DNA of 64,000 nt, taken from contig DMXO01000004.1 in NCBI GenBank assembly GCA_003482855.1, positions 141,464 to 205,463 on the forward strand, in the 5' to 3' direction. A program made the translations under genes and the position numbers. Source of the DNA: Candidatus Magasanikiibacteriota bacterium (lineage in GTDB: Bacteria; Patescibacteriota; Patescibacteriia; Magasanikbacterales; UBA922). Under the pieces are notes generated by a model, which saw nothing but the letters and a program-made list of their open reading frames with translations, did no database searches and was not told the origin of the DNA. This document shows positions 1 to 64,000 of the stretch, in pieces. How positions within the stretch are numbered: the first letter of the stretch is position 1; every line of letters starts with the position of its first letter.

Positions 1-2
1 TT

Positions 3-1088
3 GTGAAACAACTGCAAACAAAAATGAAAAAGACAAAAGTCGGTGAGATAGCGAGTGTTTCTGGGAGATATTATGCTATGGATAGAGACAACAGGTGGGA
101 TCGTGTAGAAAAAGCCTACAATACAATAGCACACGGACAATCCGCTGAATATTTCAAAGACCCTATTGATGCGATAGAGGCGTCATATAAGAAGGAAGTC
201 TATGACGAAGAATTTGTACCTGTTGTTATAGGCAAAGAAGGTAAGCCAACTGCCGTGGTCGAATCTGGAGATGCAGTGATATTTTTTAATTTTCGTCCAG
301 ATCGCGCGCGTCAATTGACCAAGGCTTTTGTATTGCCAGGATTTAGTAAATTCGAACGTGAGTATATCAAAGATTTATTTTTTGTTACCATGACGGAATA
401 TGAAAAAGAAATACCAGTGACGGTAGCATATCCACCCATGGTAGTTTACAATTGTCTTGCAGAAGTATTGAGTAAAGCAAAATTGAAACAATATCACATA
501 GCTGAAACAGAGAAATATGCTCATATTACTTTTTTCCTTAATGGCACAGTAGAGGATCCTTTTGAGGGTGAAGACAGAATGATTATTCCATCTCCCAAGG
601 TATCATCATATGACCAAGCCCCAGAGATGTCGGCCTCATCAATTGCCAAGGAAATAATCAAAGTGATTGACGCAGATAAGTATGATGTCATTATACTCAA
701 TTTTGCCAACGCAGATATGGTAGGCCATACGGGTGATCTCAAAGCAACGATAAAGGCGTGTGAAGTGATAGACAAACATTTGGGCAAGATCGCAGAATAT
801 ATATTGGCGAAAGATGGTGTACTACTTGTCACAGCTGACCATGGCAATGCAGAAGAAGTGACCAATTTGCAAACAGGGAAAATGGACAAAGAGCACAGTA
901 CCAATCCTGTACCTTTTCTTATTATCGCTCATACATACAAAGGACAGGCAGGTCCTACGGGAGATCCTCCTGACGGAGATTTGAGTCTTATGCATCCGGT
1001 TGGCGTATTGGCAGATGTCGCGCCAACTATGCTCAAAATTTTGGGAGTAGAAAAACCGAAAGAGATGACAGGAAGAGCGCTTATATAA
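3..1088 (+). CDS. gpmI: 2,3-bisphosphoglycerate-independent phosphoglycerate mutase, C-terminal part (N-terminus lies outside window)
   Basis: ORF open at window start; ADHGNAE motif and iPGM-type domain content. Confidence 0.85.
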   Translation: MKQLQTKMKKTKVGEIASVSGRYYAMDRDNRWDRVEKAYNTIAHGQSAEYFKDPIDAIEASYKKEVYDEEFVPVVIGKEGKPTAVVESGDAVIFFNFRPDRARQLTKAFVLPGFSKFEREYIKDLFFVTMTEYEKEIPVTVAYPPMVVYNCLAEVLSKAKLKQYHIAETEKYAHITFFLNGTVEDPFEGEDRMIIPSPKVSSYDQAPEMSASSIAKEIIKVIDADKYDVIILNFANADMVGHTGDLKATIKACEVIDKHLGKIAEYILAKDGVLLVTADHGNAEEVTNLQTGKMDKEHSTNPVPFLIIAHTYKGQAGPTGDPPDGDLSLMHPVGVLADVAPTMLKILGVEKPKEMTGRALI

Positions 1089-1100
1089 ATTTCGAAATTA

Positions 1101-1150
1101 AAAAACTCCCGAACTATTGCAGATTTTTGTTCTGTAAATCGGGAGTTTTT
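1101..1150. terminator. Putative bidirectional hairpin between convergent gpmI and DHH gene
   Basis: aactcccga ... tcgggagtt 9-bp inverted repeat flanked by A-run and T-run; loop is long, so weak. Confidence 0.4.
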
Positions 1151-1162
1151 TGTTTTATTATT

Positions 1163-2305
1163 TTATTTTCTTATCTCACTTTTTATGTGTGCTACTATTT
1201 CTTCCTCTACATCTTTTAGGTTTTTTCCAGTAATTTTGAATGTTGCTTCATCTTCATCTCCCTGTGCCTGATATTTACTCATGATCTGTGTTGCGTGATG
1301 CGCAGGCAGGATACGCAGTGTACCGTGTATGTCGTTTGGATTATCTGGATTTTCGTGGAGTAACAGGATAAATTGAGCATCAGGCGCTGATGTGATGAGT
1401 TCGTCCACAATCGTGTTTAGGTCTTCTGCTTTTGCACCCGCGCGTATGAAGTCTTCACGTGTGAGTGTGGTCCACACAATGTTGTGTTCTTTGTCATGTT
1501 CTATATTTGAGAGCGCAGTACCCCACAGTTTGAATGTGGCAATTGTCTTTGTTTGATATAGATTTTTGATGACAAAGGATCTGTCGGCTCCGAGGTCGAC
1601 TAGTTTGCCCGCTACGTTTAGAGTTTGTGGACGTACCTTTTTTTTCTTGAAGCTATTGGTTCCTGAGATGATGCCGGCAAGTAGGGCGTTTGCTACATGT
1701 CTATTTATGTATTCTCCTTTTATTTCATGGAGGAGATTATATACGATTTCAGAGCTTGAACTTGCGGGCAAATCTATCGCATTGATTGCGCCGTAATGTT
1801 CATTAATACTTTTGTGGTCAATATTTATGATTGGGGTAGCATAAAAGAAATCCTCATGATTGGTATATACATTGCCAAGAGATGCCAGGTCTGGAGTATC
1901 TACCGTGATGATGAGGTCATATTTGAACTCTGTTTGGCTGGTTTTCACGTGTGTAGGTGTGAGGTATCCTTCTTGTGGTGTGATGAAGATGCGTAGTTTG
2001 TTTTCTTTGGTATCATAACTTAGTTCAGAGAGTCCTGTCTTTTCAATATCAAGTGTAATTATGAATTGGTGTAGATCTCCTATTTTATTTTTTATGTCCT
2101 TGCTTCGTTTTAGGAATGCGTATTGTATTGGCAATGCAAAATCATCACACACGATATCGACGCGTTTGTTCATTTGTTCGAGGAAGAGTTTGAGCGCGAT
2201 CGCACTGCCTATAGCATCTCCATCGAGATGCTTTTTGAAGGCAATGAGAATATTTTTTTTCTCTTCCAATAGCTTGTTGATCTGTTCTATCTGATTTAGT
2301 GCCAT
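1163..2305 (-). CDS. DHH/DHHA1 family phosphoesterase (NrnA-like nanoRNase/pAp phosphatase)
   Basis: DGDAIGS motif near N-terminus, DHH-type aspartate/histidine motifs, 380 aa. Confidence 0.7.
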   Translation of the reverse strand: MALNQIEQINKLLEEKKNILIAFKKHLDGDAIGSAIALKLFLEQMNKRVDIVCDDFALPIQYAFLKRSKDIKNKIGDLHQFIITLDIEKTGLSELSYDTKENKLRIFITPQEGYLTPTHVKTSQTEFKYDLIITVDTPDLASLGNVYTNHEDFFYATPIINIDHKSINEHYGAINAIDLPASSSSEIVYNLLHEIKGEYINRHVANALLAGIISGTNSFKKKKVRPQTLNVAGKLVDLGADRSFVIKNLYQTKTIATFKLWGTALSNIEHDKEHNIVWTTLTREDFIRAGAKAEDLNTIVDELITSAPDAQFILLLHENPDNPNDIHGTLRILPAHHATQIMSKYQAQGDEDEATFKITGKNLKDVEEEIVAHIKSEIRK

Positions 2306-2575
2306 ATAATAAATGTGTCACCGATATGGTAAGGTGACAAGCATGGAATAAAAGAGTATACCAGAAGGTTAAATTTGTGTCAACCCCTTTTTAGGCCCAT
2401 TTTGTGTGTAAAATAAGGCATTTTTTCCAGTTTGTTCATGGCGATTTTATAGTCTTTTAATATATAGATATAGAGCCAATAGAGGCAAATAGTTGTGTAT
2501 GTTGATAAAAATTGTCATTTTATGGCTAAAATAAGGGTTTTTCTTGCCAATTTTTGTATTTTCATGTAACCTATA

Positions 2576-5287
2576 TTGTATATGCAAAAAGAATTACCAA
2601 AGGCTTACGAGCCACAACAATACGAAGACGCAATTTACAAACGCTGGGAAGATTCAGGTCTATTTAACCCAGATGTTTGTATTGAAAAAGGTGTAACTGA
2701 TAAAAAGGCGGATTATTTTTCTATTGTTCTTCCTCCTCCAAATGTTACTGGTACATTACATATTGGTCATGCGAGCATGCTTGCGATTCAGGATCTCATG
2801 ATACGCTATCATCGTATGAAAGGTGAAAGGACCCTATGGGTTCCAGGTACCGACCACGCAGCTGTCGCCACAGAATCAAAAGTAGAAAAACTTCTTATTG
2901 CAGATGAGGGTTTCAAAAAACCAAAAGAAGAATTAGGCAAGGAAAAATTTTTGGAGAGAGTAAAAGAATATGCCCAAAATTCTCATGATACGATTGTAAA
3001 CCAAAGTAAAAAAATGGGTTCAAGTTTGGATTGGAGTAGAGAGGCATACACGTTGGATGAACAAAGAAATTTGGCCGTACGGACCGTATTTAAAAAAATG
3101 TATGATGACGGATTGATTTATCGTGGGTATAGAGTTGTAAATTGGTCAGTAAAAGGCCAATCCACATGCAGTGACGACGAACTGGTCCATGTAGAAAGGC
3201 AAGGGAAAATATATACATTTAAATATTCACAAGACTTTCCTATCACGATTGCCACCACACGTCCGGAAACAAAATTGGGAGATACTGCTGTAGCGGTTCA
3301 TCCAGATGATACGCGATATCAGAAATTTATCGGGCAAACTTTTGATGTGCATAATTTTGCTGATTCAGGAGTAGATTTGAAAATAAAAATTATTGCCAAT
3401 GAGCATGTGGATATGGCATACGGTACGGGTGCAGTTGGTGTTACACCCGCGCACAGTTCTGTTGACTTTGATATGTATACGGCTCAAAAAACAAAAGGCG
3501 ATGAAATAGATCTCATACACGTAATTGGGCAGGATGGCAACATGACGTCAGCGGCTGGGACGTATGAAGGACTTACGACAGTTGAAGCACGAGAAAAAGT
3601 TGTAGAAGCTTTGAAAAAACATGATTTATTTGTGGGCGAAGAAGAAACCATTCAAAATGTCGGAACATCAGATCGTTTTGGAGATGTGGTAGAATCTATC
3701 CCGATGACGCAGTGGTTTATCAATGTAAATAAAGAGTTCCAGATGGGAGAGAGTAAGTTAAAAAATATTAAAAAAGGACAAACTGTTACATTGAAAAAAT
3801 TAATGCAAGAAGTTGTTCATTCTGGTGAAATAAAAATAATTCCTGAGAGATTTGAAAAAATATATTTTCATTGGATAGATAATTTGCGTGACTGGTGTAT
3901 AAGTCGCCAGATTTGGTATGGACATCAAATCCCTGTTTGGTACAAAAATGAAGAAAATTACTGCGGTATACATCCTCCTGAGGGGGAAGGATGGCAACAA
4001 GATCCCGACACACTCGACACTTGGTTTAGTTCAGGGTTGTGGACGTTTAGTACGCTTGGATATCCAGATTTGAATGCAGAAGATTTGAAGAATTTTCATC
4101 CAACTTCAGTCATGGAAACTGGTTATGATATTATTTTCTTTTGGGTTGCGCGCATGATTCTCATGACAACATATACCCTTGGCGATATTCCATTTAAAAC
4201 AGTGTATCTTCATGGCATGGTACGTGACGAACAGGGAAGGAAGATGAGCAAGAGTTTAGGTAATGTTATTGATCCTCTTGATACCATAAAATCGTATGGC
4301 GCAGATGCAACACGCTTGTCTTTGCTTATTGGCAACGCACCGGGGAATGATTTGAAATTGAGCGAAGAAAAAGTAGCTGGGTTTAGAAATTTTACGAATA
4401 AGCTGTGGAATATCTCCCGATTTATTATTGGTAAGATACAAGAAGACACAGGTTACAAGATACAAATAAATATTCAGAAACCAACCCCAAAAACATTAGC
4501 TGACGAATGGATTTTGGGCACGTTGAATTCCACTTTATATTTAACATCTGGTTCTATAGAGGAATTTCAATTTTCAGGAGCAGGTGATATATTAAGAACT
4601 TTTACTTGGGATCAATTAGCGGATTGGTATTTAGAAATTGCTAAAATTGAAGGAAACAAATCAGAAATTTTAAATTATATTTTAAATGGATTATTAAAAG
4701 CTTGGCATCCATTTATGCCTTTTGTCACTGAAGAAATATGGAAAGGAATACATGGTGATAATAGTTTGTTGATGGTGCAAAAATGGCCAGAATTTTTTGA
4801 AAGGACAAAAAATGACGAAAAAGTATTTGTTCAATTTAATTTAGTTAGAGATATCGTATCTGTTATTCGATTTTTGCGTTCAGAAAATAAGATTGAACCA
4901 ATTAAAAAAATAAATGTACTTGTTAGTGCAGGAGATAAAATAGATTTATTAAAAAATAATGCATCAATAATAAAGGGGCTAGCAAGGTTAGATAAATTGG
5001 TAATTCAAGAGAAGGTCGAAAAGCCCAAGACAGGAGTTGGATTTGTAGTTTCTAGTATAGAAGGTTTTATAGATTTGGAAGGCGTTGCTGACGTCGTAAA
5101 AGAAAAAGAACGCCTCACAAAAGAAATTACGCAATTAAAAGGATATGTCATAGGACTAGAAAAGAAACTTTCAAATAAAGAGTTTGTAGATAATGCTCCC
5201 AAAGCAGTGGTAGAAAAAGAAAAACGAAAATTAGAAGAGGGGACTGAAAAGTTAAAAAAGTTGGAGCAACAATTACAATCACTGTAA
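2576..5287 (+). CDS. valS: Valine--tRNA ligase
   Basis: PPPNVTGTLHIGHA and KMSKS motifs, C-terminal coiled-coil, 903 aa. Confidence 0.93.
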   Translation: MYMQKELPKAYEPQQYEDAIYKRWEDSGLFNPDVCIEKGVTDKKADYFSIVLPPPNVTGTLHIGHASMLAIQDLMIRYHRMKGERTLWVPGTDHAAVATESKVEKLLIADEGFKKPKEELGKEKFLERVKEYAQNSHDTIVNQSKKMGSSLDWSREAYTLDEQRNLAVRTVFKKMYDDGLIYRGYRVVNWSVKGQSTCSDDELVHVERQGKIYTFKYSQDFPITIATTRPETKLGDTAVAVHPDDTRYQKFIGQTFDVHNFADSGVDLKIKIIANEHVDMAYGTGAVGVTPAHSSVDFDMYTAQKTKGDEIDLIHVIGQDGNMTSAAGTYEGLTTVEAREKVVEALKKHDLFVGEEETIQNVGTSDRFGDVVESIPMTQWFINVNKEFQMGESKLKNIKKGQTVTLKKLMQEVVHSGEIKIIPERFEKIYFHWIDNLRDWCISRQIWYGHQIPVWYKNEENYCGIHPPEGEGWQQDPDTLDTWFSSGLWTFSTLGYPDLNAEDLKNFHPTSVMETGYDIIFFWVARMILMTTYTLGDIPFKTVYLHGMVRDEQGRKMSKSLGNVIDPLDTIKSYGADATRLSLLIGNAPGNDLKLSEEKVAGFRNFTNKLWNISRFIIGKIQEDTGYKIQINIQKPTPKTLADEWILGTLNSTLYLTSGSIEEFQFSGAGDILRTFTWDQLADWYLEIAKIEGNKSEILNYILNGLLKAWHPFMPFVTEEIWKGIHGDNSLLMVQKWPEFFERTKNDEKVFVQFNLVRDIVSVIRFLRSENKIEPIKKINVLVSAGDKIDLLKNNASIIKGLARLDKLVIQEKVEKPKTGVGFVVSSIEGFIDLEGVADVVKEKERLTKEITQLKGYVIGLEKKLSNKEFVDNAPKAVVEKEKRKLEEGTEKLKKLEQQLQSL

Positions 5288-5288
5288 T

Positions 5289-5316
5289 AAAAAAATCCCC
5301 GGATGGGGATTTTTTA
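5289..5316. terminator. Rho-independent terminator hairpin shared by valS (+) and convergent ORF (-)
   Basis: aaaaaatccccggatggggatttttt: GC stem flanked by A and T runs. Confidence 0.7.
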
Positions 5317-5327
5317 CTAGTATATTT

Positions 5328-6458
5328 TTATGCTGCGCGAGCGAAGCCGAAGTCCTGTGCCAATTGTTCAAATGTCATTTTTTCACGTTTTGCGAATCGT
5401 TTTTCGCAGAGTCGTGCTGACTCGTCATTTTTATTAAATACTTTTTTTAATATGTGGGCTACTTCTGGTGGTAAGTGAGAGCTGTCTGACGGAATTTGTG
5501 TGTCATCTTTTGTAGTAAATCCCTGCTCAAACACTTGTTTGCGTCCATCTGCCCATGCAATTTGACTTTTGGTCCATGAGATGACTTGTTTTATAACCAC
5601 TTGTTTTGCTTCATCTGATATGTCTTCCCCTTTTTTATATTGCGCAAAGGCCATTAATACAAAAGGGAATTGCTCAAGCAAAAATTCATCACCTTCCCAC
5701 ATAAATACTTCAGGCTCTGTGGCAGCGCCTCCTACGTCTGCAAACGCAATTAAGTTTGCTTGCCATGGTTCATCCCCTATGTGTTGGTATACAGTTCCTG
5801 GCCCAAATCCTTTTTGGTTTATGGTACGTTCATGTGCCGCGGTGATGAGCCTTTTGTAATGATCTTTTCCTTCAAACAGACCCCCCATAGCATTGATAGC
5901 AGCTTCGGGACTTTCTGTTTCGTTGTGCTCCACTATTGGGGCGGGCGGGTCGATGTCTTCGGTAGGGTAAGGAGGATACAGACGCACATTTTCTTCTACG
6001 CCGTGATCTTTTTTCCTACAGATAAATGATTCTTGTACGATGTCATGAGTCGCAGCAGCATATTCAAGTACAGCTGCCATTTCATCATCTATATAATATT
6101 CACTTTCAGATCCCAAAGAATTGTTTATTGCTTCTATCATGTTTCGCACGCGTCTCACATTTGCTTCTGAGTGTTCTTTTTGGTGATAAGGAAGTTTATT
6201 AATATCTGCAGCAAATGCATCGAACGTGCCAGCGGGGTATTGTGCTTCTACTTGTTCGCCATCGACATCTATCATTGGGTGTGGTGTTTCTGAAGTGTTG
6301 CGTGTTCCAAATGTTTCACCTAGATGTTCAAGTACTTCACGGGTTCGTTGTCTCAATGCCCGCGCTAATTCTGTTTCTTGTCTTTTTTCACGTTGTATAT
6401 CTGGCGGGGTTGATATTTTAGAAGGCTCTGGAGGTTGATATCGTGGAGGTTGTTCCAT
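5328..6458 (-). CDS. Hypothetical protein (no recognised family)
   Basis: 376-aa ORF with host-like AT-rich codon usage; no motif recognised. Confidence 0.5.
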   Translation of the reverse strand: MEQPPRYQPPEPSKISTPPDIQREKRQETELARALRQRTREVLEHLGETFGTRNTSETPHPMIDVDGEQVEAQYPAGTFDAFAADINKLPYHQKEHSEANVRRVRNMIEAINNSLGSESEYYIDDEMAAVLEYAAATHDIVQESFICRKKDHGVEENVRLYPPYPTEDIDPPAPIVEHNETESPEAAINAMGGLFEGKDHYKRLITAAHERTINQKGFGPGTVYQHIGDEPWQANLIAFADVGGAATEPEVFMWEGDEFLLEQFPFVLMAFAQYKKGEDISDEAKQVVIKQVISWTKSQIAWADGRKQVFEQGFTTKDDTQIPSDSSHLPPEVAHILKKVFNKNDESARLCEKRFAKREKMTFEQLAQDFGFARAA

Positions 6459-6546
6459 ATATTCATATATAAAATAAATAGTATTATACTGTACAGTTTT
6501 TCATGTATATTTGTCAATAAAAAAATATCTTTTTCAAGATATAAAA

Positions 6547-6828
6547 ATGGGGTTGGTCGGGGGCGGTAGAGCTCTCGACCTCCCCCGATGTCAGGCAGCG
6601 CGCTGCCGAGTTGCATTCGCCACGTGGGTGGCGAATGCCTGGGGGGTGGCGGTCCCTTGCCGGACTGGCGTTGGGGTGGGTAGCACGAGACTACCCTTAT
6701 GCACCGGTCTCTCGACCGCCGTCTTGCCTCCCATGTTCGGAGCGGCCGCCGTCTTGGTGGTTTGATCCACCATGGCGCGACCTCCTTTCCCCACGCGGGG
6801 AATGGTTGTACGCCGGTATCATACCAGT
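6547..6828. other. GC-rich (about 65 percent), hairpin-dense element of unknown nature
   Basis: Several perfect GC-rich palindromes (11-bp stem GCATTCGCCAC/GTGGCGAATGC; GGGTAGCACGAGACTACCC; GGCAGCGCGCTGCC); embedded minus-strand small ORF with GGAGG SD; sits in AT-rich divergent intergenic region. Confidence 0.3.
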
Positions 6829-6954
6829 TTTATATATTTTGTCAATGGCAAAATCTTGAATATTTAGACAAATATTGATATTATAGCTATATAGTTATTC
6901 ACAAAATGTGAATAATTTATGTGATTTGTTTTTATCTAGTTTAATTTTAAATAT

Positions 6955-7440
6955 ATGCGTTCTCTCATTATATGCTTTGCTCTATTGTTGTTTATGGCCG
7001 GAGCTGGGTGTGCACCTATTGCGAAAGACAATAATCTTACGTCAGTCTCTATGAAAGACACCTACGCAACACTCAATTTAGAGACCCCTGTTCAATTTGA
7101 GGAAACAGTAGAGTCACAGGATGCTGTATTTTATATGGGGCAAGGCTGGACTGGCGGTATGGGTAGTTTTCCTATCCTTGAAGATCCTGGTGACGCAAAA
7201 CGCATGGATGATCTTGTTATTTTTGTAGATGATGAACAAGCACAAGATATTATTGACAATGCTAATCTCCCCGAATGTTATGTTGGTATGTCATTTATCA
7301 AAGTTGCTGCCAAAATTCATCTTGAAAAGAAGATAGGCACCAATTTTTCTATAGAGGAAGCGCCTGAACAGAGTTATTATCAGGCATATATTGATGAATT
7401 ATATAACGTATTTGTCCAAGTAGAGCCATGTGAAGAATAA
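6955..7440 (+). CDS. Putative secreted protein or lipoprotein
   Basis: N-terminal hydrophobic signal with Cys (FMAGAGC) then acidic soluble domain. Confidence 0.45.
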   Translation: MRSLIICFALLLFMAGAGCAPIAKDNNLTSVSMKDTYATLNLETPVQFEETVESQDAVFYMGQGWTGGMGSFPILEDPGDAKRMDDLVIFVDDEQAQDIIDNANLPECYVGMSFIKVAAKIHLEKKIGTNFSIEEAPEQSYYQAYIDELYNVFVQVEPCEE

Positions 7441-7798
7441 TATGCAACTTGATCCACGACAATTGACTCCAGAGCAAAAAGAAATGCTTTTGAAAGATGA
7501 CAATCAAAATGACGTACCCGATATGTTGGAGCAAGGCATGTCTCTTGAAGATATAGGTATTTCAACGGGCCAGCCGTATGATCCGTCCAAGAGTGGAGCT
7601 CGACGCACACAGGCAAAAATTTTGAGTAAATTTGTAAAAGTGAGTATGTTGAAGCGATTGTTTGCCATGGGCGAGAATCCTGAACAATCACAAGAGTTTG
7701 CCAAAGAGACCACGAATGTCATGTTGCGCACATGCTTACCAATATTTTTGTTGATTGATGCTATTATCATCGCGATAATTTTATATTTTGTTTTTTAA
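7430..7798 (+). CDS. Hypothetical tail-anchored membrane protein
   Basis: 122-aa ORF, single C-terminal hydrophobic helix. Confidence 0.4.
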   Translation: MKNNMQLDPRQLTPEQKEMLLKDDNQNDVPDMLEQGMSLEDIGISTGQPYDPSKSGARRTQAKILSKFVKVSMLKRLFAMGENPEQSQEFAKETTNVMLRTCLPIFLLIDAIIIAIILYFVF

Positions 7799-9011
7799 TA
7801 ATCTGTATATGGTAGTATCTACTGACTCACAAAAAATTGAAGAAGTGCTCTCAAGATCTATTGATACGATATACCCTTCAAAAGAAGAATTTCAGAAGTT
7901 ACTTGAGTCTGGCAAACAATTAAAAATTTATGTAGGCATTGATCCTACTGCTACGTATGTTCATCTGGGACATGCGACTAATTACATTATTTTGAAACGT
8001 CTCCACACACTTGGCCACAAGATTATCGTTCTTGTTGGAGATTTCACTGCAAAGATAGGTGACCCAAGTGACAAGAGTGCTGCGCGTAGACGACTCACTG
8101 ATGAAGATGTACAAGAAAATTTGAAAACATTCAAAGCACAGATTGGGAAAATTTTGGATTTTGATGATACCAAAAATCCAATTGAGTTTAAATTCAACTC
8201 AGAGTGGCTTTCAAAACTAAATTTTGAAGATGTGTGCGATCTCGCATCACATTTTACAGTTCAGCGTATGCTTGAGCGTGATAATTTTGAAAAAAGAATA
8301 AAGGAAAATAAACCTTTGTATGTGCATGAGTTTTTTTATCCGCTTATGCAGGGATATGATTCAGTTGCTATGGATGTAGATGTAGAGCTCGGTGGCACAG
8401 ACCAGACATTCAATATGCTGGCTGGACGTACGCTTCTCAAAGATTACAAAAATAAAGAAAAAATAGTTGTTACTACGACTTTGCTTGAAAATCCGGTAAC
8501 CGGTGAAAAACTCATGAGTAAGAGTCTGGGTACTGGTATTGGTCTTGATGAAAGTCCCATAGATATGTTTGGCAAGACTATGCGTTTGCCTGATGAAGCT
8601 ATTATCCAAGTATTTATTGATTGTACCTACAAGAGCATGGGTGAGATAGAAAAAATGAAACAAGAATTGGCATTTGGTGCAAATCCGCGTGACCTCAAAA
8701 TGCGCCTTGCACATGAGATAGTGAAGACATACCATGGTGAAGAGGAGGCGCAGAAAGCTGAAGAATATTTTATCAATACATTCAAGAATAAAGAGACTCC
8801 CGATGATATAAAAGAATTGAAACCAAATTCTTATAATATTGTCTCTGTCTTGGTCGAGGCCGGTTTTGCTGTGAGCACATCAGAGGCTCGTCGTGCGATA
8901 AGTCAGGGTGGCGTCAAACTGAATGATGAAAAAGTAGAATCAATTGATGTGAACACAAAAAAGGGTGATGTGGTACAAAAAGGCAAGAGATTTTTTGTGA
9001 AGATTATATAA
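7788..9011 (+). CDS. tyrS: Tyrosine--tRNA ligase
   Basis: GIDPTA..HLGH and GDFTAKIGDPS motifs, KMSKS-type loop, C-terminal S4 domain. Confidence 0.9.
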   Translation: MFFNNLYMVVSTDSQKIEEVLSRSIDTIYPSKEEFQKLLESGKQLKIYVGIDPTATYVHLGHATNYIILKRLHTLGHKIIVLVGDFTAKIGDPSDKSAARRRLTDEDVQENLKTFKAQIGKILDFDDTKNPIEFKFNSEWLSKLNFEDVCDLASHFTVQRMLERDNFEKRIKENKPLYVHEFFYPLMQGYDSVAMDVDVELGGTDQTFNMLAGRTLLKDYKNKEKIVVTTTLLENPVTGEKLMSKSLGTGIGLDESPIDMFGKTMRLPDEAIIQVFIDCTYKSMGEIEKMKQELAFGANPRDLKMRLAHEIVKTYHGEEEAQKAEEYFINTFKNKETPDDIKELKPNSYNIVSVLVEAGFAVSTSEARRAISQGGVKLNDEKVESIDVNTKKGDVVQKGKRFFVKII

Positions 9012-9012
9012 T

Positions 9013-9531
9013 ATGGAATTTGATATTTCAGTGGATAAGAAAACGACGCAAGTCTTGACCCGTGGCTTATTTTTCCTCGTACTGGCTATCTTGGCTGTAT
9101 GTATTGTTTTTGCCAAAGTAACACATATTCTTTGGCTCAATGAAGCTCTTGATCGTATCGGGGAATATATATTTACTATTTTTTTGTTTGTGTATTTGAT
9201 TGGATCAGGATTTTTTGGCAAAGCACGCCTGTCATTTGATGGAGATACTATGGTATTGACGGGAATAGTGCCATTTCCTCGGTTGAGGATTTTTTTTTCC
9301 GATATAGAGCGTGTATGGGTAGGAAATTCTTCTTTGTCTGCCGGTGGTTCTCTTATATCTATCATCCCCAAAGGATCTATGCCACATGATATGTCAAACA
9401 AGAAAACGATTTTTATCAAATATAAAAAGAGAAATGATCCACTTCAGATAAAAGGCCGTGGACAAGGGGTTACAGATTCTATTGTAAGTTTCGTAACATC
9501 TTATGGTATACATGTAGAAGAAAAGAAATAG
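9013..9531 (+). CDS. Hypothetical membrane protein (two N-terminal TM helices)
   Basis: ORF with two hydrophobic helices then soluble domain; possibly bacterial PH-like. Confidence 0.4.
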   Translation: MEFDISVDKKTTQVLTRGLFFLVLAILAVCIVFAKVTHILWLNEALDRIGEYIFTIFLFVYLIGSGFFGKARLSFDGDTMVLTGIVPFPRLRIFFSDIERVWVGNSSLSAGGSLISIIPKGSMPHDMSNKKTIFIKYKKRNDPLQIKGRGQGVTDSIVSFVTSYGIHVEEKK

Positions 9532-9532
9532 T

Positions 9533-11227
9533 ATGATGAATATTATAAAAAATGAAATTAAAAAATTATTGCATGATGTAGGCGTCGAAGGTGAGATTGA
9601 ATTATCAACTCCTCCACAGGTAGACATGGGTGATCTCGCGTTTGGGTGCTTTGGCATGGCAAAGAAATTGGGTAAAAATCCCGTCGAAGTTGCAAAGGAG
9701 ATAAAACAAAAATTCGAAATTCGAAATTCGAAATTCGAAATTCTCGACAGAGTCGAGGTATTTGGGCCGTACGTGAATTTTTATTTGAATGTGCAGGAAT
9801 TGGCGAAAATAGTTTTGGATAGTAAAAAGTATAAAGTAGAAAGTAAAAACAAAAGAGTAATAGTAGAGTTTGCGCACCCGAACACGCACAAAGCGTTTCA
9901 CATCGGACATTTGAGAAACATTACAACAGGCGAAACATTGGTGAGAATTTTAGAGCATGTTGGATATGAGGTCATACGAGCAAATTACCAGGGTGATGTA
10001 GGAATGCATATTGCAAAATCATTGTGGGGTATTGAACAGTTGAAAGATGAATATGAGCAAGTAAAAAATAAATCTCTTCATGAACGTATTGCATTTTTGG
10101 GTAAAGCGTATGCCCACGGCGGTCAGGCCTATGAAAATGACAAAAAGGTGGAAGAAGAGGTCAAAGATCTCAATAAAAAAATATATGAGCGAGATGTTTC
10201 AATTCAAGATGTATACAAAACTACACGTGCTTGGAGTTTGGAATATTTTGACCATATATACAAACGTGTTGGATCGCGTTTTGACAGATTTTATTTTGAG
10301 TCAGAAGTATATGAATCAGGAAAAAAAATTGTTCATGAATTTTTGGAAAAAGGCGTGTTTGAAGAAAGCCAAGGTGCTATAATTTTCCCCGGAAGCAGAT
10401 ATGGATTGCATGATCGAGTATTTATTACGAGCCAAGGATTTCCTGGTTATGAAGCAAAGGAAATGGCACTCGGCAGGCTTCAATTTGATGAATATCATCC
10501 AGATGAGATATTGCATGTAGTTGGCAAAGAACAAACAGGATATTTTCAAGTAGTGTTTAAAGCTCTTGAACAGACATTGCCAGAAAGCAAAGATAAAGAA
10601 CAACATGTGATATACGGCTGGGTACGTCTCAAAGAAGGTAAGATGAGTGCCAGAACTGGTAAAGTGGTTCTTGGGGAATGGTTGATTGATGAAGTTAAAA
10701 AGCAAATTTTGGATATGATGAGTGACAGGGAGCTGAGTAATAAAGATGAAGTTGCAGAAAAAATATCCATTGCAGCTGTTAAATACTCTTTTCTTAAGAC
10801 TGGCGTAGCCAATGACATTGCTTTCGATTTTGAGGAGTCAGTCTCAACTACAGGAGATAGTGGACCATATTTGCTTTATATTGTGGCGAGGATTAAATCC
10901 ATTCTAAGAAAACAAGAAACAAGAAACAATTTCCAAATAATTTCCAATTTCCAATTTCCAATTTCCAATATTGAAAAAAAATTACTCTTGCAGGTGGCAC
11001 GGTTTTCAGAAGTTGCTTTGCAGGCCGCTGAAAATATGGATCCTTCCAAAATCGCTCAGTATTTATTTTCGTTAGCACAGGATTTTAACAATTTTTATCA
11101 TGATTGTCCGGTGTTGCAGGCGGATGGAGATGTGAAGAGTTTCCGTCTATCTCTGATACAGACAACAGAACAGGTAATGACTAAGGGACTTTATTTACTT
11201 GGTATTGAGACTGTAGAGGAGATGTAA
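9533..11227 (+). CDS. argS: Arginine--tRNA ligase
   Basis: HIGH-type motif FAHPNTHKAFHIGHLRN, class I core, DALR-like C-terminal domain, 564 aa. Confidence 0.9.
   Translation: MMNIIKNEIKKLLHDVGVEGEIELSTPPQVDMGDLAFGCFGMAKKLGKNPVEVAKEIKQKFEIRNSKFEILDRVEVFGPYVNFYLNVQELAKIVLDSKKYKVESKNKRVIVEFAHPNTHKAFHIGHLRNITTGETLVRILEHVGYEVIRANYQGDVGMHIAKSLWGIEQLKDEYEQVKNKSLHERIAFLGKAYAHGGQAYENDKKVEEEVKDLNKKIYERDVSIQDVYKTTRAWSLEYFDHIYKRVGSRFDRFYFESEVYESGKKIVHEFLEKGVFEESQGAIIFPGSRYGLHDRVFITSQGFPGYEAKEMALGRLQFDEYHPDEILHVVGKEQTGYFQVVFKALEQTLPESKDKEQHVIYGWVRLKEGKMSARTGKVVLGEWLIDEVKKQILDMMSDRELSNKDEVAEKISIAAVKYSFLKTGVANDIAFDFEESVSTTGDSGPYLLYIVARIKSILRKQETRNNFQIISNFQFPISNIEKKLLLQVARFSEVALQAAENMDPSKIAQYLFSLAQDFNNFYHDCPVLQADGDVKSFRLSLIQTTEQVMTKGLYLLGIETVEEM
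9709..9743 (+). repeat. Tandem 7-bp repeat (gaaattc)x5 in-frame inside argS
   Basis: aaattcgaaattcgaaattcgaaattcgaaattc encodes KFEIRNSKFEIL. Confidence 0.9.
10911..10970 (+). repeat. Compound tandem repeat (aacaaga)x3 then (tttccaa)x5 in-frame inside argS
   Basis: Seen directly; encodes KQETRNNFQIISNFQFPISN. Confidence 0.9.
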
Positions 11228-11242
11228 AATATTTTTTGGTAT

Positions 11243-11752
11243 ATGTTTAAAAATTTTTTTGTTAGAAAAGGAAAAATGTCATTGCCAAGTTGGTTTTTTT
11301 TGAGTGTATTTTTATTATCATTTCTTGGCGCTATAAATGCGGTGTATTTGACGGTTGAACATTTCAAGCATGTAGAGACTGGTGCTGCTGTGGTATGTCA
11401 TGTCGAGATAATGGGGGATTGTAATCAAGTGTTGTATAGTAGATATTCAGAAATAGGCGCTGTGCCACTCGCACTGCTTGGCGTAGCATATTATCTGTTT
11501 GTATTTTCCGTAGCATTAATTCTCTATTTTAATAAAGAACGCTTGCTTTTTTCATTGTTGTCAGTTGTTACCTCATTTGGGTTTTTATTTAGTCTCTTAT
11601 TGGTATATTTGCAAATATGGGTATTGAGAGCAGTATGCCCTTATTGTATGTTTTCGGCATTAGTGTCGGTATTGCTGTTTGGTATAGACATTATATTTTT
11701 GGTAAAAAAGGAAAGTATAACAGGTAGGATAACTGAAGTTTTTCATCCATAA
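11243..11752 (+). CDS. Vitamin K epoxide reductase (VKOR) family membrane protein, putative disulfide-bond-forming oxidoreductase
   Basis: Loop cysteine pair (VVCHVEIMGDC) and CPYC redox motif inside predicted TM helix; about 4-5 TM. Confidence 0.55.
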   Translation: MFKNFFVRKGKMSLPSWFFLSVFLLSFLGAINAVYLTVEHFKHVETGAAVVCHVEIMGDCNQVLYSRYSEIGAVPLALLGVAYYLFVFSVALILYFNKERLLFSLLSVVTSFGFLFSLLLVYLQIWVLRAVCPYCMFSALVSVLLFGIDIIFLVKKESITGRITEVFHP

Positions 11753-11754
11753 TA

Positions 11755-12975
11755 TTGTATATGCACGAGCGTCTAAAAAATTTTTTTGCTGCAAAACCGG
11801 AATGTGTTATAGAATGGCACGATGATTATACCCCTGCAGTTGGTTGGCTTGTCATGAATTCTCTTCGCAATGGGGCTGCTGGTGGTGGCACTCGTATGCA
11901 CGAGGCATGTAGTTTCTCTGAAGTGGATCAATTGGCAAAGACAATGGAAATAAAATTTACCGTCTCTGGCCCAGCAATTGGTGGGGCAAAATCAGGTATT
12001 AGGTATGCATTTAAGAGCGAGAAAGATAAACAAGATGTACTTAGGCGTTGGTTTTTGTATATTCAAAAAGAGTTGAAAACGCATTATGGTACAGGTGGTG
12101 ACCAGAATGTTGATTTTAAATCAGACGTGACGCCTTTGTTGTTGGAATTGGGTATTCGGCATCCTCAAGAGGGAATTGTGCACGGGTTGTACCCTCATTT
12201 ATCTGTGTCAGAACGTGATGCCATTATTGATAATCTTCGTCAGGGTATTCTTGCACCCGTTATGTCAGATAGTTTTTTGCATAATTTGGATTTTAGAATA
12301 GCAGATTCAGCTACAGGCTACGGTGTTGTTTCTGCCATCAGTGCTTATTATGATCTACGTGGCGAGTCGTTGCAGGGCAAAAAAATTATTATAGAAGGTT
12401 TTGGAAATGTAGGTTCAGCTGCTGCATATTACGCGTGGAGAAAAGGGGCTTATATTGTTGGTGTCATTGATAAAGATTGGTATATGTTTGATGATGCTGG
12501 TATAGATATAGGTGATTTACTCAAAGCGCGCGTGTCCGGAAGAATACACACAGACGTGCCTTCTCTCAAATCGTATACAGGATCGCTTGATTTTTATCCT
12601 CATGCCGATGTGTTTGTTCCTGCTGCTACATCACATACCGTTCACCGAGATAGATTGAAATGTCTGAAGGATAGTGGCATTGCAATTATTGCTTCGGGTG
12701 CCAATAACCCCTTTATTGATAGCGAGACAGAGGAAGTGGCTGATAATCAAGTAAGTGTTATACCAGAATTTATTGTGAATTGTGGTATGGCAAGATGTTT
12801 TGCATATTTTATGCAGCCAAATGTAACTACGGGCGAAAAGGCCATTTTGCATGATATAGATGTATGTATTGAAAAGGCTGTGACAAATCTTTTTTCTCAA
12901 AATAATTCTCTATCTCATCTTACCAGTACTGCGTTTGATATTGCATTAGATGCTATAGAAAGTCCGAGCTTGTAA
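11755..12975 (+). CDS. Glu/Leu/Phe/Val dehydrogenase family protein
   Basis: GGGTRMH...GGAKSG catalytic-lysine glycine-rich region; GFGNVGSAAAYY NAD(P) Rossmann motif. Confidence 0.7.
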   Translation: MYMHERLKNFFAAKPECVIEWHDDYTPAVGWLVMNSLRNGAAGGGTRMHEACSFSEVDQLAKTMEIKFTVSGPAIGGAKSGIRYAFKSEKDKQDVLRRWFLYIQKELKTHYGTGGDQNVDFKSDVTPLLLELGIRHPQEGIVHGLYPHLSVSERDAIIDNLRQGILAPVMSDSFLHNLDFRIADSATGYGVVSAISAYYDLRGESLQGKKIIIEGFGNVGSAAAYYAWRKGAYIVGVIDKDWYMFDDAGIDIGDLLKARVSGRIHTDVPSLKSYTGSLDFYPHADVFVPAATSHTVHRDRLKCLKDSGIAIIASGANNPFIDSETEEVADNQVSVIPEFIVNCGMARCFAYFMQPNVTTGEKAILHDIDVCIEKAVTNLFSQNNSLSHLTSTAFDIALDAIESPSL

Positions 12976-12985
12976 TACACCACGT

Positions 12986-14500
12986 ATGTCTATAACAAAA
13001 AATTATTCTGCTATGCGCGCTTTGCATTCTTTTTATCATAGGAAATCAGACGTATGGCGTCACCGTGCAGAGAGACATGTCTTGCATTTATTTCATAAAG
13101 CTGCGGACGGAGTAGTTGCATACAGAGATTTTTTAGGGAAGAACGGTGTCGATCATCACAAAGTCAATGATTGGTCTGATTTTCAGCATGTCCCTGTGAT
13201 TGATAAAAAGAATTATCTGCGACAATATGAGTTGAAAGATCTGTGTTGGAATGGGTCTTTTGATAAGACACTTGTTTTTACTTCTACATCAGGTTCTACA
13301 GGCGAACCTTTTTATTTTCCTCGATCAGAAGAATTAGATTGGCAATCTTCTATTTTTCATGAAGCCTTTCTTCGGTATGGCAATACAAAGGACAAAGGTC
13401 CAACACTGATACTCGTGGCTTTTGGTATGGGAGTATGGATAGGTGGTCTTTTGACATACAAGGCGTTCGAGATGTGCGGACACAGAAGTGCATATCCAAT
13501 TTCTATATTGACACCCGGCATAAATAAGAAAGAAATTTTTAATGCACTAAAAAATGTCTCACCTTTATATAAGCAGACAATTATTGTTGGCTACCCACCT
13601 TTTGTAAAAGATGTATTAGACGAGGCATCTGCACAAGGAATTGAATTGGAAAAGATGAATGTCCGTTTTGTCTTTGCTGCTGAAACATTTACCGAAGGTT
13701 TTAGAGATTATTTGGCACGAAAAGCTCGTGTAGATAATATATATCGTGATGTTTTCCATGTGTATGGCAGTGCAGATTTGGGTACGATGGCTGTGGAGAT
13801 GCCATTGAGTATTTTGATCAAACGTCTAGCTCTCAAACATGAACATTTGTCTATTGATTTATTTCATGACATTTCCAAGGTCCCCACGTTGGCACAATTT
13901 AATCCAGAATTTACTCATTTTGATGCTGTTCAAGACGAACTCGTGCTGACAGGTAATAATGTATTACCTCTTATTCGTTATGGAATTGGAGATCGAGGTG
14001 GTGTTTTTGATTTTGATTTTGTCAAACAAAAATTTTTTGATAATGGTCTTGATCTCACTGAAGAAGCAAAGAAAGTAGGTGTACTTGATTGTCTATTTCA
14101 ATTGCCTTTTGTATATGTATATGAAAGAGTCGATTTTGCTACGACACTATATGGAATCACGATCTACCCTCAATATATCAAAGAGGCATTGCTTGATAAA
14201 GATTTTGACAATTTATTGACGGGTAAATTTGTGTTGTCTACTGAATTTGATGAGATGCATAATCAGTATCTCAAGATACACTTAGAGTTACAGAAAGGTA
14301 TTGATTCATCATGTGTCAATGACAGTATCAAACATAAAGTGCTTGAGCAGATTATTGGTTATTTATCTCTCAAGGTCTCAGAGTTTAGAGAGTTGAAGAG
14401 CCATTTGGGTGAACGGGCACATCCACAATTAAAGTTTTGGGAAGCAGAACATCCAACCTATTTTAAACCAGGGGTAAAACAAGCGTGGGTTAAAAAATAA
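12986..14500 (+). CDS. Adenylate-forming enzyme, phenylacetate-CoA ligase / GH3 / F390-synthetase-like
   Basis: TSTSGSTGEPFYFP phosphate-binding loop typical of PaaK-like/GH3 adenylating enzymes; 504 aa. Confidence 0.5.
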   Translation: MSITKNYSAMRALHSFYHRKSDVWRHRAERHVLHLFHKAADGVVAYRDFLGKNGVDHHKVNDWSDFQHVPVIDKKNYLRQYELKDLCWNGSFDKTLVFTSTSGSTGEPFYFPRSEELDWQSSIFHEAFLRYGNTKDKGPTLILVAFGMGVWIGGLLTYKAFEMCGHRSAYPISILTPGINKKEIFNALKNVSPLYKQTIIVGYPPFVKDVLDEASAQGIELEKMNVRFVFAAETFTEGFRDYLARKARVDNIYRDVFHVYGSADLGTMAVEMPLSILIKRLALKHEHLSIDLFHDISKVPTLAQFNPEFTHFDAVQDELVLTGNNVLPLIRYGIGDRGGVFDFDFVKQKFFDNGLDLTEEAKKVGVLDCLFQLPFVYVYERVDFATTLYGITIYPQYIKEALLDKDFDNLLTGKFVLSTEFDEMHNQYLKIHLELQKGIDSSCVNDSIKHKVLEQIIGYLSLKVSEFRELKSHLGERAHPQLKFWEAEHPTYFKPGVKQAWVKK

Positions 14501-14506
14501 TATAGT

Positions 14507-15646
14507 ATGGAAAAACCAATTTTGTTTGATCCAGAACAGGGGTCAATTGAAGACTTTAAAAAGACACATGGTGTCGAACAGATTTTTGATACGTTTGAGT
14601 CACAGCTCAGAGAGCTATATTTGATTCGGAACCCTCGTTTTCGTTTTAGTCCATACACAGAAGGGGAGTGGCAAGATTTTTTGCACGAGTATCTCAGTGG
14701 AGAGGTTATGGAACAAAAAGGTTTTTGGTTTTATTTCCCTTGGAATAAAAATTTTGTTCACTATTTACCAGAAGATGAACATCTTGAAGTAAGAACAGCC
14801 CGGAATAGAAATATCATTACTTCATCTGAGCAAGATATATTGTATAATTCTACATTGGCTTTTTTGGGGTTGAGCGTAGGTAGCCATGCAGTTTTGACGT
14901 TGGTGATGATGGGCATAGGCAAGAGGATATATATCGCAGATCCCGACACTATTTCAGCATCAAATCTGAACAGAATCCGCGCAGATGTTGCTGATATAGG
15001 ATTGAATAAATGTGATTTTATTTTAAGAAAAATATACCAGATAAACCCTTATTTAGAAATAATGGCGTATCGAGAGGGCGCCCATAAAGATAATCTGGTC
15101 GCGTTTTTAAATGAACCATCGCGGGCACAAATTTTGATAGAAGAAGTTGATAATCTGGAAATCAAGATACGATCTCGCTTGGCTGCACGAGCGTGTGGCA
15201 TGCCTGTTGTGATGGCTACTGACAATGGGGACAATGTCATTGTGGATGTAGAACGGTATGATATAGATAATGATTTGGAATTATTTAATGGGGCAATTGG
15301 TCCAGTTACTATTGAAGAATTTGAAAAATTTTCTCCGCATGAGTTGCCGCGTCTTGCAACCAAAATTGCTGGTCCTCGTCTGATAACAGGTAGGATGCAA
15401 GATTCTTTGCTCGAAGTAGGAAAAACTATTTATTCGTGGCCACAGATGGGCAATGCTGCAACATTGGCAGGTGTCGCTCTTTCGTATCTTGTAAAACGGA
15501 TTTTGTTGGGTGGATCTGCACCTTCGGGGAAATATGAAGTCAACCTCGATGCAATTTTTGATCCGGGATACCATACATCTTATGGTACTGAACAAAGAGA
15601 CATTCAATTAAATAATTTTTTAAAGACCATTAATTTGGATGTTTAA
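14507..15646 (+). CDS. ThiF/MoeB/HesA (E1-like) family adenylyltransferase with N-terminal extension
   Basis: GLSVGSHAVLTLVMMGIG...DPDTISASNLNRI nucleotide-binding motif. Confidence 0.7.
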   Translation: MEKPILFDPEQGSIEDFKKTHGVEQIFDTFESQLRELYLIRNPRFRFSPYTEGEWQDFLHEYLSGEVMEQKGFWFYFPWNKNFVHYLPEDEHLEVRTARNRNIITSSEQDILYNSTLAFLGLSVGSHAVLTLVMMGIGKRIYIADPDTISASNLNRIRADVADIGLNKCDFILRKIYQINPYLEIMAYREGAHKDNLVAFLNEPSRAQILIEEVDNLEIKIRSRLAARACGMPVVMATDNGDNVIVDVERYDIDNDLELFNGAIGPVTIEEFEKFSPHELPRLATKIAGPRLITGRMQDSLLEVGKTIYSWPQMGNAATLAGVALSYLVKRILLGGSAPSGKYEVNLDAIFDPGYHTSYGTEQRDIQLNNFLKTINLDV

Positions 15647-16712
15647 TTTAGCATATATGAAACAGATTATATTGGATATTTTGAAGGCAGGAGTGCGTGC
15701 CCCATCAGGAGATAATTCTCAACCATGGCGTTTCGAAATAAAAGATAATGTGATTTTCATATATAATCTACCTGAAAAAGACAACCCAATTTTTAATTAC
15801 AAACAACGAGGCTCACATATTGCGCACGGTGCTTTGATTGAAAATATCGTCATAGCCGCCACAGAAAAAGGGTATAAGGCACTAGTGGTTTTGTTTCCTC
15901 ATGGTGCAGAGTCAGATTGTGTCGCGCAAGTGACATTGGAACAAACACTCGTAGTCAAAGATCCTCTTTTTTCTTTTATTTTTACACGGGCAATTAACCG
16001 GAAGCCTTACCGCCAAGTTCTTCTTTCATCTGAACAGAAAAACAGTATTTTTGAAACCACGAAAGAAATTGGAAGTGGTCGTATCATATTGGTCGATGAT
16101 ATGAATGCAGTAAAAAAATTGGGCAAGGATTTTTCTATCAACGAAATTGTTATGTTAGAGAATAGGGATTTACATAATTATTTTTTTAGTGATGTACGGT
16201 GGACAGATGAAGAAGAGCAAAGAGAAAAGACAGGTTTATATGCAAAGACTATGGAATTGAAGCCACCGCAGTTGGCTGTGTTTAAACTGCTGAGTCACTG
16301 GAGGATAAATACATTGTTATGTAAGTTGGGAATTGCACGATTTATCGCCAAAGAAAATGCCAAGGGCTATGGAACGGGAACGATTGGTGCTATAATAATG
16401 GAGGATGAGTCACCAGAATCATATATACGCGCAGGTAGAATAATGCAACGCGTGTGGTTGAAGGCAGCACAAATGCATTTTGGGTTTCACCCTATTACGG
16501 GAGTTGTATATATGATGATGCGTATTCGGGATAATAGAAATGAAGTTTTATCTGATGTACATGTGAATTTATTGCGTAAAGCGTATCACGATATAGAAGC
16601 ACAATTAGGTATCACATCAGGTGAACTTACTATTACATTTAGAATTGGTGATGGGGGCGAACCAAGTGGCTACTCTTCACGATTGGAACCCCGTGTTGAA
16701 TATATAACATAA
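15639..16712 (+). CDS. Nitroreductase-family (SagB/McbC-like, two-lobed) oxidoreductase
   Basis: RAPSGDNSQPWRFEI N-terminal nitroreductase signature; 357 aa suggests duplicated fold; overlaps upstream gene by 8 bp. Confidence 0.6.
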   Translation: MFNLAYMKQIILDILKAGVRAPSGDNSQPWRFEIKDNVIFIYNLPEKDNPIFNYKQRGSHIAHGALIENIVIAATEKGYKALVVLFPHGAESDCVAQVTLEQTLVVKDPLFSFIFTRAINRKPYRQVLLSSEQKNSIFETTKEIGSGRIILVDDMNAVKKLGKDFSINEIVMLENRDLHNYFFSDVRWTDEEEQREKTGLYAKTMELKPPQLAVFKLLSHWRINTLLCKLGIARFIAKENAKGYGTGTIGAIIMEDESPESYIRAGRIMQRVWLKAAQMHFGFHPITGVVYMMMRIRDNRNEVLSDVHVNLLRKAYHDIEAQLGITSGELTITFRIGDGGEPSGYSSRLEPRVEYIT

Positions 16713-16726
16713 GTATATATTAAGGT

Positions 16727-18358
16727 ATGGATTTATTTACCAATCTCGATTTATTTTCAGTAGGCATTACGACAGCAGCGATAGGCATTTTGGCCTTTGC
16801 TGTTTTTTTTAATGACCACAAAAGTACTACCAACCAAGCTTTTTTGTTTTTTGCTCTCATTACAGTTATGTGGGGATGGGTCAACTATGCAAGCTATCAG
16901 GTATATTCTCCATTCATGACATTGTGGTTGAATCGTTTGGCTATCTTTTTTGCGACATGGCATGCATTTGGTATTTTTCAATTTTTTTATGTGTATCCCC
17001 AAGAAGCATACCAGTTTAATAAATTGTATAAATTTGTGTTAGTGCCTCTTGCGTCTGTGACATCATGCATTGTCCTGACTCCTTTAGCCTTGGGAGAAGT
17101 GACCAAGTACATGGCCGACGGTCGTGCCGAAGAAATATCCAATGGTCCCGGAATGGCTTTGTTTGGGGCGACAGTATTTGGTTTTATCATTGCGGCTATA
17201 GTTATTCTTTTTCGAAAGATTTGGAAGGCAGATGCACACCAGAAAATACAGTTGCGTCTCATCTTAATTGGCACTATCTTCACGTTTGCTTTACTCCTAA
17301 CTTTTAATTTTGTTTTACCAGCAGTATTTGGGTTGCCTCGATTTATTCCGTTGGGGATGGTATGGATTTTACCTTTTATCTTTCTTAGTTCATATGCGAT
17401 TATTAGACATGGACTGTTAAATACACGAGTGATTGGGACTGAATTGTTGACTTTTGCGTTACTTATTGTTTCTTTTATCGAGGTAGCTATTACCAAAGAC
17501 ATTGTTAGTTTATTTTTTAGGATAGGGGTGTTTGTCTTGATATTTTTCTTTAGTATACTTTTAATTAGGGGTGTTCGTAATGAAGTAAAACAACGTGAAC
17601 AGCTTGGTCAGTTAGCCCACTCACTTGAGAAAGCAAATTTACGCCTCAAAGAACTTGACCAACAAAAGACAGAATTTCTCTCTATTGCATCTCATCAACT
17701 TCGTACCCCACTTTCTATTATCAAGGGATATATTGAACTTATCGAAGACGGTGCGTATGGCAAGGCGACGAAAAAAATGAAAGACGTACTCCACGACATG
17801 GATGAAAGTAATGAGCGTCTAGTTAAATTGGTTGATGAATTTTTGGATATTACGCGTATAGAGCAAGGGAGAACTAAGTTTGTGTTTGAAAACTATAAGA
17901 TTAATGATCTTATCTCTGATGTGGTGAAAGAATTGCACCAAAGAGCTGAGGGTAAAGGGTTGAAAATTATGTGGGAACCAAATGCAGATATCGCGGATGT
18001 TTGTATGGATGAAGAAAAAGTTCGTCATGTAGTATTCAATTTTATTGATAATGCTATCAAATATAGTGATAAGGGAATTATCAAAGTTCTGGTTGAAAGA
18101 GAAGATGGCGGAATCACGGTACGTGTAAAAGACCGTGGTTTTGGGTTTAACCCTATTGATCAGGCAAATTTTTTCCAGAAATTTTATCGTGGTGAAAATG
18201 TAAAAGGTACTAATGTCAATGGTACAGGACTTGGTATTTATGTGTGTCGTAAATTCATCGAATCACATGAAGGTCATGTCTGGGCTCATAGTGAAGGACT
18301 TGGCAAGGGGAGTGAATTTGGTTTTTGGATACCAGGCAAGAAGCCGGCGACTTCCTAA
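16727..18358 (+). CDS. Sensor histidine kinase with polytopic N-terminal membrane domain
   Basis: About 7 TM helices, coiled-coil, H-box SHQLRTPL, HATPase_c G-boxes (GTGLGIYVCRKF). Confidence 0.85.
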   Translation: MDLFTNLDLFSVGITTAAIGILAFAVFFNDHKSTTNQAFLFFALITVMWGWVNYASYQVYSPFMTLWLNRLAIFFATWHAFGIFQFFYVYPQEAYQFNKLYKFVLVPLASVTSCIVLTPLALGEVTKYMADGRAEEISNGPGMALFGATVFGFIIAAIVILFRKIWKADAHQKIQLRLILIGTIFTFALLLTFNFVLPAVFGLPRFIPLGMVWILPFIFLSSYAIIRHGLLNTRVIGTELLTFALLIVSFIEVAITKDIVSLFFRIGVFVLIFFFSILLIRGVRNEVKQREQLGQLAHSLEKANLRLKELDQQKTEFLSIASHQLRTPLSIIKGYIELIEDGAYGKATKKMKDVLHDMDESNERLVKLVDEFLDITRIEQGRTKFVFENYKINDLISDVVKELHQRAEGKGLKIMWEPNADIADVCMDEEKVRHVVFNFIDNAIKYSDKGIIKVLVEREDGGITVRVKDRGFGFNPIDQANFFQKFYRGENVKGTNVNGTGLGIYVCRKFIESHEGHVWAHSEGLGKGSEFGFWIPGKKPATS

Positions 18359-18433
18359 GAACACTTGCTTTATCTCACAAATTTGCTAAAATAATCAAAC
18401 CATTTTAACATATATAATCTTAATATATACCTT

Positions 18434-18904
18434 ATGTTTAAACCAAATACAGAAGAATCATACACACCTTCATACAATCATTCTACCCAGCCTGACGAAG
18501 TAGAGACTGTAGTTGGTCCATCAGTGGTTGTTGAAGGAGATTTCGCATCTGAGGGAAATATATTGGTAAAAGGTACTGTATCGGGCAATGTACAGACAGG
18601 CAAATTATTGACTGTTGAGCGTGGAGCAAAAATACTTGCGAATGTAAAAGCAGGGAACGCTATTATCTCTGGTTCAGTGCGTGGTAATGTACGGGTGGAG
18701 GAACGTCTAGAGCTTACTGAAAGTGCGCAGGTAGATGGTGATGTGGTGTGTAAAATACTTGTTGTTGCTGCGGGAGCTCTGTTGCAGGGCAAAGTCAGTA
18801 TGAAGGGTATTGAAATACAAGAGTTGCATCCTGATAGAAAAAAATTATCTTCTCGTAATAAATTCAAACTTGCTTCTGATGTAGAAAGTGAAGAAAATCA
18901 ATAA
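18434..18904 (+). CDS. Bactofilin family cytoskeletal protein
   Basis: Repeating G-x-V-x-G beta-helix pattern (VKGTVSGNVQTGKLLTVERGAKILANVKAGNAIISGSVRGNVRV). Confidence 0.7.
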   Translation: MFKPNTEESYTPSYNHSTQPDEVETVVGPSVVVEGDFASEGNILVKGTVSGNVQTGKLLTVERGAKILANVKAGNAIISGSVRGNVRVEERLELTESAQVDGDVVCKILVVAAGALLQGKVSMKGIEIQELHPDRKKLSSRNKFKLASDVESEENQ

Positions 18905-19691
18905 GGAGTGTAGTAACACCACGCACGGTATGTATGTCTATCTCTATGACAATTTTTTGAAACAGAAGCGCCATGAATCAGTTCTCAAAGCGATGGAGAC
19001 TAAGTTGACAGATTATGGGATAGCTGGTAAAATTATTCGGCTCCAACATTATACGAGTGCGGAGCTTTTGGTAGAAGATGAGATTAGGAAGGGCGCCAAG
19101 ACTATAGTTATTGTTGGTGATGATACTACTTTTGGGCATGTTCTTTCTCGAGCAGCTTCATGCAAGGTTACCTATGGTTTTTTGCCCGTAGGTCAAGACA
19201 ACGCTATAGCACAAGTTCTTGGTATACCACTCGGTGTTGAGGCATGTGATGTATTGGCTCGAAGGAGAAAGTTGCGTCTCGATGTCGGTTGGGTTAACAA
19301 TAGATACTTTATCTCTCAGCTACATATTCCGCCAAGCAATATTTCTATTGAGTATGATGAGAGCTTTAAAGTATCGAGTACAACAGGTAAAATGGAATTG
19401 GTAGTGTGTAATCTCAAGCCATTTATATGGACAGGTAAAGGAAAGCAATATGTTGTGCATCCACAAGATGGTAAGTTGGAAGCTTTCTTGCGTCCTGTTG
19501 TAAAAAGTAAAATTTTAAGAAAAGATTTATTTGAAGCGCCAAGCATTTTTCCTTTTGCTGAAATGGTCGTAAGTAGTAGGACTCCATTTCCTGTTGAGAC
19601 AGATGGCAAGGTTTCAAAGGAAGTAAAGATAACCATTAAATTAGCAAAAAGCAGGATTGAGATGGTCGTGGGGAAGGATAGGAAATTTTAA
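18888..19691 (+). CDS. Diacylglycerol-kinase-catalytic-domain (YegS/BmrU-like) lipid kinase
   Basis: IVIVGDDTTFGHV (GGDGT-like) and LPVGQDNAIA (P-x-GTGN-like) motifs. Confidence 0.55.
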   Translation: MKKINKECSNTTHGMYVYLYDNFLKQKRHESVLKAMETKLTDYGIAGKIIRLQHYTSAELLVEDEIRKGAKTIVIVGDDTTFGHVLSRAASCKVTYGFLPVGQDNAIAQVLGIPLGVEACDVLARRRKLRLDVGWVNNRYFISQLHIPPSNISIEYDESFKVSSTTGKMELVVCNLKPFIWTGKGKQYVVHPQDGKLEAFLRPVVKSKILRKDLFEAPSIFPFAEMVVSSRTPFPVETDGKVSKEVKITIKLAKSRIEMVVGKDRKF

Positions 19692-19706
19692 ATTTTGAAT
19701 AGTTAT

Positions 19707-19788
19707 GCCCAGGTGGCGAAATTGGTATACGCACTACCTTGAGGTGGTAGCGGGGAAACTCATGCGGGTTCAAATCCCGCCCTGGGCA
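19707..19788 (+). tRNA. tRNA-Leu (anticodon GAG), type II with long variable arm
   Basis: Manual fold: acceptor GCCCAGG/CCTGGGC, anticodon loop TTGAGGT, T-loop GGTTCAAATCC; CCA not encoded. Confidence 0.85.
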
Positions 19789-19800
19789 CTCTGTATATAT

Positions 19801-19831
19801 AAAAGGAATCTTGACACAAGAGTCCTTTTTT
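19801..19831 (+). terminator. Hairpin plus T-run after tRNA-Leu
   Basis: aaaaggaatcttgacacaagagtcctttttt. Confidence 0.5.
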
Positions 19832-19844
19832 GTTATAGTATGTA

Positions 19845-20232
19845 GGTTCATTTTATGGAAGATGATCGCTCCGACGTCACGTCGGAGAGGAAAGTCCGAA
19901 CTCTAATTCGCTGATGAGGCGAAGAAAGGTAGTGGATAACGTCCACCCCTCGAGCTGTGAAGTTTCGGGGCGGGAAAGCGCCACAGAGACAATACTACCC
20001 TGACGTAACGTTGGGGGAAAGGTGAAAAGTGTATAGAAGTTTTTGATCTCGAGTCAAAAGTTACTATACTCTCCGTTCCGTGAGGAATTGGAGTGGCAAG
20101 CCCTACCTGGAGAAAGAGCAGCGCGCCGATGAGGCTGCGAAAAGTTAGCTCGTTTGATCACGTAGAGTAATTTACGTGGCAGAGAAATGATCATCCTCGA
20201 CAAAATTCGGCTTATATCCATAGAATGAATTT
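19845..20232 (+). ncRNA. rnpB: RNase P RNA (bacterial type)
   Basis: Conserved blocks GAGGAAAGTCCGAAC (CR-I/P4), GGGAAAGGTGAAAAG (CR-II-like), ACAAAATTCGGCTTATA (CR-V); P1 pairing of 5' GGTTCATTTTATGG with 3' CCATAGAATGAATT; boundaries approximate. Confidence 0.8.
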
Positions 20233-20329
20233 TCTAAATTACCCTAATATAAGGGTAATTTTGTTTTTATGTCGGTTGACCAGATCATCTTTTTGCAGTA
20301 ATATATACATATAAAATAGCTTATATATT

Positions 20330-21748
20330 ATGAAGCGGTCGGAAGTTATTCTCATGGTTTTACAAGTGCCTATTGATTTTATCATGTTACTTGTGGCAGG
20401 AGTGTCCGCATATTTTTTGCGTTTTACTGATTGGGCGCTTCGTTTGAAGCCAGTTGTTTTTGATATCACTCTTGGTGAATTTTTGTATTATGTTGCGTGG
20501 GTTGGACTTGGCTGGATGATTATATTTATGATCGTCGGTTTGTATTCCACTGATCCAAATAGAAAATTTGCCCGTGATCTTGTTCGTGTTCTACTTGCTT
20601 GTACGACTGGTCTGGCTGCTGTAGCAGTGTATGTCATGTTTACCCAACAATTGTTTGATTCTCGTTTTTTGGTAGTAGTGAGTTGGGGTTTTGCAATTTT
20701 ATATGTAGTAATTGGTAGATTTTTTATGCGTGGTGTCAAAGGTTTGCTATATCGATGGGGCATAGGTTTACGGCGTGTAGTAGTCATCGGCGCCCAAGAT
20801 ATTGCTCATGCGATTGTTGAAACTCTTTCATCACGTCGAGAACTTGGTTATGAAGTGGTGGGTACATTTGCATCATATACTGCGAAGATAGAGCATGAAT
20901 TAGATGATGTGAAACCTCATGAACTCATTTTTACCAACCCGAAGGCAAATGAAAAAGAGACATTATCTGCAATAAGGTTTTGTAATCAACATCATATTGT
21001 TTTTAAATATTCTGCTGATTTGTTTGACACATATACGACTAACATGTCAGTTAGTGCACTTGCCGGTGTCCCTATTGTAGAATTGAAACGGACTTCTCTT
21101 GATGGGTGGGGTAGAGTCGCCAAGCGTATTTTTGATATCATTTTTAGTGTTATTGTCCTCGTCATAATGAGCCCTCTTATGATTTTTGTGTCTCTTGTGA
21201 TTTTGTTTGAAACAGGGAGACCTATTATCTATAAAAATGAACGAGTAGGTATCCGCGGTAATGCATTTATGGCATTTAAATTTCGCTCTATGCATCAGAA
21301 AGATTCCACAGGCCCACAGTTTGGTGAATCTGGTGAAAAAGCAGAACGAAAAGAGCAGGAACTTATTGAGAAACAAAATACTAAGACAGGTCCTATATAT
21401 AAAATTAAGGATGATCCCCGCATTACATCGTTTGGAAGGTTTATTCGTAGATGGAGTATTGATGAGTTACCTCAATTTTTCAATGTGTTCAAGGGCAACA
21501 TGAGTATTGTTGGGCCGCGTCCTCATCAACCGCGAGAAGTTGAGCAATATAAATCTCAATATCCCACTGTTTTTGTACTCAAACCTGGTGTGACAGGGTT
21601 AGCACAGATATCTGGGAGAAGCGATTTGTCATTTGAAGAAGAGATGCAACTTGATATATTGTATACAGAGAAATGGAGTCTATTGCAGGATTTTGTCATT
21701 TTTATCAAGACGCCATTTATTGTTTTTAAAAAACGTAAAGCATTGTAG
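20330..21748 (+). CDS. Polyprenyl-phosphate sugar phosphotransferase (bacterial sugar transferase, WbaP/WcaJ-like)
   Basis: N-terminal TM bundle; C-terminal ELPQFFNVFKGNMSIVGPRP and KPGVTGLAQISGR motifs. Confidence 0.85.
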   Translation: MKRSEVILMVLQVPIDFIMLLVAGVSAYFLRFTDWALRLKPVVFDITLGEFLYYVAWVGLGWMIIFMIVGLYSTDPNRKFARDLVRVLLACTTGLAAVAVYVMFTQQLFDSRFLVVVSWGFAILYVVIGRFFMRGVKGLLYRWGIGLRRVVVIGAQDIAHAIVETLSSRRELGYEVVGTFASYTAKIEHELDDVKPHELIFTNPKANEKETLSAIRFCNQHHIVFKYSADLFDTYTTNMSVSALAGVPIVELKRTSLDGWGRVAKRIFDIIFSVIVLVIMSPLMIFVSLVILFETGRPIIYKNERVGIRGNAFMAFKFRSMHQKDSTGPQFGESGEKAERKEQELIEKQNTKTGPIYKIKDDPRITSFGRFIRRWSIDELPQFFNVFKGNMSIVGPRPHQPREVEQYKSQYPTVFVLKPGVTGLAQISGRSDLSFEEEMQLDILYTEKWSLLQDFVIFIKTPFIVFKKRKAL

Positions 21749-21757
21749 ATATATAGT

Positions 21758-22885
21758 ATGAAAGTAGCGCTCGTACACGATTATCTTTCGCAGGACGGAG
21801 GGGCAGAGCGAGTACTCAAGGCGTTTACAGAAATATGGTCTGAAGCGCCTATTTTTGTTTTGTTTCATGACAAAAATAAGATGCAAGGATTTGAACACGC
21901 TGATATACGCCAATCATTTATTAGCAAATTACCATTTGGTAAAACCAAATATCAATGGTATCTCCCATGGATGCCTTTTGCGACCGAGCATCACAACTTA
22001 CATGATTTTGACGTAGTGATTTCATCGACAAGCGCTTTTGCAAAAGGTGTCTTGACTCGTCCTGATACCCTTCATATTTCATATTGCCACACCCCGACAC
22101 GCTATTTGTGGACTGATACCCATGAGTATATTGCTGATTTGAATTACAATCGGGTGGTCAAAGCTTTGTTGCCCCGTCTCATTTATAAATTGAGAATTTG
22201 GGACAAGATGAGCACAGATCGGGTAGATCATTTTGTTGCCAATTCTGACACGGTGCGTGGCCGTATAGAGAAATATTATCGTCGGTCAAGCGATATTATT
22301 TACCCTCCGGTAAATGTGGACTCTTTTTTTATAAGTCAAGACGTTGGAGACTATTTCGTCACGGGCGGTCGCATGGTTCCTTACAAGCGTTTTGATTTAG
22401 TTGTACAAGCATTCAATCGTTTGAAACTACCTCTTAAGATTTTTGGTGATGGTCCAGAACGTGAACGACTTGCACGCATTGCAAAAGACAATATTGAATT
22501 TGTTGGGCGTATAGATGAAGCAGAGAAGGCAACGCTACTGAGCCATGCGCGGGCTTTTATACATCCTCAGGTAGAGGATCTTGGCATTACCCCTATTGAA
22601 TCTATGGCATCAGGCAGGCCTGTCATTGCGTATGGTGTCGGTGGTGTTACCGAGACCGTAATGCCCGGGAAAACAGGTCTATTTTTTTATGATCAAACAT
22701 GGGAATCATTGGTTGATGTATTGTTGAGATTTGAATATATGACATGGGATAGCGAATTGATACGAGAACGGGCAAAACATTTTGATGTATTGGAATTCAA
22801 GGATAAGATGAAGAAATATGTGGAGGATAGATATGAAGAATTTACCCGCGGGCTCAACCAATGCAGGCTCGATATACGTATATAA
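21758..22885 (+). CDS. Glycosyltransferase family 4
   Basis: GT-B fold, E-x7-E region (HPQVEDLGITPIESMASGRPVIAYGVGG). Confidence 0.8.
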   Translation: MKVALVHDYLSQDGGAERVLKAFTEIWSEAPIFVLFHDKNKMQGFEHADIRQSFISKLPFGKTKYQWYLPWMPFATEHHNLHDFDVVISSTSAFAKGVLTRPDTLHISYCHTPTRYLWTDTHEYIADLNYNRVVKALLPRLIYKLRIWDKMSTDRVDHFVANSDTVRGRIEKYYRRSSDIIYPPVNVDSFFISQDVGDYFVTGGRMVPYKRFDLVVQAFNRLKLPLKIFGDGPERERLARIAKDNIEFVGRIDEAEKATLLSHARAFIHPQVEDLGITPIESMASGRPVIAYGVGGVTETVMPGKTGLFFYDQTWESLVDVLLRFEYMTWDSELIRERAKHFDVLEFKDKMKKYVEDRYEEFTRGLNQCRLDIRI

Positions 22886-24030
22886 TGAATATGGTTATCG
22901 GAATAGACATTAGGTGTCTTACAGATATGCATCGTACAGGTGTTGGCACCTATACAGTCGAATTTTTGAATGCTATTTTTTCTCGTGACAAAGAAAATCA
23001 ATATTATCTATTTTATAATTCGTACAAGGATGTTTCTCATGCTATCTCTATATGGAAACAGGACAATGTACATTATGTAGCGACAAAATTACCGAATAAA
23101 TTGTTGAACATGTTATTATTTTTTGGGTTTTTAAAATTGGATAGCCTCGTTATTGCGGATTATCTAAAAAATAAAAACCTTAAAATAAAGATTGATATTT
23201 GGTTTTCACCAAATTTAAATTTTACATCACTTACTCCACAGGTAACCCATATCCAAACGATTCATGATCTTTCATTTGAAATACTGCCCGAATGTTTTAC
23301 ATGGAAACAGAGACTGTGGCACTGGTTTCTGAATCCGAAAAGACAATGCGAACGAGCGCATACTATCCTGACACCATCACAAAATACAAAAATGGATATC
23401 ACAGAAATATATACTATAAGAGATGATAAAATAAACGTATGGTGTCCATGGGTTTCATCAGGTGTTGTCGAACTAGACTTTGATACCGTGAAAAATAAAT
23501 ATGGCTTGAAGGATACATACATTTTATTTTTGGGTACATTGGAGCCAAGGAAAAATATAGAAAGTGCAATTGGAGCATATAAGAAATCTGGGCTGAAGGC
23601 CATGGGCTATGAGTTTATTGTCGCCGGTGCTCTAGGTTGGAAGTACAAGCCTATTTTAAAAGCAATCGATAATACACCAGGAGTGCATTATTTGGGGTAT
23701 GTATCTTATGAAGAAAAGGTTTTGTTGTATAGGCACGCGAAGTTATTTGTATATCCAAGTTTATATGAAGGATTCGGCCTGCCAGTGCTCGAGGCGATGG
23801 ATAATGGAGTGCCTGTCATCACATCCAATCGTTCTTCGCTTATGGAGGTCGTAGGCGATGCAGCCTACACAGTGAATCCATACAATGTGGCGCATATTGC
23901 GTATGCTATGCGTGTAGTGGTAGGAGACAATGTATTGTGTAGACGAATGTCAGAGGCAGGCAAAAAAAGAGTGACGCAGTATAATGATCACGACCTATTT
24001 GGTAGATTGCTAAGTATATTTAATATATAG
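22861..24030 (+). CDS. Glycosyltransferase family 4 (start probably at internal Met near 22888)
   Basis: [34 protein letters not shown]. Confidence 0.8.
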
Positions 24031-24032
24031 AT

Positions 24033-24431
24033 ATGGAAGCGTCACGACACAAAAGGTATATACGTCATTTTTTGTCTTTTCCTTTTATCTATGGGTTATT
24101 ATTGCCATTAGTTTTGCTTGATATTGTGGTAGAGATATATCATAGAGTCTGTTTTCCCCTGTATGGGTTGCCGTATATACGGCGTGGGCAATATATCCGT
24201 ATTGACAGACATAAATTGAGTTATCTTAATTTGATTGAAAAAATGAACTGTGTATATTGTGGCTATGGTAACGGCCTAGCACACTATCTTACCGAGATCG
24301 CTGCACAAACAGAAAAATATTGGTGTGGTATACGGCATAAGGACATTGTGGGGTTCATTCCTCCAAAGCATCATAAAGATTTTTTGCCCTACGGAGATGA
24401 GGGAGCTTTCAGAGAATTTATGAATAAATAG
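24033..24431 (+). CDS. Hypothetical small membrane protein with CxxC-like pair
   Basis: 132-aa ORF embedded among GT genes, one TM, CVYCGYGNG. Confidence 0.4.
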   Translation: MEASRHKRYIRHFLSFPFIYGLLLPLVLLDIVVEIYHRVCFPLYGLPYIRRGQYIRIDRHKLSYLNLIEKMNCVYCGYGNGLAHYLTEIAAQTEKYWCGIRHKDIVGFIPPKHHKDFLPYGDEGAFREFMNK

Positions 24432-24432
24432 T

Positions 24433-25554
24433 ATGAAAATAGGTATTGATTGTCGCATGCTTTCTCCCGGATTTGGTTTGGGAAGGTATGTACAACAATT
24501 GGTAAAACATTTGCAAGCAATTGATACAAAGAATCAATATATTTTATTTTTGAAAGCTGACAATTGGAAGGAAGTGGAGGAGAGCGAGAATTTTAAAAAA
24601 GTTTTAACTGATATACCTTGGTATTCTTGGCAAGAGCAGACTAAGTTGAAAAAAATAATTAAAAAAGAGAATGTGGATTTGATGCATTTTCCACATTGGA
24701 ATGTCCCACTTAGTTACCACGATCCTTTTGTTGTTACGATACATGATCTCATTATGTATCATTTCCCGCGACCTCAGGCGACCACTCGGAGTAGAATTGT
24801 TTTTTGGCTTAAAGACAAAATACATAGAATGGTGATTCGTCATGCGGTAGAAAAAGCGAGCCGTGTTATTGCGACGAGTGAATTTACGAAGGGGGACGTT
24901 GTCAAAACTTTGCACATAGCTGAGAGTAAGATTACGGTGGTATATCAAGCGCCATTTGTTGATGATGCATATCGCGCATCACCTATCACGTATCACGATA
25001 TACAGAAAAAGTATAGCATTACTGAACCATATGTATTATATGTTGGGGCGGCATATCCGCATAAGAATTTGGAAAGATTGGTTGATGCGTGGAAATTATT
25101 TGAAGAAAAATATGGAGAAAATTATCAATTAGTTTTAGTTGGGAAAGAAGACTATTTTTATAAAAGATTAAAATCGGGGATCAAAGCTGGGGAGTCAAAG
25201 ATTATTTTTACTGGTTTTGCTTCAGACGATGAGTTGGTTGAATTGTACAAACACGCATCTCTGTATGTGTTTCCTAGTCTGTATGAAGGATTTGGGCTTC
25301 CTCCTCTTGAGGCAATGAGTTATGGTGTGCCCGTCGTCTCATCACATGCAAGTTGTTTGCCAGAGGTGCTTGGAGACGCAGCTGTATATTTTGACCCACA
25401 GAGCATAGAAAATATATGTTATACCATACAGCGCGTATTGGAGGATAAAGATATACAAACGATGTTGTTGCAAAATGGCAGAGAACGTATCAAAGAGCTG
25501 TCTAATATTCGTGGTGCCTCGAGTACATTAGATATATACAGGTCATGTATATAG
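24433..25554 (+). CDS. Glycosyltransferase family 4
   Basis: YEGFGLPPLEAMSYGVPVVSSHASCLPEVLGDAA. Confidence 0.8.
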   Translation: MKIGIDCRMLSPGFGLGRYVQQLVKHLQAIDTKNQYILFLKADNWKEVEESENFKKVLTDIPWYSWQEQTKLKKIIKKENVDLMHFPHWNVPLSYHDPFVVTIHDLIMYHFPRPQATTRSRIVFWLKDKIHRMVIRHAVEKASRVIATSEFTKGDVVKTLHIAESKITVVYQAPFVDDAYRASPITYHDIQKKYSITEPYVLYVGAAYPHKNLERLVDAWKLFEEKYGENYQLVLVGKEDYFYKRLKSGIKAGESKIIFTGFASDDELVELYKHASLYVFPSLYEGFGLPPLEAMSYGVPVVSSHASCLPEVLGDAAVYFDPQSIENICYTIQRVLEDKDIQTMLLQNGRERIKELSNIRGASSTLDIYRSCI

Positions 25555-25572
25555 TGTTATTCACAGTTTGAT

Positions 25573-25600
25573 GAAAAACGGATAGAAATCCGTTTTTTTA
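25573..25600 (+). terminator. Rho-independent terminator after GT cluster
   Basis: aaaaacggatagaaatccgttttttt. Confidence 0.75.
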
Positions 25601-25651
25601 TATACGACACTATGATATACTATATCTAAAGTTAGAAGTGAAAATACACAA

Positions 25652-28237
25652 ATGACTAAAAAGGAGACAATTAAGAAAGCGGCGTATAGAAAGGCACCTC
25701 GCAAGTGTTCTGTTTGTGGTAAAAATGGACATAATACACGTACGTGTACTACCAAAAAAAAGCGTATACAAAAAAGTAAAAACATTTCATCGTTTATACC
25801 AGTACAGGTAGTTCATGAAGCACATGCTTCTCCGCACTTAGTAGAATTGCAAAAAAAGAAAGCCAATATTCATTGGCAGGGTGTAGAAGTATATCGTGAA
25901 CGCAAAAATTTATCTGCGAGTCGTCAATTAGTAGATTTTGCTTCTCTTGTCCGCAGTGCAAATACCAAAAAGCAAGATATACAAAAAGAACCTACTACTG
26001 TTGAATCAAAAAATATATCTTCATCAGGTATAGATATTCTTGCAGAGATTGCACATATCAAATCACAATCAGAAGGTGTCAACACAACACATACAGTGTC
26101 TGCTCGCAAAGCACTTAATTTACTTACCGCTCGTCATAGATTTGGAGTTGGTACTTATCAAAAGATACAGCATGTATTAGAAGATTGGCAGGAACATATG
26201 CATGACGCGGTTACTAATTTTCGTAGCCATTTTAGCATCAGACGTTTTTCAATCAGTATTATTGGGTTACTATTGGTAGTTGGATTGCCTTTTCCTGTTG
26301 TGGGGTATTATCACAAAATTCAATCAGACACTGCTCGTATCGTGGGAGAGAGCACCAACGCTTTTTTGTCCTTGCAATCATCAACAGTAGCCGCTTTTCA
26401 AAATAATCTGCCTCAAGCAGAGTATGATCTCAATATAGCGCTCAATTCGTTTGGCAACGCACAGGAAATAATAGATCGTGAGTATAAGGCACTTGCATAT
26501 GTGGCGAGTATATTGCCTATTGTAGGAGACAAAGTAAAAAGCAGACAGGAATTATTGCTTGCAGGTCATCATCTTGCATTGGGTAATACATACTTAGTAA
26601 AGGGTATAGACGAAGCAACACGCACGCTGGACATAGATTTGATAGAGAGACTTACTTTGTTGAGACAGCATGTGCGTAGCGCATTGCCTCAGTACAATTC
26701 AGCATTGGATTCTTTGGACAATGTAGATTCTCTCGCCATACCTGCAGAATATCAAGAGTCTTTTAAAGATTTTAAAAATTTATTTGCCGGGTTTATTCAT
26801 GACATGGAAGACGTGGATAATGTTGTCCAAGGTGTGCAACTTATCATGGGAGGTGAAGGCTTCAAACGGTATCTTATTTTGTTTCAAAATAATTATGAGT
26901 TGAGGCCAACAGGTGGTTTCGTTGGCAGTTTTGCTGTTATGGATGTACAAGACGGCAAAATTTTGGATATTTCAGTGCCTGGTGGTGGTAGTTATGATTT
27001 ACAGGGCCAGCTTGATGTGTTTGTGAAACCCCCATTGCCGTTGCAACTACTGAATGGACGTTGGGAATTTCAGGATGGCAATTGGTTCCCTGATTTTCCT
27101 GCGTCTGCTCAGAAAATGGCATGGTTCTATAGACATAGCCGCAATACAACTGTAGACGGCGTGATAGCTGTGAATGCTCATGTTTTGGAGCGATTGCTCG
27201 ATGTCATGGGTCCCATACATAATGATCAGTATGAGTTGATGCTTAATGCCGATGATGCATTGAGTAAGTTGCGATATGAAATTGAATCGTACGATGGAGA
27301 AGAAAATACACCAAAAGCGGTATTGTCAGTATTACTCAATCAACTGATAGAAAATATAGGTCAGATAGAACCGCAACAATTATTGAGTCTTGTCAGTGAA
27401 ACACATGAAGCTCTGATACAAAAAGATATACAATTTTATTTTGTTGATGAGCGTGTAGAAAATGTATTCAAGGAGTATGGATGGACAGGAGAGATACTTG
27501 ATACAGCATCTGACCAAGATTATCTCATGGTGGTCAACAGTAACTTGGGTGGAGGCAAAAGTGATGCCAACGTATCACAACATGTATTTCATCAGGCAGT
27601 AGTGCAAGATGATGGGTCAATTGTTGATACTGTCCTTGTTACTCGATATTATCCAGGAGACGCGTCAGAATCATCCGATGAAGAAATCAATAGTAGCTAT
27701 TTGAGATTATACGTTCCCGAGGGATCAGAACTTCTCGACGCAGGTGGATTTGTGTATCCAGATGAAGCATCGTTTAGAGTGCCGCCTCGCTCATATACGA
27801 CAGATATAGATTTGAGCAATGTAGAGCAGGAAGAGTCAATTCATGTAGGGACAGGCACACGTATTACGCATGAATTTGGCAAAACAGCATTTGGTAATTG
27901 GATTGTGACAAGACCAGGGCATGAAACACAAGTATATTTTATATACAAGATCCCTTTCAACGTATTTAGAGACGCACAGATTGAGGAAGAAGATTCATCT
28001 GAAATAGCATCACTTATTGATACGTTTGGAGGAAAGGAAGATTTTTCTCGTTACAGTGTTGTCTTACAAAGACAATCAGGATCTCGTAGTAATTTTGAAC
28101 ATGCTATTATTTATCCAGAAGGATGGAAACCTGTATGGAAGGTGGGGGATGCACTGGAGTTGTCTGCCAATGGTGCCGCGGCACAAGGTCCTTTGGAGAC
28201 TGATGAAGTTTTTGGCATTATTATGAAACAAGAATAA
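25652..28237 (+). CDS. Single-pass membrane protein: cytoplasmic CCHC zinc-knuckle tail, large extracellular domain
   Basis: CSVCGKNGHNTRTC fits C-x2-C-x4-H-x4-C; basic tail; one TM (SIIGLLLVVGLPFPVVGYY); about 650-aa external domain. Confidence 0.6.
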   Translation: MTKKETIKKAAYRKAPRKCSVCGKNGHNTRTCTTKKKRIQKSKNISSFIPVQVVHEAHASPHLVELQKKKANIHWQGVEVYRERKNLSASRQLVDFASLVRSANTKKQDIQKEPTTVESKNISSSGIDILAEIAHIKSQSEGVNTTHTVSARKALNLLTARHRFGVGTYQKIQHVLEDWQEHMHDAVTNFRSHFSIRRFSISIIGLLLVVGLPFPVVGYYHKIQSDTARIVGESTNAFLSLQSSTVAAFQNNLPQAEYDLNIALNSFGNAQEIIDREYKALAYVASILPIVGDKVKSRQELLLAGHHLALGNTYLVKGIDEATRTLDIDLIERLTLLRQHVRSALPQYNSALDSLDNVDSLAIPAEYQESFKDFKNLFAGFIHDMEDVDNVVQGVQLIMGGEGFKRYLILFQNNYELRPTGGFVGSFAVMDVQDGKILDISVPGGGSYDLQGQLDVFVKPPLPLQLLNGRWEFQDGNWFPDFPASAQKMAWFYRHSRNTTVDGVIAVNAHVLERLLDVMGPIHNDQYELMLNADDALSKLRYEIESYDGEENTPKAVLSVLLNQLIENIGQIEPQQLLSLVSETHEALIQKDIQFYFVDERVENVFKEYGWTGEILDTASDQDYLMVVNSNLGGGKSDANVSQHVFHQAVVQDDGSIVDTVLVTRYYPGDASESSDEEINSSYLRLYVPEGSELLDAGGFVYPDEASFRVPPRSYTTDIDLSNVEQEESIHVGTGTRITHEFGKTAFGNWIVTRPGHETQVYFIYKIPFNVFRDAQIEEEDSSEIASLIDTFGGKEDFSRYSVVLQRQSGSRSNFEHAIIYPEGWKPVWKVGDALELSANGAAAQGPLETDEVFGIIMKQE

Positions 28238-28273
28238 CTTTTCGTATCAAAATTAATATTTTAGTTTGTTTGT

Positions 28274-30349
28274 ATGTCTCCCAAAAAAAGTAAATCGCAG
28301 CCAAATCACCAAAGTGATGTTTTTAATAACGATATAGAATCTGAACAATTAGACAAGCGTGGCCAGCGCAAAACACGCAGTTCTGCTTCTAGTGAAAAAC
28401 ATGTTTTTGTTAAAAAAGAATTGGATAAAGACACCTCTGCAAATACACAGGATGTTGTTTCTGAGAAAAGAGTAAAACATAAGAAAAAAAATATTTCATC
28501 TGTAGTATCACCGAGTGTTTCTGTAAACCCTGTAGAGGAGACTGTATTGTCAAAGGATGAAGAGAGACATATAGACCAGAAGTTGACTGAAATTTATGAA
28601 AATGGAGATGGAACTATGCCTGATATGAAGACGTTTGAAAAGAGAAAAAAGAGCAAATTTTTGACTGCGTTTTTTGTGTTATTATTCTCTTGTGTTTTTT
28701 TTGGTGTTGTGGCATGGCTCGGTTTTTTTGTTATACAACCGCAATCACATTTTTCTGAAGAAGATGTGGTATTGTCTATATCTGGTCAAGAGACAGTCAA
28801 AGCGGGGCAGGAAAACACGTATCGTATACGATATCGCAATGCCCAAAATGTGGCACTTAACAATGTAAGACTTGAGGTACGCTATCCAAAAGGGTTCCAG
28901 TATACTACAAGTTCCGTGTCTCCGATAAGTGATAATAATGATACGTGGGATTTAGGTACAATTGCACCGCAAGGTAGTGGATATATTGACGTCACTGGCC
29001 GTATGTTTGCAAGCCTTGGCGAAGAACAGTCATTTCGCATTTTTCTCAATTATACTCCTTCTAATTTTAGTTCTTCATTCCAAAAAGTTGCGCACTTAGC
29101 TCTCACAGCCAATGAGTCTGTGGTTCGTGTTGATATTAATGCACCTACCGAAGTATCTGTGGGATCTGAAGTAGGGGTGACCATTACACTCACTCCAGAA
29201 CAAGGAGAAAAGCTTGAACATATCCGTGTGGTATGTGACTCAGAATTATTTGCTTACAAAGAAGAAGCAAGTGAACCTAAATCAGACGAAGGTAGACCAT
29301 GCCAGTGGTCATTTGATTCACTCGATAGCGTCCGTACTATCACGTTTACTGGATCTTTTTCTTCAGAAGAAGCAAAACAAACCACGTTCGGTATAGATGT
29401 ATTGGGGTGGAATTCTCCAGACCAGACAGGTGATGGATATGTATTGGCTCACGTACAAAAAGATATTTCTTTGGTGAAGACAGATACTATATTCAATCTT
29501 GCGATCAATGGCGGAGTAAGTTCGCTTACTGCTGAACCTGGTGACATACTCAATATGAGTATGCAATTACGCAATGCAGGGGAAGTCCCACTTGATGATG
29601 CAGTTATTAGACTTATGATAAATGCCCCTGCACATACAACGGGAGGTATTGTGAGCATTCTTGATTGGAATAAGCTCGATACTGATAGCGATGCTGATCT
29701 CATAGGTGAACAAGTATCAGATACTGTGCGTAGAGGTATATTGACATGGGATAAGCGCTATATACGGGATCTTGATCAAGTGAATCCTGGTGAAGAAATC
29801 AAAGAAAATATTTCTTTGCCGATCAAAAATAATTTGCAGACAACGCTATCAAATTTTGATAATTTTACTGTTGATGTGATTGCCGAAATACAATACGGAA
29901 CAGGTGATGATAGGAAAGTAATAGATAGTAATCGTGTTACATTGACTATCGTATCAGATTTTGATTTGGAAGTTCGCGATGAAGTAACACAAAATGATGC
30001 AGATAAAGATGTACATACTGTCACTTGGCTACTGTCGAACTCGTTTCATGAGTTGCATGATATTGTTGTCAAAGCTGACATATATGGTGATGTTGATATA
30101 AACAAAGATGCCATTGTGGTACCTGCGGGTGAAGTCGAGTATGATACTGCTGAGAAAAAATTGGTGTGGACTATTGATCAAATGCCACTCGGAGTAGATG
30201 TACTTGCCATGCAGTTTGATGTCACTCTCCTGTCAAAGAATGAAACCCAGACACAGCTGACATCCAAAGTGGAGGTTCGCGCTCGTGACACAGTCGCGCA
30301 GACGGACATACTTACAGTAGGAGATGAAATTTTACTTACCACAGATTAA
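28274..30349 (+). CDS. Membrane-anchored surface protein with DUF11-like repeat domains
   Basis: Lys-rich cytoplasmic N-terminus, single TM, repeated beta-rich modules (NVxLxVRYPKGFQY... / GDILNMSMQLRNAGEVPL...). Confidence 0.5.
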   Translation: MSPKKSKSQPNHQSDVFNNDIESEQLDKRGQRKTRSSASSEKHVFVKKELDKDTSANTQDVVSEKRVKHKKKNISSVVSPSVSVNPVEETVLSKDEERHIDQKLTEIYENGDGTMPDMKTFEKRKKSKFLTAFFVLLFSCVFFGVVAWLGFFVIQPQSHFSEEDVVLSISGQETVKAGQENTYRIRYRNAQNVALNNVRLEVRYPKGFQYTTSSVSPISDNNDTWDLGTIAPQGSGYIDVTGRMFASLGEEQSFRIFLNYTPSNFSSSFQKVAHLALTANESVVRVDINAPTEVSVGSEVGVTITLTPEQGEKLEHIRVVCDSELFAYKEEASEPKSDEGRPCQWSFDSLDSVRTITFTGSFSSEEAKQTTFGIDVLGWNSPDQTGDGYVLAHVQKDISLVKTDTIFNLAINGGVSSLTAEPGDILNMSMQLRNAGEVPLDDAVIRLMINAPAHTTGGIVSILDWNKLDTDSDADLIGEQVSDTVRRGILTWDKRYIRDLDQVNPGEEIKENISLPIKNNLQTTLSNFDNFTVDVIAEIQYGTGDDRKVIDSNRVTLTIVSDFDLEVRDEVTQNDADKDVHTVTWLLSNSFHELHDIVVKADIYGDVDINKDAIVVPAGEVEYDTAEKKLVWTIDQMPLGVDVLAMQFDVTLLSKNETQTQLTSKVEVRARDTVAQTDILTVGDEILLTTD

Positions 30350-30380
30350 AACTACTGATTAAGATCAGTGATTAATAACT

Positions 30381-30404
30381 AAAACTCCCTGGGTAGGGAG
30401 TTTT
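30381..30404. terminator. Bidirectional terminator hairpin
   Basis: aaaactccctgggtagggagtttt between + surface gene and - tRNA cluster. Confidence 0.7.
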
Positions 30405-30415
30405 GAATATATGTG

Positions 30416-30486
30416 TGGACCTAGGCAGAATCGGACTGCCGTCTCCGCAATGCGAATGCGACGTCATACCACTAGACCATAGGCCC
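30416..30486 (-). tRNA. tRNA-Ala (anticodon CGC)
   Basis: Manual fold: G3-U70 in acceptor GGGCCTA/TAGGTCC, anticodon loop TTCGCAT. Confidence 0.8.
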
Positions 30487-30516
30487 GAGTGGTTATAATC
30501 TCAGGATATGTGTTAG

Positions 30517-30588
30517 TGCTCCTGGAGGGAATTGAACCCCCATCAGTGGTTCCGAAGACCGCTGTGTTATCCATTACACCACAGGAGC
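30517..30588 (-). tRNA. tRNA-Arg (anticodon TCG)
   Basis: Manual fold: acceptor GCTCCTG/CAGGAGC, anticodon loop CTTCGGA, T-loop TTCAATT. Confidence 0.75.
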
Positions 30589-30594
30589 AATACG

Positions 30595-30668
30595 TGCGCC
30601 GCCTGGGAATCGAACCCAGAACCTTGGGCTTAAGAGGCCCCTGCTCTAACCAATTGAGCTAGCAGCGC
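30595..30668 (-). tRNA. tRNA-Lys (anticodon CTT)
   Basis: Manual fold: acceptor GCGCTGC/GCGGCGC, anticodon loop CTCTTAA, T-loop TTCGATT. Confidence 0.8.
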
Positions 30669-30699
30669 ATAATATAATTTTGAAATTTAAAATTGTATA

Positions 30700-31461
30700 T
30701 TATCCTATAGGATCATCTATTTTTCTTTCTAAAATTTGAACTTTTGGTCCTTTCCATTTTTTTACTTGTAGAGCTGCATCTGCCGCACTTGTCTGTGCTT
30801 CTTGTTTACTGCTTCCACTGCCTTCTGCTATTTTTTCTTTATCAAGATATACTGCGATAGTAAATTGCTTTGCATGATCCGGACCATTCTCATTGACTAC
30901 TTTGTATGTTGGCGTAATACCAATAATTTCTTGAGCAGCTTCTTGGAAGCGCGATTTGGAATCCATCCATAGACCAAGTTCCAATACCTCAGGCAATTTT
31001 GTGATAATCCAGCGTGTTACAAATTGTTTTGTGAGATCCCATCCCTGATCCAAATATATAGCCCCAATGAGTGCCTCAAGCGCATTTGCAAGTATATAGT
31101 CTCGTGCTTTGGTGTTTGCATCTTTTGATTCGCCGTGACTCAAAAAAAGGAAGGGTTCAATACCTATTTCGCGAGCGACGCGGGCGCACATAGTTCCATT
31201 TACGAGAGCAGCACGCCAATTTGTGAGCTCTCCTTCAGGATTAAGATAATTTGCAAACAAATATTCGGTCACGATAAGTTCAAGCACTGCGTCTCCAAGA
31301 AATTCAAGTCGTTCATTGTGGGCAAGTGCAAAGTCCCTATTTTCATTTAAATAAGATCTATGTACGAGAGCCTGAACAAGTCTATCTTTGTTTTTGAAAG
31401 AAATACCAATGATGTTTTCTATGTTTGGGAATCCTTTTTCTTCGTAAGAGGGGATTGGCAT
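30700..31461 (-). CDS. rnc: Ribonuclease III
   Basis: ERLEFLGDAVLE signature plus C-terminal dsRBD. Confidence 0.9.
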   Translation of the reverse strand: MPIPSYEEKGFPNIENIIGISFKNKDRLVQALVHRSYLNENRDFALAHNERLEFLGDAVLELIVTEYLFANYLNPEGELTNWRAALVNGTMCARVAREIGIEPFLFLSHGESKDANTKARDYILANALEALIGAIYLDQGWDLTKQFVTRWIITKLPEVLELGLWMDSKSRFQEAAQEIIGITPTYKVVNENGPDHAKQFTIAVYLDKEKIAEGSGSSKQEAQTSAADAALQVKKWKGPKVQILERKIDDPIG

Positions 31462-31624
31462 ATAGATGAAATTCTAAATTCGAATTTCAAAACTCGAAAC
31501 AAATTCAATTTTTAGATTATTAATGTCTCAAATTATTTTGGACATTTGTTCGTCTTAGACGAATTGATATTATTTCGAATTTAGGATTTCGGGCTTAGGA
31601 TTTATTAGTTAAATTAGAATTTTA
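31462..31624. repeat. AT-rich intergenic region containing GAAATTC-type and TTAGGATTT-type short repeats
   Basis: gaaattctaaattcgaatttcaaaactcgaaac and atttcgaatttaggatttcgggcttaggattt. Confidence 0.6.
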
Positions 31625-32065
31625 TTATTTATTTTCTTCTTTGTACATAGCTCCAAGTATACCATTTACAAATTTTCCAGAGCTTGGCCCACCGTATGTC
31701 TTGGCTAATTCTATAGCTTCATTGATGGCAACTTTTGGTGGGATTTCTTCTGTGTTGAATTCTAGCTCATATACACCAAGACGTAATATGTTGCGGTCTA
31801 TAATGGTCATCTGTCCAAGCGGCCAATGCGGAGCATGCCGTGTGATGAAGTCATCTATTTCTTGTTGGTGTGTTATGACACCATCTACTGTTTTTTCCAC
31901 AAATTCTTTTGTCTCTTCAAGTCCTGCGCCAAATTCTTGCATAGTTTGTTCAATGATTGCGGGTATAGCTGCGCTTGGGTTGCCTCGAAAATCCCATTGG
32001 TAGAGGGTTTGCATGACAATTGAGCGTGCCAGGTGGCGTTTGGACATAAGGAAACTAATAAGCAA
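31625..32065 (-). CDS. nusB: Transcription antitermination factor NusB
   Basis: [14 protein letters not shown] and NusB fold length. Confidence 0.85.
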
Positions 32066-32068
32066 AGT

Positions 32069-32139
32069 AAGCAGAATAAGTTTTAAGCAGATTAAGTTGT
32101 ATGTGTAAGCTTAATCTGCATGATCTGCTTATTCTGCTT
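32069..32139 (-). promoter_or_regulatory. Long nested hairpin between rpmF and nusB
   Basis: Outer arms aagcagaataag/cttattctgctt, inner arms aagcagattaag/cttaatctgc. Confidence 0.4.
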
Positions 32140-32147
32140 TTGAACTA

Positions 32148-32366
32148 TTAAGATATTTTTTTTGTTTTCTTTGTTTTACGTAGAATTCTTTTTTCTACGT
32201 TCACTGTTTGTTTGCCTTTGTATGTACCACATGTTGCACATGCGCGATGAGGCAACGTTGGTTCGCCGCATTTTTCACATTTTTTTGTGACAATCTTTTT
32301 GAGTGCGTGGTGAGATCGGCGATCATCTCGGGAACGAGGGGTTCGTTTTTTTGATGGGAGTCCCAT
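32148..32366 (-). CDS. rpmF: 50S ribosomal protein L32
   Basis: KKRTPRSRDDRRSHHAL ... CEKCGE ... CATCG zinc-ribbon. Confidence 0.85.
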   Translation of the reverse strand: MGLPSKKRTPRSRDDRRSHHALKKIVTKKCEKCGEPTLPHRACATCGTYKGKQTVNVEKRILRKTKKTKKIS

Positions 32367-32542
32367 AGGTAGAAATTTTAGATTTCAAATTATGAATTAT
32401 AAATTAACTTGAACGGACATATTATAGCCTAGTTGAGCCAAAAAATCAAGCTCTATACATATATGTGGTTATTTCATTGCAAATTTGGCTTATTTTAGCT
32501 ACAATAAAGTTAGGTTTTAGGTAGTAGGAATTAGGAATTAGC

Positions 32543-33172
32543 TTGTGGATATTTATTTATATGTATATGCAGATTGTTAAACAAGCTGACATAAGTATAC
32601 CAGATATTGTGTTAGCATTGAAGGCAGGTAAGACACTCGTGTATCCTACAGAGACATGCTATGGGCTTGGTTGTGATGCGACCAATCAGGTTGCGATAGA
32701 ACATATTTTTGAAATCAAACATCGCCAACGCAATAAGCCTATGCTTGTGGTAGCTGCGGATATATCACTTATGATGGAGTATGTTGTATGGGATGAGACA
32801 TTGCAAAAGATAGCAGATAGATATTGGCCAGGGCCGGTGACTGTGGTTGTGCAGGCTCAGGGAAGATTATTGCCTTTAGGTGTGGTAGGAGAAGATGGCA
32901 CATTGGCTTTCCGTATTACAAAACATCCTCTCGCAGCAGAGTTGTCTCGCAGTCTGGATGCGCCTATTGTATCCACATCGGCCAATATTGCATCACTTGA
33001 GAGTCCTTATGATATTAGCTCTATTGTATCAATGTACGGTGGGGCAGAGATGCAACCCGATATTATTATTGACGCAGGAGAATTACCTTATGAGAGTCCA
33101 TCTACCGTAGTCCGTGTGAAGGATGGGCGTATGAGAGTATTGCGACAAGGAGAAATAGTAGTCAAATTATGA
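32543..33172 (+). CDS. tsaC: L-threonylcarbamoyladenylate synthase (TsaC/YrdC)
   Basis: YPTETCYGLGCDA motif; start probably at Met near 32567. Confidence 0.85.
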   Translation: MWIFIYMYMQIVKQADISIPDIVLALKAGKTLVYPTETCYGLGCDATNQVAIEHIFEIKHRQRNKPMLVVAADISLMMEYVVWDETLQKIADRYWPGPVTVVVQAQGRLLPLGVVGEDGTLAFRITKHPLAAELSRSLDAPIVSTSANIASLESPYDISSIVSMYGGAEMQPDIIIDAGELPYESPSTVVRVKDGRMRVLRQGEIVVKL

Positions 33173-34368
33173 TGACTCACAGACATGAAGAGCTGAAGAA
33201 AAATTTCACACGGATGTTTTGGATCCAGGCTCTTTTGAATGTGAAAGTAATTAATGTTGTGGGTACTCTTTTTTATCTGCATCGAGGTTTGACACTTTCA
33301 CAGATTTTTTATCTTACCGTGCTTTGGGCAGTGGTGAGCCTATTGTTCGAAATACCATCAAGTTATTTGGCTGACCGGTGGGGAAGGAAAAAGACATTGT
33401 TGTTGGGTATTGTATTGTCGTTTGTTCATTGGATATTGTATATATATGCTGATAATATCAGTATATTTGCTATTTCTCTTTCGCTTGCTTCGTTGCAGTT
33501 CGCGTGTTTCTCAGGTACTGATGATGCACTTATTTATGACACCAACAAGGAATTGGGCAATGGCGGCGAAAGTATAAAAAATTTAGGAAAATATTATTCA
33601 GCGCGCAGTATATTTAAGATAGTGGCTCCTCTTGTTGGTGCATACATTGCACAGGATTTGCTTGAATGGCAATTCCTTATTATTCTTGGGATTGATATGG
33701 TTGCTATTATTATTTCATTATTTTTTGCAGTGAAACTTGTTGAACCAAATCACTATATGGATGTGGAGAAGCAAGAGGCCGGAATTATAAAAGACGCGTG
33801 GAAGATTATGCGTAGTGATAGAGTGATTGGGAGAGCTATGGTGAGTAGGACTCTTTTGTTTATTTCTGTTTTTATCATTTGGCGATTTCATCAGAAATAT
33901 TTTATTGATATAGGTCTGTCTGTGTGGGCGTTGGGTATTGCCTGGTCAGTGATTCATACACTTGGGTTTTTTCATAATCAATATATAGAGAAATTTTTAC
34001 GCAGAGGTGATTTGAATTTGGAAATAAATTTCCTCAATATACTTACTATCATACTCATGGGGTTGATGTTATGTGGAGTTTTATTTTTCCCGCAACCGTT
34101 ATTGCTTCTGTGCATATTTATTTTGTTGGACGCTGTTGAATTATTTCGATGGCCTCTGTATGCAGAGTTTTACAATCGTCGTAGCCAGTCGTTTAATCGC
34201 GCGACCACATTATCTTTGTCCAATTTTTTGAAAAGCATTTTGGATATCCCGCTTTTGTTTATTGTTTCTGTATTAATTTCTCGAGATATCACCTATCCAT
34301 TTATTTTCGCGGCAGGTCTTGCTTTTTTGGTTTTATTTTTCAAATTACCTAGACACAGGGCGGCATAA
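33169..34368 (+). CDS. MFS transporter
   Basis: 12-TM profile, motif-A-like ADRWGRKK. Confidence 0.7.
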   Translation: MMTHRHEELKKNFTRMFWIQALLNVKVINVVGTLFYLHRGLTLSQIFYLTVLWAVVSLLFEIPSSYLADRWGRKKTLLLGIVLSFVHWILYIYADNISIFAISLSLASLQFACFSGTDDALIYDTNKELGNGGESIKNLGKYYSARSIFKIVAPLVGAYIAQDLLEWQFLIILGIDMVAIIISLFFAVKLVEPNHYMDVEKQEAGIIKDAWKIMRSDRVIGRAMVSRTLLFISVFIIWRFHQKYFIDIGLSVWALGIAWSVIHTLGFFHNQYIEKFLRRGDLNLEINFLNILTIILMGLMLCGVLFFPQPLLLLCIFILLDAVELFRWPLYAEFYNRRSQSFNRATTLSLSNFLKSILDIPLLFIVSVLISRDITYPFIFAAGLAFLVLFFKLPRHRAA

Positions 34369-34374
34369 CTATAT

Positions 34375-35529
34375 ATGAATACTAAACATCCGTATCTCTA
34401 TTTTATTTTATTTTTAGGTGTATCTTTTTTTTGCATATTTGGTATTTCATGGCAATGGTCTCAGAGTTATTTTGCGTTGAATGATTATGCGCTTGGAGAA
34501 ATTGTATCATCTATCCCAAAGAAAGATTTGGTTGTGCAACTTGTATTGAAAAAAGAAAAACCCCAAAAGCGCGAAGTGAAAGGGCTGTATCTCACGGCAT
34601 ATTCAGCAGGGAGAGCCGAAAAGATTGATAGTATTATTGATTTATTAGAATCCACTGAACTCAATGCAGTTGTGATTGATATAAAAGATTATAGTGGGCT
34701 TGTCTTGTACGATAGTGGTGTACCTCTCGTTAATGAGCTTGGTCTTGAAGATAATCGTATAGGAGATGTGCGTGCGCTTGTCGACAAATTGCACGAACAT
34801 GATATATACGTAATTGCACGACAGACAGTATTTCAGGATCCTATCTTGGCAGAAAAGAGGCCTACATGGGCTTTGAAAAATAAAAATGGAGGACTGTGGC
34901 GAGACAACAAAGGTCTTGCTTGGGTCAATCCTGCTATGCAAGACGTATGGGATTATAATGTTTCAATCGCAAAAGAGGCCATACATTTTGGTTTTGATGA
35001 AATCAATTTTGATTATGTTCGTTTCCCATCAGATGGTAACATGAGCCTTGTAGCATATACTAATGAAGGCAAAGAGAAATATGAAATTATGCATGATTTT
35101 TATCATTATTTGAGTGAAGAGCTTTTGGACGAGCCGGCGTGGATTTCTCTTGATATGTTTGGTTTCGTCATGGAGCGCCATGATGGCATGAATATTGGCC
35201 AGCGTCTTGAGGACGCAGTAGACGAGACAGACTATATTTGTCCTATGATGTATCCATCGCATTATCCCGTTGGGCATCTGGGTCTTGGTAACCCAGCTGC
35301 ATATCCTGCATTGGTAATAGAGAATGGTATGAATAAAGGGATGGAATATGTCGCATCGAGCACGCGTACAGAGATTCGTCCGTGGATACAGGCGTTCAAT
35401 ATGGGGGCTGTGTATGATGGGAGTATGATTCGAGCTCAGATTGATGCAGTAGAAAAATATACAGATGGAGGCTGGTTGTTGTGGAATGCCTCCAATCGTT
35501 ACACGTCTGCGGGCTTAGAAACTAGTTAA
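34375..35529 (+). CDS. Putative glycoside-hydrolase-like TIM-barrel protein (DUF4015/GHL type) with N-terminal TM
   Basis: N-terminal TM, YLTAYSAGRAEKIDSIIDLLESTELNAVVIDIKD pattern. Confidence 0.45.
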   Translation: MNTKHPYLYFILFLGVSFFCIFGISWQWSQSYFALNDYALGEIVSSIPKKDLVVQLVLKKEKPQKREVKGLYLTAYSAGRAEKIDSIIDLLESTELNAVVIDIKDYSGLVLYDSGVPLVNELGLEDNRIGDVRALVDKLHEHDIYVIARQTVFQDPILAEKRPTWALKNKNGGLWRDNKGLAWVNPAMQDVWDYNVSIAKEAIHFGFDEINFDYVRFPSDGNMSLVAYTNEGKEKYEIMHDFYHYLSEELLDEPAWISLDMFGFVMERHDGMNIGQRLEDAVDETDYICPMMYPSHYPVGHLGLGNPAAYPALVIENGMNKGMEYVASSTRTEIRPWIQAFNMGAVYDGSMIRAQIDAVEKYTDGGWLLWNASNRYTSAGLETS

Positions 35530-35544
35530 AAATTCGAAATTCTT

Positions 35545-36393
35545 ATGTATCTCACCCCCTCTCATCTCAAACAACTCTGCCAACAATATGATCTCACGCC
35601 GAGCAAGAAGTACGGTCAGAATTATCTTATCTCGCAGGCGCCTATTGAAAAAATGCTTGATGCATCAGGTATACAGTCAGGTGACAAGGTAGTGGAGATA
35701 GGACCAGGTTTTGGTGTACTCACGTTTGCATTATTAGAACGGGGGGCAGATGTTACGGCATTTGAGATTGAAAGAAAATTGGAACCATATTGGCAAGAAA
35801 AAAAGAAAATTGAAAAATTGAGGAATTTAGAAATTATATGGGGTGATGTTTTAAAAGAAATTCGATCCCCGATTAAATCGGGGACAAAATTCGAAATTCG
35901 AAATTTTAAAGTCGTCGCCAATCTACCTTATCAAATCACTTCCCATGTTCTTCGTACATTACTCGAATTGGACCATAAGCCAGAGAGTATCACGGTCATG
36001 GTACAAAAAGAGGTAGCAGAAAGAATCGTGGCAAAACCAGGTGACATGAGCATCCTCGCTGTGTCAGTACAGTATTATGGTACCCCCCATATTGTATGCC
36101 AGGTGCCAAAGGGGAATTTTTGGCCTTCGCCAAAAGTTGATTCGGCAGTTATACATCTAGATATTCAGACAAGCAATCACGCACATACGTTTACCGATGA
36201 AGAATTTTTCAAAATAGTAAGGAGTGGGTTTGCAAATAAAAGGAAACAATTGTGGAGTAATTTATCAAAAGGTTTATTTATTGAAAAAATAAAGGTACAA
36301 AAATTTTTGGTAGAAGTATGTGGCAATGAAAAAGTGCGTGCGCAAGAGCTTTCAGTAGAGCAGTGGATAACTCTCGTAAAGAAACTCACATAA
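35545..36393 (+). CDS. rsmA: 16S rRNA (adenine1518/1519-N6)-dimethyltransferase
   Basis: GQNYLI, VVEIGPGFGVLT SAM motif, NLPYQITS. Confidence 0.88.
   Translation: MYLTPSHLKQLCQQYDLTPSKKYGQNYLISQAPIEKMLDASGIQSGDKVVEIGPGFGVLTFALLERGADVTAFEIERKLEPYWQEKKKIEKLRNLEIIWGDVLKEIRSPIKSGTKFEIRNFKVVANLPYQITSHVLRTLLELDHKPESITVMVQKEVAERIVAKPGDMSILAVSVQYYGTPHIVCQVPKGNFWPSPKVDSAVIHLDIQTSNHAHTFTDEEFFKIVRSGFANKRKQLWSNLSKGLFIEKIKVQKFLVEVCGNEKVRAQELSVEQWITLVKKLT
35858..35906 (+). repeat. In-frame mini-insertion inside rsmA: hairpin tccccgattaaatcgggga flanked by gaaattcga repeats
   Basis: gaaattcga|tccccgattaaatcgggga|caaaattcgaaattcgaaatt encodes IRSPIKSGTKFEIRNFK. Confidence 0.7.
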
Positions 36394-36453
36394 TACTTTG
36401 TGGGTTTTCTCTTTTTTTGATATACTATACAGTACTAATGATTCCATAACACC

Positions 36454-37134
36454 ATGGAACAAAAACAAACACAAGTAGGTCTTTCGTCAGGGCAGAAGAC
36501 AGGTTTTGTCTTATTGCTTGTTTTTGCATTATTGACAGTTGGTCTCACATTTTTTCAAGTGAGAAATACTATATACTCGCCATTTGTGGTGAAAGTTGAC
36601 AAAGAAGCACTCGCAGCCAAGAAAGCTTTTGAATTTGATGAGACGACCCGTCTCCAACAAATCGACACTGATCATGATGGGCTCAATGATTATGAAGAAT
36701 TGTTTTTTTATGAGACAAGTCCCTATTTGCCAGATACAGACTCAGACGGGATAGAGGACAAAGCAGAATTGGATCAAGGTAAGAATCCGCTGTGTCCTGA
36801 AGGCAAAGCATGCGATTCGGCTGCGTTTGATGCTAGCGCCACAAGTAGTACAGAGTTTATTGTCTCTCCTTTACTTGATGATTCTCAGACAGCCGCAGAT
36901 ATTTTGGTCAATAGTCAACTGAGTGGTCAACTAAATACAGGAGCAAATGCTTTGGGCGCAGGAGTTGATTTTTCTTCTATGATTAGTGATCCTGCGGTGT
37001 TGCGCCAGATGCTCATCACAACAGGCAAAATTTCAAAAGAAGAATTATCTGCGATTAGTGATGAACAACTCATGCTCATGGCGCAACAACTTGCCAAAAA
37101 TCAATTTGGCGCCACGACGAGCACACCACAATAA
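36454..37134 (+). CDS. Membrane-anchored protein with thrombospondin type-3-like calcium-binding repeats
   Basis: N-terminal TM; DTDHDGLNDYEE and DTDSDGIEDKAELDQGKNPLCPEGKACD. Confidence 0.55.
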   Translation: MEQKQTQVGLSSGQKTGFVLLLVFALLTVGLTFFQVRNTIYSPFVVKVDKEALAAKKAFEFDETTRLQQIDTDHDGLNDYEELFFYETSPYLPDTDSDGIEDKAELDQGKNPLCPEGKACDSAAFDASATSSTEFIVSPLLDDSQTAADILVNSQLSGQLNTGANALGAGVDFSSMISDPAVLRQMLITTGKISKEELSAISDEQLMLMAQQLAKNQFGATTSTPQ

Positions 37135-37152
37135 ACATCTTTATCTCATTAT

Positions 37153-40100
37153 ATGTTTGGATTACACAATAGGACAAAAAAAAGTATTCTTGTAGTACTT
37201 ACGGCTTTATTTGTATTGAGTAATCTTTTTGTTTTTTCATTGTTACGACCTATTCCTGTATATGCACAGATCACTATAGCAGGAAGTGTACCAGATGAAA
37301 AAAAGGAAATTGTGGATCAGATTCTTGATGCTCTTATGGCAGCAGCTCTTGGTGCTCTTGTGAATGGCGCATCATATTTCATGCGTAAATTTGCATATGA
37401 TAGTGCCAAATATATTGCATCAGGTGGCAAAGGACAGGGCGCTTTGGCTTTCAAAAAAGGGTTTGGCACTTATATGAAAGATGTTGCACTGGATAGTGCA
37501 GCAAGTGCCATAGATGAGTTTGGCAGTCCATTTGGTCTCAATTTGTGTAAACCGCCAGATATTCGATTGCAGGTAAATCTTCAGGTCAGTTTAAGTAGAA
37601 TTTATGACGCAGAATCAGGTTCAGCAGGCCCGCAACCACGTTGTTCATGGAAGAGTTTTACCGAGAATTGGAGCCAAGTAGACGAAATGTATGGAAGCCG
37701 GGATGCACTCTCTGAGCGTTTTTCTGCGTCTCTGAGTGTTACTGAGGGTGATTTTGGTACAGCGCTTGGGCTCATGGGCAAAGTAGATAGAATCAAGGCA
37801 CAAGCAGAAGCGGGAGCCACAGCTGAACGCAATGAAGGCGATGGTTTCAAGTCAGTACAAAATTATATATCTGGTGATATACAGACACCAGCCCAAGTTA
37901 TCAAAAAAGAAACAGATGCTGTAACAGGTGGCAAACAGATGGATTTGAGCGCCAATCAAATCGCCGGCATATATGGTGCTGGTGCATGGCAGATATTACC
38001 TATGGCAGCATCTGTTTTTGCCAATACGCTTGTTTCTACACTCTTGCAAAATGTCATGACCAACGGGCTTTTCCCTAGTTCAAAAGGAGGTGGCTCTGTA
38101 GTTGATTTTTATGCGGCAAATATCAATTACAACAGGCAAGCTGCTGAACGCGCGTTTTCGTATCTCATTGCAGGAGTGCCACAACATGATATTACCGCGT
38201 TTGATATTATTACTGAATTTAGTTCGTGCCCTGATACACCAAAGACATATAATTGTGTGATGGATCAGGGATTGGTACAGGCATTACAGCGTGAACGTGC
38301 CAATGAGACGCTCACTATTGGTGAGGCTCGTGTTATCGATGGGGGACTCATTCATGAAAATTGGCAGCTCATTCCACCAAGCCGCGACGTGGATAATTCT
38401 AATATTGATTGTTACAAAAATGCATATTGTTATTCAAATATACAAAAACTCAGAAAGGCGCGTATATTGCCACTCGGTTTTGAAATAGCAACCATGCGCT
38501 CAGACCCTGATAAGCCATGGACATTGGGTGCTGTACTCGATGGGTTTGGCGATCCCAATAGTCCATATTATCATCTCATTGACCCAAATTGGATTCTCAA
38601 AGCACCGCAGGCTCAATGTGAGATGACGGTGGATGGTCCTCAGCTTTTGTCAGAAAATACGCCAACAAGACAAGATGAATGTGCTGATTTTTCTACATGT
38701 CTTGCCGAAGGAGATGATGACAAGTGTATTGATTATGGATATTGTACTCAAGAGAAAAATGTATGGCATATACCGGGCGAAAGTTGTCCAGATTATTACA
38801 ACACGTGCAAGACATATACAAGCAATGACGGCGTTATTGCGTCATACTTGTCTCGCACTTTGGATTTTGGCACATGCAATGTCGAAGCAGTCGGGTGTCG
38901 TGCCTATAGTACAGAGATGACAGGGGATTTCTGGTTGCGCAGTAGTCAAGTTGATCTTGATCTCAAAGAGAGCGGTCGTGAACAGGTACTGTATTTCAAT
39001 AGTCAGATTGGAAGTTATACATGTCCGGTTGAAGAAGATGGCTGTAGTGAATTCACTCCCGCATCTTCTACCAAACCGCTTTATCTCCAAAAAGCGCCAG
39101 AATATTTAGGTTGTTATGATACTGACCCAGATACGCAAGATGTCATTGATTGGCCCCAGACCAAAGCAGATCTCGTGCTTCTTGCCAACACCCCACAAGC
39201 ATGCAACAAATACGCGAGTGTATGTATTCCTGAAGAAGTGGGATGTGAGGAATATAACCCAGTAAATGGCGGTACGACAATCAATGGAGTCGTAGGCAAT
39301 AATTTTTGTAGTTCACAATGTGTTGGATATGAAACATTCAAGCAAGAAGAGACGCCATTTGAACCAAACAAATTTCCATTATATTTTATTCCATCTCATG
39401 GTGATGTATGTGCTTCTCAATATGAAGGTTGTGATGAATTCACCAATATCAGCGGAGGAAACGCTGCAGAAAAGCTTGAGTATTACAGTGATCTCAAATA
39501 TTGCGAAAAGCCGGATGGCACCAATGACAAGACATATTATTCATGGGAAGGCTCGGAGAGCCAAGGTTATGTTTTGAAAAAACATGTATTATTGCAAGTT
39601 GATCAAAGTGAATTTACCAACTATTTGAGTGGGATTACCTTAGTATTGAGCGATGGCACATCACTCGGCGCTGGCAGTGTATTTACTGTTGGTTCGCCAG
39701 CATATTCAGTAGATACGCCAGAGCAGCTCGCGACTAAATACGAAAAATGTAATCAGGATGCATACAATCTCATGCTCGACGACCCATATGCGGATGGCGC
39801 TGCAATAGGTGGACCTGAAGGGTGTCATGCATTGTATGATAGCAGTGGTGAGATATATTATCGTTTTTTGATTGATACTATTTCAGTATCAAATGAGTGT
39901 GCTCCATTGCGCAAAACTAATTCCGATCTGTTTGTAGATTCTCATTTGAGTGGAGCAGGCAGACAGAGCCAGTGCGAAGCAAAAGGTGGTTCATGGGATA
40001 GTGCAAATAGCCAGTGTAACAGATGTTATAATGGCGGGTTTTACCAAAAAGATGATATCACAGGAGTTGGCGCTTGTGTGTATTGGTCCATACCAAGTGA

Positions 40101-43100
40101 AGCTGTATCTTGCCCGTCGAGTGCCAATCTGTGTCGTAGATATATAGGCAATACAGGTAGCAATGTATACAACATATATGATACAAGTTTTGAACCTGGA
40201 CAAAATGCGTCAACTACACTAGCCCTAGCAAAAGAAGGATGGACAGGCGTAGTATCTATTGAACCAGAGGCAACACATGTAGGTCAATATTCGCTCAAAG
40301 TAGGGGGCAATGGCAATACATCGTATGATTTTGCACCAGAAGTTTTGAGAAATAATGCATGGTATGAACTTAGTTTCTGGGCGCGTGGTAATCCACAAAC
40401 GCTTTCATTGCAAATTAATCAGGTAGGAGGTAGTCCTGCCATATTCACATATGATCCTCTCACCGGACAGAATGTATATGCGCCCATTACCACAGATTGG
40501 CAAGAATATACACTTGGTCCAATCCAGTTCACTGGTTCTTCTGGCGCGACTACTACATTAGAATTTATTCGACAAACAGGAAGTGGTGTATATTTCATAG
40601 ATCATGTCGTACTCAAACGTATTGGCGGGAATCCCGAGGACTATGTATTCCGTATCAAAGATTCATGGAAAACAGACGAAGGGTATGATGTGCCTGATGT
40701 GTGCGATTCTACACCGCTTGATGCATTTCCTGGCGAACAACTTGGGTGTCGTGCCTATACGACGCGCGCCACTCCGCCAGACAATATTGTCGCATTTACT
40801 GGATTTGAACGTCTATGTCGCGCTCAGGCAGTCGGATGTACACCGGTCGTGGATACTCAAAATATAGAGCGTGATGATACAGATGTGCACACAGCTTATA
40901 ACCTTTTATGTAAAGACGGATTGGCAACTGCTGCCATGGGTAATGCAAAAGATAAATGTTCAGTTTCTGTGGACAGCAAAAGTTATGAATGCGCGTATGA
41001 AAAAGGGGAAAGCAGTTGTTTTATTACTGGTCCTATACATATACCAGATGCGGAGATGACCAATCTCAATGTAGTTGATCTGGTCGATCGTTTGCATGTG
41101 GTCACATCTACTATCATGGTACCTCCAAACTCAGATACCCTGTATCTCGCGCATCGCACTGAGTTTGTATGCAGTAGCGAACATGTCGGATGTCAGAAGA
41201 TGGGACTTGAAGAACGGCTATTGCCAGATGAGAGTAGTGGTGCATATGCATATAGCCAAAAAGCATATATCAATAGTGCAGATCATTATGATGCGACATT
41301 GTGTACCCAAGAGCAGGTGGGGTGTAAAGAATACAAAAATAATGACGTGATTAGCTTTTTCAAAGATCCAAAGCTTGCTGGTGCAGGATTGTGCGTGTAC
41401 AAGCAAAATGTATCTGTAGGTGGTGTCACGCGTAATGGTTGGTTCATGGATGGCGTGGGCATGTGCAGTACTGGCGATCTGTGCAAGAATGATGAAGATT
41501 GTGGTGGACAGACGTGCAATGATATTGGACTGCAACCATGTTATAACGATTATATATTGCCGGGCAGCACCTATGGTCTATGGTCCAATGCAACTCCTAA
41601 TTATGAAGGATATGTAGGTACCTGCAGTAGTGAATACAATGGTTGTACTGAGCTTCTCGACCCCGCAGACACATCAGGTGGTGTTCAGCCAGATGGCAAA
41701 CCATATTATGTAGTGTTTGATGATAGACTGTTTGCCAAGACGGGCGACTGTGACAGCAAAGTAAGCCAAAAAGAAGGATGCGTACTTTTTGATCGTACTG
41801 AAAATCCAAATAAATATTTTAATTCTGCAGCTACGTATGCTGATAGTATTGCACAAGCGTATGCGCTCGTACCCACATTATCAACAGGTGATCTCGATAC
41901 CAATGAACTCATAAAAGTGGAGCGTGATCGTGAATGTAGTGAATGGCTCGCATGTCGTACTGCGACTCGCGTATTTGATACGCGTGGCAAGCCACAACAG
42001 CTTTGTCAGGAATACAGAGCATGCGATGAGATGGACGCGAGCGGCAACTGCACACACTGGGTTCGCACTGAGTACGACAACGAACGGCTCACCCACGAGA
42101 AGTATACATCTCGTACTGTAGGCTGGAGCAATCCAGATTATTCAGGTTATTCATTGTACAACAAATATAATATAAGCAATTTTGTTTATATTATATTCAG
42201 CAATGATATATTGAGAAAAGAAGGATCCGTTGATTTGGGTGTCGCGTATATTGCATACGAGATGGATCGCAAGATGTTTGTCTCTCCTGAAAATCTTGAA
42301 TCAGGTGAACAGAGACTTGAGGAGAAAGGTTGTTTTGAAGTTGTGAATAGCACGCCGGTAAAAGAAGAAGGGGCAGTATGTGGATTTGATAATGGTGGCA
42401 GGTGTTATCGCCAGAGATGCTTGTATCCTATAGATGGTGTGTTTGAGACCCAGCCAGCTGCATCTGCGCAAATACCAGACAAAGACGCGCGCGAGGCAGA
42501 AAACATCAAGCGCATACTTTCTGAACTAGAACATGGTATTTGCAAATCATATCCTGAACCAGACAGCCCATTTTCTGTGAATGCCACAGTTGCAGATGTA
42601 GATTCTGAGCGTGATGTCAAAAGTGATGACCCCGTAACCAAAACTCGCTATGAGTATTCTATGCGCTATCCTCAGTTTGAGCGCGCAAATATTTGCCAGG
42701 GCGGAGAAAATAGTCCGGACTGTTCATGTGATTATATCAAAATAGAATACAAAAATGGCACTATAGACTACTGGTCTACAACACAACAGGGGCAGTTTGC
42801 TGATGGCATATGTATTACAGCAGGAGAATTGGATGGCCAGCCGTGCGTCGTGAGCGAGGAGTGCAAAGGTGAAGATCCTTTGAGCGCTGGCGAATGCAGC
42901 AAGATAGCGCGCCAAGGTACGTATTACGGTCTCAAAGGGCTATGTCTTGAGTATGACAAGAGCCGTCCGCTTACGCCATCCAAAAATGTATCAAGCGATG
43001 CAGACAGATACCCCTGTCTTACTTGGTTGCCGATACAGACATCTGCCTCTGCAGGAGATCTCTACAACGCAGATGTGAAAGCAGGCTACTGGCCTGATGA

Positions 43101-46100
43101 AAATCTTGATGCCACAACGGGCGGCTTGTCCTATTGTCTCGAGAGTACAAGCTATGGAAGAGGATATTATGACACAGATTATACGACATTTACCGGCCCG
43201 CCCCTCACCGCTGTTTCAGGTATACATAATCTATCATTATTTAGTGCTACCAATTATGAGTTGGGTGGAGAATGTACTGCAGAAAATATAGCGTCATGCC
43301 CTACTGATAGCAATTGCATTGAGTCGTGTATAAATGAGTATTGTGATAATGAAGATTGTTCAAGCGGTATCGTGAATAGTGTTTCAACCGAATTGAGTGC
43401 ATTTAAAACAGAATTTGGCGCATGCGCAAATCAAGAGTGCGAAGCAAATGAGTTGGCAGAGTATGCAGTTCAAATTAGAGGTATATTTGATAGTAATGTT
43501 ACAGTTACCAGCTCAGAAGAGATTGCTACCTGTACACAGGGTTGTGCCCCAGTCCCTTCGTGTGTCAGTGGTTTTTGTGGTGAGACAGTTTCAGAATCAA
43601 AAACATATAGTAACATCTTTAATATAAATGATGATCTTTATAGTACTCCGGATGTGGATGTTCCATTTACCAATGAGTGGTGTAATAACGTTGATCCAAT
43701 TTCAGGAGATTGTATGGACGGGGGTGGTTGGAAACATTCCTATAATGTTCATATAAGCAGTTGTTATTCTGTAAGTAGCTTTAGTGTTGCTGAAAATTTT
43801 TTCTCCTTTGGTGTCGCTGGCCAAGGAGAAACTAAGTATTCAAGTTATACTCGGCTTATGAAGACTGACGACCCCGGCGATGTATTGTACAAGACAATGC
43901 AGTCATGGGCATGGAAAAATTTGGGTACCAATACGCGCATACTTCGTATTGATGAAAAAGGTGGTTGTTTCCCTAAGTACTTCGAGGAGTATGACGATAC
44001 AGACAGCCTACCTGAACCAGCCAAGAATGAGGATAATGTGTATGCTGTACATTCATTTGCTCCGGGCATAGACAACGGAGGCCCAGGCGATACAGGCACG
44101 CTCATGCATCCGCCACGTCGTTGGACTTCAGAATATGGGAACTATGCAGATGGTACAAGCTATAATTATTTCATGAATCCGTATATAGATACTCAGACTG
44201 ACTTTAAAATTGCAGAGACGAGCTCACTCTCACCAGATATCGATCCAAGCGCAAACCCATATATATATGTAGATACTGATGTTGAGCGTAAGCTCAATGA
44301 ATATGATATTGATAAAATATATTTCATACCGCTCTCATATCCAGATGGCGCAGAGGGACCAAACCCATCAATACTTACACCAAACTTTTCTATTAGTTTC
44401 AATGCTTTGCGCGCCAAGACACAACCCAAAGACAGATTTATTTTGGGTGATTTGGAAGAGGTTGGTGAAAATAATTTTATAGATTTTACTGAATCAATAC
44501 CTGAAGCGGGAGGGATGACCAATTACCAATACATGCTTGAACAAAAACCTGGCGCTACCAATGAATTACTTTCGTATGAGACATATAATGGCAGTATCGA
44601 CGACCCAACCTCTCGCGATGAGGTCAAGCGCCGCTATGTGGCTCTTGCATACAACAATCAAGGAGTCGAAGATAATAGAACAGAACACCCTTTCATTTTC
44701 CGTCAAGAAAATACACTTACCACATTTCCTGATGCTACGCACGATCCTTTCACTACTGCGTGTACGCATCATGACAACAATAACTGGATAGCCATAGGTC
44801 TTGACTTCAATGAAGATGGTGAATTCCTGGGATATATATCGCGTTGGTGCAATGGTGAAAATAATGATGATGGTGAACGAAATGGCATTAGATTCGCTGT
44901 CATAGCAGAGCTCAATGACAGGTGTACTGAGCTTGCCTCAGTCGTAGACAACACCGTATTGTCGAGTCTTATTACTGAGGATTACAACAAAGCATGGACC
45001 AATAGAGTATGGGCAAATGCATCGCAAAATTTCCCAGGATCCGGTTTTGGTGAGCTCAAACGCACAGAAGAGACAGATGTGGTTGGTCTCACTCCGTTTG
45101 GTTCGCTCGAAGGAGACAAAGTAAATAAGTCAAAGATTATAGGCTTTAATTCTTTACCAGTTTTGCAAAAAATATATCTTACGTATTATCTTCTTCCTGA
45201 TACCAAGCTCGGTGTGCCATACGCATGCACAGGCGGGTCTGTGTTTGATGGTTCGGGCGAACCTATATTTTCTGCATCAGGCTTTGGGTGCATAGGCATG
45301 GGAGACACTATCAATACCAATACGACGCTGACAAGCCAGGTATCTTCGCACACGTCTGGCAATGCGAATACGTTTCTTCGTAGCTTGTTCAAGAAATATT
45401 ATGCAGTATTTGATAGCGTCGCAAAGACAGATTCAGGCGCAGTAGACGATAGTAATAATATTGGAGACACCAAGCCTCCACAGGTGTTTGCACTCAATCC
45501 ATATACGTGTACGACTGCAGGCAAAGATTGTGTCGCGACGTTTGAGAATGCTTTCACAGTAAATAATAGAAACTATGTGGCAGGCGAGGCAGCGGATTAT
45601 GATGATAATGATGTGCTTGATGATGAAGATAAAAATTATAATGAGAGTCCGGATCCTATCATGGCAGACGGCAACATGCTTGCGACGGTGCAATTTTTTG
45701 GCTATGCAGACGACAACCGCATGCCGATACGTAGAGTCATGGTAGACTGGGGAGACGGCGAGCCTATTACCAATAATGAAGTGTACGGCATGTACAAAAA
45801 TAGAAAGCCGTATTGTAGTGCGGATGAAGTAATGGGTAGATGTTCTAGCGGTTCTGATTGGTCGCCGAGCAGTGATCCCTATCAGATTACTTGCAAGGAA
45901 GATGCTGATTGCGCATTTTTACTGCGTAGTACCAAGTGTGGCCAGATAAAGGATAATACTCTATATTTTGGCGACGCATCACGCGCATGCAAAGATACGT
46001 ACTTCGAGTTTAGTCATGAATATTTCTGTGATCTGGCTGATCTTACTGATCCACGAGGCGATGGCAGGCAGATCGTGTCTCTAGCTGAAATAAAAAACAA

Positions 46101-46428
46101 CAAAGATGGCAATGATAACGACCTGTTCGAAGATCTAGACTATGCACAGGAAGTATATGAACGTTTGTCTGAACGTGATCTCGCGCATATAGAAGAGGAT
46201 GACCAGAAACCGGCAGTGTGTATATTCAAGCCTCGTGTTCAGATACTCGACAACTGGAGATGGTGTAATGGGACGTGTAGTGGAGTGAGTGGGTGTTATT
46301 CAGATGGTTCTATAGATAAATGTGATCCAAATTTTGATGATAAAGGTAATACTTTTTATCCCTGGACAGAATATAAGGGTGCTATTGTGGTAATTCCTTC
46401 AGCGGGTACAGAAGAAGAGACTGATTAG
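37153..46428 (+). CDS. Giant (3091 aa) secreted cysteine-rich extracellular protein
   Basis: Signal peptide cleavage-like VYA-QI; well over 100 Cys; repeated E-x-V-G-C-x-x-Y module; acidic D-rich stretch; PKD-like WGDGEP near C-terminus; uninterrupted 9.3-kb ORF. Confidence 0.8.
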   Translation: MFGLHNRTKKSILVVLTALFVLSNLFVFSLLRPIPVYAQITIAGSVPDEKKEIVDQILDALMAAALGALVNGASYFMRKFAYDSAKYIASGGKGQGALAFKKGFGTYMKDVALDSAASAIDEFGSPFGLNLCKPPDIRLQVNLQVSLSRIYDAESGSAGPQPRCSWKSFTENWSQVDEMYGSRDALSERFSASLSVTEGDFGTALGLMGKVDRIKAQAEAGATAERNEGDGFKSVQNYISGDIQTPAQVIKKETDAVTGGKQMDLSANQIAGIYGAGAWQILPMAASVFANTLVSTLLQNVMTNGLFPSSKGGGSVVDFYAANINYNRQAAERAFSYLIAGVPQHDITAFDIITEFSSCPDTPKTYNCVMDQGLVQALQRERANETLTIGEARVIDGGLIHENWQLIPPSRDVDNSNIDCYKNAYCYSNIQKLRKARILPLGFEIATMRSDPDKPWTLGAVLDGFGDPNSPYYHLIDPNWILKAPQAQCEMTVDGPQLLSENTPTRQDECADFSTCLAEGDDDKCIDYGYCTQEKNVWHIPGESCPDYYNTCKTYTSNDGVIASYLSRTLDFGTCNVEAVGCRAYSTEMTGDFWLRSSQVDLDLKESGREQVLYFNSQIGSYTCPVEEDGCSEFTPASSTKPLYLQKAPEYLGCYDTDPDTQDVIDWPQTKADLVLLANTPQACNKYASVCIPEEVGCEEYNPVNGGTTINGVVGNNFCSSQCVGYETFKQEETPFEPNKFPLYFIPSHGDVCASQYEGCDEFTNISGGNAAEKLEYYSDLKYCEKPDGTNDKTYYSWEGSESQGYVLKKHVLLQVDQSEFTNYLSGITLVLSDGTSLGAGSVFTVGSPAYSVDTPEQLATKYEKCNQDAYNLMLDDPYADGAAIGGPEGCHALYDSSGEIYYRFLIDTISVSNECAPLRKTNSDLFVDSHLSGAGRQSQCEAKGGSWDSANSQCNRCYNGGFYQKDDITGVGACVYWSIPSEAVSCPSSANLCRRYIGNTGSNVYNIYDTSFEPGQNASTTLALAKEGWTGVVSIEPEATHVGQYSLKVGGNGNTSYDFAPEVLRNNAWYELSFWARGNPQTLSLQINQVGGSPAIFTYDPLTGQNVYAPITTDWQEYTLGPIQFTGSSGATTTLEFIRQTGSGVYFIDHVVLKRIGGNPEDYVFRIKDSWKTDEGYDVPDVCDSTPLDAFPGEQLGCRAYTTRATPPDNIVAFTGFERLCRAQAVGCTPVVDTQNIERDDTDVHTAYNLLCKDGLATAAMGNAKDKCSVSVDSKSYECAYEKGESSCFITGPIHIPDAEMTNLNVVDLVDRLHVVTSTIMVPPNSDTLYLAHRTEFVCSSEHVGCQKMGLEERLLPDESSGAYAYSQKAYINSADHYDATLCTQEQVGCKEYKNNDVISFFKDPKLAGAGLCVYKQNVSVGGVTRNGWFMDGVGMCSTGDLCKNDEDCGGQTCNDIGLQPCYNDYILPGSTYGLWSNATPNYEGYVGTCSSEYNGCTELLDPADTSGGVQPDGKPYYVVFDDRLFAKTGDCDSKVSQKEGCVLFDRTENPNKYFNSAATYADSIAQAYALVPTLSTGDLDTNELIKVERDRECSEWLACRTATRVFDTRGKPQQLCQEYRACDEMDASGNCTHWVRTEYDNERLTHEKYTSRTVGWSNPDYSGYSLYNKYNISNFVYIIFSNDILRKEGSVDLGVAYIAYEMDRKMFVSPENLESGEQRLEEKGCFEVVNSTPVKEEGAVCGFDNGGRCYRQRCLYPIDGVFETQPAASAQIPDKDAREAENIKRILSELEHGICKSYPEPDSPFSVNATVADVDSERDVKSDDPVTKTRYEYSMRYPQFERANICQGGENSPDCSCDYIKIEYKNGTIDYWSTTQQGQFADGICITAGELDGQPCVVSEECKGEDPLSAGECSKIARQGTYYGLKGLCLEYDKSRPLTPSKNVSSDADRYPCLTWLPIQTSASAGDLYNADVKAGYWPDENLDATTGGLSYCLESTSYGRGYYDTDYTTFTGPPLTAVSGIHNLSLFSATNYELGGECTAENIASCPTDSNCIESCINEYCDNEDCSSGIVNSVSTELSAFKTEFGACANQECEANELAEYAVQIRGIFDSNVTVTSSEEIATCTQGCAPVPSCVSGFCGETVSESKTYSNIFNINDDLYSTPDVDVPFTNEWCNNVDPISGDCMDGGGWKHSYNVHISSCYSVSSFSVAENFFSFGVAGQGETKYSSYTRLMKTDDPGDVLYKTMQSWAWKNLGTNTRILRIDEKGGCFPKYFEEYDDTDSLPEPAKNEDNVYAVHSFAPGIDNGGPGDTGTLMHPPRRWTSEYGNYADGTSYNYFMNPYIDTQTDFKIAETSSLSPDIDPSANPYIYVDTDVERKLNEYDIDKIYFIPLSYPDGAEGPNPSILTPNFSISFNALRAKTQPKDRFILGDLEEVGENNFIDFTESIPEAGGMTNYQYMLEQKPGATNELLSYETYNGSIDDPTSRDEVKRRYVALAYNNQGVEDNRTEHPFIFRQENTLTTFPDATHDPFTTACTHHDNNNWIAIGLDFNEDGEFLGYISRWCNGENNDDGERNGIRFAVIAELNDRCTELASVVDNTVLSSLITEDYNKAWTNRVWANASQNFPGSGFGELKRTEETDVVGLTPFGSLEGDKVNKSKIIGFNSLPVLQKIYLTYYLLPDTKLGVPYACTGGSVFDGSGEPIFSASGFGCIGMGDTINTNTTLTSQVSSHTSGNANTFLRSLFKKYYAVFDSVAKTDSGAVDDSNNIGDTKPPQVFALNPYTCTTAGKDCVATFENAFTVNNRNYVAGEAADYDDNDVLDDEDKNYNESPDPIMADGNMLATVQFFGYADDNRMPIRRVMVDWGDGEPITNNEVYGMYKNRKPYCSADEVMGRCSSGSDWSPSSDPYQITCKEDADCAFLLRSTKCGQIKDNTLYFGDASRACKDTYFEFSHEYFCDLADLTDPRGDGRQIVSLAEIKNNKDGNDNDLFEDLDYAQEVYERLSERDLAHIEEDDQKPAVCIFKPRVQILDNWRWCNGTCSGVSGCYSDGSIDKCDPNFDDKGNTFYPWTEYKGAIVVIPSAGTEEETD

Positions 46429-46524
46429 TAAAATAAAAAATCCTAAACTCTAAATCCTAAACCCTCCATGTTCGGGTCTAGGACAAATTCAAATTACGTA
46501 ATTCCAAATGCTTAAAACACAATA

Positions 46525-46552
46525 TAAAAAACTACCTATATGGTAGTTTTTT
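46525..46552 (+). terminator. Rho-independent terminator after giant gene
   Basis: aaaaaactacctatatggtagtttttt. Confidence 0.7.
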
Positions 46553-46557
46553 ATATT

Positions 46558-46588
46558 CCTGTACACATAAGTATTTGTGTACACAGGG
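46558..46588. repeat. Imperfect inverted repeat at boundary of GC-rich island
   Basis: cctgtacacataagtatttgtgtacacaggg. Confidence 0.6.
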
Positions 46589-46657
46589 ATTCTGCTCGCG
46601 GGCGCGCATGACTATGAGCTTCATCCCCCTCGATTGCCCCCGAGGATAGGGTGCCCG

Positions 46658-47176
46658 TCACTCGACGCGGACGAAGTGGATGGGCTCGGACGTGCTGTCG
46701 CCGAAGTCGACGTACTGGATCATCCGTCCTTCGGTGTCGAGGTCGACGACCCCGGTGACCCCGTCCTCCTCGATTCTCTCGAGCGGCACGGTCTCGCCGA
46801 TGAACACCCCGCGGAGGAGGGAGGGCTGCCCAGTGATCTCCACCTGGCACGTGCCCACCTCGAGAGGTGTCATGTTGACGACCACCTTGGCGTCCGACGC
46901 GGAATCTTCCCGCTTCCAGGTGGCGAAGAGGCTCGCCACGTGTTCGCAGGAGGTCCCGGTGAGGTCCTTGGGGTCGTCGATCGGCTCGACCGCGGTGTCC
47001 AGCGTGGACGGCGTCTCGGCGTCGGCCTCGACCGCGGTGTCCAGCGTGGACGGCGTCTCGGCGTCGGCCTCGGGCGTGATCTGCGGGGGAGCGTCCCCCG
47101 CGCCGGCGGCCTCACAGCCACTGAAGATGAACAGAGCCGCCGCCACGATGGCGGCGAGGAGCAGGTTGTACCGCAT
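46658..47176 (-). CDS. Lipoprotein with high-GC codon usage and 14-aa tandem duplication
   Basis: MRYNLLLAAIVAAALFIFSGC lipobox signal; GGAGG SD 5 nt upstream; GC3 about 75 percent; EADAETPSTLDTAV x2. Confidence 0.6.
   Translation of the reverse strand: MRYNLLLAAIVAAALFIFSGCEAAGAGDAPPQITPEADAETPSTLDTAVEADAETPSTLDTAVEPIDDPKDLTGTSCEHVASLFATWKREDSASDAKVVVNMTPLEVGTCQVEITGQPSLLRGVFIGETVPLERIEEDGVTGVVDLDTEGRMIQYVDFGDSTSEPIHFVRVE
46985..47068. repeat. Perfect 42-bp tandem duplication (x2)
   Basis: gaccgcggtgtccagcgtggacggcgtctcggcgtcggcctc repeated head-to-tail. Confidence 0.9.
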
Positions 47177-47224
47177 GGGTACCTCCTATGCCGCGCCCCG
47201 AGCCATCGGGGCGGTCGAAACGGT

Positions 47225-47470
47225 TGAAGCACTTGCGCGCGCCAGTCAGTAGAGTAGTTGTATAGTCTACTTGCTAGCGCGCGCAAAGTTTGTATATTTG
47301 CGCACCCGCGAGAGTTTATGCCACGTAAAATCACTTTGTGATCACGTGGCGAGCGAGTCTCTTATTCTAGCTATCAATAACAGACTCACGAAACCATCGC
47401 GTTTCCCGACTCAGTCGGGATACGTGATTGGAAAGAGCATCCACACGCCACTGGCGTATAGAATAGACAA
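47225..47470. repeat. Cluster of REP-like palindromes upstream of RAYT gene
   Basis: cttgcgcgcgc...gcgcgcgcaaag around caGTAGagtag...ctact; cccgactcagtcggg; acgccactggcgt; ccacgt..acgtgg. Confidence 0.5.
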
Positions 47471-47691
47471 AAAGCTTGAAGCTAATTATCCACTCTAATT
47501 AGACCACATTTTGGTCAAAAAGTCAAGGTCAAGACCGTAAACGTGGATAGGGTGTGGATATCTCTTTTTGGCTGTTCGAGCTATTCGGGTTATCTAGGCC
47601 ATCTGAGTTTTGTGAAATCAACAAAAGAAAAAATGGTAAATTTTATCTAAAATATGCTGTTTTCCAATCTAAACATGGTATAATAATCTAT

Positions 47692-48285
47692 ATGTATAGG
47701 AGGTATACTAGGAAAAGAAATCGTTTATTTGGTTTTGATTATAGAAACAGACGGTATTATTTTATTACCATATGTACAGAGGATAAGATGTCATTTTTTG
47801 GTGGTGTGTACAATGGAATTATGTGTGTGAACCGTTTGGGTTCGGTCATATATCGTCAATGGGAATGGTTGGAACAACAATATAATTACATACGGTTGTA
47901 TGGGTTTGTCGTAATGCCAAATCATGTGCATGGGATATTGGAAATCGTTGGACCGGAATCCGTAGGGACAGGTCGCGATCGTGGTATTCAAACGAATGTT
48001 GATAATGAAATGAACCGTGTAGGGACAGGTCTAGACCTGTCCCTACACGCGCCCGGTTCATGCAAAATATTATCATTATCACATATTATTGGTGCATTCA
48101 AAACAACGTCATCGAAACGTATCCACGAAATTGGGTTTTCACCATTCAAATGGCAACGGTCATTTTATGATAATATTATTCGAGACAAAATTGCATTTCA
48201 TAATATACAACGATATATTATAAATAACCCGCCGATGTGGCATCGTGACCGGAATAATCGCCTTGATTTTTATACCACAAATTGA
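47692..48285 (+). mobile_element. IS200/IS605-family HUH tyrosine transposase, RAYT-like (CDS)
   Basis: YYFITICTEDK ... MPNHVHGILEI (HUH) ... FKWQRSFYDNIIRD (catalytic Tyr region); about 35-aa GC-rich insertion after HUH; listed ORF from 47554 begins with non-homologous GTG-initiated upstream extension. Confidence 0.65.
47961..48058 (+). repeat. GTAG-headed GC-rich palindrome inside RAYT coding sequence
   Basis: gtagggacaggtc ... gtagggacaggtctagacctgtccctac (28-bp perfect palindrome). Confidence 0.85.
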
Positions 48286-48317
48286 TACAATGCATACGTT
48301 AATTTAGCAAAATATAT

Positions 48318-50084
48318 ATGTCTTATCGAACACATACGTGTGGAGAATTAACCAAAAAACATGTCAGCAAGCAGGTCATCTTGTCTGGCTGGGTGCATAG
48401 ACGCCGCAATCTCGGTGGTCTTATTTTTATTGATCTTCGCGATAGGTATGGTATGACCCAGGTCATATTCAATCCAGATGTCACACACAATTATGATATC
48501 GCAGAAAAGCTCAAGTATGAGTATGTGGTGAGCGTAAAAGGGAACGTAGAAAGTAGAAAGAAAGAAAATATCAATTCTGATTTGGCAACAGGAGAAATCG
48601 AGGTCATTGCGCAGGAAGTAGAGATATTGAGTGAAGCAAAGACATTACCATTTGAGATTTTTGACGCACACAAAGAAGCAGAAGACGAAGAATTGCGTCT
48701 CAAGTATCGATATTTAGAATTGCGTCGAGAAAAATTGCGTGACAATATCTTATTTCGCGCGCAGGTCGTGAAGTATATTCGTACCTATATGGAGGAGCGA
48801 GGATTTATTGATATTGCTACGCCGATTCTCACCGTGAGTTCGCCCGAGGGTGCACGCGATTTTTTGGTACCTTCACGATTGCATCCAGGCAAATTTTATG
48901 CACTGCCACAAGCACCACAACAATACAAGCAATTACTCATGGTCGCGGGGTTTGATAAGTACTACCAGATAGCGCCATGTATGCGTGATGAAGATGCACG
49001 CGCAGACCGCAGTCCTGGTGAATTTTATCAGCTTGACTGTGAAACAAGCTTTCTTACTCAGGATGAATTTTTTGATCTCATGGAACCTCTCTTTGTTGAA
49101 TTGACCGAGAAAGTAGCAAACAAAAAAGTATGGAAAAAACCATTTCCACGTATTCCTTTTAGACAAATCATGGAAGACTATGGTAGTGACCGACCGGATT
49201 TGCGTTATGATTTGAAGTTGGCTGATGTGAGTACATGGGCGCATGGAACTGATTTCAATGTATTCAAACAAGCAGAGTACGTGCGCATGCTTGTCGTACC
49301 TCAGGGGGATACATTTACACGCAAAGAAATTGATGACGAGTTCACCGACAAAGCAAAGCGCGCCGGAGCAAAAGGATTGGCATGGATGAAGTATGCGGAT
49401 GGGAAGTTTGAGGGCGGAGTGAGTAAATTTTTTGACGAAAAAAAGCTATCTGAGCTTTCTCAGCTGGCTAAGCTATCTAAGAATTCAATATTGTTTTTTG
49501 CTGCGGACACATGGGATGTTTCGTGCAAGGTTTTGGGTGGAGTACGTGAACTTGCAGCTCAGAAATTAAATTTGATTGATGAGAATGTTATCGCTTGGGC
49601 GTGGGTAGTAGATTTTCCAATGTATGAATTCAACGCAGAAACGAGCAAAGTGGACTTCGGACATAATCCATTCTCTATGCCACAAGGTGGTATGGAAGCA
49701 CTTGAAACCAGAGATCCTTTGGAAATTCTCGCATATCAATATGATATCATTGCCAATGGGTTTGAGCTGTCATCTGGTGCTGTGCGCAACAAAGATCCAA
49801 AAATTATGTACAAAGCGTTTGAAATAGCTGGGTATACAAAAGAGGATGTAGATGCCAAGTTTCATCACATGATCGATGCATTTGAATATGGCGCGCCTCC
49901 TCACTGTGGATTTGCACCCGGTATTGAACGTCTTACTATGGTTCTCAAAGGTGAGAAAAATATCCGTGCGGTTGTTCCATTCCCCAAAAATCAAAAAGCA
50001 GAAGAACCGATGATGGGGAGTCCGGCAGAGGTAGACAAGAAACAGCTTGATGAGTTGGGATTGAAGATCGTTGAGAAAAAATAG
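48318..50084 (+). CDS. aspS: Aspartate--tRNA ligase
   Basis: OB-fold N-terminus, CMRDEDARADRSPGEFYQLDCETSF motif 2, GAD insertion, GFAPGIERL motif 3, 588 aa. Confidence 0.92.
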   Translation: MSYRTHTCGELTKKHVSKQVILSGWVHRRRNLGGLIFIDLRDRYGMTQVIFNPDVTHNYDIAEKLKYEYVVSVKGNVESRKKENINSDLATGEIEVIAQEVEILSEAKTLPFEIFDAHKEAEDEELRLKYRYLELRREKLRDNILFRAQVVKYIRTYMEERGFIDIATPILTVSSPEGARDFLVPSRLHPGKFYALPQAPQQYKQLLMVAGFDKYYQIAPCMRDEDARADRSPGEFYQLDCETSFLTQDEFFDLMEPLFVELTEKVANKKVWKKPFPRIPFRQIMEDYGSDRPDLRYDLKLADVSTWAHGTDFNVFKQAEYVRMLVVPQGDTFTRKEIDDEFTDKAKRAGAKGLAWMKYADGKFEGGVSKFFDEKKLSELSQLAKLSKNSILFFAADTWDVSCKVLGGVRELAAQKLNLIDENVIAWAWVVDFPMYEFNAETSKVDFGHNPFSMPQGGMEALETRDPLEILAYQYDIIANGFELSSGAVRNKDPKIMYKAFEIAGYTKEDVDAKFHHMIDAFEYGAPPHCGFAPGIERLTMVLKGEKNIRAVVPFPKNQKAEEPMMGSPAEVDKKQLDELGLKIVEKK

Positions 50085-50089
50085 TTTAA

Positions 50090-50217
50090 AATTCACCTAA
50101 TTTACCTAAGTTTCAATTCACCTAATAAAATTTCCAATGCCTAATTTTTATTTTGTCATTTGAAATTTTATTAGAAATTAGGTGAATTAGGTAATTAGGT
50201 GAATTTTAGATGAATGT
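50090..50217. repeat. Inverted arrays of TTAGGTGAATT-type repeat
   Basis: aattcacctaatttacctaa...aattcacctaat on left vs aattaggtgaattaggtaattaggtgaatt on right. Confidence 0.8.
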
Positions 50218-50517
50218 ATGAAACTCAGTTTCCTGCAGCAATATATTTTGCTTGAAATGTCACAGAAGGGAGGACGCTTAGATCGAAAAATATTTCGGAC
50301 ATTTTACGAAACTCAAAATCTAAAATCCAAACAAAAATACCAAGAGCACATTATTACCCAAAGTCTTGAGCGTCTCATTGATAGAGGTTTTATCACTGGA
50401 TTTGGCAGACGTACACCACAAAAGTGGTTTATCACACAGGTGAGTTTGACTGTAAAAGGCAAAAAAGCTGTTCAAGAGATATATTGTCGTCGGCAGAAAA
50501 AACTTCCTTTAAATTAG
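50218..50517 (+). CDS. Small basic hypothetical protein, possible winged-helix DNA-binding
   Basis: 99-aa ORF flanked both sides by TTAGGTGAATT arrays. Confidence 0.4.
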   Translation: MKLSFLQQYILLEMSQKGGRLDRKIFRTFYETQNLKSKQKYQEHIITQSLERLIDRGFITGFGRRTPQKWFITQVSLTVKGKKAVQEIYCRRQKKLPLN

Positions 50518-50550
50518 GTGAATTAGATAATTAGGTGAATTAGAAATTTT
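50511..50550. repeat. TTAGGTGAATT repeat array (2.5 copies)
   Basis: aaattaggtgaattagataattaggtgaattagaaatttt. Confidence 0.8.
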
Positions 50551-50554
50551 ATGT

Positions 50555-51979
50555 ATGGTCTTTAGTTCACTTCTCTTCATTTTTGGATTTCTTCCAATAT
50601 TTTTGGGTCTTTATTATATGACGCCGGTACGATGGAGGAATATCACTGCCCTTGTGGGAAGTTGTTTTTTTTATGCGTGGGGAGCGCCACAGTTTATCTT
50701 TGTGTTGTGTGTGTCGAGTATTATAGATTATGTATTGAGCCGTATTATACACAAGACACATAGGAAAAAAGTTTTTCTTATTATTTCTCTCGTATTAAAT
50801 ATTGGCCTTCTCGGATACTTCAAGTATGCGAATTTTTTTGTTGGAGAATTCAATGATTTGCTTGGTCTTTTTGGGTTTACTGGCGCGCATTGGACATACA
50901 TTGCGTTACCTATAGGTATATCATTTTTTACATTTCAAAAAATAAGTTACCTCGTGGATGTATATCGAGGTACGACCACGCCCGCGCGCAATGTATTTGA
51001 TTTTCTGTTGTATGTTGTGCTTTTTCCTCAGCTTATTGCCGGCCCTATCGTACGGTATCATGATGTTGCTGAACAATTGAAAACACGTGTACATTCGCTT
51101 GAAAAAATATTTGAAGGTATATATCGGTTTTGTGTGGGACTTGGCAAGAAAGTGCTCATTGCCAATGTCATGGGCAGTGTTGCTGATAGTATCTTTGATC
51201 TTACCGGTTCTCCTGATATGACTCTATCATTTGCATGGGTCGGGATTATTGCGTATGCGCTCCAAATTTATTTTGATTTTGCGGGGTATTCAGACATGGC
51301 CATAGGATTGGGCAAAATGATGGGCTTTGACTTTCTTGAAAATTTCAATGCCCCATATATATCACAAACTATTACTGAATTTTGGCGACGATGGCACATT
51401 TCTCTTTCGCAATTTATGCGTGAGTATATCTATATACCGCTTGGAGGCAATCGTGTGTCATCGAGGCGTACGTATATCAATATGCTTATCATATTTTTTA
51501 TATCCGGTCTTTGGCATGGAGCAGCGTGGACATTTATTGTGTGGGGTGTGTACCATGGTATTTTTATATGTATAGACAAAATGTTTTGGGGTAGTATTTC
51601 CAAAAAACTCCCTAAAATTATAAATATAGGCATTACTTTTTTTATTGTTCTTGTCGGGTGGATTTTTTTTCGTTCAGAGACATTCGCGCAAGCTGGATAT
51701 TATCTACAAGCCATGTTTAGTCTCGCATCGTCGACGACAGATGTGTTGTGGGTAGATGTTATAGGGAATAGGGGATGGCTGGTATTTGCTCTCGGACTTT
51801 TCTTTAGTTTTATACCAGGGTTCAAGTTGTATGAATGGGTAGTTGGGAAATTAAAAACAAGTCAGCAAGGTTTTTTCCGTATATGTATAAAAGCATGCAC
51901 TGCTGGTTTATTGCTTGCGCTGTCTGTGTTGTCTTTGGCTAATGCAAGTTTTAATCCGTTTATTTATTTCAGGTTTTAG
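50555..51979 (+). CDS. MBOAT family membrane O-acyltransferase (AlgI/DltB/PatA-like)
   Basis: Polytopic; FWRRWHISLSQFMREYIYIPLGG and conserved His in LWHGAAWTF. Confidence 0.85.
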   Translation: MVFSSLLFIFGFLPIFLGLYYMTPVRWRNITALVGSCFFYAWGAPQFIFVLCVSSIIDYVLSRIIHKTHRKKVFLIISLVLNIGLLGYFKYANFFVGEFNDLLGLFGFTGAHWTYIALPIGISFFTFQKISYLVDVYRGTTTPARNVFDFLLYVVLFPQLIAGPIVRYHDVAEQLKTRVHSLEKIFEGIYRFCVGLGKKVLIANVMGSVADSIFDLTGSPDMTLSFAWVGIIAYALQIYFDFAGYSDMAIGLGKMMGFDFLENFNAPYISQTITEFWRRWHISLSQFMREYIYIPLGGNRVSSRRTYINMLIIFFISGLWHGAAWTFIVWGVYHGIFICIDKMFWGSISKKLPKIINIGITFFIVLVGWIFFRSETFAQAGYYLQAMFSLASSTTDVLWVDVIGNRGWLVFALGLFFSFIPGFKLYEWVVGKLKTSQQGFFRICIKACTAGLLLALSVLSLANASFNPFIYFRF

Positions 51980-51999
51980 GTAGGATTAGGTATTAGGTT

Positions 52000-53169
52000 A
52001 TGAAGAAAATATTATTTTTTATAATAATTGTCGCATTTCTTGCTGTATTATCTTTGCCATTGCTACAGATGAAATTTGATTTTGTCAAAGAGCAACAATT
52101 GGTTGGCGTATTTAGCTCGACCGAGCAGCCTATGTGGACCAAAGATAATTGGTTTGCAGGGAATTTCCAGGCCACGTCGACTTCGTGGTTTGAAGATAAT
52201 TTTGGTTTTCGCAGTTACCTTGTGAAGACAGACAATCAAATCAATTGGACGGTATTCAATGAAATTTCTTCGAAAACAAACACACGTCTTATTCGTGGGC
52301 TTGATAATTATCTATATGAGTATGCATATATAGATGAGTATAGCCGCCGTCCTGAAAAGAAAATTACAGATTTGGAGTGGGAAGTGCAGATGCTCAAGCG
52401 GTTTCAAGATGAACTCAAGAAACGTGGCATTGAGTTTTTATTCGTCATTAGCCCGAGCAAGGCAGCTCTCTATCCAGAGTATATCCCTGCTTCATATATA
52501 TTTGGTGATAGGCAATCTCTTTCCCGTAGTTATGATATTGTCGTTGATTATTTGGATACGTATGGCGTACAGTATATAGATGGGCATACGATTGTGCGTA
52601 ATATCAAAGATCAGACTGATTATGAAGTGTTTACAAAAGGAGGCACACATTGGAATTATTATGCTGCGTGCAAAGTGAATGAGCAGATCATTGGGAAATT
52701 AGAAATTTTGTTTGGTAAAAAAATGAATCATGTTGTGTGCGATCCACCCATAGTTGACACTGATGCATACGGTATGGACGAAGACCTCATAGGTCTTACC
52801 AATATTTGGACAGATGAAGATGTTGTAGGCTCTGTGCCACATCCGCCTCTGGATATTCAAGAGCCGAATAATACTTTTATTCCCAATATGCTATTTGTAG
52901 GAGATAGTTTTTCACATCCACTGTTGCAGGTGATGGACAATAGAGTATATCGATATCGAGAATTATTGTATTATTTCAAGCGTCGTATTACATTTGATAA
53001 TGGCGTATATAGCGAGACCACAGATGATATACTCAATTGGGAAAGAAATATAGGAGACAAGGATATTGTAATTCTTGAAAATAATGAGTCCTATATGCAC
53101 GACATAGGATTTGGATTTGTAGAATATGCGCTTACTATTTTGGAATCAGGAATGTATGACGACACATAA
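52000..53169 (+). CDS. AlgX/AlgJ-like SGNH-type O-acetyltransferase partner of MBOAT
   Basis: N-terminal signal/anchor; VISPSKAALYPE and GGTHW motifs. Confidence 0.5.
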   Translation: MKKILFFIIIVAFLAVLSLPLLQMKFDFVKEQQLVGVFSSTEQPMWTKDNWFAGNFQATSTSWFEDNFGFRSYLVKTDNQINWTVFNEISSKTNTRLIRGLDNYLYEYAYIDEYSRRPEKKITDLEWEVQMLKRFQDELKKRGIEFLFVISPSKAALYPEYIPASYIFGDRQSLSRSYDIVVDYLDTYGVQYIDGHTIVRNIKDQTDYEVFTKGGTHWNYYAACKVNEQIIGKLEILFGKKMNHVVCDPPIVDTDAYGMDEDLIGLTNIWTDEDVVGSVPHPPLDIQEPNNTFIPNMLFVGDSFSHPLLQVMDNRVYRYRELLYYFKRRITFDNGVYSETTDDILNWERNIGDKDIVILENNESYMHDIGFGFVEYALTILESGMYDDT

Positions 53170-54835
53170 AAAACAAAACATATTTGTCTTTTTGCTTCTT
53201 TGTTGTATTACATTCATACTGTGGATGCCCACACTTAAGCTTGGCTTTTTTAGTGATGATTATCATTTTTTGTATGTTACTTCTTTACAAGACAATGTCT
53301 GGAACTATTTTGTTACCAATAATGTAGGAGAAGCGACCGGCGGATCGTATGGGCCGATATTTAATATCCTATTTACATTACAGTATTATGTATTTCATAC
53401 GTGGGCATTTGGATTCCATGTAGTCACACTTCTCGTCTATGTATTGACCGCGTATATGATATATCGGTTTGTGTATGAAATAGTTGGTAAAAAATTAATT
53501 GGTTTTGTTTCTGCATTTTTGTTTATTACATTGCATAATCACGTGGAAGCAGTGTCATGGGTTGCAGTGCAACCTCATATATGGGCAACTTTTTTCTTTG
53601 TGCTTGGAATATATGCATATTATATTTTTGTTTTGAAGCACTCTAGGATAGCATATGGTGTATCTCTTCTGTCGTTGGGGTTGTCTCTCTTTACCAAAGA
53701 GACTGCAATCATGTTTCCACTTGTCTTGTGTCTCATGGAATTATTTTTTTCAAAATATGAAATTCTTTTGAAGCGTATATATCATATATGTATACGTCTT
53801 ATTCCTTATGGTATTGTTGGTTTATCTTTTTTGTATCTACGATATAGGATAGTCGGGTATGTATTTGGATATTATAGTGGAGGGCAAATAGAAGGAACAG
53901 ATTTTTTTTCGTACATGATCATGCGAGCAAAGATGTTTGTAGAAATTACTACTAACATGTTTGTATCATCCCCATATCGCCAGGTGGTTGCCTTATGGTT
54001 TGGTGATCACAAAGTTGTATTGGCGATTATATGTGTAGGCATTTTGATAATGACACATATGGTTCACCGCATGTATAGAAAGCAATTATGGTTTTTGTTG
54101 TTGTCGTATATATGCATGAGTGTGCCATTTTTGAGTCTTACCTATAACTCGGCGCATAACGGTGGAGAGCGATATGCATATGTACTATCTATATTTTTTG
54201 TCATGTACATGACACTGTTATTGAAAGCGATTACACAAGATAGGAGGGCGGGGAATATAATATACGGCGCAGGTATTGTTATATTAGTGTGTTCATCGCT
54301 TGCTTTTTTACCTCAGAAGCTGAATGCTTGGAATCAGAGCGCAGATGTTCGTGATCGTATATTTGATCAGATAACATCTCATGGGTATGAAAATACAGAA
54401 ATAGTGGACTATTTCGTGTTTGCGGGCTTGCCCGATAATGTACTCGGCGCTGAATGTATGAGAAATGCGGTGAAAGAAGCCTTGTATTTCGAGACGCCAT
54501 TTGGTTATATTTCAGGCGAGCGAATACCCATGTACACGATTCCACATGGTATCCAAGACGTGGCGTACATAACATACAAAAAAGAAGATACTATATATGT
54601 ATTGAGTCCTTTGAACCTTTACAACGGGCGTATTTTTACTGGTTTTAGGACGTACACAAGTGATGTAGTTTCACAGGCATATCTTGGCAATTTTTGGGTA
54701 GTTGATAACTCGGGGGAGAGTATCTCTGTCGCGTTTGATGCAGAGGATATACAGATGTATAGAGATCGGGGATATTACCTAACACTAGTTTATTTCGATG
54801 GCAAAGATGTGCAATTTGTCCCTGTAAAAGAGTAG
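53156..54835 (+). CDS. GT-C-type polytopic membrane glycosyltransferase-like protein (ArnT/PMT-like)
   Basis: 11-13 predicted TM, DD-containing first loop (FFSDDYHF); start taken at internal Met to limit overlap. Confidence 0.45.
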   Translation: MTTHKKQNIFVFLLLCCITFILWMPTLKLGFFSDDYHFLYVTSLQDNVWNYFVTNNVGEATGGSYGPIFNILFTLQYYVFHTWAFGFHVVTLLVYVLTAYMIYRFVYEIVGKKLIGFVSAFLFITLHNHVEAVSWVAVQPHIWATFFFVLGIYAYYIFVLKHSRIAYGVSLLSLGLSLFTKETAIMFPLVLCLMELFFSKYEILLKRIYHICIRLIPYGIVGLSFLYLRYRIVGYVFGYYSGGQIEGTDFFSYMIMRAKMFVEITTNMFVSSPYRQVVALWFGDHKVVLAIICVGILIMTHMVHRMYRKQLWFLLLSYICMSVPFLSLTYNSAHNGGERYAYVLSIFFVMYMTLLLKAITQDRRAGNIIYGAGIVILVCSSLAFLPQKLNAWNQSADVRDRIFDQITSHGYENTEIVDYFVFAGLPDNVLGAECMRNAVKEALYFETPFGYISGERIPMYTIPHGIQDVAYITYKKEDTIYVLSPLNLYNGRIFTGFRTYTSDVVSQAYLGNFWVVDNSGESISVAFDAEDIQMYRDRGYYLTLVYFDGKDVQFVPVKE

Positions 54836-54841
54836 TTATTC

Positions 54842-55561
54842 GTGATATACTATACTTCCTATAGTATGAATAAAATGATACTTATTATCCCGATTTTTAA
54901 CGGTGAGAAATATATACATGATACATGCAAAGAGCTTGAAAGTTTTTTTTTGGCGTCAGATTGTATTGAAAGTGTTATATTTGTAAATGATGGCAGTATT
55001 GATGGGACAAGAGAAGTTTTGGAAAGTATAAAGCAAACATATTCTTTTCCTCATACAGTATTTAGTTATGAAAAAAATAGAGGGAAAGGGTATGCAGTGG
55101 CGCATGCCGTTGCCCAAATCAATGGTGATTATGTGGGTTTCACTGATATAGAATTGCCTTATGGACTTCAACATATATCCGAAGGGCTGAGTAAACTCGC
55201 GTCATATGACATGGTTGTCGGAAGTCGAGAGATTGGGGCGCAGCGTTCAGGTTATAGGAGATGTATGAGTAAGATATTTCGTTTATTTTTACCGAGGGGT
55301 GTACGGAAAATAAATGACACACAGTGTGGTCTCAAATTTTTTCGGATTGATGTCGCCCGTGTTCTTTTTTCACATATCAAGACGTACCGATGGGTATTTG
55401 ACATAGAACTTTTTCTTCTCGCAGAAAAGAAAAAATATCATGTGTGTACGTTACCTGTAGTTATCAAAGAGGAATGTATAACCCCAAAAGGTGGAGTTTC
55501 ATTGTTGCGTGATGGAGTGAGGATTCTTTCCGATCTCTTACGTGTGAGAATGTATTATTAA
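54842..55561 (+). CDS. Glycosyltransferase family 2, polyprenyl-phosphate sugar synthase-like (GtrB/DPM1/ArnC-like)
   Basis: IIPIFNGEKYI ... VIFVNDGSIDGTREVL; start probably Met near 54866. Confidence 0.8.
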   Translation: MIYYTSYSMNKMILIIPIFNGEKYIHDTCKELESFFLASDCIESVIFVNDGSIDGTREVLESIKQTYSFPHTVFSYEKNRGKGYAVAHAVAQINGDYVGFTDIELPYGLQHISEGLSKLASYDMVVGSREIGAQRSGYRRCMSKIFRLFLPRGVRKINDTQCGLKFFRIDVARVLFSHIKTYRWVFDIELFLLAEKKKYHVCTLPVVIKEECITPKGGVSLLRDGVRILSDLLRVRMYY

Positions 55562-55563
55562 TT

Positions 55564-56265
55564 ATGAACAATATCCGTGTACAATTCAAAGAATTTGATG
55601 GTCCACTTGATTTGCTTTTGTCTCTTATTGATGAGAAAAAGATGGAAATTGGTCACGTGTCTATTTCCTCGGTTACCGAACCATTTTTGCAATATCTCGA
55701 TACGCTCGAAGAAAAGGATGCTCAAGAGCTCGCTGATTTTTTGGTTGTTGCAGCCAAGCTTCTTTTGCTCAAATCACGTACATTATTGCCTCAGCTTGAA
55801 GTGGATGAGGATGAAGGTATGAGTTTGGAGGATCAACTGCGTCTATATCGCCGTTTTGTTGAAGTTAGCAAGCAAATCAATACTATGTGGCTTGATGGCA
55901 CGAGAAAGGCATATGGGCGTGTAGAGCCTCCTATACGGCCAGAGCAGACGATACAGCCAGATAATCTGTCACAAGACACGTTGCGTCAATCTATGATACA
56001 ATTGGTACAACGTCTGGCTCCTCCCAAACCACTACCTGAGACGTACATTGATCGGACGGTTTCAATGAAAGAAAAGGTGGATATATTGCGTCGTTTACTT
56101 TCGAAAAGAGGTTCTCATATTAGTTTTTATGAATTCCTTGCAGACGCAAAGACAAAAACAGAGGTAATTGTGAGTTTTTTGGCAATTTTGGAATTGGTAA
56201 AGCAACATAGTGCGTCAGTCAATCAAATAAATAATTTTTCAGATATTATTATTGAAAAAATATAA
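55564..56265 (+). CDS. scpA: Segregation and condensation protein A
   Basis: FDGPLDLLLSLIDEKKMEI N-terminal signature. Confidence 0.85.
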   Translation: MNNIRVQFKEFDGPLDLLLSLIDEKKMEIGHVSISSVTEPFLQYLDTLEEKDAQELADFLVVAAKLLLLKSRTLLPQLEVDEDEGMSLEDQLRLYRRFVEVSKQINTMWLDGTRKAYGRVEPPIRPEQTIQPDNLSQDTLRQSMIQLVQRLAPPKPLPETYIDRTVSMKEKVDILRRLLSKRGSHISFYEFLADAKTKTEVIVSFLAILELVKQHSASVNQINNFSDIIIEKI

Positions 56266-56268
56266 TTT

Positions 56269-56799
56269 GTGTGTATGGTATCTTTAATTGAATCAATATT
56301 ATTTGTTGCTTCCAAGCCTTTGACAATACAAAAAATAGCCAAGGCATTAGGTGCGGATAATTCAAAAGTTGAGGAAGTGTTGCTTATACTTGAGCAGAAA
56401 TATACTGATACATCGGGTATACATATTAGTAGGGTTGGGGATAGTGTGCAGATGGTTACTAATCCGGACAATACTGACGTGGTAGAGAAATTTGTAAAAA
56501 ATGAAGTACAGGGTGAACTTACTAAGGCACAACTTGAAACCCTCACTGTAGTAGCATATCGTGGTCCTATCACGCGTCCTGAATTGGAAGAAATACGTGG
56601 GGTTAATTGCGCAGTAATTTTGCGTAATCTCATGATCCGCGGGTTGGTAGATGAACATGAAACAAAAGACAGCGTATTGCCCGTATATGAATTATCTATG
56701 GATGCTCTTCGTTTTTTGGGCGTGCGTGATGTCATTGAGTTGCCAGATTATCAATCATTTCAGCAACATGAGTCTCTAGATCAAGAACAACATGATTAA
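56269..56799 (+). CDS. scpB: Segregation and condensation protein B
   Basis: IESILFVASKPLTIQKIAKAL tandem winged-helix pattern. Confidence 0.85.
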   Translation: MCMVSLIESILFVASKPLTIQKIAKALGADNSKVEEVLLILEQKYTDTSGIHISRVGDSVQMVTNPDNTDVVEKFVKNEVQGELTKAQLETLTVVAYRGPITRPELEEIRGVNCAVILRNLMIRGLVDEHETKDSVLPVYELSMDALRFLGVRDVIELPDYQSFQQHESLDQEQHD

Positions 56800-57838
56800 T
56801 TTGATAGAAAAACATACCAATAATAATTTTTCGAATAAGTGGCGCAATATATCTGCTGTTTTTTTGATTATTGGAGTAGGATTTGGTTGGTTTTGGTATA
56901 CAGCTGGTGATCATACTACATATATAGAGAAGTACATTCGTGGTGAGAAATTGCAGGAGATGGGTGATGTTTCTGTTGAGAATAATGGAACAGGCATAGT
57001 AGGAGGAGATGTGGTGTTTGAGCCTATTCTTGATAAAGTCCCAGTTCTTGCTGCAGATTCCACAGCATTTGACACAGACATACTGACTGCAGATTCCATT
57101 TTGGTAAAAGATGTGCAAAGTGGCGCAGTGCTACTAAACAAAAATGAATATGCGAAACATTCTATTGCAAGCATTACCAAACTTATGACTGCTCTGGTCC
57201 TTCTTGAATACGATATAAACTGGAATGCTACGACGACAGTTATCGGTGCGGATAGCCTCGATACGCATATGTATGCAGGAGATATTTATATGTATGAAGA
57301 ATTGTGGAATGCTATGCTCATAGCTTCTTCAAATAAGGCCGCGTTGTCTCTGGTGGAGTCTATCAACGGGACAGAAGATGAGTTTGTTGTCCGTATGAAT
57401 AAAAGAGCGCAGGAGTTGGGACTTTCAGACACTGTTTTTACTGATGTTACGGGTATTGAAGATACCAATATATCGACCGCTTCTGATATAGTTATTTTGT
57501 TACAAGAAGCATTACGCCATCCACAAATTCAGGAAACATTATTGAAAAAAGAATACACTCTCTATTCAGAGCAACGACAAAAAGAACATCATATGTGGAG
57601 CACCAATTGGCTGATACTCGATGACCCAAATCCGTGGATTTATCATTCGTTTGATACTGTTTTGGGTGGAAAGACAGGATATATTGTTGCGGCCGGATTT
57701 AACTTTGTTGTTGAAGTAGAAAAAGGCGGACATCATATTGATGTCGTTGTACTCGGTGCGGATAGCAATGAAGCTCGATTTACTGAAGCGCGTGATGTAG
57801 GTGAATGGGTGTTTGATAATTATACGTGGGAGGAATAA
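56792..57838 (+). CDS. D-alanyl-D-alanine carboxypeptidase (peptidase S11, DacA-like)
   Basis: N-terminal TM; SITK (SxxK), SSNKAA (SxN), GKTGY (KTG). Confidence 0.85.
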   Translation: MINLIEKHTNNNFSNKWRNISAVFLIIGVGFGWFWYTAGDHTTYIEKYIRGEKLQEMGDVSVENNGTGIVGGDVVFEPILDKVPVLAADSTAFDTDILTADSILVKDVQSGAVLLNKNEYAKHSIASITKLMTALVLLEYDINWNATTTVIGADSLDTHMYAGDIYMYEELWNAMLIASSNKAALSLVESINGTEDEFVVRMNKRAQELGLSDTVFTDVTGIEDTNISTASDIVILLQEALRHPQIQETLLKKEYTLYSEQRQKEHHMWSTNWLILDDPNPWIYHSFDTVLGGKTGYIVAAGFNFVVEVEKGGHHIDVVVLGADSNEARFTEARDVGEWVFDNYTWEE

Positions 57839-57842
57839 TTAT

Positions 57843-58346
57843 ATGTTTGATATACATCCGGTCATGTGGTTTTCCAATATGGCTCCAGAATGGGCAGTCT
57901 TTTTATTATCCATGATACCTTTGACTGAACTTCGCGCTTCTATACCTATAGGAATAGAGGTATATCATTTGGCTATTTGGAAAGTTTGGCTTATAGCTGT
58001 TGCTGGAGATTTTCTTCCTGCCTTGTGTATTTTGTATCTTGTGCCACATCTTCATGACTGGATTATGCGGCATAAATTTTTTGGGCGATTATTTACCAAG
58101 AGGCTCAAATATGCTGAAAAAGCTTTTTCTGGGAAATATGCAAAGTATGGCGCGATTGGTCTCATCATATTTATAGGTGTTCCTCTTCCTTTTACCGGTT
58201 CGTGGACAGGTAGTTTGGTTGCATTTATTTTCAACATCCCTTTCAAAAAGTCATGGTGGCTTATCTTGAGTGGTGTATGTATGGCAGCCACGCTTGTTAC
58301 ATTGATCACTTTATTTGCAGGTGGGACTTTAAGGGCGATATTTTAA
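57843..58346 (+). CDS. Small polytopic membrane protein (putative small export-protein family)
   Basis: 4 TM; LTELRASIPIGI motif; start at internal Met. Confidence 0.4.
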   Translation: MFDIHPVMWFSNMAPEWAVFLLSMIPLTELRASIPIGIEVYHLAIWKVWLIAVAGDFLPALCILYLVPHLHDWIMRHKFFGRLFTKRLKYAEKAFSGKYAKYGAIGLIIFIGVPLPFTGSWTGSLVAFIFNIPFKKSWWLILSGVCMAATLVTLITLFAGGTLRAIF

Positions 58347-58405
58347 TTGTGATGAAGATTGAGTTACAGGTAAAATTATTTTGATAAAAAATCGCCTGAC
58401 TGGCT

Positions 58406-59377
58406 TTATTGTATGATAAGAAGCGCTATCTCCGGAGGGTTGAAGAGTCGTGCGCGGGTTCCTGTCTCTCCGATGCCACTCGTTACAAATAACTTCATAT
58501 TGTTAATATTGTGAAGTCCTTTGTGCCATTTGGCAGGGACATCTTCCACACGTGCTACAGGACCTATGAAAGGAAGACGAATTTGTCCACCATGTGTATG
58601 TCCCGATAGCATAATGTCTATATCTTTAAGTTTTAAAATTTCTGGTATTGCGGCAGGATTATGCATGAGTAATATTGTGGGAATATCTGAATTATCGCGC
58701 ATATTAAGTTTCGAAAAATCATGTACACCACCCCACCATTCATCTGCCCCAAAGAGATACAACTGCTCGTCATTGACCGAAATTATTTCAAGATCATTTT
58801 GTAAATAGTGGATACCTAGTTTTTCCACCGCTTCTCTGGCTTCTTTGCTTACGTCAGCTACTCTGTATTTAGGATTTTCTATAGCTTTGCCACCGCCAAT
58901 GCCATATTCATGATTACCATGTATTGCATATGTAGGGATTTGTTCTGCTAGTTGTTTTAGAGGCTCTAGGTATCTAAATTCTTCTGGCCTGTATGTCGCA
59001 TTATCTACCTGATCTCCAGCCAGGAGCACTATATCGGGATGTAGCGCAAGTGTTTTGTCTACTATTTTTTGGATCCACAATGTTTCTTTGTATGAGCCAA
59101 TCTGCATGTCTGATATAAGGGCTATGCGGATAGGTTTTTTTATTTCTTCGAGATCTATATTTTTGTAGTTTATAACGATAATTTTTGGCTCTATAAAACT
59201 ACCCCAAACAAATATAGCTGTCCCTGTGAAAAAAATGAGGGATAGTATGAGAGAATACATTTTATTTTTGTATTCCCAGCTTTGTGGACGCTGGGACCTA
59301 CTATACAATAAAATAACTGCGGGGTAAGCAGTCATAATAAGGCCAATAGTTATAAGGAGATCAAAAAATAAATGCAT
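58406..59377 (-). CDS. Membrane-anchored calcineurin-like metallophosphoesterase
   Basis: ISDMQ, GDQVDN, GNHE, GHTHGGQ motifs; start trimmed to Met downstream of tRNA-Leu. Confidence 0.8.
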   Translation of the reverse strand: MHLFFDLLITIGLIMTAYPAVILLYSRSQRPQSWEYKNKMYSLILSLIFFTGTAIFVWGSFIEPKIIVINYKNIDLEEIKKPIRIALISDMQIGSYKETLWIQKIVDKTLALHPDIVLLAGDQVDNATYRPEEFRYLEPLKQLAEQIPTYAIHGNHEYGIGGGKAIENPKYRVADVSKEAREAVEKLGIHYLQNDLEIISVNDEQLYLFGADEWWGGVHDFSKLNMRDNSDIPTILLMHNPAAIPEILKLKDIDIMLSGHTHGGQIRLPFIGPVARVEDVPAKWHKGLHNINNMKLFVTSGIGETGTRARLFNPPEIALLIIQ

Positions 59378-59382
59378 ACGAG

Positions 59383-59464
59383 TGCCCGAGGAGAGAATCG
59401 AACTCTCACTCCGTGAGGAACACGATTTTGAGTCGTGCGCGTCTACCAATTCCGCCACTCGGGC
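59383..59464 (-). tRNA. tRNA-Leu (anticodon CAA), type II
   Basis: Manual fold: acceptor GCCCGAG/CTCGGGC, anticodon stem CACGA/TCGTG with loop CTCAAAA, long variable arm. Confidence 0.85.
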
Positions 59465-59531
59465 TCATATTTTTGCCAACATAGTATATCTTTTATTGTA
59501 GATTTTGTCAATTTTTGATATACTTATCTAT

Positions 59532-60299
59532 ATGTCAAAAATAATTTCAGTGGTCAATCAAAAAGGTGGAGTAGGGAAGACGACTACCGCTGTCAATGTG
59601 GCCGCCTATTTATCAGAGCTTGGCAAATTTGTGTTACTGGTAGATATGGATCCACAGGGCAATGCAACGAGTGGCCTCGGTATTGATAGAAGTCGGTTGC
59701 CTCATGGTGTATACGAAGCACTCGCACGACAAAAGCGTATGCATGATACTGTTTACAATACTTCTCACGAAGGATTGCGCATCGCCCCTGCAACAGCAAA
59801 TTTAGCTGGAGCATCCGTTGAGCTTGTTGACATAGAGAGGAGAGAGTTTCAATTGCGTGATTTGTTGTCGGAAATCAAACACGGGTACGATTATATTATT
59901 ATTGATTGTCCTCCGTCGCTTGGGCTTCTCACTGTCAACAGTTTAGTTGCAGCCGATGAATTGCTTATTCCTGTTCAGGCAGAGTATTATGCACTTGAGG
60001 GTTTGGGACAATTATTACAAACCATTGATTTGGTGAAGACTCATATACATCCTGATCTCAAAGTATTGGGAGCAGTACTCACTATGTTTGACAAACGTAC
60101 ACGTCTTTCTACCGAGGTCATGAGTGAATTATACAAATATTTTCCGGATAATATTTTTCGATCAGTTATTCCACGGTCAGTGCGACTTGCCGAAGCGCCA
60201 AGTTTTGGTAAATCTATTTTGCATTATGAACCACATGGTAAGGGAGCAAAGGCATATGAGAGATTGGCAAAGGAAGTATTGGAAAGACACCAACAGTAA
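59532..60299 (+). CDS. parA: Chromosome partitioning ATPase ParA/Soj
   Basis: KGGVGKTTTAVN deviant Walker A. Confidence 0.9.
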   Translation: MSKIISVVNQKGGVGKTTTAVNVAAYLSELGKFVLLVDMDPQGNATSGLGIDRSRLPHGVYEALARQKRMHDTVYNTSHEGLRIAPATANLAGASVELVDIERREFQLRDLLSEIKHGYDYIIIDCPPSLGLLTVNSLVAADELLIPVQAEYYALEGLGQLLQTIDLVKTHIHPDLKVLGAVLTMFDKRTRLSTEVMSELYKYFPDNIFRSVIPRSVRLAEAPSFGKSILHYEPHGKGAKAYERLAKEVLERHQQ

Positions 60300-60404
60300 A
60301 AAATTTCTAATTTCGAATTTTTAATTTAGAAACCCTTTAGACCCGAGTCGAGGACAATCTTTAATTAATTTCAAAATTTGTAATTTGAAATTCTAAATTA
60401 TATT

Positions 60405-61268
60405 ATGGCTTTAGGTAAAGGACTCAATTCACTTATACCCCAAACGACTAAACACATACGTAATGTGATACGAAGAGAAACGGGGATTGCAGACAATAAT
60501 GATAAAGTATGGCATATACCTCTTTCTGAGATTGTGCCAAATTCCGAACAACCGCGGAAAGAATTTGACCATGGTCAACTCGAAGATCTTGTCGCGTCAA
60601 TACAGAAGCACGGAATTTTGCAACCACTTGTAGTCACTGAGCGTGAAGATGGGGGATATGAACTTATTGCAGGAGAGAGACGTTTGCGTGCCGCGCAGAT
60701 TGCGGGACTTGTGTCAGTCCCTGCACTTGTTCGTAGCGCCACACAACAACAAAAACTTGAATTTGCTTTGGTAGAAAATATTCAACGACAAAATTTAAAT
60801 CCTGTAGAAGAGGCTTTTGCTTATACGCGTCTTATCAATGAGTTTAATCTCACTCAGGAAGAAGTGTCCGCTCAAGTTGGTAAAAGTAGGTCTGTTATAG
60901 CAAATACAGTCAGATTACTTGACCTGCCTGAGCAAATTCAAAAAGCATTAGTAAATGGAATTATTAGTTTTGCAAAAGCTCGTACTCTGCTCAGTCTCAA
61001 AGACGAAAAGGAACAAATGGACGTATTCAATAGTATGTCAGGTCAAAAAATTAGTGTACGTGATCTTGAACGCATGGTAGAACAAAAAGGCCCAGCTTCT
61101 CGCAAAGGATCAGTGCGGAGAGACCCCAATGTACGTGCTCAAGAAGAGTTATTAGAAGAACGTCTCGGTACCAAAGTTCGTATCACACAACGTGGCGAAC
61201 GGGGGACTATTATTATCGATTTCAATTCAAAAGGTGAATTGAAGAGATTGTTACAGGAGTTAAGTTAA
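60405..61268 (+). CDS. parB: Chromosome partitioning protein ParB/Spo0J
   Basis: GERRLRAAQIAGL and HTH region. Confidence 0.9.
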   Translation: MALGKGLNSLIPQTTKHIRNVIRRETGIADNNDKVWHIPLSEIVPNSEQPRKEFDHGQLEDLVASIQKHGILQPLVVTEREDGGYELIAGERRLRAAQIAGLVSVPALVRSATQQQKLEFALVENIQRQNLNPVEEAFAYTRLINEFNLTQEEVSAQVGKSRSVIANTVRLLDLPEQIQKALVNGIISFAKARTLLSLKDEKEQMDVFNSMSGQKISVRDLERMVEQKGPASRKGSVRRDPNVRAQEELLEERLGTKVRITQRGERGTIIIDFNSKGELKRLLQELS

Positions 61269-61282
61269 AATATCTTTCATTT

Positions 61283-61312
61283 AAAAAACTGCGCCCCAAC
61301 GCAGTTTTTATT
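61283..61312. terminator. Bidirectional terminator between parB and convergent relA/spoT
   Basis: aaaaaactgcgccccaacgcagttttt. Confidence 0.7.
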
Positions 61313-62876
61313 TATTTTTTTTGGGCAATACTGACCGCAAAAATCCTGATAGGCTGCCTCTCCCATTTTTTTTCAGTGCATTACGGATATGTATTTTTGC
61401 TGTTTGAGTTTTGGCAATATTCAACCAGTCAGGACTTGGTGATTTTCTATTTTTGTCTGTGGTAATTTCAACGACGTCGCCATTATTGAGTTCAGTATCA
61501 AGACTCACCATTTTTTCATTCACGATGGCGCCTATACATTTATTGCCAATCTCAGAATGAATATGGTAAGCGAAATCAATAGTCGTCGCCCCTTCGGGTA
61601 GGTCGATGACATCTCCTTTGGGCGTGAATACAAAAATGCGTGTTTGCAAAAAATCTACTTTTATTTCCTCAAGATCAGATAATTTGGTCAATATTTCTTT
61701 TTGAATTTCAGCCAATTCTTTTGCCCATTTGATGTCTTTTGTGGGCATACGACTACCACGCTCATCGTAATGCCAATGCGCTGCAATACCAAATTCTGCG
61801 TTTTCATGCATATCAAGAGTTCGAATTTGGAATTCTATTGGTTCACCTCCCTCGCCAAATACTGTGGTATGAAGTGATTGATACCCATTTGGTTTTGGCT
61901 GAGAAATATAATCCTTTATTCTCCCTTTGAATGGTTTCCAAATATTATGAAGTATGCCGAGTGTCGCATAACATTCAGCAACAGTATTTACAATGATGCG
62001 TATAGCGAGGATATCATAAATATTTTTTGGGTCATTGTCTTTTTTAAGTAATTTTGTATACAAACTATATAGACGTTTATTTCTTCCATGTATAGAGATG
62101 GGGTGTATATCAGCTTTATTCAATTCATCCTTTGTGATATCCATGATACGTGCAAAATATTGCTCTTTGCCTTGTAATTTTTCGTCTCGAATTTTTTTTA
62201 TTCGTTCGTATTCTTTTGGATACACAAATTCAAATGAGAGGTCTTCAAGCTGGCCTTTGATTTCATCCATACCAAGACGGTTGGCGATAGGTGCGTAGAT
62301 TTCAAGACTCTCTAGAGCAATGCGATAGCGTTTTTGTGGTGGTAGGGCTCCTAATGTGGTGAGGTTGTGTATCCTATCAGCAAATTTGATGATCATCACA
62401 CGCACATCTTCTGCCATAGCTATAAACATTTTGCGCAGATTTTCAATATATCGTTCAACCCCTCTATATTTTAATTTTCCCAATTTGGTAATACCTCGCA
62501 CAAGAGAAGACACTTCACTCCCAAAATTTTTTTCAATCTCATCGAGACTTCTGTCTGTATCTTCTGGCACGTCATGAAGTAGTGTAGCCACGACAATGAC
62601 AGGATCTATGTGCATATCAGCAAGGAAATGGGCGGCAGCCAATGGGTGGATAATGTATGGTTCTCCTGATTTGCGTGTTTGTCCCTTGTGAGCCTCTGCC
62701 GCATAATCATAAGCAAGCTGTACTAATTCTATGTCAGCCTGAGGATCATATGTATTGATTTTTTTTATCAAAGATTCAATTGTTTGTTCTTTTTTGTCAG
62801 TATCCATATATATGTTTATATCATTTTTGTTAATTTTTTGCAAGATAAAGCGTTTTTTGTTACATACTATTGACAA
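61308..62876 (-). CDS. Bifunctional (p)ppGpp synthetase/hydrolase, RelA/SpoT family, short form (HD + synthetase + TGS)
   Basis: HD motif LLHDVPEDT, DYISQPKPNGYQSLHTTV, TGS; true start probably Met near 62807. Confidence 0.85.
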   Translation of the reverse strand: MSIVCNKKRFILQKINKNDINIYMDTDKKEQTIESLIKKINTYDPQADIELVQLAYDYAAEAHKGQTRKSGEPYIIHPLAAAHFLADMHIDPVIVVATLLHDVPEDTDRSLDEIEKNFGSEVSSLVRGITKLGKLKYRGVERYIENLRKMFIAMAEDVRVMIIKFADRIHNLTTLGALPPQKRYRIALESLEIYAPIANRLGMDEIKGQLEDLSFEFVYPKEYERIKKIRDEKLQGKEQYFARIMDITKDELNKADIHPISIHGRNKRLYSLYTKLLKKDNDPKNIYDILAIRIIVNTVAECYATLGILHNIWKPFKGRIKDYISQPKPNGYQSLHTTVFGEGGEPIEFQIRTLDMHENAEFGIAAHWHYDERGSRMPTKDIKWAKELAEIQKEILTKLSDLEEIKVDFLQTRIFVFTPKGDVIDLPEGATTIDFAYHIHSEIGNKCIGAIVNEKMVSLDTELNNGDVVEITTDKNRKSPSPDWLNIAKTQTAKIHIRNALKKNGRGSLSGFLRSVLPKKNK

Positions 62877-62898
62877 AATAATAAAAATATGTTATAGT
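62870..62898 (+). promoter_or_regulatory. Near-consensus sigma70-type promoter
   Basis: TTGACA - 17 nt - TATAGT. Confidence 0.45.
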
Positions 62899-62904
62899 GC
62901 TCAT

Positions 62905-62976
62905 GGTAATAATAAGGTAGAGACCTAAACGCCTAAAGGAAACCCCAATCGTAAGACTGGGGTTTTCTCTTTTTAT
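62905..62976 (+). ncRNA. Candidate small RNA (promoter to intrinsic terminator), function unknown
   Basis: Downstream hairpin acccca-atcgtaagac-tggggt followed by TTTCTCTTTTT; no + strand ORF. Confidence 0.3.
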
Positions 62977-63195
62977 TGTTATTCTAGCCATTTTTTTGTT
63001 TTTCTCGTATAGAGAACCTTGTTTTTTTTCTCATATTTGTTATACTATCTCGCGTAGCGGGTAGTGAACCTTATTATTACCATTCGGCATTGAGGTCATC
63101 ACTCTCGCTACATAATAGACACTCATTATGTGGGTGTTTTTTATATCAAAAACCGTTCACTTGAAGTGGGCGGTTTTATTTATATGAGCATGTTA

Positions 63196-64000
63196 TTATT
63201 TTTTCTTTCTGTATCCTCGTTTTTTTGTGGGGTTCTCTGCAAGCAATTGTTCACATTCTTTTTGTGTTAGGTCGCTTGGTTTTTTATCTTTTGGAATTTT
63301 TGCATTAGTTTTTGTAGTAGGATCAGTGATATATGGTCCATAGCGTCCATTGAGTACTTGGATAGATGACCCATCAAATATTTTTATAATTTTGTTTGCT
63401 TCTTCTTGTTTTTTTGCAGCAATTATTTCGTTTGCTTTCTCTTTGGTAATGGTGTATGGGTCTTCATTTTTGATTGAATAATATTTTTTTTGTATTTGTA
63501 TATAAGGTCCAAATTTTCCAATATTAACAATCATGTCGTCTCCCTGTTCGTTTTGACCGATGACGCGTGGTAGCGAGAGATAGTGAAGTGCTTCTTCGAG
63601 TGTTATCTCTTCGGTGGTTTTATCTTTGGGAAGCTTAGCAAATCTTGGTTTTTCATCATCATTTTTGTCACCCAATTGTACAAACGGTCCATAGCGTCCA
63701 ATGCGCACAAATATATGTTTTTGCGTCTTTGGATCAATACCAACTTCTCTCATGCCTACGGTCTCTTCTTTTGAGAGTTCATCGGTTTTCTTTTCTATAT
63801 TTTCATGGAATGGATGATAAAATGTCGATATGATGGGCTGCCAATCTTTTTTACCTTCCGCGATATCATCGAGGTTTCCTTCCATCTGTGCAGTGAATTG
63901 ATAATCAACAATATTTGCAAAGTGTTCTACAAGTAAGTCGTTCACCACATATGCGATATCAAGTGGTTTGAGTCGTTTTTCATCATCGCGTGTTACATAA
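63196..64000 (-). CDS. topA: DNA topoisomerase I, C-terminal portion (gene continues beyond window end)
   Basis: Repeated GRYGPFVQ / GKFGPYIQ / GRYGPYIT C-terminal topo I motifs; upstream part resembles topo I domain IV; ORF open to window end. Confidence 0.6.
   Translation of the reverse strand, partial: YVTRDDEKRLKPLDIAYVVNDLLVEHFANIVDYQFTAQMEGNLDDIAEGKKDWQPIISTFYHPFHENIEKKTDELSKEETVGMREVGIDPKTQKHIFVRIGRYGPFVQLGDKNDDEKPRFAKLPKDKTTEEITLEEALHYLSLPRVIGQNEQGDDMIVNIGKFGPYIQIQKKYYSIKNEDPYTITKEKANEIIAAKKQEEANKIIKIFDGSSIQVLNGRYGPYITDPTTKTNAKIPKDKKPSDLTQKECEQLLAENPTKKRGYRKKK

Follow-up and report, generated by a model that had tools for sequence, protein, structure and literature searches.

The region described here can tentatively be read as a Patescibacteria-wide five-gene module for biosynthesis and sensing, which is organised around a split oxazolone synthetase, follows a CoA-independent route and has a dedicated sensor kinase. 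We assign this reading a probability of about 0.45. Its four enzymes constitute one co-conserved system and not a set of unrelated housekeeping genes, as judged from 80 related loci and natural gene fusions. The initial annotation could not name a pathway for them. The ThiF-like and nitroreductase-like proteins, however, correspond to a split form of TrzS/Rv1355c, with TyzB plus TyzC and OxzB as relatives, and the substrates of these enzymes are N-acyl amino acids, not peptides. A description of an oxazolone system linked to a ligase, an ELFV dehydrogenase and a kinase was not found in the searchable literature.

Gene layout and conservation

The window, i.e., the whole analysed stretch of 64 kb, contains all six open reading frames that had been listed, each on the + strand. 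They are predicted to encode a VKOR-family membrane thiol oxidoreductase (11243..11752; Pfam VKOR, 5.7e-27), an ELFV-family amino-acid dehydrogenase (11755..12975; Pfam ELFV_dehydrog and ELFV_dehydrog_N), a PaaK-family adenylate-forming ligase of the ANL superfamily (12986..14500; AF2 fold and invariant motifs), a ThiF-like ATP-dependent cyclase (14507..15646; NCBIfam Rv1355c family), a 357-aa flavin-dependent oxidase (FDO/Acg type) of the nitroreductase superfamily (15639..16712; NCBIfam PRK14851, Rv1355c family and Acg), and a 7TM sensor histidine kinase (16727..18358; Pfam HisKA, HATPase_c and HisKA_7TM). The intergenic spacings from VKOR to kinase are about 2, 10, 6, -8 and 14 bp. Since almost all genes of the window lie closely spaced on the + strand, close packing by itself is weak evidence. 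Consensus promoter and terminator scans revealed no excess of sites over shuffled sequence.

The locus comparison comprises the best 80 ligase loci from species-level genomes. The module is defined by the ligase, its most conserved gene, whose family forms 766 50%-identity clusters at E<=1e-30 and has relatives in at least 266 Patescibacteria species genomes (GTDB). Downstream partners were counted in the 51 loci with at least 5 kb of downstream sequence, upstream partners in 70 loci. The ThiF gene adjoins the ligase in 50 of the 51 loci, the 7TM kinase is found in 44, and the oxidase (NTR) is found in 43 and is missing from about 15%. Immediately upstream of the ligase, ELFV occurs in 33 of the 70 loci, and about half of the loci are without it. 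Flanking genes vary among lineages, and the inner gene order is permuted while the outer synteny stays unchanged. Fusions join ELFV to the ligase (P0251, P0330) and ThiF to the ligase (P0258, P0339, P0330), the latter in both ligase-ThiF and ThiF-ligase order; a three-part fusion ELFV-ligase-ThiF exists as well. Some of the fusions in this and the following sections are known from one metagenomic gene call only, and an assembly or frameshift error could have produced them. It is the co-occurrence across 80 species-level genomes, together with the permuted order inside a conserved outer synteny and the natural fusions, that speaks for more than a chance arrangement.

A split oxazolone synthetase

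By sequence comparison, the ThiF protein corresponds to the N-terminal half of TrzS/Rv1355c, extension included, and the oxidase to its C-terminal half and also to TyzC. TrzS combines a ThiF-like ATP-dependent cyclase with a flavin-dependent oxidase and converts N-acyl amino acids to oxazolones (PMC12856293); biochemistry has been published for TrzS (PMC12856293), TyzBC (PMC10404671) and OxzB (bioRxiv 10.1101/2020.06.11.147165).

The ThiF protein matches the NCBIfam Rv1355c family with 2.8e-82 and 277 bits over model positions 27-341 of 722, while the runner-up ThiF model reaches only 70 bits. Aligned with residues 47-340 of an Rv1355c-family protein from Rhodococcus, it shows 34% identity. 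The N-terminal extension, first put at approximately 110 aa, is real at approximately 100 aa, because the Pfam ThiF domain begins at residue 99. The protein retains the residues that serve adenylation in E. coli ThiF, and G121, G125, D145, D147, N153, N155, R156, K168, D215 and K220 are invariant among 68 homologues. The protein is neither MoeB nor the ThiF of cofactor synthesis.

For the oxidase, the best-scoring model is NCBIfam PRK14851, a ThiF-NTR fusion (1.3e-59, 202 bits), ahead of the Rv1355c family (6.2e-47, 160 bits, model positions 373-712) and the Acg family (1.6e-36, 126 bits); Acg is also the closest solved structure. SagB-type models gave no match in the NCBIfam profile search. 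With residues 376-646 of the same Rhodococcus protein the oxidase shares 21% identity, in an alignment collinear with that of ThiF, and the Rv1355c-model matches of the two genes form complementary halves. All 60 homologues compared have the APSxxNxQPW motif, G64 and R117 of the oxidase, and 58 of them also have R121. In other CPR genomes, ThiF-oxidase fusions (L022, L034) match the TrzS/Rv1355c model over positions 23-712 of 722 with 443-451 bits. As the best of these scores, 451 bits, lies slightly under the curated Rv1355c equivalog cutoff of 476, the fused CPR proteins are placed in a sister subfamily and may act on a different substrate from TrzS.

The ligase and the dehydrogenase

The ligase has no Pfam match and reaches 44 bits on the PaaK equivalog, whose cutoff is 646. 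Whether it belongs to the PaaK or the GH3 clade was decided by fold in favour of PaaK: its AF2 model (pLDDT 86) finds PaaK1 (2y27) as top Foldseek match (E 3e-21, TM 0.77, 15% identity), followed by others such as BT_0428, NatL2, AjiA1 and ClxA, and GH3 first appears at rank 44. Invariant motifs are TSGSTGEP, YGSADxG, RYxxGDxGG and a C-terminal Lys. With the CoA-dependent (PaaK1/2) and CoA-independent (NatL2, AjiA1 and ClxA of benzoxazole biosynthesis) PaaK-family ligases it shares the fold (TM 0.66-0.78, normalised to the target) and the ANL adenylation motifs, but it is only 13-17% identical to them, about 75 residues longer, and located outside paa catabolic and benzoxazole (amidohydrolase) contexts. 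The classical products of PaaK enzymes are CoA thioesters, which counts against an amide-forming role of the ligase. NatL2, AjiA1 and ClxA need no CoA to join an adenylated aryl acid with a second small molecule. Among the 80 loci, no acyltransferase family shows enrichment, an OxzA/TyzA-type acyltransferase is absent at the module, and neither YcaO nor an acyltransferase occurs within about 10 kb on either side of it. The lack of enrichment and the PaaK-family fold near NatL2, AjiA1 and ClxA led us to propose the ligase as the candidate N-acylating step.

The ELFV gene probably starts at the ATG at 11761, since Met3 is almost invariant among homologues. Its product scores 83 bits on the best GDH equivalog (cutoff 536), and its AF2 model (pLDDT 93) resembles GDH in fold (TM about 0.7, identity about 21%). 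The catalytic residues, Lys79 and Asp116, do not vary, and the binders of the gamma-carboxylate in GDH are replaced, GPYKGG by an invariant GAAGGG and Ser by Phe349. Two ELFV clades, mutually only 22% identical, fill the same slot beside the ligase, and both lack the GDH specificity residues or resemble Leu/Trp/Phe dehydrogenases. Judged on these residues, the enzyme is not a glutamate dehydrogenase but a member of an uncharacterised clade. The housekeeping pair that the initial annotation had named as a counter-case, bona fide glutamate dehydrogenase plus MoeB, is thus not what is found here: the dehydrogenase is without glutamate-binding residues and the ThiF protein is of another type.

Sensor kinase and VKOR

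The kinase had been taken for an orphan at the flank. It indeed has no adjacent response regulator, and none is encoded anywhere within the 64-kb window; its co-occurrence in 44/51 loci nevertheless makes it part of the module. Motifs of its sensor domain are conserved across lineages, and among the loci retrieved with this domain as seed and having upstream sequence, three out of four carry the module directly upstream. A receiver-only response regulator stands beside the module in 14 of the 51 loci. The linkage would fit just as well if the kinase simply regulated transcription of the operon in response to another cue.

The VKOR protein shows its loop Cys pair (VVCHVEIMGDC) and the active site CPYC. 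Its association with the module is not general: VKOR is found upstream in just 3 of 70 related loci, but two metagenomic proteins (P0121, P0138) carry it fused to the window-type ELFV. On this basis, it is a lineage-specific accessory outside the module core.

Proposed pathway

In the proposed route, ELFV would convert an amino acid, hydrophobic or aromatic, into its 2-oxo acid or the reverse and thus supply one substrate. The PaaK-family ligase would adenylate a carboxylic acid and hand the acyl group directly to the amine of an amino acid, so that an N-acyl amino acid would arise without CoA and the ligase would stand in for the acyl-CoA N-acyltransferase (OxzA/TyzA/TrzA). ThiF would then adenylate the carboxylate of the N-acyl amino acid and cyclise it to a 5(4H)-oxazolone, and the oxidase would desaturate C-alpha to C-beta. 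The 7TM kinase may sense the product or a related cue, or regulate the pathway in some other way. Known FDOs require O2 and many CPR bacteria are thought to be anaerobic, which counts against the oxazolone model. So do the loci that lack ELFV or the oxidase, an ELFV step that is ambiguous in direction and role, the sister-subfamily standing of the fused CPR proteins and the missing response regulator of the window.

Comparison with known systems

Among the closest known systems is TrzAS (Rv1356c/Rv1355c), the N-acyl tryptazolone pathway of Mycobacterium and Rhodococcus (Kleetz et al., JBC 2025, PMC12856293). Both systems pair a nitroreductase-superfamily FDO with a ThiF-like cyclase that bears the same extension at its N-terminus, the window gene pair is collinear with the fused TrzS protein, and the adenylation Asp equivalent to TrzS D217 is conserved in the module ThiF. 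Some CPR relatives are even fused exactly like TrzS and align with the family model from one end to the other. In contrast, the window genes are split, the fused CPR forms score slightly under the curated family cutoff, and TrzA is absent, with the PaaK-family ligase and ELFV linked instead. Where TrzAS has c-di-GMP genes as neighbours, the module has a dedicated 7TM histidine kinase, in some loci together with a response regulator; the host of TrzAS is a mycolic-acid actinobacterium, that of the module a member of the CPR.

TyzACB (Rv2336-Rv2338c), the N-acyl tyrazolone pathway (Grigg et al., JBC 2023, PMC10404671), is split as well, with adjacent ThiF (TyzB) and FDO (TyzC) genes in one operon. 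The window oxidase can be likened to its FDO, a two-lobed monomer about 340-370 aa in length. On the TrzS-type model the window ThiF scores 277 bits, far above its <=70 bits on other ThiF models, and the acyl-CoA-dependent acyltransferase TyzA is missing from the module. The oxazolone synthetase OxzAB of Pseudoalteromonas rubra (de Rond, Asay and Moore; bioRxiv 10.1101/2020.06.11.147165) shares the combination of ThiF and nitroreductase, by which OxzB makes oxazolones from N-acyl amino acids; the best match of the window oxidase is to the fusion model PRK14851 (202 bits). OxzB, however, is fused, in most genomes it comes with the N-acyltransferase OxzA, and ligase, dehydrogenase or kinase partners are not described for it.

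Alternative explanations

On the classical CoA route, the ligase would form an aryl- or acyl-CoA, an N-acyltransferase encoded elsewhere would use it, and ThiF and the oxidase would make the same oxazolone, which would leave nothing new in the role of the ligase. The ligase fold is indeed nearest to the true phenylacetate-CoA ligases PaaK1 and PaaK2 and to BT_0428, and all characterised oxazolone systems use acyl-CoA. We still consider this route unlikely: acyltransferases are not enriched at the 80 loci, the ELFV-ligase-ThiF and ligase-ThiF fusions suggest direct product hand-over, and the ligase shares only 15% identity with PaaK and scores 44 bits where the cutoff is 646. To our knowledge, many CPR genomes are without CoA and fatty-acid biosynthesis, which also counts against it. 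A catabolic or stress module without a dedicated product is improbable. ELFV and ligase would degrade amino acids via 2-oxo acid and aryl-acetate to the CoA ester, with the Acg-like flavoprotein and ThiF in kinase-controlled redox-stress or flavin handling. Mycobacterial Acg-family proteins belong to a stress and dormancy regulon, Acg is the nearest structure to the oxidase, and ELFV plus PaaK may resemble amino-acid and phenylacetate catabolism. Other paa or catabolic genes are not linked in the 80 loci, though, and the decarboxylation from 2-oxo acid to aryl-acetate is without an enzyme. Catabolism also leaves the tightest pair, ligase and ThiF with their fusions, unexplained, and the oxidase ranks the ThiF-fused FDOs (PRK14851, 202 bits; Rv1355c, 160) above Acg (126).

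The initial annotation was reminded of TOMM/microcin B17 machinery. An E1-like adenylating enzyme that forms an azole-type heterocycle with a flavoprotein comes mechanistically close; the TOMM machinery itself does not hold, since YcaO, a match to a SagB model and a conserved precursor ORF (80 loci) are all missing, the first and last as already noted there. The same absences make it quite doubtful that ThiF adenylates a peptide or protein C-terminus encoded elsewhere, RiPP-like or E1-like, with ligase and flavoprotein elaborating it. Peptide C-termini are indeed targets of ThiF-family enzymes (MccB, PaaA), MccB is a weak PDB match to the window ThiF, and a radical-SAM/SPASM gene occurs near the module in 5/80 loci. 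Against this stand intra-module gaps of about -8 to 15 bp, the lack of conserved small ORFs in or beside the module in the 80 loci (the seeming exceptions trace to an RNase P RNA artefact), the absence of a ThiS/MoaD/ubiquitin-like gene, and the 277 bits of ThiF on the TrzS model versus <=70 on other ThiF models. Hardly credible, finally, is a tRNA or nucleoside modification in which a TcdA-like ThiF cyclises an N-acyl or N-carbamoyl amino-acid moiety, as in ct6A. It would explain the nearby aaRS genes (ValRS, TyrRS and ArgRS upstream in the window; TrpRS or AspRS downstream in other loci), and TcdA is among the weak ThiF matches. The TcdA model, however, scores 29.5 bits against 277 for Rv1355c, the aaRS neighbours vary by lineage and look like housekeeping synteny, and it is not obvious what tRNA modification would need a membrane sensor kinase or an amino-acid dehydrogenase for.

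Biological meaning

If the kinase of the proposed oxazolone module senses the product, the module would represent a pair of signal synthase and receptor. In Vibrio, the small-molecule synthase genes of CqsA/CqsS and LuxM/LuxN likewise adjoin a polytopic-membrane sensor kinase without a large extracellular domain; the likeness would lie in gene arrangement alone, as the sequences are unrelated. The Trz authors independently remark that oxazolones resemble signalling molecules (PMC12856293). An ultra-small CPR/Patescibacteria bacterium may thus make and sense a small signalling molecule, using a recently discovered type of ring-forming enzyme, the oxazolone synthetase, together with two unexpected helper enzymes, the ligase and ELFV.

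Organisation of the gene cluster

Six ORFs are tightly packed on the + strand of the window at 11243-18358, just where the initial annotation had placed them. A VKOR protein (11243-11752, 169 aa) is followed by an ELFV-family dehydrogenase (11755-12975, 406 aa), a PaaK-like protein without Pfam match (12986-14500, 504 aa), a ThiF-family protein in which residue 99 marks the start of the canonical ThiF domain (14507-15646, 379 aa), a nitroreductase-family protein (15639-16712, 357 aa), referred to below as the oxidase, and a histidine kinase that combines an N-terminal 7TM region with HisKA and HATPase_c (16727-18358, 543 aa). From gene to gene the gaps measure 2, 10, 6, -8 and 14 bp, the negative value denoting an overlap of 8 bp between the ThiF and oxidase genes. 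For the dehydrogenase, the ATG at 11761 is the probable start codon, since Met3 is nearly invariant among its homologues; only 2-8 bp separate this gene from the VKOR gene.

The window belongs to a low-GC genome (about 38%), and almost all of its genes lie on the same strand. Without exception, the best relatives of the window are Patescibacteria/CPR, with Magasanikbacteria-like ones closest. Scans for consensus promoters and terminators returned sites no more numerous than in shuffled sequence and are silent on operon limits. As tight spacing is also normal in such genomes, the case for a functional unit must rest on cross-genome comparison.

Conservation of the module in Patescibacteria

The ligase alignment was scanned against one genome per GTDB species. 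Relatives were found in at least 266 genomes, and the best 80 loci were compared. By title, all of these are Patescibacteria, unclassified bacteria or MAGs that are evidently mislabelled, and the many lineages comprise Wolfe-, Lipton-, Harrison-, Brenner-, Magasanik-, Roizman- and Woesebacteria, Paceibacteria and others; the Wolfebacteria locus L019 is from a complete genome (CP011209). Genes were counted by profile searches that allow for contig truncation, using the 51 loci with at least 5 kb of downstream sequence and the 70 loci with at least 1.5 kb upstream. ThiF is present in 50 of the 51 loci, the 7TM kinase in 44, the oxidase in 43 and a receiver-only response regulator in 14. An ELFV dehydrogenase lies directly upstream of the ligase in 33 of the 70 loci, and VKOR is found upstream in three. 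Unbiased clustering of all neighbouring ORFs revealed no further enriched enzyme family and no acyltransferase. The remaining neighbours represent variable housekeeping synteny (aminoacyl-tRNA synthetase genes, DnaK/DnaJ/GrpE, release factor, ribosomal proteins, aldolase), and the flanks of the module vary by lineage. Within the lineage of the window itself the outer synteny from ArgRS to bactofilin and DAGK is kept and the inner order is permuted, e.g., to ELFV-oxidase-ThiF-ligase-kinase in the related locus L087.

Natural fusions link every enzyme. Metagenomic proteins join ELFV and ligase (P0251), ligase and ThiF in either order (P0258, ligase-ThiF; P0339, ThiF-ligase) and all three as ELFV-ligase-ThiF (P0330), and further fusions unite ThiF with the oxidase (loci L022 and L034) and VKOR with ELFV. 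Distance correlations between the module proteins lack a housekeeping control and were set aside as evidence.

Taken together, the ELFV dehydrogenase, ligase, ThiF protein, oxidase and kinase very probably form a conserved five-gene module. The initial annotation had read the four enzymes as one system, an idea at odds with either a lack of co-conservation or an identity as genuine housekeeping enzymes; it stands because the genes are co-conserved and the enzymes are not of that kind. It had further regarded VKOR and the kinase as flanking genes. This holds for VKOR, which is a lineage-specific accessory; the kinase, by its frequency, is a member of the module.

Some loci show additional features. 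One module variant has an extra ORF of 310 aa between ThiF and kinase (L086, 13357-14289), which contains the SAM-methyltransferase-like motif ILDIGCGG and could provide a tailoring step. Radical-SAM/SPASM-type ORFs occur a few kb from the module in five of the 80 loci (L006 with two copies, L012, L025, L027 and L062), and L062 carries two tandem ligase-ThiF pairs.

Surroundings of the module in the window

A tRNA (19707-19788, +) and the RNase P RNA (19850-20230, +) lie just downstream of the module. In the distant CPR loci L011, L015, L017, L049, L052 and L056, both strands are conserved at the same downstream position, about 6-9 kb from the ligase, which suggests that several lineages share this synteny of RNase P RNA and module. 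Small ORFs in these stretches were considered as peptides and rejected, as conservation extends to both strands and the position coincides with the RNase P RNA.

Four aminoacyl-tRNA synthetase genes are found in the window, ValRS (2576-5287), TyrRS (7788-9011), ArgRS (9533-11227) and AspRS (48318-50084), and among the 80 related loci the downstream flank of the module holds TrpRS in 16 and AspRS in 12. They probably reflect housekeeping synteny rather than a functional link. Two large ORFs at 25652-30349 (+), which follow a glycosyltransferase gene block and whose sole recognised domains are DUF4012 (861 aa) and DUF11 (691 aa), probably encode cell-surface proteins. A giant ORF of 3,091 aa (37153-46428, +) has no Pfam match at E<=1e-3. 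It is followed by a GC-rich patch at about 46500-48285 (0.48 vs a background of about 0.38), in which ORFs overlap in several frames. The patch includes a very GC-rich 42-bp tandem repeat of 2.2 copies (46981-47072) and, just upstream of AspRS, an ORF with a weak match to IS200-like Y1 transposases (47554-48285), and it may be a foreign or mobile insertion.

The ThiF protein and the oxidase are related to oxazolone synthetases

The NCBIfam model "Rv1355c family" (722 positions) describes the family of TrzS (Rv1355c), a fused ThiF-oxidase oxazolone synthetase. The ThiF protein of the window matches the N-terminal half of this model (positions 27-341) with 277 bits (E 2.8e-82), and the next-best ThiF model of NCBIfam reaches 70 bits. 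The oxidase matches the C-terminal half of the same model (positions 373-712, 160 bits, E 6.2e-47); its other NCBIfam matches are PRK14851, a ThiF-nitroreductase fusion model (202 bits, E 1.3e-59), and the Acg family (126 bits). An annotated Rv1355c-family protein of Rhodococcus aligns with the window ThiF protein at 34% identity (residues 47-340, E 8e-53), including the N-terminal extension, and, collinear with this, with the oxidase at 21% identity (residues 376-646, E 2e-18). The natural ThiF-oxidase fusions of L022 and L034, both from Magasanikbacteria genomes, cover positions 23-712 of the TrzS model with 451 and 443 bits. The curated cutoff of 476 bits is reached neither by these fusions nor by the two halves in the window (277 and 160 bits), and thus a sister subfamily rather than an equivalog is indicated.

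In an alignment with E. coli ThiF, the window protein keeps the Gly loop, the ADxD and SNLxR motifs, the Lys and the Asp of the DN motif. The Asp equivalent to D127 of E. coli ThiF and D217 of TrzS is present, so that the ATP-binding and adenylation residues are intact, and the adenylation residues are invariant across 68 CPR homologues. In the oxidase, APSxxNxQPW, G64 and R117 are invariant among 60 homologues and R121 is found in 58 of them. Judged by these sequence features, the two proteins represent a sister subfamily of the oxazolone synthetases in split form and not SagB/McbC-YcaO machinery. Oxazolone-type chemistry is the favoured prediction for the pair, with a probability of roughly 0.55-0.6.

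The founding oxazolone synthetase is OxzB of Pseudoalteromonas (bioRxiv 10.1101/2020.06.11.147165), and TyzB and TyzC form a split version (PMC10404671). TrzS converts N-acyl-tryptophan to an N-acyl tryptazolone, an oxazolone, by ATP-dependent cyclisation and subsequent O2-dependent desaturation (PMC12856293). Oxazolones are labile compounds that acid hydrolyses and that are open to alcoholysis (PMC12856293). Every known oxazolone synthetase receives its N-acyl amino acid substrate from an acyl-CoA/ACP-dependent N-acyltransferase (PMC12856293; PMC10404671; bioRxiv 10.1101/2020.06.11.147165). The module shares with OxzB, TyzB+TyzC and TrzS the ThiF adenylation residues and the adjacent oxidase but lacks their adjacent N-acyltransferase: no protein of the OxzA/TyzA/TrzA type is encoded within about 10 kb in the window, and no such family is enriched in the 80 loci.

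A more remote relative is found on a Kitasatospora plasmid (NZ_CP108248; L095, 7137-10021). The C-terminal 350 aa of this 616-aa 'ThiF family adenylyltransferase' are 35% identical to the window ThiF protein, N-terminal extension included. It carries an extra, unassigned N-terminal domain of about 250 aa and adjoins a KAS III gene, which may represent another route that feeds an acyl group to this ThiF clade.

Ligase and dehydrogenase

The ligase family retains the ANL adenylation motifs. When 1.84 billion representative proteins were searched with its profile, 766 clusters were found at E<=1e-30; the family has no Pfam model. The AF2 model of the window protein (pLDDT 86) is closest to PaaK1/2 by Foldseek (E about 1e-21 to 3e-21, target-normalised TM 0.77, about 15% identity), with BT_0428 also near. 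The PaaK-family enzymes NatL2, AjiA1 and ClxA come next, and GH3 enzymes first appear at rank 44, which decides between the two clades considered in the initial annotation in favour of PaaK. The protein shares fold and ANL motifs with phenylacetate-CoA ligase but neither its equivalog-level score (44 bits vs a cutoff of 646) nor its context, as no paa catabolic genes are found in the module neighbourhoods. The structural model thus places the ligase in the PaaK clade, yet distant from PaaK itself. NatL2-type PaaK-family enzymes are a precedent for CoA-independent coupling, and we tentatively consider the ligase as a CoA-independent N-acylating enzyme, an assignment that we hold slightly less probable than its opposite.

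The dehydrogenase has Pfam ELFV matches and a predicted glutamate dehydrogenase-like fold (pLDDT 93, TM about 0.7, about 21% identity). Its catalytic residues K79 and D116 are invariant, as are G215/G217 of the Rossmann GxGxxG motif, and G220 of that motif is found in 116 of 121 homologues. In contrast to glutamate dehydrogenase, the Lys and Ser of the gamma-carboxylate site are replaced: GPYKGG reads GAAGGG, invariant in the 121 homologues, and the Ser corresponds to Phe349. The best glutamate dehydrogenase model gives 83 bits against a cutoff of 536, and the protein is not a genuine glutamate dehydrogenase. Its clade is common to Flavobacteriia, where the context of a homologue is unrelated and offers no substrate clue. 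In most related CPR loci the same slot is occupied by another ELFV clade, 22% identical to that of the window, which matches leucine and tryptophan dehydrogenases with similar scores. The match of this commoner clade to the model of the tryptophan dehydrogenase ScyB had suggested a link to tryptazolone, but among solved structures leucine dehydrogenase scores slightly higher than tryptophan dehydrogenase, so that no substrate can be assigned. Two divergent clades in one position rather indicate that the conserved need is a neutral or hydrophobic amino-acid dehydrogenase and not a particular enzyme.

VKOR, a membrane thiol-quinone oxidoreductase, has an intact loop Cys pair and CPYC site. Two independent metagenomic proteins (P0121 and P0138, 565 and 569 aa) are in-frame fusions of VKOR with an ELFV dehydrogenase of the window type, and the observation also includes L086 8001-9710. 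Such a fusion could serve as a membrane tether or in redox coupling of the pathway.

The 7TM histidine kinase

The kinase is assigned by Pfam (HisKA, E 4.8e-18; HATPase_c, E 1.1e-23), and motifs of its 7TM sensor domain are conserved between lineages. It departs from a common two-component system in that no cognate response regulator gene adjoins it or occurs anywhere in the 64-kb window; a receiver-only regulator accompanies the kinase in 14 of the 51 related loci, e.g., L003 and L092. Searches with the sensor yielded three loci in a metagenome scan with a 6-sequence alignment and six proteins in a word-indexed homologue search. In the reciprocal direction, the module lies directly upstream in three of only four informative kinase-seeded loci with upstream sequence. 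That the kinase senses the pathway product is conceivable, though on balance we would rather doubt it.

A candidate pathway and its alternatives

Combining these assignments, the ELFV dehydrogenase would interconvert an amino acid and its 2-oxo acid and so supply substrate. The ligase would adenylate a carboxylic acid and then acylate the amine of the amino acid without CoA. ThiF would adenylate the carboxylate of the N-acyl amino acid, leading to closure of the oxazolone ring, and the oxidase would introduce a double bond between C-alpha and C-beta. The kinase may detect the product or regulate the pathway. As an N-acyltransferase is absent and an adenylate-forming ligase is most tightly coupled to ThiF, fusions included, this five-step reading is the most economical one, and the domain order of the triple fusion agrees with the proposed order of steps.

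The pairing of an E1-like protein with a nitroreductase had initially been likened to TOMM/microcin B17 machinery, and a RiPP-like or E1-like system for peptide modification was considered here as well. YcaO was found neither in the cluster or its flanks nor among the enriched neighbour families of the 80 loci. The 357-aa protein, suspected to be SagB-like, matches no SagB-type NCBIfam model at E<=0.01, only the ThiF-nitroreductase fusion models and the Acg family, and by sequence Acg (2YMV) is the nearest protein of solved structure. With intergenic gaps of about 15 bp at most there is no space for a precursor gene. The small ORFs of the region that are rich in Cys, Ser and Thr all lie out of frame inside genes, and the 80 loci hold no conserved small intergenic ORF beyond the stretches 6-9 kb downstream. 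None of the three TOMM components, YcaO, SagB/McbC dehydrogenase and nearby precursor, was found, and the comparison is not supported. A sulfur-carrier or ubiquitin-like E1 was also rejected: ThiF and MoeB models give 34-55 bits against cutoffs of 152-377, and the module and its borders contain no ORF for a ThiS, MoaD or ubiquitin-like partner. PADLOC matches to the ThiF fold are weak and of the generic E1-E2 type, so that a defence system of the CBASS or ubiquitin-like kind was discarded as an explanation.

Three other explanations were weighed. The ligase might be a classical CoA ligase that works with a remote acyltransferase, which would retain the acyl donor of the known oxazolone systems. 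The genes might form a catabolic or stress module, or else a TcdA-like tRNA modification system built around the ThiF protein. None of these, nor peptide modification, explains the ligase-ThiF fusions together with the affinity to the TrzS family as well as the five-step pathway does.

Implications

CPR bacteria have minimal genomes, from which the biosynthesis of CoA and fatty acids is commonly missing, and they are not known for a metabolism based on either. One may speculate on a self-contained chemical signalling system of Patescibacteria, in which an oxazolone or N-acyl dehydroamino-acid autoinducer is made from scavenged amino acids alone, by a CoA-independent PaaK-type amide ligase and a split oxazolone synthetase, and is detected by the cognate 7TM kinase. 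We regard this full scenario as improbable. If true, the diverged versions of enzymes and kinase would represent different signal 'dialects'. The authors of the Trz study pointed out a resemblance between oxazolones and signalling molecules and the position of trzAS beside c-di-GMP genes (PMC12856293). A GGDEF gene likewise adjoins the Rv1355c-family copy on a Rhodococcus plasmid.

The core enzymology belongs to a known, very recently characterised family; the discovery of oxazolone synthetases dates from as recently as 2021-2025, and a role in signalling or stress is their authors' speculation. Three aspects appear to be new: the replacement of the acyltransferase by a PaaK-family ligase and an ELFV dehydrogenase as partners, the systematic linkage of an oxazolone-synthetase-type pair to a 7TM sensor kinase, and the wide conservation of the module in Patescibacteria. 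Full-text searches yielded no paper in which ThiF and nitroreductase occur together with PaaK or together with Patescibacteria, and the term oxazolone is absent from the top-ranked CPR papers. The three oxazolone studies (PMC12856293; PMC10404671; bioRxiv 10.1101/2020.06.11.147165) contain no mention of CPR, a ligase partner or a kinase.

The sister version described here is conserved in hundreds of CPR species, whose genomes retain very few biosynthetic genes. A PaaK-family ligase invariably goes with it, and usually so does a membrane sensor kinase of its own. These ties suggest that the oxazolone pathway is supplied in a new and apparently CoA-independent manner, and they are the first genomic argument that links oxazolone-type products to a sensor. 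The PaaK-like family and the conserved ELFV clade common to Flavobacteriia gain a functional context. For Patescibacteria, whose host interactions are poorly understood, the module represents one of few conserved candidate small-molecule pathways.

Follow-up and report, generated by a model that had tools for sequence, protein, structure and literature searches.

A lineage-specific, cysteine-rich giant exported protein of Candidatus Magasanikbacteria with a putative glycan-binding module

CPR/Patescibacteria account for a large share of bacterial diversity, and attachment to other cells is their presumed way of life; to our knowledge, almost nothing is known about their contact molecules outside Saccharibacteria. 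The window analysed here, a 64,000-nucleotide stretch of a contig from one member of this group, Candidatus Magasanikbacteria, carries a gene that takes up ~9 kb in a genome of roughly 1 Mb, and its product is entered in GenBank only as a “hypothetical protein” of that organism (HAT03670.1). The first-pass annotation, made from the nucleotide letters, had proposed a secreted, cysteine-rich protein of no placeable family in a small-genome bacterium of the host-attached type. The affiliation of the organism agrees with the latter point, and Pfam and NCBIfam scans of the giant protein itself, which returned no match, agree with the former. The family has neither a name nor a Pfam or NCBIfam model, and no paper on it was found in the literature library searched. 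The features of the locus are collected in Table 1.

Table 1. Features of the giant gene and its surroundings (window positions; residues refer to the giant protein)
Feature	Residues	Position	Strand	Basis or remark
VKOR homologue, 169 aa		11243..11752	+	Pfam PF07884, E 5.7e-27
Terminator-like hairpin		36381..36408	+	Consensus scan only; directly after ksgA stop
TSP3 partner gene, 226 aa (HAT03669.1)		36454..37134	+	Pfam, translation, 69 orthologues
Giant ORF	1-3091	37153..46428	+	3091 aa + stop codon, uninterrupted
Sec signal peptide (predicted)	1-38	37153..37266	+	Hydropathy and conserved -3/-1 positions
N-terminal helical region	39-345	37267..38187	+	Conservation, 47% mean identity
Domain A	346-530	38188..38742	+	AF2 and conservation, 53% identity
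Cys-rich region 1	531-750	38743..39402	+	C-x6-C and C-x5-C pairs
Domain B	751-1000	39403..40152	+	AF2 model, pLDDT ~85-95
CBM4/9/16/22-like beta-jelly-roll (putative)	~1001-1170	40153..40662	+	Foldseek, Pfam in orthologues
Cys-rich conserved region 2	1171-1995	40663..43137	+	Conserved Cys in orthologues
Hypervariable, indel-rich region	1996-2550	43138..44802	+	Orthologue alignment
Conserved C-terminal region	2551-3091	44803..46425	+	Alignment, profile search
Acidic Ca-loop-like stretch	2815-2835	45595..45657	+	Column counts, motif level
FF-x-x-ADDNRMPIRRVMVDWGDG block	2848-2871	45694..45765	+	Conservation in 46 orthologues
Palindromic hairpin, 16 bp, A and T run flanks		46521..46557	.	Consensus scan only
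Convergent small lipoprotein gene, 172 aa		46658..47176	-	Lipobox L-F-I-F-S-G-C, iterative HMM search

A reading frame of this size in a metagenome-assembled genome, with a foreign-looking segment of 68% GC directly downstream, might be suspected of being the product of a chimera, a collapsed assembly or an overlooked frameshift. Four contigs from several sources, however, record the identical protein of 3091 aa, and independent fragments cover residues 1-1641 with 3 mismatches and residues 2188-3091 with 100% identity, so that independent assemblies recover the protein at 99.8-100%. More than 100 orthologues are collinear with it from end to end, tandem repeats were looked for in the DNA of the gene and none was found, and the GC-rich segment is a real gene that recurs at the corresponding place in most of the related genomes. 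An assembly artefact was thus rejected, its probability being next to nil, and the single long ORF described at first stands.

More than 300 orthologues of ~2800-3300 aa exist. A search with the giant protein gave 326 matches, the best 120 of which share 37-58% identity with it and measure 2700-3340 aa, a few shorter partial sequences aside. Relatives are found in 94 species-representative genomes, nearly all labelled Magasanikbacteria, and a search of IMG/VR viral contigs gave none. Architecture and length are conserved in the family, whose members align collinearly throughout. The gene is real and specific to this CPR/Patescibacteria lineage.

The N terminus is that of an exported protein by prediction. 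A KK n-region precedes a 20-residue h-region and a V-Y-A|Q cleavage motif; the hydrophobic segment (residues 10-32) reaches a Kyte-Doolittle 19-residue maximum of 2.55, and its counterpart in the family has a median of 2.35, with values of at least 1.6 in 82 of 87 orthologues. Among 91 sequences, the position preceding the predicted cut after Ala38 is alanine in 87, and position -3 is Ala, Val or Thr in 88. The protein is thus predicted to carry a canonical Sec signal with a conserved A/V-x-A signal-peptidase I site, as proposed at first. A second segment of transmembrane grade was sought by Kyte-Doolittle hydropathy and none was found, in line with the original description, the next most hydrophobic stretches being residues 52-76 and 268-300 (family medians of 1.08 and 1.31, respectively). 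The mature form is an acidic protein of ~336 kDa with a pI of 4.4.

Cysteines do run throughout the chain. The protein has 112 cysteines (3.6% of residues), and over 80% of a set of 91 sequences keep 92 of them at only ~40% sequence identity; all 77 within residues 1-2000 are essentially invariant. Orthologues contain 94-129 cysteines, and the count is even in 79% of them. The conserved cysteines would suffice for about 46 disulfides, with pairing predicted. Conservation and even counts, together with a VKOR homologue in the genome, are what an exported disulfide-bonded protein should display. The recurring E-x-V-G-C-x-x-Y module of the first-pass annotation proves to be part of a C-x6-C staple. 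Its six quoted instances are located at residues 579, 695, 1196, 1226, 1344 and 1388, and such motifs exceed the expectation from 2000 shuffles of the sequence: C-x6-C occurs 12 times against 4.0±1.9 (maximum 11), [VL]GC 7 times against 1.2±1.1 (maximum 6), and GCxx[YF] 7 times against 0.9 (maximum 5). The unit (..C-x4-[VD]-G-C-x-[AE]-[YF]..) is present in ~11 copies in the conserved core, and every C-x6-C site is retained in 87-91 of 91 orthologues. At the level of BLAST, internal repeats are absent from the protein.

Compact domains follow one another in a line along the giant protein: a helical N-terminal region, two unmatched domains, a CBM4/9/16/22-like jelly roll, a second Cys-rich block, a hypervariable block and a conserved C-terminal domain with a DxDGDG acidic loop. 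AF2 models covered residues 36-1180 and 341-1000, and a reliable model is missing for ~45% of the protein (residues 39-345 and, in part, 1171-3091). The helical region contains two invariant cysteines, Cys132 and Cys164, and a conserved, Gly/Ala-rich stretch of 33 residues without a charged residue (268-300). AF2 renders residues 47-340 as long helices at a pLDDT of only 30-55, and comparison of the region with PDB sequences gave only non-significant matches, to helical proteins including coronavirus HR1 and OspC (E 0.27-1.3). Domain A, where conservation is highest, was modelled twice independently (pLDDT 84-92) as a mixed alpha/beta fold with a long beta-hairpin at its end, and includes the invariant polar residues Thr388, Asn429, Lys432, Arg434, Glu444, Arg506 and Asp512. 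Foldseek returned no match for it, the best E value being 0.2 in PDB and 0.12 in BFVD. Cys-rich region 1 follows with the C-x6-C staples 545/552, 575/582, 624/631 and 684/691/698 as well as C-x5-C pairs, and is poorly modelled (pLDDT 25-60). The beta-rich domain B, which also contains helices, lies between the staples 753/760 and 987/994, is confidently modelled over residues 755-1000, and likewise found no counterpart in either collection by Foldseek. As modelled, domains A and B are both well-defined domains with no known fold detectable in these two collections. Beyond the jelly roll, Cys-rich region 2 holds ~45 invariant cysteines, among them the C-x6-C pairs 1222/1229, 1340/1347, 1384/1391 and 1491/1498; Pfam and PDB searches covering the region gave no match other than that of the jelly roll.

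That jelly roll, which the first reading does not mention, is the only recognisable domain and a putative glycan-binding module. Its model (pLDDT ~85-92) can be superposed on solved structures of CBM22, CBM16, CBM4 and CBM61 in PDB (Foldseek E 1e-7 to 1e-5, TM(target) 0.52-0.69), and these matches vanish once residues beyond 1000 are left out of the model. At the sequence level, Pfam CBM_4_9 (PF02018) matches 17 of 46 orthologues at E<=0.1, with a best E of 1.3e-5; one orthologue (P0003) scores 25.6 bits against the Pfam cut-off of 25.9, the window copy has no match, and a PDB profile search adds faint matches to xylanase CBM4. The assignment to the CBM4/CBM9/CBM16/CBM22 group is putative and drawn from fold and weak sequence similarity. 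Modules of this type normally accompany catalytic domains in CAZyme architectures, whereas here no catalytic CAZyme domain stands beside the module, which makes up only ~5% of the protein.

The block that follows Cys-rich region 2 departs from the conservation of the core, its identity being 18-30% against 42-53%. Within it, the window protein has the longest insert of the family at residues 1995-2250, which measures 256 aa and contains 16 Cys, where the median is 107 aa and 1 Cys is typical. Conservation returns in the C-terminal region, the last ~315 aa of which form a domain that is always found at the extreme C terminus. A profile of this region, run against 1.84 billion representatives, matched 999 clusters at 50% identity with E<=1e-3; of these, 745 reach E<=1e-10 and 230 reach E<=1e-30. 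Among the 150 best, almost every match is located at the C terminus or no more than ~30 residues away from it. The region has no recurrent Pfam match among orthologues and no PDB sequence match. The acidic string DYDDNDVLDDEDKNYNE at residues 2815-2831, first described as Ca-binding-like, belongs to a stretch with the family consensus D-Y-[DN]-G-D-G-x-x-D-E-D...D-G-x-P-D (Asp2826 in 39 of 46 and Glu2825 in 37 of 46). By this consensus it is, at motif level, a putative Ca-loop of the DxDxDG type, and to that extent the description holds; the Pfam profiles TSP3_bac and EF-hand, however, match neither the giant protein nor the C-terminal thirds of 46 orthologues, and in the window copy the consensus glycines are replaced.

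The most conserved C-terminal signature is the FF-x-x-ADDNRMPIRRVMVDWGDG block, in which Phe2848, Ala2852 and Pro2858 are invariant and Trp2866 is found in 45 of 46 sequences. It ends in the WGDGEP (residues 2866-2871) that had been taken as PKD-like. Across the final ~315 aa, motifs follow one another (..V-x-V-D-W-G-D-G.., ..F-x-H-x-Y.., ..V-x-V-x-D-N-W-G..) in an order that is suggestive, since it resembles the PKD consensus. Every profile test (PF00801/PF18911) was nevertheless negative: the window protein (E<=1), the C-terminal thirds of 46 orthologues (E<=0.1) and eight cores from which the Cys-rich insertions had been spliced out (E<=10) gave no PKD match, and a PDB sequence search of the region gave none either. 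The profile searches do not support the PKD reading.

The immediate neighbours of the giant gene, a TSP3 partner upstream and a convergent lipoprotein gene downstream, are both absent from the first-pass annotation. The partner protein has an N-terminal membrane anchor and two TSP3-type Ca-binding repeats (DTDHDGLNDYEE and DTDSDGIEDKAE) as well as a C-x6-C, and its C-terminal tail is helical; columns are conserved among 69 orthologues; Pfam finds TSP3_bac (E 1.7e-5) and, weakly, EF-hand_5. Its gene ends 18 nt before the giant gene and lies directly upstream of it in all 76 loci that have upstream DNA, a synteny that indicates linkage rather than physical interaction. The hairpin behind ksgA suggests that the two genes form their own transcription unit, and the palindromic hairpin on the other side is likely a bidirectional terminator common to the giant and lipoprotein genes.

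The lipoprotein gene reaches 68% GC (GC3 0.92) inside a window of 39% GC and includes a 42-nt tandem repeat at 46981-47072. The window copy begins MRYNLLLAAIVAAALFIFSGC and fits the lipobox pattern [LVI][ASTVI][GAS]C; in a set of 42 sequences (the window and 41 related loci), an equivalent lipobox is found in 29 by regular expression and in ~35 by eye, and iterative HMM search identifies a homologue, one ORF per locus, in 32. The protein is hypervariable and a sequence orphan when searched against 5.8 billion proteins, and GC3 of its gene is 0.63-0.92 in genomes of 32-47% GC.

The VKOR-like gene, a candidate that could supply extracytoplasmic disulfide oxidation, is a true member of its family, but it lies 26 kb upstream, unlinked, and so is not adjacent to the giant gene as had been stated. 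The wider neighbourhood is rich in envelope-glycan genes, among them sugar transferase, GT1/GT4, DUF4012, DUF11, DUF4015 (GH-like), MBOAT, AlgX-like, PMT_2, GT2 and D-Ala-D-Ala carboxypeptidase. Synteny extends to 13-18 loci for the DUF4012-DUF11 pair and to 44 for the GH-like DUF4015 gene.

Comparison with known giant surface proteins yields likenesses of design rather than of sequence. Adhesins of the Bap/LapA/SiiE type and RTX adhesins consist of arrays of tens of near-identical Ig-like repeats, are nearly free of cysteine and vary in length. The giant protein is like them in size, acidity, export, Ca2+-binding motifs and a ligand-binding module placed inside a long extender, and differs in having no BLAST-detectable repeat, 112 cysteines and a conserved length. 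In the window, neither a T1SS signal nor T1SS partner genes were noticed. By Pfam, Ig-like, cadherin, FG-GAP, RTX, beta-helix and YD/Rhs domains are not recurrent in any of the three thirds of 46 orthologues (FG-GAP gives single matches in 1 of 46 only). The length variation expected of a variable repeat adhesin is not borne out either; with no internal repeat and with variation confined to residues ~1996-2550, that class was rejected. The SPEARE proteins of nanohaloarchaea (8880-9409 aa), which are membrane-anchored, extracellular proteins of ultrasmall episymbionts, combine tandem Ig-like/fibronectin-like domains with a VirB4/TraG-like ATPase and differ between close genomes (PMC10266531). 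They share with the present protein a very large size, acidity, Sec export to the surface, a small-genome organism presumed to be host-dependent, a proposed role in host contact and the standing of a conspicuous, lineage-specific genome feature. The giant protein nevertheless has no SPEARE domains and no sequence relationship to them, and is collinear across ~100 species and defined by a conserved disulfide scaffold. The large disulfide- and Ca-stabilised matrix proteins of eukaryotes (fibrillin, VWF/mucin-type; PMC10806136), which owe their mechanical integrity to many conserved disulfides in short, repeated Cys modules and to Ca-binding motifs, provide a functional analogy only: the present protein is bacterial, its recurring unit is a C-x6-C staple of roughly 15-25 residues rather than a domain, and Pfam detects no EGF, TB, VWD, C8 or TIL domain in it or in 46 orthologues.

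On balance, we see an even chance that the giant protein is a surface adhesin or scaffold, specific to the lineage, that binds glycan and is stabilised by Ca and by disulfides. The role is one that we infer, because the protein consists mostly of domains matching nothing known; attachment to a sugar-coated surface is the most likely one. The protein would be exported and then oxidatively folded outside the cytoplasm, with an oxidant that the VKOR homologue of the same genome could supply. Once the signal has been cleaved it would have no anchor of its own, and we infer that the membrane-bound TSP3 partner, perhaps with the lipoprotein, might hold it on the cell surface. There it would work as a rigid, Ca2+- and disulfide-stabilised structure whose jelly-roll module binds glycan, whose hypervariable block sets partner or host specificity, and whose conserved core serves as stalk and as interface with partner proteins. 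Two observations sit less easily with an adhesin: no adhesin family domain was detected, and the conservation of residues 39-2000 together with the invariant polar residues of domain A would suit an enzyme or machine component better than a typical adhesin, which evolves fast.

The same features may be read in other ways. The protein might be a structural part of the organism's own wall or surface layer, with a jelly roll that binds the surface polysaccharide of the cell itself, and might span or organise the envelope instead of touching a host. A collinear gene with a strongly conserved core throughout the lineage, set amid envelope-polysaccharide genes such as the syntenic DUF4012-DUF11 pair and flanked on both sides by genes for membrane-bound partners, is what such a scaffold would look like. 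A hypervariable block of ~550 aa and a hypervariable lipoprotein, by contrast, would be unexpected in a pure housekeeping scaffold, Pfam finds no SLH, LysM, PG-binding or S-layer domain in the window protein or 46 orthologues, and S-layer proteins are usually Cys-poor; we consider a self-directed scaffold somewhat unlikely. The conservation and polar residues of domain A, the habitual pairing of CBM4/9/16/22-type modules with catalytic domains and the syntenic GH-like DUF4015 gene would accord with a surface-tethered enzyme, in which domain A or another conserved block would be catalytic and of a new kind, such as a hydrolase or lyase acting on glycan or cell wall, and would be directed to its substrate by the CBM-like module, for breaching a host wall or scavenging nutrients. 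Such an enzyme is decidedly unlikely: no hydrolase, lyase or peptidase family is recognised by sequence or fold, the best PDB fold match carries a probability of only 0.06, 3000 aa and ~46 disulfides are more than an enzyme requires, and the invariant residues could equally make a binding site.

The free N-terminal helices, finally, recall a host-membrane-active effector or translocon, likened to a pore-former or fusion protein, in which these helices and residues 268-300 would insert into the host membrane and the remainder would be a targeting stalk. The long AF2 helices, the uncharged conserved stretch and the faint profile matches to coronavirus HR1 point that way, as does Foldseek, which aligns the model at length but weakly with Cry toxins and with the B components of binary toxins. 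These alignments, however, have an rmsd above 20 Å and a TM of ~0.2 and arise from shared jelly-roll and beta-rich content; the HR1 matches are non-significant, confidence in the model of the helices is low, and residues 268-300 fall below transmembrane grade in 88 of 91 orthologues, all of which makes this proposal very unlikely. A bolder version of the preferred adhesin or scaffold, which we regard as rather unlikely, is that the giant protein, the TSP3 anchor and the lipoprotein form a lineage-defining surface organelle made largely of previously unseen folds. Residues 1996-2550 and the lipoprotein would then be its specificity parts, and a targeted process would maintain both their hypervariability and the elevated GC3 of the lipoprotein gene, e.g., antigenic or host-range variation driven by recombination or biased conversion.

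The protein would be of more modest interest were it no more than a wall scaffold. Its level of cysteine conservation is in any case rare among bacterial exoproteins, and the two well-modelled domains with no known fold are targets for structural biology. The putative glycan-binding module can be expressed and tested, and the hypervariable block could report host range. The share of the genome it occupies, its collinearity in ~100 species, the conservation of its cysteines and its constant Ca-binding membrane partner make the giant gene a defined candidate, across an entire lineage, for part of the apparatus of the envelope or of the host interface.

The giant gene is a single unbroken open reading frame, as the first-pass annotation had held for this 9.3-kb stretch. 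The identical 3091-aa protein is found on four contigs from several sources and has the GenBank record HAT03670.1 (“hypothetical protein”, Candidatus Magasanikbacteria). Other assemblies contain fragments that show 3 mismatches over aa 1-1641 (99.8% identity) and 100% identity over aa 2188-3091, and the gene contains no tandem DNA repeats. These observations rule out an assembly artefact, and the probability that the reading frame is artefactual is regarded as negligible. The mature protein has a mass of 336 kDa and a pI of 4.4, with 447 acidic residues (D+E) versus 239 basic residues (K+R), and the claimed richness in cysteine is borne out by 112 Cys (3.6%). The reading of a signal peptide with no further transmembrane segment is also upheld. 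Residues 10-32 form the sole segment with transmembrane-grade hydropathy, and the next most hydrophobic segments, aa 52-76 and 268-300, lie below the transmembrane threshold in nearly all orthologues. Among 91 aligned orthologues, the residues that follow aa 10-32 present A, V or T at position -3 in 88 and Ala at position -1 in 87, which marks a predicted canonical signal-peptidase I site after A38. BLAST detected no paralogue of the giant protein in the window.

Features of the giant-gene region and of the giant protein (nucleotide positions are those of the window; aa, residues of the giant protein)
Feature	Position	Strand	Description
Intergenic GC island	6545-6835		62% GC, ~290 nt, without meaningful ORF
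VKOR homologue	11243..11752		E 5.7e-27; 26 kb from giant gene
Glycosyltransferase gene run	20330-25554		precedes DUF4012/DUF11 pair
DUF4012 gene	25652..28237	+	861 aa
DUF11-containing gene	28274..30349	+	691 aa
Partner gene	36454..37134	+	226 aa, directly upstream of giant gene; gap 18 nt
Giant gene	37153..46428	+	3091 codons
Probable palindromic terminator	46521-46557		between giant gene and convergent lipoprotein gene
GC island	46526-47375		contains lipoprotein gene
Lipoprotein gene	46658..47176	-	172 aa; convergent
42-nt tandem repeat	46981-47072		2.2 copies, 98% match; in lipoprotein gene
Transposase-like ORF	47554..48285	+	243 aa
Perfect palindrome	48016-48049		15-bp stem
Conserved core	aa 39-1995		39-53% identity
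Domain A	aa 346-530		
Domain B	aa 755-1000		
Predicted jelly roll	aa ~1000-1170		CBM4/9/16/22-like
Hypervariable, indel-rich block	aa 1996-2550		18-30% identity
C-terminal part	aa 2551-3091		moderately conserved

Among 5.8 billion proteins searched, 326 relatives of the giant protein were found. The 120 relatives listed share 37-58% identity with it and span 2700-3340 aa, save a few shorter and apparently partial sequences; only a few of these 120 bear a name, in almost every case “hypothetical protein” with a Magasanikbacteria or Patescibacteria MAG as its source. With one genome per species in GTDB, 94 genomes encode a relative, nearly all of them labelled Magasanikbacteria. When 1.84 billion representatives were searched with a profile of the last ~315 residues, 999 clusters (50% identity) were matched. 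In the best 150 of the 999, the matched proteins are ~3000-aa proteins or obvious fragments, and the match ends within ~30 residues of the C-terminus in nearly all. No relatives turned up among the viral contigs of IMG/VR, and no literature on the family was found. These proteins make up a large, collinear, lineage-specific family. We also note that some co-assembly MAGs with the giant gene, and many Magasanikbacteria-type cluster records (L012, L013, L019, L020, L027 and others among the related loci), are titled “uncultured Gammaproteobacteria bacterium”, as is OZ246405.1, a one-chromosome record of 1.23 Mb. These titles look like placeholder taxonomy by the depositor and not true occurrence in that class.

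Alignment of 91 giant-protein sequences divides the conservation profile into three parts, namely a conserved core, a hypervariable block and a moderately conserved C-terminal part. Within aa 1995-2250 the insert of the window copy is the longest of all; it measures 256 aa and holds 16 Cys, compared with a median of 107 aa and typically 1 Cys. The orthologues contain 94-129 Cys each; 92 of the 112 in the window copy are kept in more than 80% of the aligned sequences, and those in residues 1-2000, 77 in number, are all essentially invariant. Such a conserved cysteine count in an exported bacterial protein points to roughly 46 structural disulfides. A VKOR homologue had been proposed as an adjacent source of disulfide chemistry; the gene is real and shows that the genome has the means of oxidising exported cysteines, but it is not adjacent, and linkage to the giant gene is not implied.

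The E-x-V-G-C-x-x-Y module described earlier does recur, with all six quoted instances present, and it is conserved. It corresponds to the latter half of a C-x6-C staple with the consensus C-x4-[VD]-G-C-x-[AE]-[YF] rather than a repeated domain. C-x6-C occurs 12 times in the giant protein versus 4.0±1.9 in shuffles, [VL]GC 7 times versus 1.2, and GCxx[YF] 7 times versus 0.9. Each site retains both cysteines of the staple in 87-91 of the 91 orthologues. The distance between them is preserved in 79-91 at the eleven core sites and in only 21 at the C-terminal site 2786/2793. Profiles built from one copy weakly detect the other copies, and BLAST self-comparison revealed no internal repeat. Alignment by hhalign of the two Cys-rich halves, aa 36-1000 and aa 1001-2000, recovered only a ~50-aa staple unit at 3% probability. 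The recurring unit is, as judged from these patterns, a short staple.

The first-pass annotation could place the protein in no family. This holds for the window protein in Pfam and NCBIfam, neither of which matches it; the one exception in the protein is a predicted CBM4/9/16/22-like jelly roll. When each third of 46 orthologues was searched with Pfam, only CBM_4_9 (PF02018, 17 of 46) and Endotoxin_C (3 of 46) were matched, and in both cases the match fell on the jelly roll. PDB sequences searched by profile, with the complete protein as well as with its separate thirds, returned nothing beyond faint matches to xylanase CBM4 and non-significant helical matches. Two AlphaFold2 models, each built on 25 homologues, are confident (pLDDT 85-95) for domain A, domain B and aa 1000-1170, and poor for the helical aa 39-345 and the Cys-rich aa 531-750. 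Foldseek matches of model 1 in the PDB consisted mostly of CBM jelly rolls, of CBM22, CBM16, CBM4 and CBM61 (E ~1e-7, TM(target) 0.52-0.69). Model 2, which ends at aa 1000, lost every CBM match and yielded nothing below E 0.1 (best PDB E 0.2, best BFVD E 0.12). This locates the CBM-like module downstream of domain B, where a jelly roll is predicted by the model and supported by the sequence matches. Long Foldseek alignments of model 1 to iota/CDTb and Cry toxins were rejected at rmsd >20 Å and TM ~0.2. No other part of the giant protein is as conserved as domain A, in which T388, N429, K432, R434, E444, R506 and D512 are invariant.

The C-terminus includes a nearly invariant FF-x-x-ADDNRMPIRRVMVDWGDG block and presents the motifs VDWGDG, F-x-H-x-Y and V-x-V-x-DNWG in this order. 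The WGDGEP signature, which had been read as PKD-like, is present at aa 2866-2871; however, no PKD match was obtained with the window protein, with 46 orthologues, or with eight cores from which the Cys-rich insertions had been spliced out. The order of motifs recalls a PKD sandwich broken by Cys-rich insertions, which we treat as a lead and not as a finding. Sequences in the PDB gave no match to the C-terminus either. The acidic, Ca-binding-like stretch that had been reported is located at aa 2815-2831, where the family consensus D-Y-[DN]-G-D-G-x-x-D-E-D corresponds to a DxDxDG-type loop, although its glycines are replaced in the window copy.

The partner gene lies directly upstream in all 76 related loci that have upstream DNA. 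Its predicted product starts with a membrane anchor, carries two TSP3-type Ca-binding repeats and ends in a helical tail. In 66 loci the gene before the partner gene is ksgA, and a terminator-like hairpin at the end of ksgA suggests that partner and giant gene probably form one operon. The wider neighbourhood contains many envelope-glycan genes. The DUF4012 and DUF11-containing genes encode a pair of large, exported-looking proteins, and the two genes keep synteny with the giant-gene block across 13-18 related loci. Downstream, the C-terminal third of the 243-aa ORF resembles REP-associated tyrosine transposases/IS200-like Y1 transposases (NCBIfam E 9.5e-13; Pfam Y1_Tnp weak), and L007 and L010 also have homologues on this side of the giant gene. 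The perfect palindrome lies inside this ORF, just 5' of the transposase-matching part, and the annotated ORF may thus overstate the length of the gene. Type IV secretion-like genes (TrbL_3, PrgI, TraC-like, VirB4/DUF87) in L005 (20695-28850) and 23S_rRNA_IVP/bAvd-like four-helix-bundle genes in L001 (22654-23040) and L003 (6009-6383) also lie near the giant gene; their presence there is not conserved from locus to locus and is probably a coincidence.

The convergent lipoprotein gene has 68% GC versus 39% for the window, and its GC1/2/3 values of 0.67/0.46/0.92 compare with 0.51/0.43/0.34 in the giant gene. At least 29 of 42 sequences (the window and 41 related loci, including L001, L003, L007, L009, L010, L037, L055, L062, L073 and others) have a lipobox ORF at the equivalent position, GC-rich although the genomes are AT-rich. 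Its GC3 is 0.63-0.92, with one copy at 0.46 (median 0.74 versus 0.31 in the adjacent giant gene), and it is the strongest or sole GC island in ~27 of 46 loci. Iterative HMM searching joined one lipoprotein ORF per locus in 32 of the 42 sequences. The lipobox, the codon periodicity (GC3 >> GC2) and the single homologue per locus speak against both a chimeric join and a structured RNA conserved in nucleotides without an ORF, and we read the GC-rich segment as a real gene for a putative lipoprotein. Against 5.8 billion proteins the window copy matches only itself, a sequence orphan owing to fast divergence among the homologues. Its tandem repeat, which encodes a duplicated EADAETPSTLDTAV, is the only one within 36.4-47.6 kb, and no DGR-type template repeat of the gene was found in the window. 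Long overlapping ORFs (46577..47227 and 46680..47252, +; 46870..47334, -) are by-products of the scarcity of stop codons in GC-rich DNA; gene callers chose + strand ORFs at the corresponding spot in L003 and L005.

Elsewhere in the window, the intergenic GC island has a predicted RNA fold of -153.5 kcal/mol (z = -5.5 on the + strand, -5.7 on the - strand). It matched no Rfam family at E<=1 and contained no tRNA or tmRNA, and it is a candidate for an unannotated structured RNA.

The giant-protein system combines a conserved export signal, a cysteine scaffold, a module of glycan-binding type, a hypervariable block and two membrane-bound neighbours, one of them invariant. We give about even chances to a reading in which the giant protein is exported, oxidatively folded and held at the surface by the partner proteins, as it would have no anchor of its own once the signal is cleaved. 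It would then form a rigid structure, stabilised by Ca2+ and disulfides, that serves as adhesin or scaffold; the jelly roll would bind glycan, and aa 1996-2550 would set specificity.

A core this strongly conserved speaks against a classical, fast-evolving adhesin and leaves room for two further readings. An envelope scaffold aimed at the cell's own surface is the likelier of these, though we consider it improbable; an enzyme tethered at the surface, in which domain A would be a new catalytic domain, is distinctly more doubtful. A membrane-active effector acting through the N-terminal helical region would be the least expected role, with slight probability. For the partner-held adhesin or scaffold, functional resemblance is found to giant proteins on the surface of other ultrasmall symbionts and to the repeat adhesins of ordinary bacteria. 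As an example of the former, the nanohaloarchaeal “SPEARE” proteins combine Ig-like arrays with a VirB4-like ATPase (PMC10266531) and have no domain in common with the giant protein. Repeat adhesins likewise share no domain with it and are Cys-poor, in contrast to the non-repetitive and Cys-rich giant protein. The giant protein belongs to no described family, its only match to a known group being the predicted jelly-roll fold of the CBM4/9/16/22 type, and we would place it among the giant surface proteins of prokaryotes that have small genomes and depend on a host.

What the first reader, a model, noticed from the sequence alone, without database searches (positions are those of the whole stretch)
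47225..48285. RAYT/IS200-like HUH transposase carrying an in-frame GTAG-headed palindrome, with REP-like palindromes upstream
The transposase ORF has host-like AT-rich composition and an intact HUH motif (HVHGIL) and catalytic Tyr region (RSFYDNII). Between them lies an insertion of about 100 bp and 60 percent GC. It contains a 28-bp perfect palindrome, GTAGGGACAGGTCTAGACCTGTCCCTAC, plus a second GTAGGGACAGGTC copy, and it is translated in-frame (VGTGRDRG...NRVGTGLDLSLHA). REP elements recognised by RAYTs characteristically begin with GTAG. Having such an element inside the RAYT gene itself, plus further GTAG-containing palindromes 250 to 450 bp upstream, is unusual. It may mark self-targeting, a mini-intein-like insertion or an inactivating event.
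Basis: partly seen in the sequence, partly recalled or inferred. Interest (0 to 1): 0.6.

Follow-up and report, generated by a model that had tools for sequence, protein, structure and literature searches.

The report
REP palindrome inside its RAYT gene
An intact REP-associated tyrosine transposase (RAYT) gene in a Candidatus Magasanikbacteria genome carries a copy of its own target DNA hairpin, translated in frame in a surface loop; this is real, but it was described in 2018 as the hallmark of this gene subclass, so it is an ordinary new example.

Summary
The core observation holds. Window 47692-48285 (+) encodes an intact 197-aa Y1 HUH protein. Between its HUH and Tyr motifs lie a perfect palindrome (28 nt at 48019-48046, 34 nt with flanks at 48016-48049) and a solo left arm (47962-47978), both read in frame.

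It is not unusual. The protein meets the published signature of TnpA_REP/RAYT subclass 2.4 (NH[IFV]H, WQ, YIxNNP, about 194 aa). Quentin et al. 2018 (PMC6006769) define that subclass by 'double-foot' GTAG...CTAC REPs inserted in frame between HuH and Y. Their Table S1 lists nearly the same REP.

I confirmed this independently. Of 80 homologous loci fetched by the HUH peptide alone, 65 carry a GT[AG]G-footed hairpin in that linker. The N-terminal coding part gave 0 of 80, and shuffled linkers 2.3 of 80. Stems covary while GTAG stays invariant, and the TAG-stop frame is never used. The CG-centred 28-mer is dispersed in about ten phyla.

Corrections:
- The catalytic Tyr is Y175 (RYIINNP), not RSFYDNII.
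- The insert is 51-53% GC, not 60%.
- The upstream palindromes are single-copy, unrelated and not REP-like.
- No other REP copy exists in the 64 kb.

Intein and inactivation readings are not supported. Verdict: new member of a known kind.

The parts
47692..48285 (+). tnpA_REP / RAYT gene, subclass 2.4 (197 aa plus stop), intact
   Evidence: ORF. 100% identical to P0001, Candidatus Magasanikbacteria. Pfam Y1_Tnp 24.8 bits against a cutoff of 23. NCBIfam REP_Tyr_transpos 49 bits, below its cutoff of 80. The only PDB sequence hit is 4ER8 TnpA_REP. AF2 model pLDDT 86. Foldseek hits are IS608/ISDra2 TnpA and 4ER8, the latter with TMq 0.51 and rmsd 3.2.
47920..47931 (+). HuH motif NHVH (aa 77-80)
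   Evidence: H78 and H80 are invariant in 44 homologues. Matches the subclass 2.4 signature NH[IFV]H. Coordinates.
47947..48066 (+). Linker encoding aa 86-125: a variable, predicted-disordered loop between the HUH strand and the next helix (beta3/alphaC loop)
   Evidence: pLDDT is 49-56 with no secondary structure between strand 78-85 and helix 129-146. Length is hypervariable among homologues, 16 to more than 160 aa. GC is 0.51-0.53 against 0.33-0.35 for the rest of the gene.
47962..47978 (.). Solo left arm of the REP (GTAGGGACAGGTCGCGA, with the consensus CGCG centre), translated VGTGRD
   Evidence: Solo and tandem half-arms are common in homologues (P0025, P0048, P0060; L033, L104, L116).
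48019..48046 (.). Complete 'double-foot' REP, GTAG-GGACAGGTC-TA-GACCTGTCC-CTAC, fully self-complementary, translated VGTGLDLSL in frame 0
   Evidence: It is the only GT[AG]G-footed hairpin with a stem of 7 or more that has this sequence in the 64-kb window. The CG-centred version occurs in at least 120 stretches of public genomes. Almost the same REP is listed for a subclass 2.4 gene in Table S1 of PMC6006769.
48016..48049 (.). Extended 34-nt perfect palindrome (the REP plus a 3-bp complementary flank, CGT/ACG)
   Evidence: (repeat I2). Flank-extended copies are enriched among dispersed REPs: 19 of 124 have 3 bp or more, against 3.1 expected.
48151..48183 (+). W motif and helix WQRSFYDNIIR (aa 154-164), the counterpart of the E. 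coli TnpA_REP GTAG-guide-binding residues W94, Q95, W99, E100, H101, R104
   Evidence: Profile alignment to 4ER8. Residue list from the Figure S11 legend of PMC6006769. W, Q and R are identical; W99 becomes Y, E100 becomes D, and H101 becomes N here (H in most homologues).
48214..48231 (+). Y motif YIINNP (aa 175-180): catalytic Tyr Y175, with N179 at +4
   Evidence: Aligns to E. coli Y115 and N119. Y175 and N179 are invariant and P180 nearly invariant among 44 homologues. Matches the subclass 2.4 signature YIxNNP.

Best explanation
The gene at 47692-48285 encodes an intact REP-associated tyrosine transposase. It belongs to TnpA_REP subclass 2.4 of Quentin et al. 2018, which equals RAYT group 4 of Bertels et al. 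2017. This is a domesticated Y1 HUH enzyme that binds, cuts and rejoins single-stranded DNA at REP hairpins carrying a GTAG guide at their foot.

The segment coding for its beta3/alphaC surface loop contains one full 'double-foot' REP of its own family and one solo REP arm.

Inferred mechanism:
1. REPs are deposited close to, and occasionally inside, the gene by the enzyme's own single-strand cleavage and ligation.
2. Copies survive only where they land in a permissive disordered loop, and only in one of the two reading frames that avoid the TAG stop inside GTAG.
3. Once there, they are translated as filler peptide: VGTG(R/L)DLSL in frame 0, or RDRSRPVPT in frame 1.
4. The palindrome is kept at the DNA level, by selection on the hairpin or by homogenisation with other copies. 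The peptide itself is not what is conserved.
5. Hairpin-prone DNA also generates solo or tandem half-arms, which explains the hypervariable linker.

Shown here: family membership, location in a disordered loop, DNA-level conservation with covarying stems, frame bias, and dispersal of the same REP in other genomes. Inferred: how the REP got there, and that it is a tolerated passenger rather than a working part.
For: Membership:
- NHVH, WQ and YIINNP motifs, 197 aa, no C-terminal tail.
- 4ER8 TnpA_REP is the only PDB sequence hit, with HUH and Y aligned.
- Y1 transposase fold.

Known hallmark:
- PMC6006769 states that subclass 2.4 has double-foot REPs, and REPs inserted in frame between HuH and Y in a peripheral loop.
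- Its Table S1 lists GTAGGGACAGGTCGTGACCTGTCC for ADQ78812.1.

Independent test with 80 loci fetched with the peptide [VI]MPNHxHG[IV] only:
- 65 have a GT[AG]G-footed hairpin in the linker. The N-terminal coding part gave 0 of 80, and shuffled linkers 2.3 of 80.
- 24 of the loci also have a near-identical REP outside the gene in the same locus.

DNA-level rather than peptide-level conservation:
- The same palindrome is read in two frames (VGTGRDLSL in about 100 and RDRSRPVPT in 14 of 265 homologues).
- Frame counts are 48: 17: 1, and the single hit in the stop frame has a GTGG foot, which lacks the stop.
- VGTGRDLSL is always encoded by the REP codons, with 0-1 nt difference, in loci chosen by protein.
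- Stems covary: all 9 of 9 stem pairs show double changes, with GTAG invariant. Peptides change in a compensatory way, for example T/S to A/P in VGAGRDLPL, and T/L to N/R in VGNGRDRSL.

Loop location: pLDDT 49-56 and no secondary structure for aa 86-125.

REP status of the 28-mer:
- At least 120 stretches in about ten phyla, with up to 8 or more copies in one genome.
- 108 of 127 copies lie outside RAYT genes and have unrelated flanks.
- The copies are enriched outside long ORFs.
Against: - No extragenic copy of the REP occurs in this 64-kb window, or within about 2-4 kb of the two closest relatives' genes. Repetitiveness in this genome is therefore not shown. The flanking-REP feature reported for most subclass 2.4 genes is absent here.
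- NCBIfam's REP_Tyr_transpos model scores below its cutoff (49 against 80).
- The identity of the 28-mer across lineages whose proteins are only 45-60% identical is stronger than a neutral passenger would predict. This hints at a function for the internal copy, or at continual re-seeding.
- The hairpins used for the covariation count were pre-selected as hairpins, so the 95% pairing figure is circular. Only the diversity of stems is informative.
- No enzymatic activity was tested.
Confidence: 0.85

Rival explanations
1. The internal REP is a functional cis element rather than a tolerated passenger. It could be a linked 'master copy' that keeps enzyme and substrate together through loss or horizontal transfer. 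Or it could be an autoregulatory site, where TnpA_REP binds its own gene's single-stranded DNA, or where the mRNA hairpin throttles translation or decay.
For: - The 28-mer is near-identical in genes whose proteins are only 45-60% identical.
- An internal REP is present in 81% of sampled family members at the same loop.
- In this window and in the two closest relatives it is the only copy in the neighbourhood.
- The hairpin is very stable (-17.9 kcal/mol as DNA).
Against: - Some family members have no linker REP: 15 of 80 loci, and proteins such as P0112, P0244 and P0204 with minimal linkers.
- Copy number, frame and position within the loop vary freely.
- P0002 carries a synonymous change that breaks one pair.
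- Nothing was tested at the RNA or protein level.
Confidence: 0.2
2. The conserved feature is the peptide (VGTGRDLSL) as a functional protein motif, and the DNA palindrome is an accidental consequence of its codons.
For: The peptide is the majority consensus at this site in close homologues.
Against: - The same DNA is read in a second frame as an unrelated peptide, RDRSRPVPT.
- The codons are identical despite about 660,000 possible synonymous encodings (my arithmetic), across genomes of different GC content.
- The same 28-mer occurs over 100 times outside such genes.
- Amino-acid changes come in base-pair-compensating pairs.
- The segment is predicted disordered.
Confidence: 0.02
3. The palindrome marks an inactivating insertion, so the gene is a decaying pseudogene.
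For: The 28-nt unit is not a multiple of 3. REPs do interrupt other genes (PMC3733652; the kinase in L073).
Against: - The reading frame is open over 197 aa, with the HUH, W and Y motifs and the N-terminal block intact.
- The AF2 core is confident.
- The identical protein is found in 7 contigs, shown at 4 places from separate assemblies.
- The same architecture is found family-wide.
Confidence: 0.03
4. The insert is a mini-intein or another self-excising protein or RNA element.
For: It is a discrete insert of different composition between two catalytic motifs.
Against: - The insert is about 35 aa, far too short.
- There are no intein blocks and no Cys/Ser...His-Asn junctions on direct reading.
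- Pfam finds only Y1_Tnp, and Rfam finds nothing.
- Homologues vary from 0 to several REP units.
Confidence: 0.01
5. The locus is an autonomous IS200/IS605-type insertion sequence, and the upstream hairpins are its subterminal end structures.
For: There are three stable hairpins 260-460 nt upstream, and the fold resembles IS608 and ISDra2 TnpA.
Against: - The motifs are NHVH and YIINNP, not DH[VI]H and Y[IV]ENQ.
- There is no matching structure downstream: only 32 nt separate the stop codon from the next gene, which encodes a tRNA-synt_2/GAD-domain (aspartyl-tRNA-synthetase-type) protein.
- There is no tnpB.
- The gene and the hairpins are single-copy in the window and absent from all related loci.
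Confidence: 0.03

Closest known systems
TnpA_REP subclass 2.4 with intragenic REPs (Quentin, Siguier, Chandler, Fichant 2018, BMC Genomics 19:475, PMC6006769); equals RAYT group 4 of Bertels et al. 2017 (PMC5581495)
   Same: - Motifs NH[IFV]H, WQ and YIxNNP; about 194 aa; no C-terminal tail.
- Hypervariable beta3/alphaC insertion made of short DNA repeats.
- 'Double-foot' REP (5' GTAG, 3' CTAC) inserted in frame between HuH and Y.
- Scattered distribution across phyla.
- Almost the same REP sequence is in their Table S1.
   Different: - The host is a Candidatus Magasanikbacteria (Patescibacteria/CPR) genome, a group not named in their taxonomic summary.
- No flanking REP lies within 1 kb or more here, whereas they report flanking REPs for the large majority.
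- The REP centre is CTAG rather than CGCG or CGTG.
E. coli TnpA_REP / RAYT (YafM; PDB 4ER8; subclass 2.2)
   Same: - Y1 HUH fold, with HUH, catalytic Tyr and Asn at +4 aligned.
- Most GTAG-guide-contacting residues are conserved.
- The substrate is a GTAG-footed hairpin.
   Different: - About 13% identity.
- The E. coli enzyme has DHLH and YIHYNP motifs, a C-terminal extension, and bulged long REPs that flank the gene rather than interrupt it.
Intragenic GTAG/CGTC REPs and rickettsial palindromic elements (Di Nocera et al. 2013, PMC3733652)
   Same: Short palindromic repeats inserted in frame into protein-coding genes, translated and apparently tolerated. A comparable case seen here is the same REP in frame in a Ser/Thr-kinase-like gene.
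   Different: In those cases the hosts are unrelated housekeeping genes at varying sites. Here the host is the REP's own cognate enzyme gene, at one conserved loop across the family.
IS200/IS605 TnpA (IS608, ISDra2)
   Same: Same fold and chemistry, with recognition of DNA hairpins on single strands.
   Different: Different motif signatures. The gene is not flanked by left-end and right-end hairpins, is not multicopy, and has no tnpB.

Membership tests
TnpA_REP/RAYT subclass 2.4 (Quentin 2018) | HuH motif NH[IFV]H | tested here: met
   NHVH at aa 77-80. H78 and H80 are invariant in homologues. Signature.
TnpA_REP/RAYT subclass 2.4 (Quentin 2018) | W motif WQ | tested here: met
   W154-Q155. 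W154 is invariant and Q155 at least 90% conserved. Aligns to E. coli W94-Q95.
TnpA_REP/RAYT subclass 2.4 (Quentin 2018) | Y motif YIxNNP | tested here: met
   YIINNP at aa 175-180. Y175 aligns to E. coli Y115.
TnpA_REP/RAYT subclass 2.4 (Quentin 2018) | Median length about 194 aa, with no C-terminal tail domain | tested here: met
   197 aa. The protein ends 17 aa after the Y motif.
TnpA_REP/RAYT subclass 2.4 (Quentin 2018) | Variable-length insertion between beta3 and alphaC | tested here: met
   The linker is 53 aa here and ranges from 16 to more than 160 aa in homologues. It is a disordered loop between strand 78-85 and helix 129-146.
TnpA_REP/RAYT subclass 2.4 (Quentin 2018) | REP (long or double-foot, GT[AG]G ... 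C[TC]AC) inserted in frame within the gene between HuH and Y | tested here: met
   The REP at 48019-48046 and the half REP at 47962-47978 are both in frame 0.
TnpA_REP/RAYT subclass 2.4 (Quentin 2018) | Canonical REPs within about 1000 nt flanking the gene (reported for the large majority) | tested here: not met
   There is no other GT[AG]G-footed hairpin of this type anywhere in the 64 kb. The upstream hairpins are unrelated. This is a frequent but not universal feature.
TnpA_REP/RAYT subclass 2.4 (Quentin 2018) | 8-aa insertion at the end of alphaB | not tested
   No structural alignment to a subclass 2.4 reference was made.
TnpA_REP/RAYT (general) | Y1 HUH fold related to 4ER8 | tested here: met
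   Foldseek against 4er8_A gives E 6e-5, TMq 0.51 and rmsd 3.2. IS608 and ISDra2 TnpA are also hit. The only PDB sequence hit is 4ER8.
TnpA_REP/RAYT (general) | NCBIfam NF047646 REP_Tyr_transpos at or above its cutoff | tested here: not met
   49.4 bits against a cutoff of 80. I infer that the equivalog model is centred on other subclasses. Pfam Y1_Tnp passes (24.8 against 23).
TnpA_REP/RAYT (general) | Binds and cleaves its cognate REP as single-stranded DNA | not testable with these tools
   Needs biochemistry.
REP (repetitive extragenic palindrome), GTAG type | A 20-40 nt palindrome that forms a stable hairpin with a 5' GT[AG]G foot | tested here: met
REP (repetitive extragenic palindrome), GTAG type | Many dispersed copies in the same genome | tested here: inconclusive
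   There are 1.5 copies in this 64-kb window, both inside the gene. The rest of the genome was not available. In other genomes the same 28-mer is multicopy, for example at least 8 in isolate 138114a6 and at least 6 in Nitrospinota SB0662_bin_51.
REP (repetitive extragenic palindrome), GTAG type | Extragenic location | tested here: not met
   This copy is intragenic. Elsewhere, most copies lie outside long ORFs.
IS200/IS605 transposase (subclass 1.1) | DH[VI]H and Y[IV]ENQ motifs; subterminal hairpins at both ends; multicopy | tested here: not met
   The motifs are NHVH and YIINNP. There is no downstream structure, and the unit is single-copy.
Intein / mini-intein | About 130 aa or more with splicing blocks, a nucleophile at the N-junction, and His-Asn plus Cys/Ser/Thr at the C-junction | tested here: not met
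   The insert is about 35 aa. None of these features appear on direct reading, and Pfam gives only Y1_Tnp.

The most novel reading that the evidence does not exclude
In reduced Patescibacteria genomes such as this one, the gene-internal REP may be the only copy of the element. That would make a self-contained one-gene 'REPtron', in which the enzyme carries its own substrate in its coding sequence. The internal hairpin would then be a functional, selected cis element, either a linked seed copy or an autoregulatory site on DNA or mRNA. This would explain why an identical 28-mer persists in genes whose proteins have diverged to 45-60% identity across about ten phyla.
Probability: 0.15. Interest if true: 0.6.

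Novelty: new member of a known kind. Interest (0 to 1): 0.3.

Why it matters
It matters little for discovery. The architecture was described in 2018, and this is a further example in a candidate-phyla-radiation genome.

It is useful in three practical ways:
1. Annotation pipelines call these genes 'hypothetical' (P0001) because the REP-encoded filler splits the Y1_Tnp domain. Recognising the VGTGRDLSL and RDRSRPVPT peptides as translated REPs fixes that.
2. The family gives an unusually clean natural example of DNA-hairpin selection overriding codon choice inside a coding region.
3. Cross-phylum identity of one 28-nt REP, together with cognate internal and external copies, offers a handle on the still-open question of what RAYTs do and how REPs spread.

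Tried and rejected
- **Rfam.** The whole window at gathering threshold, and 47150-48350 at E up to 1, gave nothing for the REP or the upstream hairpins.
- **Upstream hairpins as REPs, TIRs or IS ends.** Rejected. They are single-copy, have no GT[AG]G foot, and show no similarity to the rest of the window or to any fetched locus.
- **Half-site at 27845 (2 mismatches).** It has no palindromic partner, so it is a chance match.
- **Phage carriage.** Only 4 matches in 2.9 million viral contigs, none next to a RAYT gene.
- **Assembly chimera as the source of the adjacent GC-rich island.** Rejected. The island is present at 99.7-100% identity in three assemblies; whether they are independent samples was not checked.
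- **Homologues of the island's ORF.** None found other than the sequence itself.
- **Literature search for the exact 13-mer or the peptide.** No relevant paper in main texts. The near-identical REP was found only in a supplementary table.
- **Structure with the insert deleted.** Not run, because engineered sequences are not accepted by the tool.
Full report
**What is in the sequence**

The ORF containing the finding runs 47554-48285 (+). Homologues and the identical database protein P0001 ('hypothetical protein', Candidatus Magasanikbacteria) start at ATG 47692, giving 197 aa.

- GTAGGGACAGGTCTAGACCTGTCCCTAC lies at 48019-48046.
- Its CGT/ACG flanks extend it to a 34-nt perfect palindrome at 48016-48049.
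- A second GTAGGGACAGGTC starts at 47962. It continues as ...GCGA, so it matches 17 nt of a left arm plus centre.
- Both copies begin on a codon boundary and are read as VGTGRDR... and VGTGLDLSL.

The 13-mer gives 4 matches at up to 2 mismatches in the window, against 0.42 expected. Three are exact and lie in the gene. The fourth, at 27845, has no partner arm and looks like chance. As single-stranded DNA the hairpin folds at -17.9 kcal/mol, z = -7.3.

Two details needed correction. The linker is 51-53% GC (the REP itself 59%), against 33-35% for the rest of the gene, not 60%. 'RSFYDNII' is not the catalytic tyrosine region.

**What the protein is**

- Pfam gives Y1_Tnp just above its cutoff. 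NCBIfam REP_Tyr_transpos scores below its cutoff.
- A profile of 44 homologues hits only one solved structure by sequence: E. coli TnpA_REP, 4ER8. MPNHVHGI aligns to LPEHMHCI, WQRSFYDHIIR to W94-R104, and eYIkeNP to D-Y115-I-Y-I-N119-P.
- The catalytic Tyr is therefore Y175 in RYIINNP, with N179 at +4. WQRSFYDNIIR is the counterpart of the helix that contacts the GTAG guide in E. coli (residue list). W, Q and R are identical.
- An AlphaFold model (pLDDT 86) has a confident core. It matches IS608 and ISDra2 TnpA, and 4ER8 with TMq 0.51 and rmsd 3.2.
- Residues about 86-125, the REP-encoded stretch, have pLDDT 49-56 and no secondary structure. They lie between the HUH strand (78-85) and the next helix (129-146).

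**The segment is shared by homologues, but as DNA rather than as protein**

In 44 aligned homologues the consensus at this site is VGTGRDLSL. That peptide back-translates to the palindrome GTAGGGACAGGTCGCGACCTGTCCCTAC.

Across 265 homologues the linker varies from 16 to more than 160 aa and is built from REP-derived peptides:
- VGTG(R/L)DLSL-like peptides in 100 proteins.
- The same DNA read one base over, as RDRSRPVPT, in 14.
- Tandem half-arms such as (VGTGRDAAS)x3.
- Variants whose amino-acid changes are base-pair compensating: VGAGRDLPL, VGNGRDRSL, VGDGRDRPL, RGGSRTAPT, CRDNPRIVPT.

In loci chosen by protein similarity, VGTGRDLSL is encoded by the REP codons with 0-1 nt difference. Close relatives show the same. 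P0003 carries the exact consensus 28-mer. P0002 differs by one synonymous change.

**An unbiased family sample**

I fetched 80 metagenome loci using only the N-terminal domain. The scan pattern was [VI]MPNHxHG[IV].

- 65 of 80 have a GT[AG]G-footed hairpin in the linker. The equally long N-terminal coding part gave 0 of 80, and shuffled linkers 2.3 of 80.
- Frame usage of the foot is 48 (GTA GGG): 17 (xGT AGG): 1. The single case in the third frame has a GTGG foot, which lacks the TAG stop.
- In 24 loci a near-identical hairpin also lies outside the gene in the same short contig. The internal copy is therefore the cognate of the local REP.
- Across 42 distinct internal hairpins GTAG is invariant, and all 9 stem pairs show double compensatory changes. 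These hairpins were pre-selected as hairpins, so the 95% pairing figure is circular. The diversity of stems is the informative part.

**The palindrome as a dispersed element**

By record title these span roughly ten phylum-level groups: Patescibacteria, Bacteroidota, Nitrospinota, Fibrobacter, Spirochaetia, Gammaproteobacteria, Calditrichia, Ignavibacteria, Aminicenantes, Desulfuromonadaceae and Zixiibacteriota. They include cultured Segetibacter, Pontibacter and Xanthomarina. MAG binning errors are possible.

- Several genomes hold many copies.
- Only 19 of 127 copies lie in or next to a RAYT-like gene. The rest have unrelated flanks.
- Dispersed copies sit in much shorter open frames than random positions: median 130 against 381 codons.

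This is REP-like behaviour, with a minority of intragenic copies.

**This is already known**

Quentin, Siguier, Chandler and Fichant (2018; PMC6006769) define TnpA_REP subclass 2.4, which equals Bertels' RAYT group 4. Its features are:
- motifs NH[IFV]H, WQ and YIxNNP, and a median length of 194 aa;
- a hypervariable beta3/alphaC insertion made of short DNA repeats;
- 'long' and 'double-foot' REPs (5' GT[AG]G plus 3' C[TC]AC).

They also describe 'a remarkable and unique feature': REPs inserted within the tnpA_REP gene, between HuH and Y, without disrupting the frame, in a peripheral loop. Their Table S1 lists GTAGGGACAGGTCGTGACCTGTCC for a subclass 2.4 gene, ADQ78812.1.

The window protein meets every sequence criterion: NHVH, WQ, YIINNP and 197 aa. 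Di Nocera et al. 2013 (PMC3733652) had already described translated intragenic GTAG REPs in other genes.

**How this instance differs**

- The host is a Candidatus Magasanikbacteria (CPR) genome.
- The REP centre is CTAG instead of CGCG. This variant appears in homologues whose following helix reads LSLS(N/H)I(I/V)GAFK (P0004, P0008, P0009, P0028, P0038 and others).
- There is no flanking or other REP copy anywhere in the 64 kb, nor near the genes of the two closest relatives. Another Magasanikbacteria genome (L009) does have a flanking copy 30 nt upstream of the start codon.
- The genomic context differs among the three close relatives, so the gene is not syntenic.

**The upstream palindromes**

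They are single-copy, unrelated to the REP and to each other, lack a GT[AG]G foot, and have no Rfam match. They occur in no related locus. They are not part of the REP system as far as can be told.

**Mechanism**

Established knowledge (4ER8 and the cited papers) is that TnpA_REP binds REP hairpins on single-stranded DNA through a GTAG guide, and cleaves and rejoins them.

Shown here:
- membership of the subclass;
- location of the REP in a disordered loop;
- DNA-level conservation with covariation;
- exclusion of the stop frame;
- cognate internal and external copies in other loci.

Inferred:
- REPs land in or near the gene through the enzyme's own activity.
- They survive only in the permissive loop and in open frames.
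- They are translated as filler peptide.
- They generate half-arm duplications through hairpin-prone replication or repair.

I cannot exclude that the internal copy has a cis function, as a linked seed copy or in autoregulation. The near-identity of the 28-mer in genes whose proteins are only 45-60% identical is the main hint in that direction.

The intein, pseudogene, IS200 and peptide-motif readings are each contradicted by specific tests (see the rival explanations).

**Verdict**

The interpretation as something unusual is not supported. This is a new member of a known kind, of modest interest.

Noticed in passing
window 46577-47230 (ORF 46658-47176, minus strand): A 68% GC island sits in a 39% GC genome. 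It encodes a 172-aa lipoprotein-like protein (signal peptide plus Cys, with a strong AGGAGG site before the ATG). It contains a 42-nt tandem repeat at 46974-47057. The island is bounded by small inverted repeats at 46559-46590 and 47233-47286. It is present at 99.7-100% identity in three assemblies, so it is not a chimera. No homologue other than itself was found in 5.8 billion proteins.
   Followed up: partly
window 47233-47286, about 47320-47350, about 47394-47430: Three stable, single-copy hairpins (z from -4.2 to -5.6) lie in the 460-nt spacer between the GC island and the RAYT gene. They have no Rfam match and no similarity to anything else fetched. Their function is unknown.
   Followed up: partly
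L206 and L207 (window 46985 and 47393): Two assemblies of the same organism have contig ends inside the tandem repeat and at the third hairpin. This suggests assembly-breaking structure or population variation just upstream of the RAYT gene.
   Followed up: no
L005 1856-1883 and L073 5785-5812: The same 28-nt REP sits in frame at the homologous position of a Ser/Thr-kinase-like gene, just after ...AMEY(I/V)EG.TLK..., in a Patescibacteria MAG and an Aminicenantes MAG. L073 shows a downstream frameshift that may be a long-read indel.
   Followed up: partly
L001-L120 (for example L080 5006, L092 143, L110 3070, L036 2599): A subset of dispersed REP copies lie at the exact centre of a longer perfect palindrome made of otherwise unrelated flanks. 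19 of 124 have 3 bp or more against 3.1 expected, and 9 have 5 bp or more against 0.43 expected. Some look like terminator stems with a T-run. This suggests insertion into hairpin loops or palindrome growth. The window copy has a 3-bp extension.
   Followed up: partly
L127 2376-2425 and 2670-2719: One homologue carries two internal REPs, each embedded in a 50-nt perfect palindrome. The extra 11-nt arms differ between the two copies by compensating changes (CCG/CGG against CAG/CTG).
   Followed up: no
L033 230-320, L104 5320-5395, L116 1368-1440, L079 1320-1410: Tandem arrays of REP half-arms (left arms only or right arms only) lie next to a complete REP. This matches the repeated VGTGRD or DLSL peptides in many homologues.
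   Followed up: no
window 37153-46428 (+): A giant 3091-aa ORF, Cys-rich with an N-terminal signal or transmembrane segment, lies immediately upstream of the GC island.
   Followed up: no
window 9713-9739 and 35886-35906: The palindromic repeat (TTCGAAA)n occurs at two separate places in the window.
   Followed up: no
window 19707-20230, 30416-30668, 59383-59464: RNase P RNA (class A) lies next to a tRNA. There is also a cluster of three tRNAs and one further tRNA.
   Followed up: no
L208-L211: The REP 28-mer occurs in only 4 of 2.9 million viral contigs, none of them beside a RAYT-like gene.
   Followed up: yes
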